From NCBI GenBank assembly GCA_041917875.1, contig JAYRWZ010000254.1, positions 1 through 36,913 on the forward strand: a stretch of DNA of 36,913 nucleotides, in the 5' to 3' direction. Positions 1-36,913 of this stretch are shown here, one piece after another. The translations under genes were made by a program, and so were the position numbers. The notes under the pieces are model-generated. The model saw only the letters and a list, made by a program, of their open reading frames with translations. It did not search any database and was not told where the DNA came from. The stretch's first letter is position 1. Every line of letters begins with the position of its first letter. This DNA comes from Chloroflexota bacterium. Lineage in GTDB: Bacteria; Bacteroidota; Ignavibacteria; Kapaibacteriales; UBA961.

Positions 1-252
1 AAACTTTTATCTATCATTCAAGCAACTATTTTTGAACCGGACTTTCTTGTAGCCGATGAACCAACCATAGGTTTAGATACAGCATCTTCAGATGTTTTTG
101 GGGACATGATAAATTCTTATATGACTGAAAAAAAAGGGGTTATTGTGTTTACACATAATAGAAACAGTTTTATCAAATACACTGATTCGCTTTTTGAACT
201 TGTTGATGGTAATGTGATTAAAGTGCAAAATTCTAAGAAAAAAGTGGAGTAA
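1..252 (+). CDS. ABC transporter ATP-binding protein, C-terminal fragment (5' end lies outside the window)
   Basis: Frame 1 is open from base 1 to TAA at 250-252. The translation KLLSIIQATIFEPDFLVADEPTIGLD...VFTHN contains a Walker B (LVADEPTxGLD) and an H-loop-like segment. It is absent from the ORF track because it has no start codon. Confidence 0.8.
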   Translation, partial: KLLSIIQATIFEPDFLVADEPTIGLDTASSDVFGDMINSYMTEKKGVIVFTHNRNSFIKYTDSLFELVDGNVIKVQNSKKKVE

Positions 253-254
253 GT

Positions 255-1001
255 ATGGAACATTTGACACGTGTAGGTTTGATAGGTTATGGGAGAATGG
301 GGAAAGAGTTAGAGCGACTTTCAGACTCGTTTTCACTATCAATCGTTGAAAAATTTGATATTGGTAATTTGTTAATAAATAATGATTTGTCGAAAATTGA
401 CGTCTTGGTTGATTTTTCTGCACCCTCCGCTGCTTTATCACACATTGAGTACGCTGTTGCTCAAAATACCCCTATAGTTTTAGGGGTGACCGGATGGTAT
501 GATTCACTTTCAGTCGTACAAGACATTGTGACCAAAGGAAGAGGATGTGTTCTTTATGGTTCTAATTTTTCAATAGGTATGAACATTATCTTCACTACGA
601 CTCGTTTGTTAAGCCGGCTTGCATATCAAAGCCAGATGTATGATACATCTTTGCATGAGATTCATCATCGTCACAAATTAGACAGTCCTTCGGGAACAGC
701 TATCTCTTTGTCAAATATAGTCTTAGAAGAGTTTAGCTCAAAAACATCTTTGTGCACAGACTCCGTAAATGATCGCCAAATCCAACCTCATGAATTTCAT
801 GTTTCATCTCAGAGAATTGGCAATATCATAGGGGAGCACATTTTATCTTTTGACAGCGATTGTGACACTATAATTTTATCACATTCTGCAAAAAACCGGG
901 AAGGTTTTGCAAGAGGAGCCCTTATGGCAGCTCGGTGGATCGTTGGTAAACAGGGGTTATTTGAGTTTAGTGATGTTTTTGAAGAGGTGCTTCGTGCTTA
1001 A
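255..1001 (+). CDS. dapB: 4-hydroxy-tetrahydrodipicolinate reductase
   Basis: 248 aa. N-terminal Rossmann motif VGLIGYGRMG. Diagnostic DapB motif EIHHRHKLDSPSGTA. GGAG lies 7 nt upstream of the ATG. Confidence 0.9.
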   Translation: MEHLTRVGLIGYGRMGKELERLSDSFSLSIVEKFDIGNLLINNDLSKIDVLVDFSAPSAALSHIEYAVAQNTPIVLGVTGWYDSLSVVQDIVTKGRGCVLYGSNFSIGMNIIFTTTRLLSRLAYQSQMYDTSLHEIHHRHKLDSPSGTAISLSNIVLEEFSSKTSLCTDSVNDRQIQPHEFHVSSQRIGNIIGEHILSFDSDCDTIILSHSAKNREGFARGALMAARWIVGKQGLFEFSDVFEEVLRA

Positions 1002-1392
1002 ATATTTGTTCTTTAGTTTGTTCTTGTCTGTTTGCGCAATTTTTGTGACAGCGCAAGAGTTGTCGAATCCACAGTTATCGTTAAAGCCCAAAAAATCAGT
1101 GATTTACTATCATGATTCCGTTAGATTTATACGTGAAAGTGTTAAAATTTTAAATATAGGTGGTTCACCCTTGACTATCAAAGAGGTAAAAAGTTCATGC
1201 GGTTGCGCCACTGCCGGAGTTGGTCGTGCTGTGATTCATCCTACATCATTGGGATACATATATTTGAATATTGATGCATCCCGATTAACCGATAGCGTGA
1301 TGCGCGTGGACTATTACATTTATACCAATGCACAAGATTCAGTTGTGACATATCCTGTATATCTTCACAAAAGATCTTCACAAACACATTAG
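973..1392 (+). CDS. DUF1573-family secreted protein
   Basis: An internal ATG at 973 gives a signal-peptide-like N-terminus (MFLKRCFVLKYLFFSLFLSVCAIFVTAQ). The SCGCAT motif after a beta-rich segment is typical of DUF1573. The ORF-track start at 907 would overlap dapB by about 95 nt. Confidence 0.6.
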   Translation: MFLKRCFVLKYLFFSLFLSVCAIFVTAQELSNPQLSLKPKKSVIYYHDSVRFIRESVKILNIGGSPLTIKEVKSSCGCATAGVGRAVIHPTSLGYIYLNIDASRLTDSVMRVDYYIYTNAQDSVVTYPVYLHKRSSQTH

Positions 1393-2678
1393 AAGGTGTA
1401 ATCAAGCCCAAGAGAGAATAAATTGAAGCGGCTGATGCTATAATCAAGAGCAATTGTCACAGGACCTATTGGTTTAGCCAATCCGATGATAAACTTGTTA
1501 TTGGTATCATCAATTGACCCCCTAGCTGTTTGTGGTTCATTATCACCGATATAACCATTTGCCGGATCAGCTACTATTTCACCATTCTTTTCAACCATTA
1601 ACATAAGGTCTTTTTGTAATGTTACCGGTAATTTATACGTATATGTTGAGGCTATATTGAATTGTTCAAATGAATAACCACCAAAAACCTCGAGGTCACC
1701 AAACCAAGGCGTGATATCTTTGAATTTTTTACTGAATTGAAGATTTGCATTATAGATATCTGCATCTGCCTTTAATTCTGCTCGTGTGACACCCACAACT
1801 TGTGAAATATTTGTACTTTGATACACTATCTGTAATGCAATATCTAAAGGTGATTCTTCAAGATACTGTGACAGCGAGTGTTTGATACCTACACCAAAAA
1901 AGGAAAAGTTACCAATATTTTTATCAATCTGTACCGGTGGGATGAAGCGTAACAACAACTCTGTTCCATACCATGAGCCAATTTCAAATTGTGGAACACC
2001 CGCAAATACTTGTGAAATGTCGCCGCCGGTCGGAAGAGGGAAAGCTGACGGTAAACCTTTTATGGAATTGAGAACGACTTCTTTTTGTTCATTGGAAAGA
2101 CTATTGTATGCAAAAGTTAACAAAGGGTCACCGCCTGTTAGTTGTTTTTCGAAGTATTGAGAGTTTAATGTTAGATTACCTTCACCTTTGCCAAAGGTTG
2201 TTGGCGATGAAGTGGGGAATGTAATACCACTAGTCTTGTCTTCTAAACCACTTGCAAAGAGATAGCGAATGATACCATAAATTAGCGCTGAGGTGTCTCT
2301 TGTTGTTCCTAAATTACCAAAAGCTTGAAGTGTGGAGTTTAACTCATCTGTTTTTGTTCCCACTGGGCTTACAGGCGTAAACGTTTTCTGATCATCACGC
2401 ACTGCGCCTGTCATACCATGAATTCCGAATCGAAAATATGGTTTATCAACTTTTTTGGGCACATGAGCAGATCTAAAAAAACGAGAATTTGTCGTTGCAT
2501 TACTTGTTGTTACAAGTGGTGTGAGAAACCCTGTACTGTTGTTCCCAAGTAAATCTTTTGACAATGATCTGGCTACTGAAACCGTAATAGGGTTGTGTTT
2601 AGGTGTTGCATCCTGCGCCAAAACAGAAAGCACCAACCCAAAGTAAAGAGTCGTAAATACAACTAATAAGTTTTTCAT
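1389..2678 (-). CDS. putative outer-membrane beta-barrel protein (unknown family)
   Basis: 429 aa with a signal peptide (MKNLLVVFTTLYFGLVLSVLAQD), alternating beta-strand-like composition and a C-terminal aromatic residue (...GLDYTF). Its ATG overlaps the stop of the upstream kinase gene (ATGA). Confidence 0.55.
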   Translation of the reverse strand: MKNLLVVFTTLYFGLVLSVLAQDATPKHNPITVSVARSLSKDLLGNNSTGFLTPLVTTSNATTNSRFFRSAHVPKKVDKPYFRFGIHGMTGAVRDDQKTFTPVSPVGTKTDELNSTLQAFGNLGTTRDTSALIYGIIRYLFASGLEDKTSGITFPTSSPTTFGKGEGNLTLNSQYFEKQLTGGDPLLTFAYNSLSNEQKEVVLNSIKGLPSAFPLPTGGDISQVFAGVPQFEIGSWYGTELLLRFIPPVQIDKNIGNFSFFGVGIKHSLSQYLEESPLDIALQIVYQSTNISQVVGVTRAELKADADIYNANLQFSKKFKDITPWFGDLEVFGGYSFEQFNIASTYTYKLPVTLQKDLMLMVEKNGEIVADPANGYIGDNEPQTARGSIDDTNNKFIIGLAKPIGPVTIALDYSISRFNLFSLGLDYTF

Positions 2679-3619
2679 GAGATTTCCTTTATTTCAACCA
2701 TACCCGCAGCTAATAACAATGCACCGTCCAAAGCGTTGCCTATTGGTTTTTTTATTTTTACACCACTTTTACTATCAAGATTTTTTTTGAGCAGTCTCAA
2801 TAGAATTGTTTCATTTTCCAACATTCCCCCCATTAAACAAACATCAGACGTTTTAGTTCCTAATTTTTTATGGAGAGTTTTTATACTTTCGGTCAGGTGT
2901 TGAGATGCTCTTTCAAGAATAGAATAAGCTACTTCATCACCGTTTTCTGCTGATTCCATAGCCATTTTTGTGAAGTCATGATACTCAAATTTTTTCTCAT
3001 TGAGAGCAGCCACCAAAGTACGCGGATTGTTTTTATTGAAAGTCATGTAACGTTGAGCGACTTTATCTGTCATTTCAGTTGCTTTATCCCTTCCGTCTAA
3101 AGCTCTTACTATTGCGGTTAAGCATTCGCGTCCTATCCATGCACCGCTTCCCTCATCGTCAATTTCAATACCCCATCCACTGCATCTGAACATTTCACCG
3201 GCACTGTTTTTTGCCAATGTTATTGTTCCTGTTCCTGCAATCTGAATAATTCCGGGTTTTCCGCCTAAAGCACCTACGAGTGCAATTTCTGCATCACTAG
3301 TTAACAAGACTTCATTTATTGGTGTTTTTTCATTTCTTGCCAATGTTCGGAGTAAGTTTGCATACCTTTTTCTCTCTTCTTCTAACCAAATTCCTGCTAA
3401 ACCTACAACTATTCCTTCAACCTCGTTCAATTCCATCCCTGCTGTTTTGCAAAGATCTTTGATAAGATTCAATACTCTTTCGCATGATTCACCTGTACCA
3501 ATCGAGCCTACACGTGTAGTGCCCATTTGAGCTTGCGCTATAATAGTGTCGCCTGATTTTAAGACTCCTCGAGTCTTCGAACCACCACCATCAATTCCAA
3601 TTAAATTTATATGTTCCAT
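2675..3619 (-). CDS. BadF/BadG/BcrA/BcrD-type ATPase (N-acetylglucosamine kinase-like)
   Basis: 314 aa. The N-terminal phosphate-1 motif IGIDGGGSKTRG and later GTGT/GWG motifs are typical of ASKHA-fold BadF-type sugar kinases. Confidence 0.75.
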   Translation of the reverse strand: MEHINLIGIDGGGSKTRGVLKSGDTIIAQAQMGTTRVGSIGTGESCERVLNLIKDLCKTAGMELNEVEGIVVGLAGIWLEEERKRYANLLRTLARNEKTPINEVLLTSDAEIALVGALGGKPGIIQIAGTGTITLAKNSAGEMFRCSGWGIEIDDEGSGAWIGRECLTAIVRALDGRDKATEMTDKVAQRYMTFNKNNPRTLVAALNEKKFEYHDFTKMAMESAENGDEVAYSILERASQHLTESIKTLHKKLGTKTSDVCLMGGMLENETILLRLLKKNLDSKSGVKIKKPIGNALDGALLLAAGMVEIKEIS

Positions 3620-3620
3620 A

Positions 3621-3639
3621 AAAACGTTTCACGTGAAAC
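3621..3639. promoter_or_regulatory. 19-nt element AAAACGTTTCACGTGAAAC with a perfect 14-nt palindrome (GTTTCACGTGAAAC, 3626-3639)
   Basis: Read directly from the sequence. It sits in the 22-nt gap between the mnmG stop (3642) and the kinase ATG (3619), ending 7 nt upstream of that ATG. Its exact reverse complement occurs at 5506-5524. Confidence 0.6.
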
Positions 3640-3641
3640 AA

Positions 3642-5498
3642 TTATCGAAGATAGACAGCCAGAATAGAAATATCTGAAGCAGAAACTCCGGGAATTCTGG
3701 ATGCTTGCCCTAATGTAATGGGTCGAATTTTTGTTAATTTCTCTCTACCTTCTTTCGACAAAGAATTGATACGTAGAAAATCAAAATCAGGAGAAATTGT
3801 GATTTTTTCATTGTGTTTGAATCTTTCAACTTCTCTGTTTTGTGCTGCTATATAACCTTCGTACTTGATTTCTATCTCGCCGAGCTGAGCCGCGTCATTT
3901 TTGTACTGCTGAACTAAGTCAAGAGAAGAATCTTGAAACAATATCGATTGAAGTACATTTAGTGAAAGCGTTGGGCGCTTCAAAAGAGCTTTGACAGAAA
4001 TACTTTCGTTAACAGCAGATTCGTTCCATGTTTTTAAATATGGGTTAATCATGTCCGGTTTTAGTTTTGTATTCTCTGCATACTTTAAAAAGTCTTTTTT
4101 GTCGGATAACCAAGAATCAAGAAGTGCAAATTCTTCGGATGAAAACAAATTCAATGAATATGCTTTATCCGATAGTCGCTCATATACATTGTCTTGGCGA
4201 AGAAGAAGTCTGTATTCTGCTAAAGATGTAAATATCCTATAAGGTTCTTCGGTGTTTTTGTTAACCAAATCATCAATCATAACACCGATGTAAGCTTCTG
4301 AACGACTGAGAACAAATTCATTCAAGTTTTTGGCTTTACAAGCAGCATTTATACCTGCTATCAATCCTTGCGCAGCAGCTTCTTCATATCCTGATGTACC
4401 GTTAATTTGCCCTGCTAAAAATAGACCATCAATACTTTTTGTTTCTAAAGTATATTTCAACTGATACGGATAAAAGAAATCGTATTCGACCGCATAACCG
4501 TACCGCAAAATCCTTGCCTGTTCTAATCCGGGTATGGTAAAAAGTGCATTTTGTTGAACTTCTGCGGGTAAACTCGTTGAAAAACCGTTTACATAGACCG
4601 AATTTGTAAATAAACTTTCTCTTTCAAGTACAATAAGATGAGAGTCCCTCTCGGCAAAGCGGGCGATTTTATCTTCTACAGAAGGACAATAACGAGGTCC
4701 GGAGCCATGTATCAAACCTGTAAACATCGGGGATTGCTCAAAACCGGTACGTAAAATATCATGCGTCTTTGAATTCGTGGATGTTTCATGACAAACGAGT
4801 TTATTTTTGACTTCTTTTGTTTTAAAGGAAAAAGGAGTCGGAATGGTGTCGCCCGAGGAAATAGTTGTTTTTTGGAAGTTGATTGAGTTAATATCAATTC
4901 GAGGTGGGGTGCCTGTTTTGAGACGACCGCGCTCAAGCCCCATCTCGGATAATTTGTCTGAGATAGAAAGTGCTTGTTTTTCCCCGACTCTGCCTCCGGG
5001 GGTGGCGTTCATTCCTGTAAACATTTGCCCTTTGAGAAAAGTGCCTGAGCATAATACTACTATTGGGGTTGTTATTGTGGTACCATCGTCGGTGCGAACC
5101 CCTTTAACACATTGTCCTTCTACAATTATCTCGGTAATGTTTGCCGGGATAATTGTAATATTGTGATTGGAAAGAAGGTGTTTTTGAGCAGTGGCGGGGT
5201 ACAAGACATTGTCGTTTTGTGCTCGTGGTGACCAGACGGCAGGGCCTTTGCTTTTGTTGAGCATTTTGAATTGCAATCCCGTGTGGTCTGCAATTATGGG
5301 CATAATTCCCCCTAATGCATCTATTTCTTTCACTAAATGACCTTTTGCTGTTCCGCCAACAGATGGGTTGCATGATAGCCTTCCTATAGTCCGTGAATCC
5401 ATAGAGATCAGTGCAACTTTGCAATCTAGTTTTGCAGCTATTCTGCTTGCTTCGATTCCGGCATGTCCGCCGCCTATAACAATAATATCAAAATTCAT
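3642..5498 (-). CDS. mnmG: tRNA uridine 5-carboxymethylaminomethyl modification enzyme MnmG (GidA)
   Basis: The start is taken at [17 protein letters not shown] (FAD-binding GxGxxG). Similarity to GidA is visible over the full length ([38 protein letters not shown]). The 18-codon extension in the ORF track is not GidA-like. Confidence 0.95.
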
Positions 5499-5505
5499 AT
5501 AAAGT

Positions 5506-5524
5506 GTTTCACGTGAAACGTTTT
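5506..5524. promoter_or_regulatory. Second copy of the CACGTG-centred palindrome (GTTTCACGTGAAACGTTTT)
   Basis: Exact reverse complement of 3621-3639. The palindrome core 5506-5519 ends 8 nt upstream of the mnmG ATG (5498). Confidence 0.6.
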
Positions 5525-5539
5525 GAGGAGAAGTAAAAC

Positions 5540-5570
5540 AAAAAAACCCCAAATTCTATTGAAAATGGGG
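5540..5570 (-). terminator. weak rho-independent terminator candidate after the DUF2795 gene
   Basis: On the minus strand, CCCCA...(14 nt)...TGGGG is followed by a T7 run. The GC stem is short (5 bp). Confidence 0.35.
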
Positions 5571-5593
5571 CGCAAAGAGTAAAGAGATTTTGG

Positions 5594-5833
5594 TTAATAA
5601 TAATCGTCGTTTTCTTCGTCTTCGTTGAAATATAAGTCGTCAACAGCACTTTCGTACTCGGGCCAAAGGTCTTCCATTCCCTCATAGAGCTCGTCATTGT
5701 CCTCAAGTTCGAGTAGGTTGTCAATAACTTGTTGTGCTGCACAGGTGCGGCTACAGTAATCAATCAGTTCTTCTTTGGTTGCTGGCCATGGTGCGTCTTC
5801 AAGATATGAAGCTAATTCCGGTGTCCAAAACAT
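5594..5833 (-). CDS. DUF2795-family small acidic protein
   Basis: 79 aa. The pattern YLEDAPWPATKEELIDYCSRTCAAQQVIDNLLEL matches the DUF2795 signature (yL.g..fPa.K.eLi..a...ga...v...l..L). The C-terminal tail is highly acidic. Confidence 0.6.
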   Translation of the reverse strand: MFWTPELASYLEDAPWPATKEELIDYCSRTCAAQQVIDNLLELEDNDELYEGMEDLWPEYESAVDDLYFNEDEENDDYY

Positions 5834-6000
5834 AGTGTCCTCAAATAAAATGATGTCAATTCAGTGTATAAAACGGTCTAAACTGTGTAAAAAAAACCGC
5901 TTGACGGCTAATGGCTTATAATGTTTTTTGCAAAAATACTAATGGTTGAAGTAATATACATAAATTTGAAAAATGAAACAACAAAATAGAAAGAAATGCG

Positions 6001-7293
6001 ATGAGAATTGGGCAAAGAGGCATCTATAAGTTGGTGCAAAGTATTATTCAGAATGAGTCAGAAAATGATTTGTCTTTACTAAAAGCTGTTGTGATTACTG
6101 TGGTTGATTATGATACATTACATATAAAAGGAGGAAGAATTTGGAAACTGAATGAAAATAACGATGCGTATAAGTTAGTGTTCCAAACCGAATCAGAAGT
6201 AGAAATGTTGCCCGAAGAATATGAAGTAACTGTTGAACATCAACCTGTTTTTTTGATGGTCGCTGATAAAAAATCACTTGTAAAGAAAGAGATGGATAAA
6301 GAGTTTGTGTCGCGCGGAATATTAATGTATTCCGCAACAGGGGTTGGTGAAACATTACACAGACCATCTGGGAAGTTATGTGAGTATGTGCTTGCTTTTC
6401 ACGCAGATGTACTTGATGATGACTTTAGGAGTTTACTTGCCGTTCTTGGTTCTGCAACGACAAATAAGTTGAGAAACAATCGCAGTTTTCATGAACGTTG
6501 GAAGCTAAAACAAGACCTTGACAAAGCATCAGAACTGCAAAAAAGCTTGTTGCCAGATCATACCTTAGAGTTTCATCATTATTCAATATTCGGTATATCG
6601 GTTCCTGATTTGGAAGTTGGAGGCGATTATTTCGATTATATAAAATCAGAGTCGGATCCTGATAGAGTGGGAATAGTAATAAGCGATGCCGCAAGTAAAG
6701 GGATGTCAGCAGCAATACAAGCACTTTTTGTCTCGGGTGCTCTTAGAATGGGTGCTAAATATCATTCAAAACTCTCAAATTTAATATCGAATCTCAATGA
6801 GTTGTTGTGTGCAACTTTTCCATACGAACGCTTTGTATCTTTGTTCTACTGTGAATTAACGGCTATGGAAAACGGTGTTGTACTCTACGTGAATGCAGGT
6901 CATTGTGCACCGATACTGTATAATTCAAGGTCAAAAACATTAGCAACGGTAGAGCCGACTGGTGGAATTTTGGGAGTCTTACCTGAACAACATTTTCGGG
7001 TTGAAAGTTTTATCATGAATAATAATGACATTTGCATACTGTTCACTGATGGAATTATAGAAGCACAGAACAAAAAAGGTGAACAATATGGATATGAAAG
7101 ATTAGGGAGAGATATATTACGTTTGCGTCACAAAACCACGAAGGAAATAGCCGGATCAATATTAGAGTCGGTAGTGAAGTTTTCCGCAGGGGGGTCATAT
7201 AAAGATGATTCCACAATAGTTGTCATAAAAAGACAAGATCGTGAAGAGAATAAAAAAACGAATCCTGTAGTGCCATTGAGAAAAAAAAAGTAA
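6001..7293 (+). CDS. SpoIIE/PP2C-family serine phosphatase (RsbU-like) with an uncharacterised N-terminal sensor domain
   Basis: 430 aa. PPM motifs GGDYFDY, ISDAASKGMSAA, FTDGIIEA and DDSTIVVIK occupy the C-terminal ~240 aa. I did not recognise the N-terminal ~180 aa. Confidence 0.8.
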   Translation: MRIGQRGIYKLVQSIIQNESENDLSLLKAVVITVVDYDTLHIKGGRIWKLNENNDAYKLVFQTESEVEMLPEEYEVTVEHQPVFLMVADKKSLVKKEMDKEFVSRGILMYSATGVGETLHRPSGKLCEYVLAFHADVLDDDFRSLLAVLGSATTNKLRNNRSFHERWKLKQDLDKASELQKSLLPDHTLEFHHYSIFGISVPDLEVGGDYFDYIKSESDPDRVGIVISDAASKGMSAAIQALFVSGALRMGAKYHSKLSNLISNLNELLCATFPYERFVSLFYCELTAMENGVVLYVNAGHCAPILYNSRSKTLATVEPTGGILGVLPEQHFRVESFIMNNNDICILFTDGIIEAQNKKGEQYGYERLGRDILRLRHKTTKEIAGSILESVVKFSAGGSYKDDSTIVVIKRQDREENKKTNPVVPLRKKK

Positions 7294-7380
7294 TATCTTT
7301 AAGTCATTGTTAATGTATGATTTAAGTTGGTTTTTGTGATCAAATATCTACAAAACAGGAACAATAGTCATTAATAAAAC

Positions 7381-7408
7381 TAAAGTATCGGCGGCAAAAA
7401 ACCGATAA
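7381..7408 (+). promoter_or_regulatory. sigma-28 (FliA)-type promoter candidate for flagellin
   Basis: TAAA (7381-7384), a 16-nt spacer, then aCCGATAA (7401-7408), compared with the consensus TAAA-N15-GCCGATAA. It lies about 67 nt upstream of the fliC ATG. Confidence 0.55.
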
Positions 7409-7429
7409 CTGTCTGCGGAACAACATTTT

Positions 7430-7442
7430 CGGCAGGAAGCCG
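7430..7442 (+). promoter_or_regulatory. 5'-UTR hairpin presenting GGA in its loop (CsrA-type site candidate)
   Basis: CGGC-AGGAA-GCCG forms a 4-bp stem with GGA (7435-7437) in the loop. A second GGA lies inside the Shine-Dalgarno GGAGG (7463-7467). Confidence 0.3.
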
Positions 7443-7474
7443 CTTACTATGTCAATCTACATGGAGGTTTGATT

Positions 7475-8407
7475 ATGCCATCGGCAATAAGCGGCGGAAC
7501 AAGGATCCGCACCAATACGCCATCTGAATCAGCATTTAATGCGCTTCAAGCGGCAAATTCTAATATCGCATTACGACAATTGCGATTATCAACAGGGAAA
7601 AGAATTAACTCAGCACAAGACGATGTTGCTGGCTATATCACATCAAGAGGATTGGCTGCAAGAAATGGTGCTTTGAGATCAGCATTGAATGCAGTAGGTG
7701 ATGCTTCAAATGTAACAAGTATAGCGCAAGACGGTTTGGATAACATCAACGCACTGTTAACACAAATAAAAGATGCAGCAGCAACAGCAGCATCAGGTGC
7801 TTTAGGTACTGATGAGAAAATAGCGTTGGCAAAAGCTGCGTTTCGATTGACAAATCAAATTCAGACAATTGTTGACTCGACAGTGTTTGGCGGTCGTCAA
7901 TTACTTGATGGTGGTTTCTCAGGAGATTTCGTTATAGGCTTCAATGCAACAAACTCACTCTTAACGATTAGTGTTGATCTAACTACAGCTGTCAGCTCCT
8001 CAAATTTCAATATTGGCGGTAATTTCTTACTTTCTACAACGGGACAAAATTTTGCGGGCGTTACCGGTCTGAGTTTAGCTTCTCTCGACTCAATAAGCTC
8101 CAGTAGTCTGGGTATTTTCAGTAATTCTAGTATCTCGTCAACATTGACAAGTTTGTCGGAAGCCTTGAATAATGTAAACAAAGTAGCGTCTTACTTAGGC
8201 GGTGTTTCGGTTCGACTGACTTCGCAATCTGATGCATTGAAATCACAAATCACTAACTACAATGCTGCAATTTCTCGTATAGAAGATGCTGATGTAGCTT
8301 TGGAGCAACTAGAGTTAATAAAGTCACAGTTCTTACAACAAACTTCTTTGACCTCTTTGGCTCAATCAAACCAGAATCCGCAAAACTTCTTACAGTTGTT
8401 ACGGTAA
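7475..8407 (+). CDS. fliC: flagellin
   Basis: Conserved flagellin N-domain (LSTGKRINSAQDDVAGYITSRGL...) and C-domain (ISRIEDADVALEQLELIKSQFLQQTSLTSLAQSNQNPQNFLQLLR). The ATG at 7475 is 7 nt after GGAGG. The track start at 7469 is a TTG. Confidence 0.92.
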   Translation: MPSAISGGTRIRTNTPSESAFNALQAANSNIALRQLRLSTGKRINSAQDDVAGYITSRGLAARNGALRSALNAVGDASNVTSIAQDGLDNINALLTQIKDAAATAASGALGTDEKIALAKAAFRLTNQIQTIVDSTVFGGRQLLDGGFSGDFVIGFNATNSLLTISVDLTTAVSSSNFNIGGNFLLSTTGQNFAGVTGLSLASLDSISSSSLGIFSNSSISSTLTSLSEALNNVNKVASYLGGVSVRLTSQSDALKSQITNYNAAISRIEDADVALEQLELIKSQFLQQTSLTSLAQSNQNPQNFLQLLR

Positions 8408-8434
8408 TAGTTACGAAATGGGATAAATATATAA

Positions 8435-8468
8435 GGGAAGTGGGTAACATAAACTCACTTCCCTTTTT
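8435..8468 (+). terminator. rho-independent terminator after fliC
   Basis: GGGAAGTG(GGT)...(ACT)CACTTCCC stem followed by TTTTT. Confidence 0.7.
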
Positions 8469-8544
8469 GAGCAGCAGAGGTAATGAAACAACACTTTTGG
8501 TGTAAATTTTGATAATGGAATACGTATAAATCAAAGGATTGATC

Positions 8545-8895
8545 ATGACAACAGAAGCGACACAAAGACTTGCAGCAAGAAAACTCTATGGTGGAGATGG
8601 TAACACTCCTTCATATATGGATCAAGAGGTTTTGTCATGGTCACCTGAAAAAATTACGCTGAAAACGTATGATCTGTTCTTGATGAGTGGTAAGAAAAAT
8701 GATGTGAATAAGATGAATCGTGTACTGATAGAGTTGATGGGGTCTTTAAATTTTGACTATGAAGAACCGGCTACACGGCTCTATAGACTTTATGAATTTT
8801 GTCAGCGTTGTATAGTACAGAGGAATTATGATGTTCCGATAAAAATAATTCAAGAATTAAGGGATACGTGGGCAAAAGCACATTCTCTTGAATAA
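8545..8895 (+). CDS. fliS: flagellar export chaperone FliS
   Basis: About 116 aa. The FliS-like pattern LIELMGSLNFDYEEPATRLYRLYEFCQRCIVQRNYDVPIKIIQELRDTWAKA matches Ii.eL..sLd.e.g.ia..L..LY.y....L......d......l..lr.aW. It lies between fliC and fliD. Confidence 0.8.
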   Translation: MTTEATQRLAARKLYGGDGNTPSYMDQEVLSWSPEKITLKTYDLFLMSGKKNDVNKMNRVLIELMGSLNFDYEEPATRLYRLYEFCQRCIVQRNYDVPIKIIQELRDTWAKAHSLE

Positions 8896-8912
8896 ATCAA
8901 AATTGAGCAATT

Positions 8913-10346
8913 ATGTCTGACATTTTAGGAACAGCATTTAGCGTAGGCAATGGTTTGTCTAGCGGCAGTGAATCAAATACTGATTTGCTTATATCTGCTT
9001 TCAGAAGAACGAAGCAACCACAAATTGATGCCCTCACCAAAAGAAAAGCTGATTTAGAAAATCGTCAGACTTTCTTGAATGGGTTTAGAACTCGTTTAGA
9101 GGATTTACAATCGAAATTTACAGGTTTCAAAGATGTCAGTGCTAATACAAAATTCTTCGCTAGTAAAACAACAAGTTCAGATATATCAGTACTTAGCGCA
9201 TCCACAGATACTACGGCCGTTGCGGGCACATATTCACTAAAAGTAAACCGTTTAGCCACAAGTGATGTTCTGGTAAGCAGCCGAAAAAATAAGAATACGG
9301 TTTCCACTTTAGCAGGTACTACTCAGAGTTTTGAAATACAAGGGATAACATATTCAGCAGAATTTGGCATTGATGATACAAATGAAGCCGCCTTTGCAAA
9401 AATAGCGGCAGCTATTAATGGCGACACAACGTCCAAAATCAGAGCTTCTGTAGTCAAAGATACAAGTTCAACCGTGAGATTGTCCTTTACTTCAAAAACA
9501 ACAGGTACAGAAGAAAACATTACGTTTATTGACTCTGATGTGCTAAATGATTTAGGAATCACGACGGCAGGACTGAATCCTAATACAGATGCAAGACAGC
9601 TGTTAAATGCAACGAATGCAGGATATCAAAAAGCAAGTAAAAATGAATTAGATGCATCACTTACCTTAGATGGTATTGAAGTTACACGTTCGTCAAACAC
9701 GGTCGCGGATTTGATTACAGGGGTAACGCTAACACTGCAGAAAGGGCAAGGTATTGCGGATAACCCGATTACGCTGACAACAAATAAAGATGCAGAAGGT
9801 GTTGCTAAAAATGTTATACAACCACTTTTAGACAGTTTTAATGACACATTGCGATACTTGAATAATAACACATCACAGTTAAGAGCAGATTCGGCATTGC
9901 AAGGATTCCGCTCAAGATTAAGGGGGGTAATATCCGAATCAGTAAGTTCCGCGGGTAATGAAAATCCCAAATATCTTACGGAATTAGGAATCACAATTGC
10001 AGCGGATGGTACTCTGTCCATAAGCGATAGAAAAAAATTAGATGATCTACTTGCCGATAATCCACAAAAAGTTGCGGATTTATTTACAGGAAATGATGGT
10101 GTTGCCTCTAAGTTAGAAAGAGTTCTCAATGGTTTTCTTGGTGATACAGGTTTGATAAATGCAAGGACAACCGATTTGCGGTCGCAAATAGTATCGGTGG
10201 GAACAAGAACAAAGGATGTGCAACAAAGGATTGATGCCCAAGCCGAGAGTCTGCGCAAAGAATATGAAAATTTACAAAGAAATTTTTTAAAAGCTCAGTC
10301 GCAATTTTCTGCGTTAAGTGCTTTTACAACAAATAACACTCTATAA
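8913..10346 (+). CDS. fliD: flagellar filament cap protein FliD (hook-associated protein 2)
   Basis: 477 aa. The N-terminal FliD segment, the central motif LTLDGIEVTRSSNTVADLITGVTLTLQK and a C-terminal coiled coil are typical of FliD. Confidence 0.9.
   Translation: MSDILGTAFSVGNGLSSGSESNTDLLISAFRRTKQPQIDALTKRKADLENRQTFLNGFRTRLEDLQSKFTGFKDVSANTKFFASKTTSSDISVLSASTDTTAVAGTYSLKVNRLATSDVLVSSRKNKNTVSTLAGTTQSFEIQGITYSAEFGIDDTNEAAFAKIAAAINGDTTSKIRASVVKDTSSTVRLSFTSKTTGTEENITFIDSDVLNDLGITTAGLNPNTDARQLLNATNAGYQKASKNELDASLTLDGIEVTRSSNTVADLITGVTLTLQKGQGIADNPITLTTNKDAEGVAKNVIQPLLDSFNDTLRYLNNNTSQLRADSALQGFRSRLRGVISESVSSAGNENPKYLTELGITIAADGTLSISDRKKLDDLLADNPQKVADLFTGNDGVASKLERVLNGFLGDTGLINARTTDLRSQIVSVGTRTKDVQQRIDAQAESLRKEYENLQRNFLKAQSQFSALSAFTTNNTL
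10034..10060 (+). promoter_or_regulatory. internal sigma-28-like promoter candidate inside the fliD 3' region
   Basis: A perfect -10 element GCCGATAA (10053-10060) is preceded at N15 by AAAA (consensus TAAA). It lies about 350 nt upstream of flaG. Confidence 0.3.
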
Positions 10347-10411
10347 AACAGTAAGTATGAACAGTATTCACAATATATCAGAGAAAGTCTGAGAGTAGGA
10401 GGAATAAAGTT

Positions 10412-10846
10412 ATGGAACTACGTTCAGTGCAAAGTGCGAGTCAAATATCAATACTTCAGACAGCAGATATACGTTTGGACTTAGATGAACAAAGAGCACA
10501 AAAAAGTGCTTTGTTTGCGGATATTGAAGGCAATTTAGTCCAAAATGAAAGAACACAGCAGCAAACTGAAGAATCGCGTGAACGCAATGATAAACGAGAA
10601 AATAAGGTAAATGATTTTACCTCATTGGAAGAAACATTGCGCGACGATATTCGCGATTTGTTCAATGAAAAGAATGTTGCGCTGAAATTTAGTTTGGATA
10701 ATGAGACCAAACAACTGATATTGTCGCTGATCGATTCAAATTCCAATGAAATAATCCGGCAAATACCATCCGAATTAGCTTTGAAGATTTTGAAATTTTT
10801 CAATGCAAAATTAGATTCGGGACAGGTCACGGATGCAAAGGTCTGA
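10412..10846 (+). CDS. flaG: FlaG family flagellar protein
   Basis: 144 aa. The C-terminal motif KFSLDNETKQLILSLIDSNSNEIIRQIPSELALKI matches the FlaG signature. A strong SD (AGGAGG) precedes the ATG. Confidence 0.8.
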   Translation: MELRSVQSASQISILQTADIRLDLDEQRAQKSALFADIEGNLVQNERTQQQTEESRERNDKRENKVNDFTSLEETLRDDIRDLFNEKNVALKFSLDNETKQLILSLIDSNSNEIIRQIPSELALKILKFFNAKLDSGQVTDAKV

Positions 10847-11192
10847 GAGAGAAATAGAGTCAATTCTTCTAAGATTAGAAGAAATTGTTGAGCAGATATA
10901 TTTGACCCTTGCGAGTGTCAAGGAATCCGAAGGAATCACCATTGGAGATCAAATAGATCTACTATATGATGAGAAACAAAGGATTATAGATGCACTAATT
11001 CATAAAGTGCAGAATGAGATATCTACATTAGCAGTTGAAGAAAAAAAAATGATGGAAACCAAACTTGTTTCTATATTGCAAAAAGAATCTGTAAATTTGC
11101 AGTCAATGGAGATGTACACTAATCTACTGGCTCATAAGTTACGACAATTGCAAAGACAAAAATCACTTAGAGTTTACCGAGGAGAAAGATAA
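10833..11192 (+). CDS. hypothetical helical protein in the flagellar late operon (FlgN/FliT-like chaperone candidate)
   Basis: 119 aa, predicted all-helical with heptad character, lying between flaG and flgM. It overlaps the flaG end by 14 nt. I recognised no family motif. Confidence 0.5.
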   Translation: MQRSEREIESILLRLEEIVEQIYLTLASVKESEGITIGDQIDLLYDEKQRIIDALIHKVQNEISTLAVEEKKMMETKLVSILQKESVNLQSMEMYTNLLAHKLRQLQRQKSLRVYRGER

Positions 11193-11194
11193 TT

Positions 11195-11494
11195 ATGCCA
11201 ATCAATGGAGTCAACAATCAGTCATCCCCCCAAGTTACGGGTACGACCCGCAACTTAGCGTCGGCGTATTCACAATCGGAAACGGTAAATCCGGAGTTGC
11301 CGCCACAAATTAAACAAAGAGAAGATACCGTCGAAATCTCGGAACAAGCTCGCGAATTGATAGAAAATAAATCTTCAGAGAATTTTGGAAGAGTGCAATC
11401 TCAGATAAATGCGGGTTTTTATAATAGGCAAGATGTCTTGAGGCAGACAGCTTCCAAGTTGGCGCAGTCAATCCGTGATATAAAGCCCATTTAA
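11195..11494 (+). CDS. flgM: anti-sigma-28 factor FlgM
   Basis: 99 aa. The EDTVEISEQA segment and the C-terminal RVQSQINAGFYNRQDVLRQTASKLAQSI match the FlgM pattern (v..ik.aI..G.Y.vd...iA.kl). RBS AGGAGAAAG. Confidence 0.7.
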   Translation: MPINGVNNQSSPQVTGTTRNLASAYSQSETVNPELPPQIKQREDTVEISEQARELIENKSSENFGRVQSQINAGFYNRQDVLRQTASKLAQSIRDIKPI

Positions 11495-11649
11495 CAAAAA
11501 AAGAGAAAAAAAACGTACAAATGTATGTTTAGAAGATAAATTGTGTTATTTTGGCATGTAGCCATGAAGATCAAAGTCCTCACCAACAATGGCGAAGGGC
11601 TTTTTTTTTGTTTCTTTTTGAATTGTTAACATTAGCTGAAAGGTTTTGT

Positions 11650-12096
11650 ATGTCACGTTCGCTTAACAAAGTAATGATTATCGGGAATGTCGGTAAAGAT
11701 CCTGAAATAAACTATACCGGCTCGGGAATTCCCATCGCAAAAATGAGTGTTGCAACTACAGAAGCATGGAAAGATAAAGACGGTTTATGGCAAGAGCACA
11801 CAGATTGGCACAATATTGTCGCTTGGCGCGGACTTGCTGAAACTATACATAAAATAGTGCATAAAGGGACACGTATCTATGTTGAGGGCAAACTACAGAG
11901 TAGAGTATATGAAGACCGAGACGGCAACAAACGATCTCAGACGGAAGTAATTGCTGATAGTATAATATTGCTTGATAACAAAGATAATAGGCAAGACAAT
12001 CGCACTGTTGAGTCAAGAACCGGTAAAACCAATGCTGCAGAACAAGATTATGCAGCTCCTCCGGTAAGTTCTCCGGAAGATGATATACCCTTTTAA
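11650..12096 (+). CDS. ssb: single-stranded DNA-binding protein
   Basis: The start is taken at MSRSLNKVMIIGNVGKDPE (OB-fold N-terminus). WHNIVAWRGLAE, a disordered tail and the canonical acidic tip DDIPF are present. The upstream 33 codons in the track are not SSB-like. Confidence 0.92.
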   Translation: MSRSLNKVMIIGNVGKDPEINYTGSGIPIAKMSVATTEAWKDKDGLWQEHTDWHNIVAWRGLAETIHKIVHKGTRIYVEGKLQSRVYEDRDGNKRSQTEVIADSIILLDNKDNRQDNRTVESRTGKTNAAEQDYAAPPVSSPEDDIPF

Positions 12097-12136
12097 GAAT
12101 TACAATACAAAATCGTGTCAGACGTAAGTATTTTGC

Positions 12137-12167
12137 AAGCCCTTCAACAAGAAGGGCTTCTTTTTTT
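12137..12167 (+). terminator. rho-independent terminator after ssb
   Basis: AAGCCCTTC-AACAA-GAAGGGCTT stem-loop followed by a T-run. Confidence 0.8.
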
Positions 12168-12192
12168 CACAAGTACGAAATAATGAAATACA

Positions 12193-13140
12193 ATGGATAA
12201 ACAAAGATCGGCGGAAATTAAAGTTGGGATTGTTACACTAGTCGGTATCGTATTACTTATACTCGGGATTCTTTTAGGAAAAGGTGTAACGCTGGGAGTC
12301 TCATCCAATACGATAACAATGGCTTTTCCTAATTCAGGCGGGATTGAGATAGGTTCGCCAGTGTTTGTAAACGGCATGAAAAGGGGTGTGGTTACTGTGG
12401 TTGAAAATGCAGAAAATAAAGTATTGGTAACTGCTCAACTCGATAATATCTCTGACGTAAAAAAGGATGCAACAGCACGAATATTAATGCTTGAATTGAC
12501 GGGGGGAAAAAAAATAGAAGTCAACCCGGGCACTATGCAGCAATCCATTACGAACAAAGATGTCATCGCAGGTATTGCCTCCGCCGATGCAACGCAACTG
12601 ATTGCTGATGTTGGAGATGTTGCAAATGATGCAAAAAGATTGGTAAGGAGATTAGATACGATCAGCGGACAATTGACAGCTATACTTGGCGATACGGTAT
12701 TTATAAATAACATCAAAGGAACAGCTACAAAAGCCAATACATTACTCACATCATTGAATGAGTTTTATGATACAAACAAAGGTACCCTTCAATCAACAAT
12801 TCAGCAGTTAAAAGGCCTGACGGATGATGTGAGAAAAGCTGTAAATACCAACGAACCGGCTGTGCGCTCTTTGTTGGCAAAGTTAGAAACAACAACCAAT
12901 GATGCTCAAACCTTGTTGAATAATGCTAATGCTTCGGTCGGTAAACTTGACGCATTGCTTATCGATGTCAGATCTGTTGTACAAGATATTAAACAAGGCG
13001 AAGGTGTGGTATCAAAAATTCTTTATGATAAAAAAACTGCCCAAAGATTAGATTCTGTTCTTAGTTCTCTCGGTACTTTTGTTGACCAAGTCAAAGAACA
13101 TGGATTAAATACGAATGTGCGATTAGGTACACGTCCTTAA
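12193..13140 (+). CDS. MCE/MlaD-family protein
   Basis: 315 aa. It has an N-terminal TM helix (IKVGIVTLVGIVLLILGILL), an MCE core (FPNSGGIEIGSPVFVNGMKRGVV) and a long helical C-terminus. Confidence 0.8.
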   Translation: MDKQRSAEIKVGIVTLVGIVLLILGILLGKGVTLGVSSNTITMAFPNSGGIEIGSPVFVNGMKRGVVTVVENAENKVLVTAQLDNISDVKKDATARILMLELTGGKKIEVNPGTMQQSITNKDVIAGIASADATQLIADVGDVANDAKRLVRRLDTISGQLTAILGDTVFINNIKGTATKANTLLTSLNEFYDTNKGTLQSTIQQLKGLTDDVRKAVNTNEPAVRSLLAKLETTTNDAQTLLNNANASVGKLDALLIDVRSVVQDIKQGEGVVSKILYDKKTAQRLDSVLSSLGTFVDQVKEHGLNTNVRLGTRP

Positions 13141-13541
13141 TGGTTCTTTTTTCGTGAAAAGAGAAAACCGTGAAAACGAGAGAATTTTGCCGAGATCACA
13201 TGGGATGCAGAGGGTAGAAAAAAAGAAATACAAAGAAAAACAATACTGATAGGAAACATGATCTTAGCATAGAGTTCAAGATTGCTGTAACGGTAGATAT
13301 CGGACAGCATCCATAAAGAGTTCATCCACATCCAAAAATAAAGAGCTAAGCAAGAGTAGACAGCGGCAGCAGATTTGCTCTTTATGCACATTAAAGAACC
13401 GGATGATAACAATACAACCATACATACTCCGCTTATAGCGGGATAACGATACAACCAAGATGCATCCATGAGAAGCCATGCAAATGAATTGATGATATCA
13501 ATAGTTTCATATTCTGATTTTGAACTTGGTGATTTTTCCAT
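13137..13541 (-). CDS. hypothetical integral membrane protein
   Basis: 134 aa with about four hydrophobic helices. It converges on the MCE gene with a 4-nt overlap. No family recognised. Confidence 0.5.
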   Translation of the reverse strand: MEKSPSSKSEYETIDIINSFAWLLMDASWLYRYPAISGVCMVVLLSSGSLMCIKSKSAAAVYSCLALYFWMWMNSLWMLSDIYRYSNLELYAKIMFPISIVFLCISFFLPSASHVISAKFSRFHGFLFSRKKNH

Positions 13542-13685
13542 AGTAAGGATTACCTAATCTGAAAATTGTTGCCATCGAGACAATAAAGAACAAAAAATCT
13601 GTAACTTGAGCGAAACTTAACGATTATTACCAACACATCAAAAGCATCTTACAATTTTTATTCATTATACAGAGAGGTTAGCAAG

Positions 13686-16196
13686 ATGAAACGGTTTACC
13701 AGTTATGGTCTTTCATTAGCTGCTATGGTGATCTATTTCTTCATAGTTTGCACCGCAGCATTTGCACAAGATGTGCCGGCAGTTCCCAAAAACTTTTCCG
13801 CAAGTGTCAGTGGAACAACAATTTATGCCATGTGGCAAAAAAATCCCGAAGGCCCGGAAGCAACCGGATACAAGGTATATATTGCCAAAGGACAAACGGA
13901 AGATTTGTCGAAGTTTGATCTGGTGGCAACTGTCACAAAACCTATGGACGGTGACAAATACAAATACGCTATTGAAAAATTATCGCCGGGTACATACACC
14001 GTCATTGTACGTGCGTTTAACGGTAATGGTGAAGGAAACAGAACGTCAATTAAAGTCCTCACCGTGAAAGAAAGCGGCGAAGGTAATGGACTTGTGTTTA
14101 AGAGCACACCGAAAAAAGAAGCGGGAGTTAACAGCGAATATGTCTATGAAGCTGTTGTGAAGTATGAAAAAGACCCGAATGCAAAAATTCTCTTCCGTTT
14201 AGCATGTGATGCTCCTGAAGGATTGGAGTTAGACCCTGAGACAGGACGAATATTCTGGCGCACAGGTTCGGCAGGTGTCTATAAAATCTGTTTGGAAGCA
14301 TATCTTGAGTCAAATAATGAAATTGTTGCAAAACAGTATTTTGAAGTTAAAATCGGCGGATCAACAGAAGAAGACGGTTTAGTGTTCATGACCGAGCCGA
14401 AAACAAAACCTACACTTGGCAAAGAATGGGTATATGAAGCTTTGGCAAAGTATAAAAAAGATCCTTCGGTAAAAGTCATCTATTCTTTACGCAATGCCCC
14501 CGATGGAATGATGATTGACGAAAACACAGGACGAGTAACATGGACTCCATCCAAAAACGGGGTCTATGAGTTCGCGATTGTTGCGATTGTCGTTATTGAT
14601 GGTAAAGAAATTGTCAAAAAACAAGAGTTTCGTTATGTCATCGGTGATGGTGAAGGCAAAGAAGAAGATGTACCGGGATGCTCCATACTATTTGGTAAAG
14701 TATCTTTCGATAATGGCGAAAAAGCCAAATCGGGAATGGTAACTATCGTTCGTTTAGAAGGAAACGGTAAAGGCAAATACACAGCGAAAGTAATAAACGG
14801 TACATTTGAAATCAAGGTACCGGAAGGTGTGTATTCTCTAATGGTGAGCGGCGAATCAATTGTAACGGAATATTATAATAATGCGGAATCAATTGAGAAA
14901 GCAGAACGCTTAATAATTGGATGTAATGAGGAAAAAGAAGTCACATTCACTGTATTCGCGAAGGCTGCTGTTAAGAAAAAAATCATTTCAGGCACAGTTA
15001 CAAATAGCGAAGGCAAGGGCGTATGGTGCTATATTGACGTGATTGATCGCAAAGCCGTTGGCGACAATGGAAAAGAAGTGCGTTATTCAGGAAAATCAGG
15101 TGAAAAAGGTACTTTTGAACTATCTGTACCAGAGGGAGCAGAGGTAATTGTTCAAGCTCGTGCCGTGCAAAGTGATGACTATCTTCCAACATTCGGAGAA
15201 TCAACGCTTTCCGCTGCAGATGCTGCTGTTTATACAATGAATGATAATGTGAAAGCAAATATCGTTTTAATCAATCGCCCTGCTTATAAAAACTCCGTCA
15301 GCGGTGTCGTAAGAGAATTTAATGCTACTACAATGCGGATTGCGTCAAAAGTAACCTTGATGAATGTCAAAGAAAATGGCGATAAAGGACGTTTCCGTAC
15401 CATTGAAAGCGATGATCAGGGAACATTTTCTTTCTCTAACATCGAACCGGGAACATATATCGTGCAAGCTTTACCATTCGACAAAGCATATCGCCCGGGT
15501 TATTATCGTGCCAACGGAGAAGCCGTTTCCGAATGGAAGGATGCTGAAAAAATAACAGTTACAGAAGAATCAACCGCAACTCTTGAGATTGACCTTGGTA
15601 AAGCTCAAGGCAAAAAAGGTATTGCTCGCCTTGGCGGTAGTGTTCGTAAAGAAAAAAGTAATACAAAAGGTGACAATGTCTTGGCTGATGAAATGCTTTC
15701 AGGTGCTTTAGTTGTTGCTACTGATGCTTTTGGAAATATTACCGACTGGACAATATCGGATGCTAAAGGTTCTTATGTTCTTAACCAATTAGCTCAAGGA
15801 ACTTATACAGTCAAAGTAGATAGAATTGATTTTGCGCCGACACAAGTAACAGTCCAGACTGATTATGCTACTCGTTCAAACGTACAGGCTGATATTACGG
15901 TAAACACAATTGCATCAAGTGTTAACGAAGAAACAACAAATGCGTTTGCGGCGTATATTTACCCCAATCCGGTGCATAACACTGCTTCTTTGTATCTTGG
16001 CACTATGACAAATCAAGGTAATGTACAGATTAGCATCATCAATTCTTTAGGTGTTGTCGTAAACTCATTTACTTCAGTTGTTTCCGCTGCGAATACCATT
16101 CCTTTATCATTAGAGTCATTGACTCCGGGAATGTATTATGTGCGATTAGTTCATGGTAATGAAATGGTAACATTACCGTGCACGGTAACAAAGTAA
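13686..16196 (+). CDS. large secreted adhesin-like protein with a T9SS C-terminal sorting domain
   Basis: 836 aa. Signal peptide, then an Fn3-like module (PKNFSASVSGTTIYAMW). Two He_PIG/cadherin-like Ig repeats follow (nt 14088-14360 and 14376-14645; EYVYEA..KY.KDP...I.. and P.G...D..TGR..W). There are about four CarboxypepD_reg-like modules. The C-terminus is a T9SS CTD (YPNPVHNTASL...LTPGMYYVRL...). Confidence 0.8.
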   Translation: MKRFTSYGLSLAAMVIYFFIVCTAAFAQDVPAVPKNFSASVSGTTIYAMWQKNPEGPEATGYKVYIAKGQTEDLSKFDLVATVTKPMDGDKYKYAIEKLSPGTYTVIVRAFNGNGEGNRTSIKVLTVKESGEGNGLVFKSTPKKEAGVNSEYVYEAVVKYEKDPNAKILFRLACDAPEGLELDPETGRIFWRTGSAGVYKICLEAYLESNNEIVAKQYFEVKIGGSTEEDGLVFMTEPKTKPTLGKEWVYEALAKYKKDPSVKVIYSLRNAPDGMMIDENTGRVTWTPSKNGVYEFAIVAIVVIDGKEIVKKQEFRYVIGDGEGKEEDVPGCSILFGKVSFDNGEKAKSGMVTIVRLEGNGKGKYTAKVINGTFEIKVPEGVYSLMVSGESIVTEYYNNAESIEKAERLIIGCNEEKEVTFTVFAKAAVKKKIISGTVTNSEGKGVWCYIDVIDRKAVGDNGKEVRYSGKSGEKGTFELSVPEGAEVIVQARAVQSDDYLPTFGESTLSAADAAVYTMNDNVKANIVLINRPAYKNSVSGVVREFNATTMRIASKVTLMNVKENGDKGRFRTIESDDQGTFSFSNIEPGTYIVQALPFDKAYRPGYYRANGEAVSEWKDAEKITVTEESTATLEIDLGKAQGKKGIARLGGSVRKEKSNTKGDNVLADEMLSGALVVATDAFGNITDWTISDAKGSYVLNQLAQGTYTVKVDRIDFAPTQVTVQTDYATRSNVQADITVNTIASSVNEETTNAFAAYIYPNPVHNTASLYLGTMTNQGNVQISIINSLGVVVNSFTSVVSAANTIPLSLESLTPGMYYVRLVHGNEMVTLPCTVTK

Positions 16197-16239
16197 CGTG
16201 TTTTATAACAAAGAGATACGTAGTTTTTGTTTAACAAAA

Positions 16240-16270
16240 GCACCCGAAGTATGGCTTCGGGTGCTTTTTA
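16240..16270 (+). terminator. rho-independent terminator
   Basis: GCACCCGAAG-TATGG-CTTCGGGTGC stem-loop followed by TTTTT. Confidence 0.85.
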
Positions 16271-16431
16271 TTTGTGTAATCACCGGCAGAATTCTGATAT
16301 GGCGAGCATAGGCGATAAACAATGGCTACATTAAATATGAAGAGTAAACGTTTACGCGAGAAAATAATAGAAAATTGGGTATCACGTAATCTAGGCATTA
16401 CTAAAAAGAGGGGAACAGTAAGGTAATTGAA

Positions 16432-17856
16432 ATGCAAATAACAACATTATCTATGGCGTTTACAGCTCTCTTGGTCTTTGTGGTCAATATTACTAAAGCC
16501 CAAGAAACGCCTCAACAACTTATTCCGAAAGCATTTAGTGAGTATTCGGCAAAGAATTACGGAAATGCCCTACGAATATATGACCGCATACTCAAAACGG
16601 ATCCACCAATTGAACAAACACTGCGAGCTTTTGTCCATTTCCATCGTGCAATCAATTATGCAATGCTTCATGAGGATGATTCTGCAATGCTCTCACTGCG
16701 TGTAGCTGTGGATAATGGTTTTGCAGAAGTAGAGGATTTGCAGATATACAATGATTTACAAAATCTCCGAAAACTACCGCAATATGAAGAAATTCTTGAG
16801 AAAGCAAAAGAAAATATTGCAAAAAAGAAGGTATTCAATGTCGAAGAATGGGAAAACCCGGGGCTTGGTTTTTCTTATCTTCATCAATTTGACAGTGTTG
16901 GTTTGGCGGATTTGGTACAGTTACGATTGATGTATAGTCTTGATACTCTCAAAAAACCCTCAATGAACCAAATAACCCATCAGGTAACAGTGATGAATTG
17001 GGTGCATGGACTGTGGAGGCATAACCCGATTCAATCGGCTCCATCACAAAAATGCTTGGATATTCTGCAAGAAGTAAAAAAGGGACAAACATTTCGCTGC
17101 ATGGAATATGCGTCCGTGTTAGCACAGTCTTTACAGTCTTTAGGGTATTCTGCCCGTATTCTCGAACTCTGCTCCGAAGGTATGTCGTATGGTTTGGCAA
17201 AAGCACATGCAGCGGTTGAAGTATGGAACGATGATTTACAAAAATGGATATTTTTAGATCCTCAAAATAATGCTTTGTGGAAGAACAAAGAAGAGTTCTG
17301 CAATGCAGACGAAGTGCGAGAAATAATGGAAACAAAAAAAGATGACTCGTTGGTAATGATAGCCTTTCCATCATCATGGTTAGCCGTTGAAAATATTAAC
17401 CCTTCGGTCTGGCGAAAATATTTCCATTATATATTCTTGCATTATGATAATCGTTATACTTCCAATCCCGATATTTTACAACAATTAGCACCAATCTGTT
17501 ATCTGAGAAGGGGACAGACTCCTGAATTGTTGTATCAAGGAATGCCGCGCGAAATAGATTTTTCTACGAATAGAGAAAAAATATATCCGCGATTAAATTT
17601 AACTCATGTTGCTGTCAAATCAGTCGAACATCAAGAGACGCCCACAGTCACTATGGAATTAACTCATTCCATTAACTCTTTCGACCATTTTGATGTTCAG
17701 CTTGACAATGGTAAAACCAATGAAGTAAGAACGTTAGGTTTATCGTGGAATTTGCGCCGTGGAAAAAATACCATGACAATTAAAGGCGTTAATAAAGCAG
17801 GACTTAAAGGTAAAGAAACCAAAGTTGCCATAGAATATTCGGGCGGAGAAAAATAA
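16432..17856 (+). CDS. secreted TPR-like / transglutaminase-like domain protein
   Basis: 474 aa with a signal peptide. Transglutaminase-core Cys-His-Asp context: FRCMEYASVLAQSLQSLGYSARIL, AHAAVEVW, WIFLDPQNN. Confidence 0.7.
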   Translation: MQITTLSMAFTALLVFVVNITKAQETPQQLIPKAFSEYSAKNYGNALRIYDRILKTDPPIEQTLRAFVHFHRAINYAMLHEDDSAMLSLRVAVDNGFAEVEDLQIYNDLQNLRKLPQYEEILEKAKENIAKKKVFNVEEWENPGLGFSYLHQFDSVGLADLVQLRLMYSLDTLKKPSMNQITHQVTVMNWVHGLWRHNPIQSAPSQKCLDILQEVKKGQTFRCMEYASVLAQSLQSLGYSARILELCSEGMSYGLAKAHAAVEVWNDDLQKWIFLDPQNNALWKNKEEFCNADEVREIMETKKDDSLVMIAFPSSWLAVENINPSVWRKYFHYIFLHYDNRYTSNPDILQQLAPICYLRRGQTPELLYQGMPREIDFSTNREKIYPRLNLTHVAVKSVEHQETPTVTMELTHSINSFDHFDVQLDNGKTNEVRTLGLSWNLRRGKNTMTIKGVNKAGLKGKETKVAIEYSGGEK

Positions 17857-17912
17857 AAGAATGTGGAGATAAGTGAGGGCGGCAAATGTATTGTGTTTTA
17901 TCAAACTTTAAA

Positions 17913-17972
17913 ATTACTATTTTTAATTCCTTAAATTGCAAAAATTTGACAATTAAATATAAAAATAGTAAT
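17913..17972. repeat. 13-bp perfect inverted repeat (ATTACTATTTTTA / TAAAAATAGTAAT) with a 34-nt spacer; possible bidirectional terminator
   Basis: Read directly: arms at 17913-17925 and 17960-17972, in the AT-rich gap between convergent genes ending at 17856 (+) and 18034 (-). Confidence 0.4.
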
Positions 17973-18033
17973 GTTCTTTTGTTCTTCGTTAAAACAAGGT
18001 AAATAAAATCATAACCCGAACGAAATCTGTTTG

Positions 18034-19137
18034 CTACGCACCCGTGGCCACAGGTATCGTCACGGTGACGGTGGTGCCGTGGTCAATATGGCTTTCTATG
18101 TGCAAAGTACTATTGCAAATATCCGCTATTTGTTGAGAAATAACAAGCCCTAAACCGGCTCCCTGTTGTTCATATTTGTGTCGTTCAAATTGTACAAAGG
18201 CACCAATATTTTTTATTTGATCTTCCGACATACCGCGTCCTTCATCATGAACGATAAGCACATATTCTTTTTGGTCAGCACTTTTGTTCCCTTTGATGAC
18301 AACGGGGGTTTTGTTCAAAGAAAACTTTATGGCATTGCTTACTAACTCACTCACAAGTTTGCGCAAGTACAAATCACTGATTGCTATGGTTGCTTGTGCA
18401 ATATCGAGCACGCAATCCTGTTCACGCTCATTATAGTGGGGGATGTCCTTCAGATACTGCTCTATGACGGATTGTGTTATTATTGACTTTGCCACTTGAG
18501 GTGAGCGTTGCTCCTGCGGATGTGCAGTCAATACATTAAGTTCAGCGTGCATCACATAATTCTGGGTTAAGTGCAAAAGCCGTTTACCGCCCTCTTGTAT
18601 TTGTAAAACATACTCTTCTAATTCATTGGGTGGTATCTGTTCGCCATCTTCGAGAGTCCACAGTATAAGTTGACAAAAACCGAGCACAGAATTGAGCGGA
18701 GTAATAAATTCATGGGGAATGCTGACCGTAAGTTGTTTGCGAATATCTTCGATTTCACGTCTTGAATTTTTGTGTTTGGTTAAACGCGCTGTTATGGACT
18801 CTATAAGTTCATCAATGCCAAAGGGTTTGGTAATATAGTCATCTGCACCTAAAGCCATGCCCTTGCGTATGTCGTCGCGCTCGGAACGTGCCGTGAGAAA
18901 TATAAAAGGTATGGCAATTGTTTGCGGGGATTCATGAAGCGTTTTGAGCACGCCATAGCCATCCATGCCGGGCAATGATATATCGCACAGTATAATGTCG
19001 GGCGCAGATGTCTGGGCAAGCTCGATTCCTTGAAGGGCAGTGGCAGCTTTCAAAACCTTGAAATCGAAAAGCTCTAAAGAATCGGCGATAAACTCACGAA
19101 GATTATCCTCATCTTCAATAAGTAACACTGTTTTCAT
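18034..19137 (-). CDS. hybrid response regulator-histidine kinase (REC-HisKA-HATPase_c)
   Basis: 367 aa. Receiver motifs (LLIEDED, ILCDISLPGMDG, TARS, KPF) are followed by an H-box (IPHEFITPLNSVLGF) and N/G boxes (SNAIKFS, DEGRGM, GAGLGL). Confidence 0.85.
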   Translation of the reverse strand: MKTVLLIEDEDNLREFIADSLELFDFKVLKAATALQGIELAQTSAPDIILCDISLPGMDGYGVLKTLHESPQTIAIPFIFLTARSERDDIRKGMALGADDYITKPFGIDELIESITARLTKHKNSRREIEDIRKQLTVSIPHEFITPLNSVLGFCQLILWTLEDGEQIPPNELEEYVLQIQEGGKRLLHLTQNYVMHAELNVLTAHPQEQRSPQVAKSIITQSVIEQYLKDIPHYNEREQDCVLDIAQATIAISDLYLRKLVSELVSNAIKFSLNKTPVVIKGNKSADQKEYVLIVHDEGRGMSEDQIKNIGAFVQFERHKYEQQGAGLGLVISQQIADICNSTLHIESHIDHGTTVTVTIPVATGA

Positions 19138-19176
19138 ACGAATCTCCTTGAAAACTAACTTTCTTTTGTAAAGGAC

Positions 19177-20328
19177 TTAGAGTAAAGATAATGCTTGCTC
19201 AATATCTGCGATCAGGTCTTCATTGTCTTCAATGCCGCATGAAAGTCGCAATAAACCGTCGGTTATGCCCAATCGGTCGCGTTTTTCTTTGGGGATGCTG
19301 CCATGTGTCATACTGACCGGATGACAGAGCAAGGATTCTACGCCACCAAGCGATTCTGCTAAAGTGAAGACTTTAATGGCTCGTGCAAATATTTGTGCTT
19401 GATGATATGAACCTACTTCGATGGAAATCATGCCACCAAACCCGGACATTTGTTTTGCAGCCAAGTCATGATGAGGATGCGAAGCCAAACCCGGATACCA
19501 GACGCTATGGACTTTCGGGTGCTGCTCACAAAGTCGAGCTATGGCTTGTGCATTGTGTTGATGTTTTTCCATACGCAATGCGAGTGTTTTGACAGAGCGA
19601 AGCAAAAGCCATGGCTCAAATGGACCGGGAACTGCACCCACAGCATTTTGAAGAAATCCTATCTGCTGCGCAATGTCCTCACGGTCGGTAATGACCACAC
19701 CACTGACCAAGTCTGAGTGCCCGCCTAAATACTTTGTTGCGGAGTGGAGCACGATGTCGGCGCCTAATAATAATGGCTTTTGTAAATATGGTGTGGCAAA
19801 AGTATTGTCCACTACGAGTAATGCCTTGGATTCTTTGGCAATAGTTGCCATAGCCGCAATGTCGGTAATGCGCATCATCGGATTGGTGGGCGTTTCTGTG
19901 TATATCATGGCTGTTTCGGGGCGAATGGCTGATTTTACAGCTTCGATATCAGACATATCCACAGCAGAAAACATATAACCATAACGGCTGAGAACCTTAT
20001 CGAAAAGACGAAAAGTACCGCCATACATATCTTCGGAGCATACGACATGAGCACCGCTGGAAAGCAAACGCATGACGGTGTCAATCGCTGCCATACCACT
20101 GCCGAATGCATAACCCCAACGAGCGCCTTCCAAAGCAGCTACATTTTTTTCCCAAGCAAAACGAGTGGGGTTTTGTGTGCGTGCATATTCAAAACCTTTG
20201 TGCTTGCCAATTTCTTCTTGTGCATATGTCGAAGTCTGAAAAATAGGAGTTGTTACTGATCCTGTGACGGATTCAGGTTCCTGTGCGATATGTATTGCTT
20301 TTGTCGCAAATCCTTTATACATAGTCAT
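19177..20328 (-). CDS. PLP-dependent trans-sulfuration enzyme (cystathionine gamma-synthase/beta-lyase/methionine gamma-lyase family)
   Basis: The start is taken at MTMYKGFATKAIH. Cys/Met-metabolism PLP family motifs TPIFQTSTY and SATKYLGGHSD (PLP lysine) are present. Substrate specificity cannot be assigned from sequence reading alone. Confidence 0.85.
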   Translation of the reverse strand: MTMYKGFATKAIHIAQEPESVTGSVTTPIFQTSTYAQEEIGKHKGFEYARTQNPTRFAWEKNVAALEGARWGYAFGSGMAAIDTVMRLLSSGAHVVCSEDMYGGTFRLFDKVLSRYGYMFSAVDMSDIEAVKSAIRPETAMIYTETPTNPMMRITDIAAMATIAKESKALLVVDNTFATPYLQKPLLLGADIVLHSATKYLGGHSDLVSGVVITDREDIAQQIGFLQNAVGAVPGPFEPWLLLRSVKTLALRMEKHQHNAQAIARLCEQHPKVHSVWYPGLASHPHHDLAAKQMSGFGGMISIEVGSYHQAQIFARAIKVFTLAESLGGVESLLCHPVSMTHGSIPKEKRDRLGITDGLLRLSCGIEDNEDLIADIEQALSLL

Positions 20329-20365
20329 AAATAAATCGGAATAAACAAAAAAAACGGGCTGTTTT

Positions 20366-21415
20366 TTATATATCCACAATAAGTGAAATAAAATGGTCAA
20401 TATTGCCCGTAGCTACTATATCATTCGCAATGGAATAATCAATTTGAAATTTGAAAGGTAAGGAATCAATAGGGGGAACAAGTGAAATACCGCCACCCCA
20501 GCGCGTAAAAGGGAATGCTTTTGTTTGACCGCCTTGTTCTCCTAAGACATTCATACCGCCACGGATACTGAATAATTGTATGGGGGCATACTCAGCACCG
20601 AGCACCACAATAGGTGTATGATCATATTGGGTGAGAACGGCATCAAGGGTGAGAGCTATATATGATTCGGAAGGTAATTCAATGGTCTCGGTTTCGCCGC
20701 GTACATTTTTGCGTACCGTGTATGTTTCTTTTTCCAAACTGAATTCTGTGGCTATACCGGCGCGCAGAGAATAGGGCAAACGCTCCGAAACACTTGTATT
20801 GTTCCATGTCATTGCCCCGAAAAGGTTTTGTGCGGCAATTCCGACAGTAAACAAGTCGGCAATATCAGCTTTTGCTCCCAAATCCATGGTAAACGCCGTT
20901 CCTTTACTGCCCGTACCGCGCAAAGTATTGATCAGATACTTACCGGTTGCACCAACGGCAAAATCACCTGTTCGCCATGTTCCGCCAATAGAAACCGCAT
21001 ATTGCTCACTGCTTAATTCACGAAGAGGGGTGCCGAGTACATTGCGCTCCAAAAAGCTGCCATTCCAATAATGAATAAGTCCTGCTCCAACGGCAAATTG
21101 CTCATTGATGCTTTGTCCGTACGCAAAAGCGGAATGCATACGACCGAATTCTTGCGGCGATGCCATTAAAGAAATTTGCGGGCGATTGGGCAAAAAAGCT
21201 AAGCCGGCAGGATTGTAAAAAATGGCGATTGGCTCATTGGCGATAGCGGTATAAGCTCCGGCTAAACCGACAGCCCGCGCCCCAACAGGCAATTGTAAAT
21301 ATGCCTCAGCCAAATTAGTGCTTGATTGTTGAGCAAAGGCGATTGAACAAAATCCCACACACCCGATACAAAAGTGTAAGATAAATCGGACATGTATGGA
21401 CAATACTTTTCTCAT
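20366..21415 (-). CDS. PorV/PorQ-like outer-membrane beta-barrel protein
   Basis: The start is taken at MRKVLSIHV... (signal peptide ending AFAQQ). The motif VGARAVGLAGAYTAIANEPIAIFYNPAGLAFL resembles the conserved N-terminal strand region of PorV/PorQ/FadL-like T9SS-associated barrels. Its ATG overlaps the upstream stop (ATGA). Confidence 0.5.
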   Translation of the reverse strand: MRKVLSIHVRFILHFCIGCVGFCSIAFAQQSSTNLAEAYLQLPVGARAVGLAGAYTAIANEPIAIFYNPAGLAFLPNRPQISLMASPQEFGRMHSAFAYGQSINEQFAVGAGLIHYWNGSFLERNVLGTPLRELSSEQYAVSIGGTWRTGDFAVGATGKYLINTLRGTGSKGTAFTMDLGAKADIADLFTVGIAAQNLFGAMTWNNTSVSERLPYSLRAGIATEFSLEKETYTVRKNVRGETETIELPSESYIALTLDAVLTQYDHTPIVVLGAEYAPIQLFSIRGGMNVLGEQGGQTKAFPFTRWGGGISLVPPIDSLPFKFQIDYSIANDIVATGNIDHFISLIVDI

Positions 21416-21861
21416 CGTGATAACACTAATTTTTCGGTTAATTGAAAACGATCGCCCCGCACGACACATAAATACATACCTTTGGGCACTGACGATACAT
21501 TAAATTCTCGCTTGAGTGTACCTGCAGAAGCTTCGCCCGAGTAAATGTCCAGTACTTTTTTACCAAGTAAATTGAACAGAGAAATGCGCAGATTGTCATT
21601 GTTCTCAACAAGTTCTACGTTAATCGTATAAACATCATTCTGAGCATACGTATTGACAATGCGGTTTGTGCGTATTGTATCTGCATGGGTACGACGTATG
21701 CTGGCACTATCGCCACTTTTTGTAGGAAACACTACAACTTTACGCGAAGACAATTCACTGTAGCCTTCTTTTTTGGCATAACCATAACGATTCGATTGCG
21801 CTTCCGAAGGAATCATTTGCGCAAGGACACATAAAATCACTATCGTTATATATCGAATCAT
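21412..21861 (-). CDS. small secreted protein consisting mostly of a T9SS C-terminal sorting domain
   Basis: 149 aa. A signal peptide (MIRYITIVILCVLAQMIPSEAQ) and then a CTD-like C-terminus (LRISLFNLLGKKVLDIY...VPKGMYLCVV...). Confidence 0.65.
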   Translation of the reverse strand: MIRYITIVILCVLAQMIPSEAQSNRYGYAKKEGYSELSSRKVVVFPTKSGDSASIRRTHADTIRTNRIVNTYAQNDVYTINVELVENNDNLRISLFNLLGKKVLDIYSGEASAGTLKREFNVSSVPKGMYLCVVRGDRFQLTEKLVLSR

Positions 21862-22035
21862 TCTTTGCTGAAATTGTAACTGTTTTGTGACAAATTACGA
21901 AAAATAAACCGAAAAACCCTTGGTTCCACAATCCGACATACCAAAAATCATGCCTTATATTGCGGTGTGAAAACTTGATGAAAAGAGGTTTGTACGGCTT
22001 CTTTGATTGTATTGACAGTATATGCAGCATTATGT

Positions 22036-24693
22036 TTATTCTGTTTTTATGAAACCATAATGCCATATGCGTACAGCAGAATGTATGGTGAGTGTGTAAT
22101 AGCCCGACGGGAGTAATCTCATATCCACAGTGATTGATTCCGGTGTGGTGTGTAGAATTACTTCACAATGATTGCCGAGTGAATTTGTAAGTGCTAAATT
22201 ATCAATGTGTTGCTCTTGATGAACGGGGATGGTGATAAAGTCTTTGACAGGCGAGGGATATGGACGAAATCCTGATTTCTCCGATGAATGTACCGTTGCT
22301 ATTGGTTGTTTTTCAAATTGTAGCGTAAAAATCCCTGCTGACCGCATGATAATTGAGTCTTGTCCCCATGACACTACATCGCCTCGTACATCCGTAATCA
22401 CCACTTGTTCATCAGCATAACGAGGAATAAGATCAAGTAAACGATGGTGTAGTGTGCAGGGTTTGCTGACATAACCGACAAAACCATTTTCAATGCCACT
22501 GACAGCACATGTAATTCGTTCCGATGATGAGATAATATCATAGTCGGTAAAGGTATCTTTGAAAAGTGTACCATTGGTGAAGAACAGTGCAAAATTGTCA
22601 TAATTTTCCCCATTCCAAATACCGCAGAGTGTGGCATCGCTGACAATATCAAAACCATGTTCTGAAGGTGTGATGGCACGAAAAGAACGCCTATTAGTAT
22701 CGGATTGAATTGCAGCCACGATGTAGGTGTCCTCACCATACTCATATCCAAATGCAGAAGAACCATCGGAAAGTAATTCTATATATGGTATTGTCTTTAG
22801 CGGTGCATAACGCTCTTTAGGTACACTTAATGATGCAAAAGCTGATTGCATGGCAGGGACCGTGCGAATGCGTGCTACGGTATGAATACCTGTGACACCA
22901 TACTGTTCCTCATGGACAGCACTGTCGGCGGATGATCCCTGTTCATCGGGTGTAATGATAAGAGTTTCCACTAAAGCAGAATCCCTTTCCCATTGTGCTA
23001 TGGTTCCGTTTTTCGTGAATTGTATATCTGCTTTACCTGTTTTTTCTGTCCCTTCAAGTATGCCGTTGCCGTGAAGTTGGAAGGTGAATTTTTTTGGTGA
23101 AGGTGAAGAAACTTTATCAGAAGTGAGAAAAAAGCGATTATCAATAACAAAAAACGAACGCTCGATAGATGCATCATTATATGATGTTTGCACAGCAATA
23201 TGCTCAATATGCGGTAAAGAAAAATTATTGGTAAAAAACGCATCTGCACTGCCGGGACTGAGCGGTTGACCTATGGGAGGACCTTGTTCATTAACAAGAA
23301 TCATATTATGGTTCTGAGCATTACCCACTTCTTGTCGGCGGGAATATTGCACATATCCGGCATCAAGGAACATTGGTATGCCTTTATTCCACAGCAAAAA
23401 ACTTGAAGCATCTGCTTGGGAATGTCCCGCACCGCTTGTTCGTGACTGACCTTGTTTGGCAAGTATATGAGTAAACCACGGCGGTGAAAAAGAGGTATCA
23501 GAACGAAAAACCGCGGAGCCTGCTTTGGGGAATATAATTTGACCTGACGGTAATTGCATAAGGGCTTCTGTAGCGGCACAAAGATAATTGGAACGCATAT
23601 CCACCGTAGAAATAAGTTGATTGCTAAGCTCTTTCTCTGTAAATGGATAGATTAAATCAGGTTTGCCGAGTAATGCTGTTTCGGGAAAGCCCATATTCAT
23701 ATAGGTATCGCCGATAGCCGGAAAAGTACCGTCAGGTTGGAGAATGCCGTTTGCCCATTCTACGATTGCCCTATAACGTGAATCATACCAGGGATGGCGA
23801 ATCGATAATGATCCATAACGAAAAACCGTATCGGGCGTGGTATGAGATAAAGCACGAAAAAAAGGGTAAATATTGAGCATTGCATAACGAAAATAATATG
23901 GTCCTTCGGCATAACCGGCGCTGCCATCATCATTGGATTGGCGGTTGGCAGCACGCCAGAAAATATCGTCAATTGCAGTGAGAGATGTCTGTAACCACAA
24001 AGCGGGGGACTCCACCGGTTTATTGGAGCTGTAATCCGAAAGAACGACTGATGCCAAGCCCAAAGCTCCGGCTGTCATTAAAGCATGATTATTTTTGACC
24101 GTACCAAAAAAGGATAACCCCAAAATGGATTTTGTGGCTTCCGTATAAAAATTGTCAGCAAATAATGCTAATGAGGAACGAATTGTTTTTTCTTCATCGG
24201 CGGATAATTGAGATATACCTGCCAGAAAATCATAAGCACAAAGCAGATCAATATATTCTTTGGAATGCCATTGCCAATCTTGATATGCATTGGGTGTGGT
24301 AATACTTATTGTAGGAATATCCGTCCGCATTTCTTGAAAAATACGTATAATTTTTTGGAGTAATTGCTGTTTTTCTTCTTGTGATAAAGGGCGAAGAGAT
24401 GAACCGTCAGATGTGACACCTATATACAAGCAAAAAGCAGCATTTTTTGCAAGCGTTGCTCTTGCTCTTCTGTCTGTTGTTGATGTATTACCGGCAGGTA
24501 CGGAACTTTGCGCTGAAGCATATATTCCCGCAAGCAAAGAAGAATATGTACTTTGTGAAAGAAAGGAAATCACTTTCAATGAATCGTCATGTTTCATCAT
24601 AGCACGCGGATGGCTATTGTCCAAACTCATTGCGGAAATTTGTACACACTGAAATACTAAGGATAATAAAAAAAAGCGCATGAGGAATTTCAT
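22036..24693 (-). CDS. heparinase II/III-family (polysaccharide lyase-like) protein with a T9SS C-terminal sorting domain
   Basis: The start is taken at MKFLMRFFLLSLVFQ (signal peptide). It has an alpha/alpha-toroid-like N-half (NNHALMTAGALGLASVVL), the heparinase II/III motif GHSQADASSFLLWNKGIPMFLDAGY, and a CTD (YPSPVKDFITIPV...LPSGYYTLTI). Confidence 0.75.
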   Translation of the reverse strand: MKFLMRFFLLSLVFQCVQISAMSLDNSHPRAMMKHDDSLKVISFLSQSTYSSLLAGIYASAQSSVPAGNTSTTDRRARATLAKNAAFCLYIGVTSDGSSLRPLSQEEKQQLLQKIIRIFQEMRTDIPTISITTPNAYQDWQWHSKEYIDLLCAYDFLAGISQLSADEEKTIRSSLALFADNFYTEATKSILGLSFFGTVKNNHALMTAGALGLASVVLSDYSSNKPVESPALWLQTSLTAIDDIFWRAANRQSNDDGSAGYAEGPYYFRYAMLNIYPFFRALSHTTPDTVFRYGSLSIRHPWYDSRYRAIVEWANGILQPDGTFPAIGDTYMNMGFPETALLGKPDLIYPFTEKELSNQLISTVDMRSNYLCAATEALMQLPSGQIIFPKAGSAVFRSDTSFSPPWFTHILAKQGQSRTSGAGHSQADASSFLLWNKGIPMFLDAGYVQYSRRQEVGNAQNHNMILVNEQGPPIGQPLSPGSADAFFTNNFSLPHIEHIAVQTSYNDASIERSFFVIDNRFFLTSDKVSSPSPKKFTFQLHGNGILEGTEKTGKADIQFTKNGTIAQWERDSALVETLIITPDEQGSSADSAVHEEQYGVTGIHTVARIRTVPAMQSAFASLSVPKERYAPLKTIPYIELLSDGSSAFGYEYGEDTYIVAAIQSDTNRRSFRAITPSEHGFDIVSDATLCGIWNGENYDNFALFFTNGTLFKDTFTDYDIISSSERITCAVSGIENGFVGYVSKPCTLHHRLLDLIPRYADEQVVITDVRGDVVSWGQDSIIMRSAGIFTLQFEKQPIATVHSSEKSGFRPYPSPVKDFITIPVHQEQHIDNLALTNSLGNHCEVILHTTPESITVDMRLLPSGYYTLTIHSAVRIWHYGFIKTE

Positions 24694-24771
24694 AGATATA
24701 CCTTGTTTTGATAGACCCAAAGGCAAAATTAGCGAAACAAGACGGGTAAACAATATGGTTGTCCTTGTGAT

Positions 24772-24851
24772 ACTTACTTTTTTTCAGGATAAACTTACTT
24801 TTTTTGCAGATATCGTTTTTTTTTTTTTTACTTTTGATAGGATTTTTTTTT
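24772..24851. promoter_or_regulatory. T-rich divergent promoter region with a 13-nt direct repeat and T14 / T9 homopolymers
   Basis: ACTTACTTTTTTT occurs at 24772-24784 and 24793-24805 (21-nt register). T14 is at 24816-24829 and T9 at 24843-24851. The region lies between divergent starts at 24693 (-) and 24875 (+). Confidence 0.4.
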
Positions 24852-24874
24852 CTTAATCTATCTGGAGTTCTCTT

Positions 24875-26035
24875 ATGAAACCATTTCGGTCATTATTGCT
24901 CACAATCGCGCTTTCAATGCTGTTACTTTCTGTTGAGGAAGTATATGCACAAAATGAATCGGGCACGCGACACTACCTTGCCCCTTATGAAACATCGCTA
25001 AGATCGCAGCGGCGATGGTTTGATTCTACTACAGATATGAATCAGCATAGATTTCCTATCATCCGCAGCGTGCCGCCACTTTCTACGGCTATGCCATTGA
25101 ATGTTTTGTTGAGCTATATTTATACTGATAGTTTATTACGTTTTGCTCCCAAAAGGTCAATAAAAAAAAGAATTTCATCATGGACATCACTCAATGATAC
25201 TTTACGATGGATGGCGTATGGTGATTATGTGATGAATGATTATAATCCCATCCTTTTTCGGCAATATCGTCAAGAAACTTCGAATTTGGAAGAGACAAAT
25301 ACCGGTCCTAATCGAATGAAAGGTATTGGTTCTACTGACACCTTACCGCCATACTCCGGAAAATATAAATCAACATATAATGATATTAATCCGCGTTTAG
25401 AACTTGCAATAGCAAATTTATTGCCCGACAAATCAGACTCGAAAGCAATGATGTCTCTCTTGGCATGTGATTATATCTTGAGGATTAAAGTGCTTTCCAT
25501 TGACTCTATGTTAGATAAATTAAGTGCGGGAAGTTTCCCCGGATCAAATTATTATTATGTTACAGCAATGGTGTTTGATACAATAAAAGGAAAAGTATTG
25601 CCACCATATTCTTATAGTAATAATCTTGGAAAAAAAAGTGAAAATACACATCAAACAAGCAATGCAACCTTACTTAAATTTGGCTATATACCCCAGCATT
25701 ATCATTCTCTTGGTGTGGTTGGCAATGAAGGAATACATCGTTATTCTACCGCAGATTCTGCATTCACAAAGAACGGAGATTCCTATATGTTTTCGATGAA
25801 ACCTAATCAAGAAGCTATTGTCTTTCTCAGCTACTTCAATTACCTTTGTGATTCTCAAAATGATTATTATGATTTGTCACTTGACGCACTTGCATCACTT
25901 GGTGCATTGCCGATTATTGATGGTAATGTGCGTGATGTGAATAAAGTGTGGTCATCAAATCTTTTGTCACCATATTCAACATGGAAGAGTAATGTCAATG
26001 CATTTATTACGAAAATCCTTACACGTAATTATTGA
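24875..26035 (+). CDS. hypothetical secreted protein (orphan, no family recognised)
   Basis: 386 aa with a signal peptide (MKPFRSLLLTIALSMLLLSVEEVYAQ). I recognised no motif. The region looks AT-richer than its neighbours by eye. Confidence 0.6.
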   Translation: MKPFRSLLLTIALSMLLLSVEEVYAQNESGTRHYLAPYETSLRSQRRWFDSTTDMNQHRFPIIRSVPPLSTAMPLNVLLSYIYTDSLLRFAPKRSIKKRISSWTSLNDTLRWMAYGDYVMNDYNPILFRQYRQETSNLEETNTGPNRMKGIGSTDTLPPYSGKYKSTYNDINPRLELAIANLLPDKSDSKAMMSLLACDYILRIKVLSIDSMLDKLSAGSFPGSNYYYVTAMVFDTIKGKVLPPYSYSNNLGKKSENTHQTSNATLLKFGYIPQHYHSLGVVGNEGIHRYSTADSAFTKNGDSYMFSMKPNQEAIVFLSYFNYLCDSQNDYYDLSLDALASLGALPIIDGNVRDVNKVWSSNLLSPYSTWKSNVNAFITKILTRNY

Positions 26036-26046
26036 AAGACAAAGAT

Positions 26047-26607
26047 ATGAAATTACAGAAAAGTTTTTATATACTGTTTTATATAGCAAGTATTGTTGTT
26101 TCGGTTAATACTACCGTTGCCTGTGATGCTATATGCAGAGCAAAAAAGTATGCTTATTTAGGTTGCGATCAACAGACGAATACAAAGAAAACTCTATGCA
26201 CAGATAATCCCCGTGGAGAACCGAATTTCCGTCCTTATAAAAAATGTTTTCCAATGATGAATGTCACGATAGAACCATTTCCAGAGCCGGTACCTGGATG
26301 GTATTTAGATGCTAACGGTGATGGTAATGTTCAGATAAATGAGATTTCTTTTTTTGCTCCACATGCGGAATCTTTAGTGTATGGTGCCCGAGACAATTGG
26401 CCTGCACCATGTACCCCTGACAATCAAAATTGCGATGATTGTCCACTTAAGGTGATATATGCAAAGCGTCGTGAATTAATGCGAGGATTTGATGAATCTC
26501 TTGCAATCACATACCAACCACCTGTTGCAGCAAGTGGGCTACCGGCCTCATGTGTAGTAGATTGTTCCAACGCATATATCGCTTCAATACATTGGATAAC
26601 TTCATGA
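26047..26607 (+). CDS. Cys-rich secreted protein; probably the N-terminal part of a disrupted metzincin gene
   Basis: The ATG at 26047 gives a signal peptide (MKLQKSFYILFYIASIVVSVNTTVA). The protein has many Cys residues. Its TGA stop (26605-26607) overlaps the ATG (26604) of the next ORF. Confidence 0.55.
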   Translation: MKLQKSFYILFYIASIVVSVNTTVACDAICRAKKYAYLGCDQQTNTKKTLCTDNPRGEPNFRPYKKCFPMMNVTIEPFPEPVPGWYLDANGDGNVQINEISFFAPHAESLVYGARDNWPAPCTPDNQNCDDCPLKVIYAKRRELMRGFDESLAITYQPPVAASGLPASCVVDCSNAYIASIHWITS

Positions 26608-27173
26608 ATAAGAACGCTATCGGGGTTCCTAATACATTTTTTTATACAAATAGAAGCTACCCAGGTGATCTGGAATGGTACGATTTTCAATCTGTGATTT
26701 ACCATGAAATGGGGCATTGGCTCGGTTTTGGTGACGGACAGGAACAATGCAATTCATCATATACAGGTGTCATGCAAACACCTTTGGATGTTAATACAAA
26801 TCGTAATCTTAGTGATGATGATAGATGTATGTTCCAGAAACTATATTGCTGTGGTCCGAATGGTGCAACAAATGTCGATGAAGAAGAAACTGACAATACT
26901 GGTGTCGTTTTATCAAATGGGTTACACTTATCGCCCAATCCATTTAATACGAACATAATTATCAAAGGCATTCCTTCTGAGGAGTTTTCATCATATACAC
27001 TTGATATTACGACAATTACAGGTCAAAATGTCTATCATGCCGTATATGAACAACATAATAATGATATAAATATTGATACCCGAACATTGCCGGTGGGTAC
27101 TTATATGGTTATGGTAACAACTCACACTTTCCCACATCAATATTTTAAAGCCATCATTACCAAAATGCCGTAA
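26604..27173 (+). CDS. metzincin-type zinc metalloprotease catalytic motif plus T9SS C-terminal sorting domain (lacks its own signal peptide)
   Basis: HEMGHWLGFGD (HExxHxxGxxD), a Met-turn-like GVMQTP, a matrixin-like LSDDDRCMFQKLY, and a CTD (LSPNPFNTNIIIKG...LPVGTYMVMV). Frame 3 is open from 26496, overlapping the upstream ORF. Confidence 0.65.
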   Translation: MNKNAIGVPNTFFYTNRSYPGDLEWYDFQSVIYHEMGHWLGFGDGQEQCNSSYTGVMQTPLDVNTNRNLSDDDRCMFQKLYCCGPNGATNVDEEETDNTGVVLSNGLHLSPNPFNTNIIIKGIPSEEFSSYTLDITTITGQNVYHAVYEQHNNDINIDTRTLPVGTYMVMVTTHTFPHQYFKAIITKMP

Positions 27174-27215
27174 GATCACGGTTTAAACGTAGATTATACA
27201 TTTTGACATATCTCC

Positions 27216-27251
27216 AAGCCGCTTGTTATGAACTAATAAGCGGCTTTTTTT
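27216..27251 (+). terminator. rho-independent terminator
   Basis: AAGCCGCTT-(13 nt)-AAGCGGCTT stem followed by a T7 run. Confidence 0.75.
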
Positions 27252-27347
27252 ATGTTGTGGCACGGAAATAAATATAACATGAATATACTTGAAACATAGA
27301 TTCCTTCTTTACATCGTTTTTAAATATCATATGATGTGTTAATTAAT

Positions 27348-28058
27348 CTATATATAATGATTATCATCGTCTGATAATAACAATGATATACAGTCAAGAC
27401 ATTCTGCAGAAGAAGGGGAAAATAAAGCATGTCCGACGCTATGCAGAGGATGGCAAACAATATTGTCACGAGACCGTAAAAACATATCTATATGATGTTG
27501 TTTGATGAGCGAATCCGATTGGGTTGAATACAAAAGAACTGGAGGTATGCGTGTTTGCTTGAGTAAAGGAAATAAGTCAATCCGTTTAGATTGTTCCGCA
27601 ATTTTTCTTGCTGTACTACAGGTCATATATTCAGAACGATATGCACAAATGTTTTCAGCCCACTGTTGGCTAAATTGAGGATAATACGCAGGATAATCAC
27701 CAAGAATAATGCGTCCGGGATATTGAGAATACTTGATGAAGCCAAGAGAGTATGCAGCACCGACAGAATGTCCAAAAATATGAAAATACCTGAGTGATAA
27801 AGTTTCAACAACGGCTTTAATATCGGAAATATGATCATCAAATGTAAAACAATCTCCGTCGTATTCACTACCTTTTCTACCGCGTAATGTGATGAAAATA
27901 CAACGTCTTTGCTCAAATAAAGGCGAGAAACTGTTAATGTATTCTTCGGCATAATTAATCATGCCAGGAATGATAATAAGAGGGGTAGTTCCATGATCTT
28001 TTCCGGAATCAAAATATCGAATGGATACATCTCTATGAGAAAGAGTATGCGGGTTCAT
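27348..28058 (-). CDS. alpha/beta-fold hydrolase
   Basis: 236 aa. It has an oxyanion-region segment (LIIIPGMINYAE), the nucleophile elbow GHSVG and a C-terminal His (SVGHALF). Confidence 0.8.
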   Translation of the reverse strand: MNPHTLSHRDVSIRYFDSGKDHGTTPLIIIPGMINYAEEYINSFSPLFEQRRCIFITLRGRKGSEYDGDCFTFDDHISDIKAVVETLSLRYFHIFGHSVGAAYSLGFIKYSQYPGRIILGDYPAYYPQFSQQWAENICAYRSEYMTCSTARKIAEQSKRIDLFPLLKQTRIPPVLLYSTQSDSLIKQHHIDMFLRSRDNIVCHPLHSVGHALFSPSSAECLDCISLLLSDDDNHYI

Positions 28059-28073
28059 AAAACATTTCAGGAG

Positions 28074-29018
28074 TTATGGTAGTATTATTCTGTATAAATT
28101 AAGATCTTTTCCATTGCTTTTAGTTCGGCGATTGGAAGTAAAATATATATGTCCGCCATCACGTGAAATACTCATAAAAAAATCATCATATTCCGAGTTA
28201 ATATGTTTACCGAGATTTTCTGCTTCCTGCCAAGTTCCGTCCGAATTTCTTTTGCTTCTATAAATATCAAGACCGCCATAATTTGGTGAAAGACCTTTTG
28301 AAGCAAAATAGAGTGCATCATCGAAAAAGCTGTAGAAGGGTGTAAATTCTTTTTCTTGAGTGTTAATATTCGTCAATCGTTCATACTGTTGATATGATGT
28401 AGTTGTGGAATCATAGTGACTAAAGAAAATATCAAAATTGGTGATGTCATTTTTTATCTCATTGCTTGTTGGTGTATTGGAAGCAAAAAATATACTCCCA
28501 TCTTTTGCATAAGCGGGCTGTGATTGCCAGTCTGCATTATTAACATTTTTTCCGAGATTATTAATGACCCATACTGTATCAAAAAACTCACACTTGTAAA
28601 GATCGCAATCACCAAAACCATCGGCTGTATTGCAACGTGTATAATAAAAAACTCCCACATTTTTTCCAAATGAAATAGCTCCCTCATTGAGAGGAGTATT
28701 CAGCATCTTCCACGGCACCGGTGCCTGAAATGTATCAGCCGCAAAGTTAGCACGCCATATATCATGGGAGTTTTTGCGAGGTAAAGGCATGCCGTTTTTA
28801 TTGTAGCCTAAGGAAGTCAAGGTGCTGCCTTCACGATTCGAAACAAAGACGAAGATTTCTCCGGACGGTGTGAACACCGGGGCATATTCGTCATCGGTAG
28901 TATTGAGTTCCGAAACATACTCCACTTTAGCTCCGGAAAAATCAATGACCTGTTGTGCTTGAGTTGCCGATCTTGTAGAGAAGAAAACAAGGCAGATACA
29001 TAAGAACAAAACAGACAT
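28074..29018 (-). CDS. PD40 (TolB-like WD40-like) beta-propeller repeat protein, secreted
   Basis: The start is taken at MSVLFLCICLVFFSTRSATQAQ (signal peptide). Repeated PD40-like motifs are present (DDEYAPVFTPSGEIFVFVSNREG, YAKDGSIFFASN, SISRDGGHIYFTSNR). Confidence 0.7.
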   Translation of the reverse strand: MSVLFLCICLVFFSTRSATQAQQVIDFSGAKVEYVSELNTTDDEYAPVFTPSGEIFVFVSNREGSTLTSLGYNKNGMPLPRKNSHDIWRANFAADTFQAPVPWKMLNTPLNEGAISFGKNVGVFYYTRCNTADGFGDCDLYKCEFFDTVWVINNLGKNVNNADWQSQPAYAKDGSIFFASNTPTSNEIKNDITNFDIFFSHYDSTTTSYQQYERLTNINTQEKEFTPFYSFFDDALYFASKGLSPNYGGLDIYRSKRNSDGTWQEAENLGKHINSEYDDFFMSISRDGGHIYFTSNRRTKSNGKDLNLYRIILP

Positions 29019-29182
29019 AGAGTTATACCTCACAACAGAATGAATAAAGGCGAAATTAGTAAAACATGACGGGAAATAACAAAAAGAATAATCATACAAG
29101 GCGGTATTCTAACAAATAAGAAGTAATTTCGGATAAAATCACGCTATACAAGTCCGGCAAAACGGATTTTATTCTTATACTT

Positions 29183-29371
29183 ATGACATTTCATCAAAGA
29201 CAGACTAAGCTCGAAAAATTTGAAACACTTGTCAATACTGGTAAGGACTATCCCCAAGCAGAAATACTAATACACAAACCCTTAGATTTACTCTATGCTG
29301 CAGAGGATAATAGTGGTGGTGAAATCAAAGGTAAAGGAAAAATGCGAACATATTTTTTGGAGAGAGCATGA
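29183..29371 (+). pseudogene. 62-codon head-to-tail remnant of a TPR-adenylate cyclase paralogue
   Basis: The N-terminus (KLEKFETLVNTGKDYPQAEILI) parallels the cyclase-1 N-terminus (AVEELEALSKTGNDYAQAETQA). The C-terminus (GGEIKGKGKMRTYFLERA) parallels the cyclase C-termini (GEMEIKGKGTMRTYFLERV). Its TGA overlaps the next ATG, as at the cyclase-1/cyclase-2 junction. Confidence 0.6.
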
Positions 29372-29373
29372 CA
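29348..29373 (+). repeat. 26-nt gene-junction repeat, copy 1 (ACATATTTTTTGGAGAGAGCATGACA)
   Basis: Matches 31366-31391 at 25 of 26 positions (C/T difference at position 20). Both copies span a stop/start ATGA overlap. Confidence 0.85.
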
Positions 29374-31389
29374 CCCAATGAACTACAAACAGCAGTCGAA
29401 GAACTCGAAGCACTTTCAAAAACAGGCAACGACTATGCACAAGCAGAAACGCAAGCACGGCTGCTTCTTGCAGAAGAGAGTATTGCCAATGAACCCGAAC
29501 TCCACTGCAAGGTACTTCTTGCTTTGAGCAGTTCGCTTTGGCGGTACGGTTTGTCACAAGAGGCATTGCCTTTTGCAGAGCAGGCACTTTTTCTTGCACA
29601 AACAAATCAGTTTAAAGACCCTGAAGCATGGGCTTTAGGTACAATCGGGAGCATATATGGAACACTTTCGGATTATCAACGTGCATTGGAGTACTTTGGC
29701 AAGTCGCTTGCCGCCCACGAAGAACTTGGTAATAAAAGTAGAGCAGCAACAGCTATCAAAAATATCGGGGTTGTGTATGAACATCTCTCTAATTACCCAT
29801 ACGCATTGGAGTACTATGGTAAAGCGCTCGCCGCACACGAAGAACTCGGCGAGAAAAGTGCAACTGCAGAAATTATTGGAAATATCGGGAATGTATATCG
29901 GGATATCTCGGACTACTCACACGCATTGGAGTACTATACTAAAGCGCTTTCAGCACTCGAAGAACTCGGTGATAAAAGCAGCACATCTAGAGTTATCAGC
30001 AATATCGGAAGCGTATATAGTCATCTCTCTGACTACCCGCGAGCGTTGGAGTACCATGGGAAAGCCCTCACCATGTCTGAAGAACTTGGCGATAAACATG
30101 TTGTGGCTGTTTTAACTGGACAAATCGGAAGCGTATATAGTCATCTCTCCGAGTACACTCGGGCATTAGAGTGCCATGGGAAAGCCCTCGCCATATTCGA
30201 AGAAATCGGCTTGAAAAGGTACGTAGCAAATTGTTTGGGAAGTATAGCGGGCGTGTATTTCCACCTCGCAGATTATCAGAATGCCTTGGAGTACGTTACT
30301 AAAGCGCTCGCGTTCTATGAAGAAATCGGCAGCAAGAACGGCATTGCAACGAATCTTGGCAATATCGGGTTGGTGTATAGTACAGAAGAATTTGATGGAT
30401 ATGATTTTACAAAAGCAGAAGAGTATTTGCTGAAAGCATTTGCAATGAATGAGGAGATTGGAGCGAAAAAAGAACTCTATGGGAATCACAAGAATCTTTC
30501 CGACCTTTACAAAAGGCAGGAACGATGGGAAGAGTTTGCCATTCACCTTGAGAAATACCACAAACTAAAAGAACAAGTCAAAAGTGAAGAAGCCAAGAAG
30601 AAAGCCGAACAATTGGACTACGAACGCAAGACCGCCGAGCGCGAAAAGCAACTTGCCGTTGAGCGAGCTGAAGCAGCAACAGTAAAACGTATCTTGCATA
30701 ATACACTTCCGCCTATCATCGCCGACCGCCTCATCAACAACGAAACCTTCATTGCCGACAGTTACCCGAATGTCTCTGTTCTCTTTATGGATTTGGTGAA
30801 CTTCACACGCATTGCCGCTATTATTCCACCACGCCATCTTATCTATGTACTTAATACCATTTTCAGCAATGCCGATGCTGTGATGGAAAAACACGGCTTG
30901 GAGAAAATCAAAACCATTGGCGATGCCTACATGGCAGTTGCCGGCGCACCTGTTCATCAAGACGACCACGCACAACGTGCAGCACAAGCCGCCATAGATG
31001 TGATGGAAGCAATGAATAATTTATCTGTCATTATTCCCGAAGAACTTGGCGAAACAAGTTGGACAGAGCAGGTTGGCGAAATACAAGTACGCATAGGTCT
31101 TCACTGCGGCGAAGCCATTGGTGGTGTTATCGGCGACAAGAAATTCACCTTTGATTTATGGGGTGATGCCGTCAACACGGCAGCGCGTATGGAAGGTCAC
31201 GGCGAGGCAGGAAGGATTCATGTTAGCGAGGCGTTTATGCGGGCTGCTACTGAACATAGTCGAAGTGAGGTCGTAAAGACAGGGCATGCCCTGTCTTTAC
31301 ACACAGCAACCTTCTCGTTTTCTTCCCGCGGCGAAATGGAAATAAAAGGCAAAGGCACGATGAGGACATATTTTTTGGAGAGAGTATGA
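29368..31389 (+). CDS. TPR-repeat sensor fused to a class III adenylate cyclase (cyclase 1)
   Basis: 673 aa. Six 40-aa TPR_12-like units, an ERWEEF box plus coiled coil, then a CYCc domain (VSVLFMDLVNFT, KTIGDAYMAVAGAP, RIGLHCGEAIGGVIG, FDLWGDAVNTAARME, EIKGKGTMRTYFL). The Lys in KTIGD and the Asp in FDLWG indicate ATP specificity. Confidence 0.9.
   Translation: MTPNELQTAVEELEALSKTGNDYAQAETQARLLLAEESIANEPELHCKVLLALSSSLWRYGLSQEALPFAEQALFLAQTNQFKDPEAWALGTIGSIYGTLSDYQRALEYFGKSLAAHEELGNKSRAATAIKNIGVVYEHLSNYPYALEYYGKALAAHEELGEKSATAEIIGNIGNVYRDISDYSHALEYYTKALSALEELGDKSSTSRVISNIGSVYSHLSDYPRALEYHGKALTMSEELGDKHVVAVLTGQIGSVYSHLSEYTRALECHGKALAIFEEIGLKRYVANCLGSIAGVYFHLADYQNALEYVTKALAFYEEIGSKNGIATNLGNIGLVYSTEEFDGYDFTKAEEYLLKAFAMNEEIGAKKELYGNHKNLSDLYKRQERWEEFAIHLEKYHKLKEQVKSEEAKKKAEQLDYERKTAEREKQLAVERAEAATVKRILHNTLPPIIADRLINNETFIADSYPNVSVLFMDLVNFTRIAAIIPPRHLIYVLNTIFSNADAVMEKHGLEKIKTIGDAYMAVAGAPVHQDDHAQRAAQAAIDVMEAMNNLSVIIPEELGETSWTEQVGEIQVRIGLHCGEAIGGVIGDKKFTFDLWGDAVNTAARMEGHGEAGRIHVSEAFMRAATEHSRSEVVKTGHALSLHTATFSFSSRGEMEIKGKGTMRTYFLERV
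29644..30363 (+). repeat. six tandem 120-nt (40-codon) TPR units inside cyclase 1
   Basis: Unit consensus IG.VY..LSDY..ALEY..KAL...EELG.K. Units 4 and 5 share an identical 27-nt stretch (AATCGGAAGCGTATATAGTCATCTCTC at 30002-30028 and 30122-30148). Confidence 0.85.
31273..31300. repeat. perfect 28-nt palindrome inside the cyclase-1 coding sequence
   Basis: GTAAAGACAGGGCATGCCCTGTCTTTAC equals its own reverse complement. It encodes VKTGHALSLH in an insertion just before the final RGEMEIKGKG hairpin of the cyclase domain. Confidence 0.9.
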
Positions 31390-31391
31390 CA
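31366..31391 (+). repeat. 26-nt gene-junction repeat, copy 2 (ACATATTTTTTGGAGAGAGTATGACA)
   Basis: See 29348-29373. Confidence 0.85.
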
Positions 31392-33155
31392 AATGAAGAG
31401 ATTATCGAAAACCTCAATACTGCTGAAACAGCTATCAGCACAGGCAATTTCGACTTAGCTCATATTCTTGCTACACAGCTTCGGAATGAAAAATACGCAG
31501 AAAATCATCGCTGTGATATAGACCGCATCATAGGAATTGTAGCAATGAAACGTGGAGATTATCCGAGTGCCCTTGAGTATTTAAACGAAGCTTTAGCAGT
31601 ATGTGAGCATTCGGGTGAACAACACGATGTTGCCGAGCTCACAGATATTATAGGCAGCATATACCGACAACTTGCCAATTACGCAAAAGCACTGGAGTAT
31701 TATACAAAAGCTCTTTTGGTGTGCGAAGAACATAATATACCTGCCGGAGTTATTCGTTGTACGGGCAATATAGGTCTGGTTTATTTTCACCTTGCCGACT
31801 ATTCTAAGGCATTAGAGTATTTAAGCCGTACCTATACCTCATACGAAAAATTAGGAATGAAACAGGGTGCTGCCACCGCATTAAGTAACATGGGTGCAGT
31901 ATATGAAAACCTGCCGGATTATCCTAAAGCATTAGAGTGTTATGATACAGCACTCCGTATTAATGAAGAGCTTGGCTTGAAGCCAAACGTTGCCCTTATT
32001 ACCGGTAATATGGGATTGATTTATTTCTCTGTTCAGGATTACCATCAAGCACGTGAGTATTTGGAACGCGCGCTTGCATTATATCAGGAGTTGGGTATGA
32101 AAAAGGAAGTAGCACGTATGATTCATAACCTTGGTGGCTACTATGCAAAGTTGCATAATCCGATGTATAATGTTCAAAAGGCAGAAGAATACTTATGGAA
32201 GGCAGTTACTATAAACGAAGAGTTGGGAACAAAAGAAGCCCTCTATATGAATTACCAAAATCTTGCTATGTTATATGAACAGGATGAACGTTGGCAACAG
32301 GCATTAGAACACTATAAAAAGTATTATGCATTAGAAAAGGAAGTGCATAATCAAGAAGTAAAAAGAAATGCCGAGTTGTATGATGCCGAGCGTAAAACTG
32401 TGGAAAAGGAAAAACAGTTAGCGTTAGCAAAAGAGCGAGAACATATTTTAAATAATATTCTTCCGGAAGATATTACAACTCGTCTCATTAATGGTGAGAA
32501 CCCCATTGCTGACCACTTTGATTCTGTCTCAATTCTTTTTATGGATATTATTAAATTCACCGAACTTTCTGCGAAGATTTCCGCACGTCAGCTTGTGTAT
32601 TTACTCAATCATATTTTTACTATAGCTGATGGAATAATGCGAGAGTTCGGTTTAGAAAAAATCAAAACCATTGGCGATGCCTATATGGCAGTTGCGGGTG
32701 CCCCTGTTGTTCAGGAAGATCACGCACAACGTGCAGCACTTGCCGCCCTAAAATTGCTCAACACAATGCAAAACCTTGTCGTTACTTTTCCGGCAGAATA
32801 TAGCGATAGAAGCTGGATAGAATCTCTATCCGAAATACAGGTACGTATTGGTTTACATTGCGGTCCGGCTGCGGCAGGCGTTGTTGGCGAGAACAAATTT
32901 CTCTACGATTTATGGGGCGATGCGGTGAACACAGCAAGCAGAATGGAAAGCCACGGCGAAGCAGGAAAAATACATTGTTCGGAAGAATTTGTCAATCAAT
33001 TGACAATGGATAATGGAAAATGGATAATGAAACAAGACGCAGAAAAAATATTATTATCAATTGACAATTATCAATTATCCATCATCCCCCGCGGTGAAAT
33101 GGAAATAAAAGGCAAAGGAACAATGCGGACATATTGGTTGGAAAAGAATGTATGA
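31386..33155 (+). CDS. TPR-repeat sensor fused to a class III adenylate cyclase (cyclase 2)
   Basis: 589 aa with the same architecture as cyclase 1: 40-aa TPR units, an ERWQQ box, a coiled coil and a CYCc domain with VSILFMDIIKFT, KTIGDAYMAVAGAP and YDLWGDAVNTASRME. Its ATG overlaps the cyclase-1 TGA. Confidence 0.9.
   Translation: MTNEEIIENLNTAETAISTGNFDLAHILATQLRNEKYAENHRCDIDRIIGIVAMKRGDYPSALEYLNEALAVCEHSGEQHDVAELTDIIGSIYRQLANYAKALEYYTKALLVCEEHNIPAGVIRCTGNIGLVYFHLADYSKALEYLSRTYTSYEKLGMKQGAATALSNMGAVYENLPDYPKALECYDTALRINEELGLKPNVALITGNMGLIYFSVQDYHQAREYLERALALYQELGMKKEVARMIHNLGGYYAKLHNPMYNVQKAEEYLWKAVTINEELGTKEALYMNYQNLAMLYEQDERWQQALEHYKKYYALEKEVHNQEVKRNAELYDAERKTVEKEKQLALAKEREHILNNILPEDITTRLINGENPIADHFDSVSILFMDIIKFTELSAKISARQLVYLLNHIFTIADGIMREFGLEKIKTIGDAYMAVAGAPVVQEDHAQRAALAALKLLNTMQNLVVTFPAEYSDRSWIESLSEIQVRIGLHCGPAAAGVVGENKFLYDLWGDAVNTASRMESHGEAGKIHCSEEFVNQLTMDNGKWIMKQDAEKILLSIDNYQLSIIPRGEMEIKGKGTMRTYWLEKNV
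32995..33082. repeat. self-complementary, heptamer-repetitive insert in cyclase 2 at the position equivalent to the cyclase-1 palindrome
   Basis: A 13-nt direct repeat ATCAATTGACAAT occurs at 32995-33007 and 33056-33068. ATGGATAAT occurs at 33006-33014 and 33020-33028, with its reverse complement ATTATCCAT at 33074-33082. Heptamer-like runs are present (ATGGATA ATGGAAA ATGGATA; CAATTAT CAATTAT). Confidence 0.7.
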
Positions 33156-33580
33156 GCCACGATTTGCGTGATTATACGATGGACAATATACAAGAAATAT
33201 CTCAATAATCAGGGTAATCAATACATCACAAAAATCACAGCTCAGACAATAATTGCTGCAAACGACTTGCGGGATTATAGGATTGACAGGGGATAGCCGT
33301 TGGGGAAGTGGTCCTGACGGCTTCTGTGTTTTACATTCTTACGTATCAAGAAAAGCAATCATGAAAGTCTCAACAATCTCAATCGTAGTATAGATTTGTA
33401 TGATTCTTAATGTTCTTTCTGATTTATAGGCATGAAGTATATCGCTTCGTTGAGGTTTTGATGTATTTTTGTTCCCGATATAAAACAAAAGCAATTAACC
33501 GGAGTTGTAAACGATAGTTTTTGCATTCTAAATAAGCGCAACTGTCGGTTCGATTGCAACAACAATAAAGTAATAAAACT

Positions 33581-35521
33581 ATGGAAAGTCAAGAGTTAAT
33601 AGAAAGAGTGGAAGAAATACAAAAACTCATTGAGCAAGAATATCAGTATAGGCAGGCAGAAGCTCTGGCTCTTGATATTGTTGAAAGTATTGATCCGGAA
33701 GACAAGTCTGAGATATTTGCTCGAGTATTGTTCCTTTTATCGCAATGTCTTTGGCGCAATGGATTACCCCAAAATGCCTTGACTTATGCAAAGCAATCTC
33801 TTGATATTGCTAGTAAACACCACTACCGTGATTTGCAGGCAAGAGCCACAGGGATAATGGGAACATTGTATAGCAATTTGTCAAACTTTCCAAAATCTTT
33901 AGAGTGTTATGAGATGTCTCTTCGTATAGATGAGGAAGTTGGAAACAAAGGTCGTATTGCATCAACGTATGGCAATATGGGAATTGTCTATAGTAATTTG
34001 TCAGACTTCGTACATGCTCAACTCTATTTTCAAAAATCACTTCTTCTACACCCAGAGATAAAAAATGAACAAGGTATTGCCGGAAATTTACTTAATATTG
34101 GTAATCTCTATATTCACCTGTCGGATTATAAAACAGCATTAGAGTATTTTCACAAAGCATTGGAAATTGCATTGAAAACCGGTAATAAAAGGGGAGAAGC
34201 CACTTGTGTCGGGTCTCTTGGTAATGTGTACGTGAAATTAGAAGATTATGATACTGCTCTGTCGTATTATCGAAAATCTTTAGTTATTGCGGAGGAAAAT
34301 GATAATAAAAAAAGTATGGCAACAAGTCTTGGCAATATTGGAAGTGTGTATGTGCAGTTATCTTGCTACAAGGAAGCACTCGAGAATTTTTATAAAGCAT
34401 TGCACTACTGTGAAATCAGCAATAATAGATACGGAGAATCATTGTGGAAAGGAAATATAGGCGCAATTTATTTGCGTGAGAATTTTGAAGGATACGATTG
34501 TAAAAAAGGTGAAAAATACTTACTTGAATCCATAGAATTTTTTCGCGAGCATGGGGTAAAGCTGCATGAATATGAAATGAGAAAATTTCTTGCCGATGTG
34601 TATGAGCGAGAGAAACGTTGGGAAGAATTTGTAGTTCAAATTAAACGATACCATGAACTAAAAGAACAAGTGTATTCTGAAGAGGTAAAAAAGATCATCC
34701 TCGGCAATGAATATACGCAAATTATAGCTGAAAAAGAAAAAGAATTAGCGATTGAGAAAACTCGGATTCAAGAACGTGAGCTTGTCATGAAAGAGTTGGA
34801 AAGGTTAAATACAAAACTTGTTGAAGCAGATCAAGCAAAAAATGATATTCTCGGCATTGTTGTCCATGATTTAAAAAACCCGCTTACGGTAATTCAGTTA
34901 AAGTCCGATGTGTTGCAAAGAAGAAATATATATTTGACGAAAGATCAACTTGTGTCAATCGGCGAAAGTATAGCCGTAGTAGTTCAACACATGAACAAGA
35001 TGATATCGAATCTGCTTGACATAAATGCCTTGGAGTCCGGAAAAATGACTATGAAAATTGTATCAACCGATATTGCATTATTATTGCAGGAAGCAATTAC
35101 TTCTCATAGTGATAATGCATCAATAAAAAATATCGCTGTTTTTACGGAAATTCCTGATGAAATACCATTTGTACTTGCTGATCCGGAGGGTGTGTACCAA
35201 GTTGTCGAAAATCTTTTGTCCAATGCAATTAAATTTTCACCACCTGAACTTACTGTAAAAGTTACATGTGAGGTTGAAGAACAATACATTTCACTTTCAG
35301 TAAAAGATTATGGTCCGGGTATAACATCGGAAGACAAGAAAAAGTTATTCGGCAAATTCCAGAAATTGTCGGCGCGTCCAACAGCCGGAGAATATTCCAC
35401 AGGGTTGGGATTGTCTATTGCAAAAACAATAACCGAACAAATGGGGGGTACCCTGGAATGCGAAAGTGTTGTCGGAGAAGGTGCTAATTTTATTCTTCGC
35501 CTGAGACGATCGGAATTATAA
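33581..35521 (+). CDS. TPR-repeat sensor histidine kinase (same sensor scaffold, HisKA-HATPase_c output)
   Basis: 646 aa. The N-terminal helix, 40-aa TPR units, KRWEEF box and YHELKEQVYSEEVKK linker parallel the cyclases. These are followed by an H-box (VVHDLKNPLTVI) and N/G boxes (LLSNAIKFS, DYGPGI, GLGLSIAK). Confidence 0.9.
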   Translation: MESQELIERVEEIQKLIEQEYQYRQAEALALDIVESIDPEDKSEIFARVLFLLSQCLWRNGLPQNALTYAKQSLDIASKHHYRDLQARATGIMGTLYSNLSNFPKSLECYEMSLRIDEEVGNKGRIASTYGNMGIVYSNLSDFVHAQLYFQKSLLLHPEIKNEQGIAGNLLNIGNLYIHLSDYKTALEYFHKALEIALKTGNKRGEATCVGSLGNVYVKLEDYDTALSYYRKSLVIAEENDNKKSMATSLGNIGSVYVQLSCYKEALENFYKALHYCEISNNRYGESLWKGNIGAIYLRENFEGYDCKKGEKYLLESIEFFREHGVKLHEYEMRKFLADVYEREKRWEEFVVQIKRYHELKEQVYSEEVKKIILGNEYTQIIAEKEKELAIEKTRIQERELVMKELERLNTKLVEADQAKNDILGIVVHDLKNPLTVIQLKSDVLQRRNIYLTKDQLVSIGESIAVVVQHMNKMISNLLDINALESGKMTMKIVSTDIALLLQEAITSHSDNASIKNIAVFTEIPDEIPFVLADPEGVYQVVENLLSNAIKFSPPELTVKVTCEVEEQYISLSVKDYGPGITSEDKKKLFGKFQKLSARPTAGEYSTGLGLSIAKTITEQMGGTLECESVVGEGANFILRLRRSEL

Positions 35522-35566
35522 GGTGTTGATTGAGCGTGTTTTATAGTTTTATACCTAAGCATATTT

Positions 35567-35821
35567 GTCACTGTGATGTGGAGTGCAATTCTCTCACAAC
35601 ATGAAGAAATTTTGCGATGTGAAGTATATGATGAATGTTCGGGAATTTCTGATGCAGAATGCGATTTGGTGTTCCAACCTTATGCTAAGTGATCTGCTTT
35701 GCCTACAGGAGGTGACAGTGGGACCGAGGGTGGTGAAAAATTTAGTCGAAGTATTACATGGAAAAATATGGTTTGAAAATCATGAAAAAGTGTAACCTTC
35801 TTTGTCGAATTACCGCCATAA
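35567..35821 (+). pseudogene. frameshifted 3' remnant of a histidine kinase HATPase_c domain
   Basis: Three frames together give HATPase-like segments: ILSQHEEILRCEVYDECSGISDAECDLVFQPYAK*, then VGPRVVKNLVEVLHGKIWFENHEK, then SVTFFVELPP*. No HisKA or sensor part lies upstream, and at least two frame changes are needed. Confidence 0.6.
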
Positions 35822-36041
35822 CATCTGTGGTGTAAAAGTAATGTCAATGGGAAAAGGTTTTTATTTGATCCGGTATTTATACCAAATTACGTATTTGTAA
35901 AGATATTCATGATTGATACCCTTCATTTGCAAGGATTTGAAATGCTGAATACTCTAAAGGTACAGAATTTCGACTAAAGTTTAGAACATATTGAAAAGTC
36001 AGTACATAGAATGAAATTACTAAAAAAACAGGTGTAATTTT

Positions 36042-36913
36042 CGGAGACAAGATGACAGCAGAAGAGATACAGACTAAATATCAAGAGGCAATGGCTTTAG
36101 CAATGTCTGAAAGTAAGGCGGACGCTTTGAACTCACTTGCATGGCAACTGCGATTATTGGGTCAGTATGATGACTCCATGTCTCTATGTGAAGAAGCAAT
36201 GTTAATAGCTGAAGAATGTTCAAGTACATCTACTGCCGGTAAAATATTAAATACAATTGCCAATATTGCTGCTGATCGAGGAGATATTCCAAATGCTTTG
36301 CTGTATTATCAAAAAGCAATACTTAATCTTGAACATGGTAATGACAGTTATTGGTTGGGAGCTGTATTGGGGAATTGTGGAAATGTTTACAAAAATCTCC
36401 ATGAATATGATCTTGCTCTTGAGTATTATCACAAAGCACTGCTACTTTATGAAAAAGAAGGTATAAAACATCATATACCCGTATGGTTGAGCAATATAGG
36501 GAATGTGTACCATAATTTAAGAGAATATAGTGTTGCTTTAGAATTTCATACGAAAGCACTTTCTATCAGGGAAGAGTTGGGGCAAAGAGCGGAAATGGGA
36601 ACGGTGTTTTCTAATATCGGTAATGCGTATTTTGAAATAGGAGAATATGATAAAGCCATAGAGTATTATTCTCAATCCTTGGAAGTAGATTCGGATAATA
36701 TGTTTACTATGGATATTGCAGTAGATTATGGCAATCTTGGTCGTGTATTTGCCAAACAAGACTATAATGGGTATGACCCCGATAAAGCAGAAGAGTATCT
36801 CATCAAAGCGGGGGGGATTTTTGAAACCCTCGGCAATAAACAATATCAGTTCATATTTCATAAAATGCTTGCTGATCTTTACAGAAATCAGCAACGTTGG
36901 GAGGAATCGGATA
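36042..36913 (+). CDS. TPR-repeat sensor protein, fourth paralogue of the array (3' end and output domain lie outside the window)
   Basis: I translated this by hand: ATG at 36042 after GGAGA, with no stop through base 36913. It has 40-aa TPR units (IGNVYHNLREYSVALEFHTKALSIREELGQRAEMGTVFSN...), a terminal unit with YNGYDPDKAEEYLIKA, and a QRWEES box. It is missing from the ORF track because it runs off the window. Confidence 0.85.

Follow-up and report, generated by a model that had tools for sequence, protein, structure and literature searches.

A tandem array of soluble TPR-sensor signalling enzymes with predicted adenylate cyclase and histidine kinase outputs

A tandem array of soluble signalling enzymes, all paralogs of one another, begins near the end of the contig, which holds its first 7.7 kb. 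In the window, by which we mean the whole 36,913-nt stretch of DNA that was analysed, four tetratricopeptide repeat (TPR)-sensor genes, here called A to D, and two remnants occupy ~7.7 kb of the plus strand from position 29183 to the contig end. The sensor-cyclases and the sensor-kinase that they encode are modular proteins assembled from known parts; the signalling family itself is of an ordinary modular kind, and its mega-array is what is unusual. Taken as a whole, the locus is best explained by enzymes made of a TPR superhelix, a junction and a helix in an evolving tandem array, a reading to which we assign a probability of roughly 0.75 and whose mechanism we infer.

Gene A (29368..31389, 673 aa) and gene B (31386..33155, 589 aa) both encode TPRs followed by a class III cyclase, and gene C (33581..35521, 646 aa) encodes TPRs followed by HisKA and HATPase_c domains. 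The same-strand genes that the first-pass annotation had placed at 29368, 31386, and 33581 were confirmed as plus-strand ORFs, and HMM search recovered TPR_12 and Guanylate_cyc in A and B and TPR_12, HisKA, and HATPase_c in C. Its start for the fourth gene, 36042, was corrected to the ATG at 36052; the first 287 codons of gene D (36052..36913) encode the TPR sensor and the beginning of the junction module, and the domain search found only TPRs up to the window end. Remnant 1 (29183..29371) is a 62-aa in-frame ORF, and the remnant 1/A and A/B junctions are 4-nt ATGA overlaps, as had been reported. A terminator-like hairpin at 33295..33322 on the plus strand, 140 nt past the stop codon of B, has 11 pairs, six of them G-C, and a T-rich tail; although it is a consensus match of a kind whose total does not exceed shuffle expectation, it probably ends a transcription unit of remnant 1, A, and B. 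No transmembrane or hydrophobic segment was detected in the array proteins (maximum Kyte-Doolittle 19-residue mean, 1.59). No cNMP-binding protein or cAMP receptor was present among the window ORFs scanned, which agrees with the earlier statement that the window holds no cNMP-binding effector.

A and B are predicted to be class IIIa-like adenylate cyclases that produce cAMP. Both score far above the Guanylate_cyc (PF00211) cut-off of 21.9 bits (A, 173.6; B, 176.4). In A, the transducer-element motif ILHNTLP (442-448) precedes a class III cyclase domain at ~aa 464-671, and the corresponding motif of B is ILNNILP (354-360). The ILHNTLPPIIADRLI segment aligns with LLHNILPKDVAAHFL of AC5, which identifies it as a cyclase transducer element; the definition and role of this element and of coiled-coil linkers in class III cyclases have been described (PMC5995499). 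The catalytic residues comprise the metal-binding Asp pair (D475 and D519 in A, D387 and D431 in B), the transition-state Asn and Arg (N603 and R607, N515 and R519), and the adenine-specifying Lys/Asp pair (K515 and D596, K427 and D508), all of which are invariant in 100 homologs. The first-pass annotation had named the KTIGD Lys and the (F/Y)DLWG Asp as this adenine pair and cAMP as the predicted product, and both proposals are supported; the two residues align with EKIKTIGSTYMA and YDIWGNTVNVASRM of the mammalian AC5 C2 domain. Guanylate cyclases carry Glu and Cys at these positions. The best solved relatives are AC5/AC9 and mycobacterial Cya/Rv1625c, and the spacing of the catalytic residues in A and B presumably agrees with that of Rv1625c. 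The output of D, which had been left unassigned, is almost certainly a cyclase as well, a conclusion that rests on its ortholog P0001 in locus L001 rather than on this genome; P0001 shares 90% amino acid identity with D and continues into a class III cyclase.

The same family recurs well beyond this contig. More than 1,100 database homologs were found, annotated as 'tetratricopeptide repeat protein' or 'adenylate/guanylate cyclase domain-containing protein'. In related metagenome genomes the density is 8-12 such genes per 22 kb, the fetched loci of relatives hold 3 to 12 or more copies each, and one contig has ~30 family genes, of which 22 form one ~48-kb run. Across the family arrays, 33 of 75 consecutive gene junctions are ATGA overlaps. 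The family is characteristic of Kapabacteria/Ignavibacteria-like bacteria and its expansion is clade-wide, not locus-specific as first proposed. The duplication and deletion that had also been proposed are supported by variable copy number and by split or truncated members in the arrays of relatives, together with an internally deleted copy here. This copy is remnant 1, in which an A-type N-terminal helix is fused to the C-terminal tail of a cyclase (GEIKGKGKMRTYFLERA); identity is 76% between nt 29-82 and the 5' end of A, and 84% between nt 139-189 and its 3' end. Remnant 1, previously described as a degraded copy, reads as an array member with an in-frame internal deletion. The array most likely changes by duplication, internal deletion, gene splitting, and gain of TPR units. 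Sensor halves of the window genes share only 31-45% identity with one another, so no duplication here is recent.

Arrays of this kind could also be seen as a conflict or immunity repertoire, in which diversified TPR sensors act as pattern-recognition receptors for invader proteins and trigger a nucleotide second messenger by Pycsar/CBASS-type logic. We consider this unlikely. The sensors do vary in front of conserved effectors (mean identity, 38% in the junction and 57% in the cyclase domain), the arrays evolve by tandem birth and death, and A and B give weak PycC HMM matches (54.8 and 53.4 bits); moreover, YhcG/DUF1016 nuclease genes that match the PADLOC candidate family PDC-S02 (E 2.6e-145) lie inside the arrays L017 and L019, where four of the five visible gene boundaries are 4-nt overlaps. 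However, the cyclase is a canonical class IIIa enzyme whose Guanylate_cyc score of ~175 bits lies far above the PycC score, and its adenine-specifying pair is invariant. In addition, no gene for a cNMP-activated effector, TIR, pore-forming protein, or STAND NTPase adjoins the arrays in the window or the fetched loci, and the arrays are chromosomal and common to the whole clade rather than patchy. With a weak PycC score of 54.8 bits, the adenine pair present, and no effector gene in the window or fetched arrays, the cyclases were not assigned to Pycsar, which pairs a pyrimidine-specific cyclase with a neighbouring gene for a cNMP-binding effector.

By its domains and motif boxes, C is a HisKA-type sensor histidine kinase. 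Its HisKA and HATPase_c matches reach 37.3 and 91.1 bits (cut-offs, 26.9 and 26.4), and it contains the H-box HDLKNPL with His429, the N box NLLSNAIKF (544-552), and the G1 and G2 boxes DYGPGI (576-581) and GLGLSI (608-613). An ortholog in L001 is 52% identical in the sensor and 62% in the kinase. The second remnant lies downstream of C at 35582..35827 on the plus strand and corresponds to the last ~86 codons of a receiver + DHp-like + HATPase_c gene. The segment 35567-35821 had been regarded as a decayed TPR copy, an assignment ruled out by the match of 35582-35827 to residues 326-411 of a 411-aa receiver + HATPase_c protein of L001 (51% amino acid identity, 73-81% nucleotide identity); in-frame stops and frameshifts are present, and ~1.1 kb of the 5' part is gone. 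The intact gene is found directly downstream of the TPR-kinase in L001 and L019. Judged from these alignments, the remnant is the pseudogenised tail of a receiver-histidine-kinase gene, the usual partner of the TPR-kinase. The earlier statement that the window holds no cognate response regulator needs qualifying, in that a receiver-domain partner was once present and is now destroyed. The 35.6-kb remnant is also informative for annotation, as it shows the loss here of the receiver-kinase neighbour that the TPR-kinase usually has. A separate receiver-HisKA-HATPase gene is located elsewhere in the window, at 18034-19137 on the minus strand.

TPR-kinases account for ~4 of ~80 family genes. The conserved position of C beside the receiver-kinase gene and its ortholog in L001 imply that the swap of outputs predates these genomes, and the kinase member is most likely an old, rare variant that normally works with the downstream receiver-kinase gene. 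Among the cyclases, the halves of one protein can differ in their nearest relatives. In A, identity to L005_9950 is 57% for the sensor and 67% for the output, against 48% and 82%, respectively, for L003_9992, and the nearest relative switches near aa 395-405, in the linker. This pattern suggests recombination in the linker, and it could partly reflect uneven evolutionary rates. The domain swapping of the first-pass annotation is supported to this extent among cyclases, but exchange between kinase and cyclase, which it took to be ongoing, is old. Its fuller proposal, a locus-specific, ongoing shuffle of sensors yielding hetero-oligomers that couple cAMP and phosphorelay, appears improbable. The mosaic of two paralog types in A would fit it, as would the junction and linker common to cyclase and kinase members and the A-type sensor of C, which is 36% identical to that of A over 392 aa including the N-terminal LSQxLWRxGL region. 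Nevertheless, many genomes contain this family and its arrays, cyclase and kinase are the only outputs among the ~80 genes, the swap in C is ancient, and the sensor halves are too divergent for recent duplication.

What unites these proteins is the build of the sensor, in which 40-aa TPR units recur every 120 nt. In A, an N-terminal helix precedes six regular 40-aa TPR units (aa 87-326), which are followed by a junction module at ~aa 316-389 with KAEEYL (349-354) and ERWEE (385-389) and then by the linker helix. B has the same build, with ERWQQ at 301-305. Likewise, the A-type TPR sensor of C leads through KGEKYL (309-314) and KRWEE (345-349) into the linker helix, and the contig ends just after QRWEE (aa 281-285) in D. 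The reported (E/Q)RW(E/Q)E box is present, but its pattern is really [E/Q/K]RW[E/Q][E/Q]; the TG.DY.QAE motif of the N-terminal helix is complete in A and the remnant only, and the GYD described as shared in the last degenerate unit is missing from B. An HMM of the junction, spanning the last TPR through the RW box to the linker, matched once per gene (A, 167 bits; B, 154 bits; C, 159 bits; D, which is truncated, 94 bits). It scored 78-169 bits in A-D, all 120 database homologs of A, and the three cyclase-bearing matches of D, and always matched immediately upstream of the output domain. The shared scaffold claimed earlier withstands comparison with 52 unrelated or generic TPR proteins, which scored ≤41 bits against 94-167 bits in the window, and by these scores the junction module is specific to the family. 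All four proteins, D as far as it extends, possess the 40-aa TPR units, junction module, and linker helix before the output by which the family, termed in this analysis TPR-junction-cyclase of Kapabacteria/Ignavibacteria, was defined. It is thus highly improbable that the sensors resemble one another merely as generic TPR_12 consensus with no common scaffold: the 39% identity of the D sensor to Microcystis TPR proteins over half its length does approach the D-A identity of 38-39%, but the junction scores and the fixed position of the module before the output refute this for the junction and linker, and it applies to the canonical TPR units alone.

The AF2 model of B (mean pLDDT, 91.3) contains 15 TPR helices, one helix spanning 303-358 from the RW box, a short helix at 361-368, and then the cyclase. 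The distance from the Trp of the RW box to the Pro of the transducer element is 61 aa in 50 of 85 proteins, and the other lengths fall mostly into two series with 7-residue spacing. The hydrophobic periodicity of the linker gave no clean heptad signal, so we infer a coiled coil from how long the predicted helix is and from the discrete linker lengths. Variability is greatest at TPR positions 2, 3, 12, and 13 of helix A together with 25 and 38; at exposed TPR positions it is expected of any repeat protein and is no proof of ligand diversification.

In the enzymes of the tandem array as we interpret them, each protein consists of an LGN/Pins-like TPR superhelix, a capping or junction module ending in the RW box, and one ~55-residue helix. 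In A, B, and (as its ortholog indicates) D, this helix runs to a transducer element and a class IIIa adenylate cyclase, and in C it passes straight into the DHp helix of the histidine kinase. The proteins probably act as homodimers. A peptide or protein segment would bind in the TPR channel and alter the packing or register of the paired linker helices, and cAMP synthesis or autophosphorylation would be switched through the transducer element or DHp, respectively. As most of the divergence among paralogs lies in the sensor, many different inputs would be collected by the array into a single cAMP pool. A more far-reaching and doubtful idea is that the mega-arrays are a diversifying repertoire of cytoplasmic TPR receptors, in which each paralog recognises a different self or invader peptide or protein, all signal through cAMP as the common product, and TPR-unit turnover together with linker-helix recombination gives rise to new specificities.

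The TPR half is structurally most similar to the peptide-binding TPR domain of LGN/Pins (GPSM2) (Foldseek; 4wnd, TM 0.83), which has the same class of 40-residue repeats, and GPSM-like proteins are among the sequence matches of D. This likeness suggests that an extended peptide is bound in the TPR channel but is not evidence of functional homology. LGN/Pins is a eukaryotic scaffold and, unlike the array proteins, has no enzymatic output. The kinase resembles FimS of Porphyromonas gingivalis (NF053520), in which TPR repeats also precede HisKA-HATPase_c. Among NCBIfam models, NF053520 matches C best (residues 163-641) and also recognises the TPR and junction regions of A, B, and D; at 180.1 bits, far under the cut-off of 600, C was not accepted as a FimS ortholog. 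Unlike FimS, C sits in a cyclase array beside a receiver-kinase gene, and no fimbrial genes or FimR-type regulator were found near it.

The catalytic domain is closest in both sequence and structure to Cya/Rv1625c (5o5k, 4p2f, 7yz9, and 7yzk; for 5o5k, E 2.5e-42 and Foldseek TM 0.90) and mammalian membrane adenylate cyclases, which likewise have a helical linker and transducer element ahead of the catalytic core. As in Cya/Rv1625c, A and B carry six catalytic residues with the Lys/Asp adenine pair on one chain, so a homodimer with two active sites is expected. However, Cya/Rv1625c and the mammalian enzymes are driven by a six-helix membrane domain, whereas A and B, with no membrane segment and with genes in large tandem arrays, would be driven by a soluble N-terminal TPR superhelix. 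Soluble class III cyclases with TPRs are also known in Rv0386 of M. tuberculosis and LA_4008 of Leptospira, in the order N-terminal cyclase, AAA/STAND ATPase, and C-terminal TPRs (PMC3789758). The array proteins show the reverse order, with the TPRs upstream and linked via a signalling helix; having no ATPase domain and TPRs N-terminal to the cyclase, they were not placed in the Rv0386 type. A search of one literature collection found no paper on the combination of N-terminal TPRs, signalling helix, transducer element, and class IIIa cyclase, and no member of this build appears to have been studied so far. The arrays could serve as natural experiments, with dozens of sensors, one nearly invariant output, and discrete linker lengths, and could help show how a repeat-protein sensor drives a cyclase or kinase via one helix. 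Rhizobia, mycobacteria, and Leptospira are bacteria with many class III cyclases, and within one genome they likewise have extensive families of paralogous adenylate cyclases linked to sensors. There the genes are dispersed and the sensor domains are of many different kinds, whereas here a single architecture is repeated head-to-tail, with frequent 4-nt overlaps.

The array on the forward strand opens with the remnant open reading frame rem1 (29183-29371, 62 aa), followed by gene A (29368-31389, 673 aa) and gene B (31386-33155, 589 aa), both of which carry Pfam TPR_12 and Guanylate_cyc domains. Gene C (33581-35521, 646 aa) combines TPR_12 with HisKA and HATPase_c, and gene D is an open frame of 287 codons, matching Pfam TPR only, that runs from the ATG at 36052 off the window end. 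The first-pass annotation had placed this fourth gene at 36042, which is not a start. ATGA overlaps join rem1 to A and A to B. No hydrophobic segment was detected in A, B, C, or D, implying that they are soluble cytoplasmic proteins, and an exact-protein look-up returned no protein identical to C. Terminator-like sites in the window were at chance level (6 versus 5.0 expected), and thus only the single hairpin 3' of B at 33295-33322, a consensus match, is listed here as a lead. A sigma-70 scan gave 39 promoter-like sites versus 23.8 ± 5.1 in shuffled sequence, mostly on the reverse strand; these were set aside as promoter evidence, since a consensus match is not function and promoters of another kind may operate in this lineage. 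The TPR units impose a 120-nt period on the array genes. Within A, the adjacent units 30004-30090 and 30124-30210 are 84% identical in DNA, compared with 61-70% for other units, which suggests that one repeat may have been duplicated internally and relatively recently.

We then compared the sensor halves, which had been described as one common scaffold. Pairwise identity between the window genes is 31-45% for the sensor halves and 56% for the two cyclase halves; the D sensor is 39% identical to TPR proteins of Microcystis. On sequence grounds, the canonical TPR units of A-D resemble one another no more than consensus-type TPR proteins do. The common scaffold holds, however, for the junction module, where the degenerate last TPR (GYD..KAEEYL.KA), the RW box, and the next helix form a specific unit. 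An HMM of this junction, built from seven family members, matched once per gene, immediately upstream of the output domain. Its scores ranged from 94 to 167 bits for the window genes, were no lower than 78 bits for any of the 120 database homologs of A, and did not exceed 41 bits among 52 unrelated TPR proteins. This specificity indicates that the motifs noted at first reading are real, although less uniform than claimed: C has KRWEE, and B has ERWQQ and lacks GYD. Likewise, the TG.DY.QAE helix ascribed to each gene is complete in A and the remnant but incomplete elsewhere. Used as a database query, the 120-column junction alignment itself returned no match at E<=1e-5, probably owing to the way candidates are selected by word index.

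The best solved relatives of the cyclase domain are mammalian AC5/AC9 and mycobacterial Cya/Rv1625c, and Foldseek gave a TM score of 0.90 against 5o5k. Both A and B carry the Asp residues that bind metal, the Lys/Asp pair for adenine, and the Asn/Arg pair; the catalytic residues and the Lys/Asp pair are invariant across an alignment of 100 homologs. The enzyme is expected to be a homodimeric adenylate cyclase. The segment ILHNTLPPIIADRLI aligned to LLHNILPKDVAAHFL of AC5 and represents the cyclase transducer element, through which class III cyclases are coupled to their helical linkers (PMC5995499). For B, an AlphaFold2 model built with the 100-homolog alignment (mean pLDDT 91.3) reveals 15 TPR helices leading into a single helix (303-358) that starts at the RW box, followed by a short helix (361-368) and the cyclase fold. 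The structure most similar to the TPR half is the peptide-binding TPR of LGN/Pins. From the Trp of the RW box to the Pro of the transducer element there are 61 residues in 50/85 family proteins, and the other lengths fall mostly in the series 54/61/68 and 44/51/58/65, which fits a register-sensitive signalling helix. Fourier analysis of linker hydrophobicity did not yield a clean heptad signal.

A protein identical to A is listed in the database on a 36,913-base contig, so that the window is the whole contig and D is cut by the assembly end. We followed the locus beyond the window through the ortholog of D on the related contig L001. This protein (P0001) is 90% identical to D over 157 shared residues and continues into the shared linker and a class III cyclase.

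Both remnants had been taken for degraded array copies. For 29183-29371 this reading was confirmed, as an A-type N terminus runs straight into the final ~17 codons of a cyclase, about 1.9 kb of internal sequence having been deleted in frame. The second, near 35.6 kb, is not a TPR copy: 35582-35827 is interrupted by stops and frameshifts and matches the C-terminal 86 residues of an L001 protein of 411 aa that combines a receiver domain with an H-box-like DHp and HATPase_c. The gene for this receiver-kinase lies immediately 3' of the TPR-kinase in both L001 and a second locus, L019 (the two copies are 47% identical), implying that the window has lost about 1.1 kb of it. The receiver-kinase destroyed here was likely the partner of C, judging from this conserved gene order. 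A 366-aa hybrid kinase (receiver, HisKA, and HATPase_c) is encoded at 18034-19137 on the reverse strand, 10 kb before the array begins. It was rejected as a substitute, being only 24% identical, in the ATPase part, to the L001 receiver-kinase. Divergence of the array from L001 is uneven. Window 35589-36913 (receiver-kinase remnant, intergenic DNA, and D) shows 81% nucleotide identity, the adjoining 33925-35494 within gene C shows 67%, and B has no close counterpart there (38% at the amino acid level).

Relatives were found by scanning a single genome from each species. The closest, at 55-64% amino acid identity, are in metagenome genomes labelled Bacteroidota SSF3, Ca. Kapaibacterium (placed in Bacteroidota by NCBI), Chlorobiota, Bacteroidetes SZAS-91, and Ignavibacteria. 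The fetched DNA of these relatives contains long same-strand runs of TPR-cyclase genes: 11 each in L009 and L018, nine in L010, and eight each in L008, L011, and L017. L009, L011, and L018 belong to a single contig, JADJXV010000024.1, with about 30 TPR-cyclase genes in total, 22 of them in one run of ~48 kb that includes one unfetched 4-kb gap. Across all loci, we counted 74 intact TPR-junction-cyclase ORFs, about four TPR-kinases, 11 truncated or split pieces, and two receiver-kinase genes, with ATGA overlaps at 33/75 consecutive gene junctions. At E<=1e-60, A has more than 1,107 matches among database proteins, and the best 120 of these all combine TPR and Guanylate_cyc. Some members are split into a TPR-only and a cyclase-only ORF (L018 3810-5773 and 16179-18325; L017 751-2694; L011 9986-12073 and 14577-16456; L009 19789-21692), probably through frameshift or decay of the gene copy. 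Pairs in L018 and L017 consisting of an ORF with no Pfam match and a cyclase-only ORF were considered as a new sensor type and rejected, as they are split TPR-cyclase genes.

When the junction module was placed in a neighbour-joining tree, paralogs of different genomes interleaved, with some genome-specific pairs, indicating that many paralogs are older than the sampled genomes. C has an ortholog in L001 (52% identity in the sensor, 62% in the kinase), and the next-best match of its sensor is A (36% over 392 aa); C is thus an old A-type sensor carrying a kinase. Among the cyclases, junction and cyclase distances correlate weakly (r = 0.13), and nearest neighbours agree in 12/53 cases. The sensor and junction of A are closest to L005_9950, whereas over residues ~405-545 (window ~30580-31000), a stretch running from the linker through the transducer element to the middle of the cyclase, A shares 95-100% protein identity with L003_9992, L004_9809, and L006_9779, whose sensors are only 40-50% identical to that of A. 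These three loci come from two genomes, SSF3 (L003 and L006) and Ca. Kapaibacterium (L004). Against L005_9950, A is 50-68% identical over ~405-515 and about 90% identical beyond. Such a distribution suggests that cyclase paralogs have exchanged modules close to where the linker helix begins. At the DNA level, A and L003 are 84% identical over nt 1022-1869, the 3' part of the gene that includes residues ~405-545, which beside 95-100% amino acid identity favours strong constraint over very recent transfer.

Elsewhere in the window, a flagellar cluster (flagellin, FliS, FliD, FlaG) lies beside several proteins bearing C-terminal sorting domains for type IX secretion (7469-11192, forward strand; also 13686-16196, 21412-21861, 22036-24753, and 26550-27173), a combination in keeping with an Ignavibacteria/Kapabacteria-like lineage, not with typical Bacteroidia. 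Just upstream, 6001-7293 on the forward strand encodes a 430-aa SpoIIE/PP2C-type phosphatase, another soluble signalling enzyme. G+C content is 42-45% over 18001-24000 and 41-45% over A, compared with 35-39% in most other parts.

Taken together, the best-supported reading is that the array encodes a protein family made up of TPR-gated, dimeric adenylate cyclases plus a rare kinase variant, in which many TPR sensors would converge on one messenger. An immunity-type system has some circumstantial support, as variable sensors are paired with conserved outputs, weak PycC matches occur, and YhcG/DUF1016 PDDEXK-nuclease genes (L017 1-754 and 6847-7893; L019 17720-18736) are embedded between TPR-cyclase genes in two arrays, with 4-nt overlaps at 4/5 visible boundaries and matches to the PADLOC candidate defence family PDC-S02 (E 2.6e-145). 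However, no effector gene was found in the window or in the fetched arrays, and a canonical adenine-specific class IIIa enzyme conflicts with this explanation. Overall, the tandem array described in the first-pass annotation was partly confirmed, and its interpretation as one sensor shuffled onto alternative outputs partly supported. A literature search for Kapabacteria or Ignavibacterium with adenylate cyclase found nothing. The array genes are further members of a large, annotated yet apparently unstudied family built from known modules, and what stands out is how large the arrays of this clade are and how they are organised, rather than the window locus. The TPR-cyclases that the literature search turned up have the Rv0386/LA_4008 architecture, which is unrelated to that of the array proteins.
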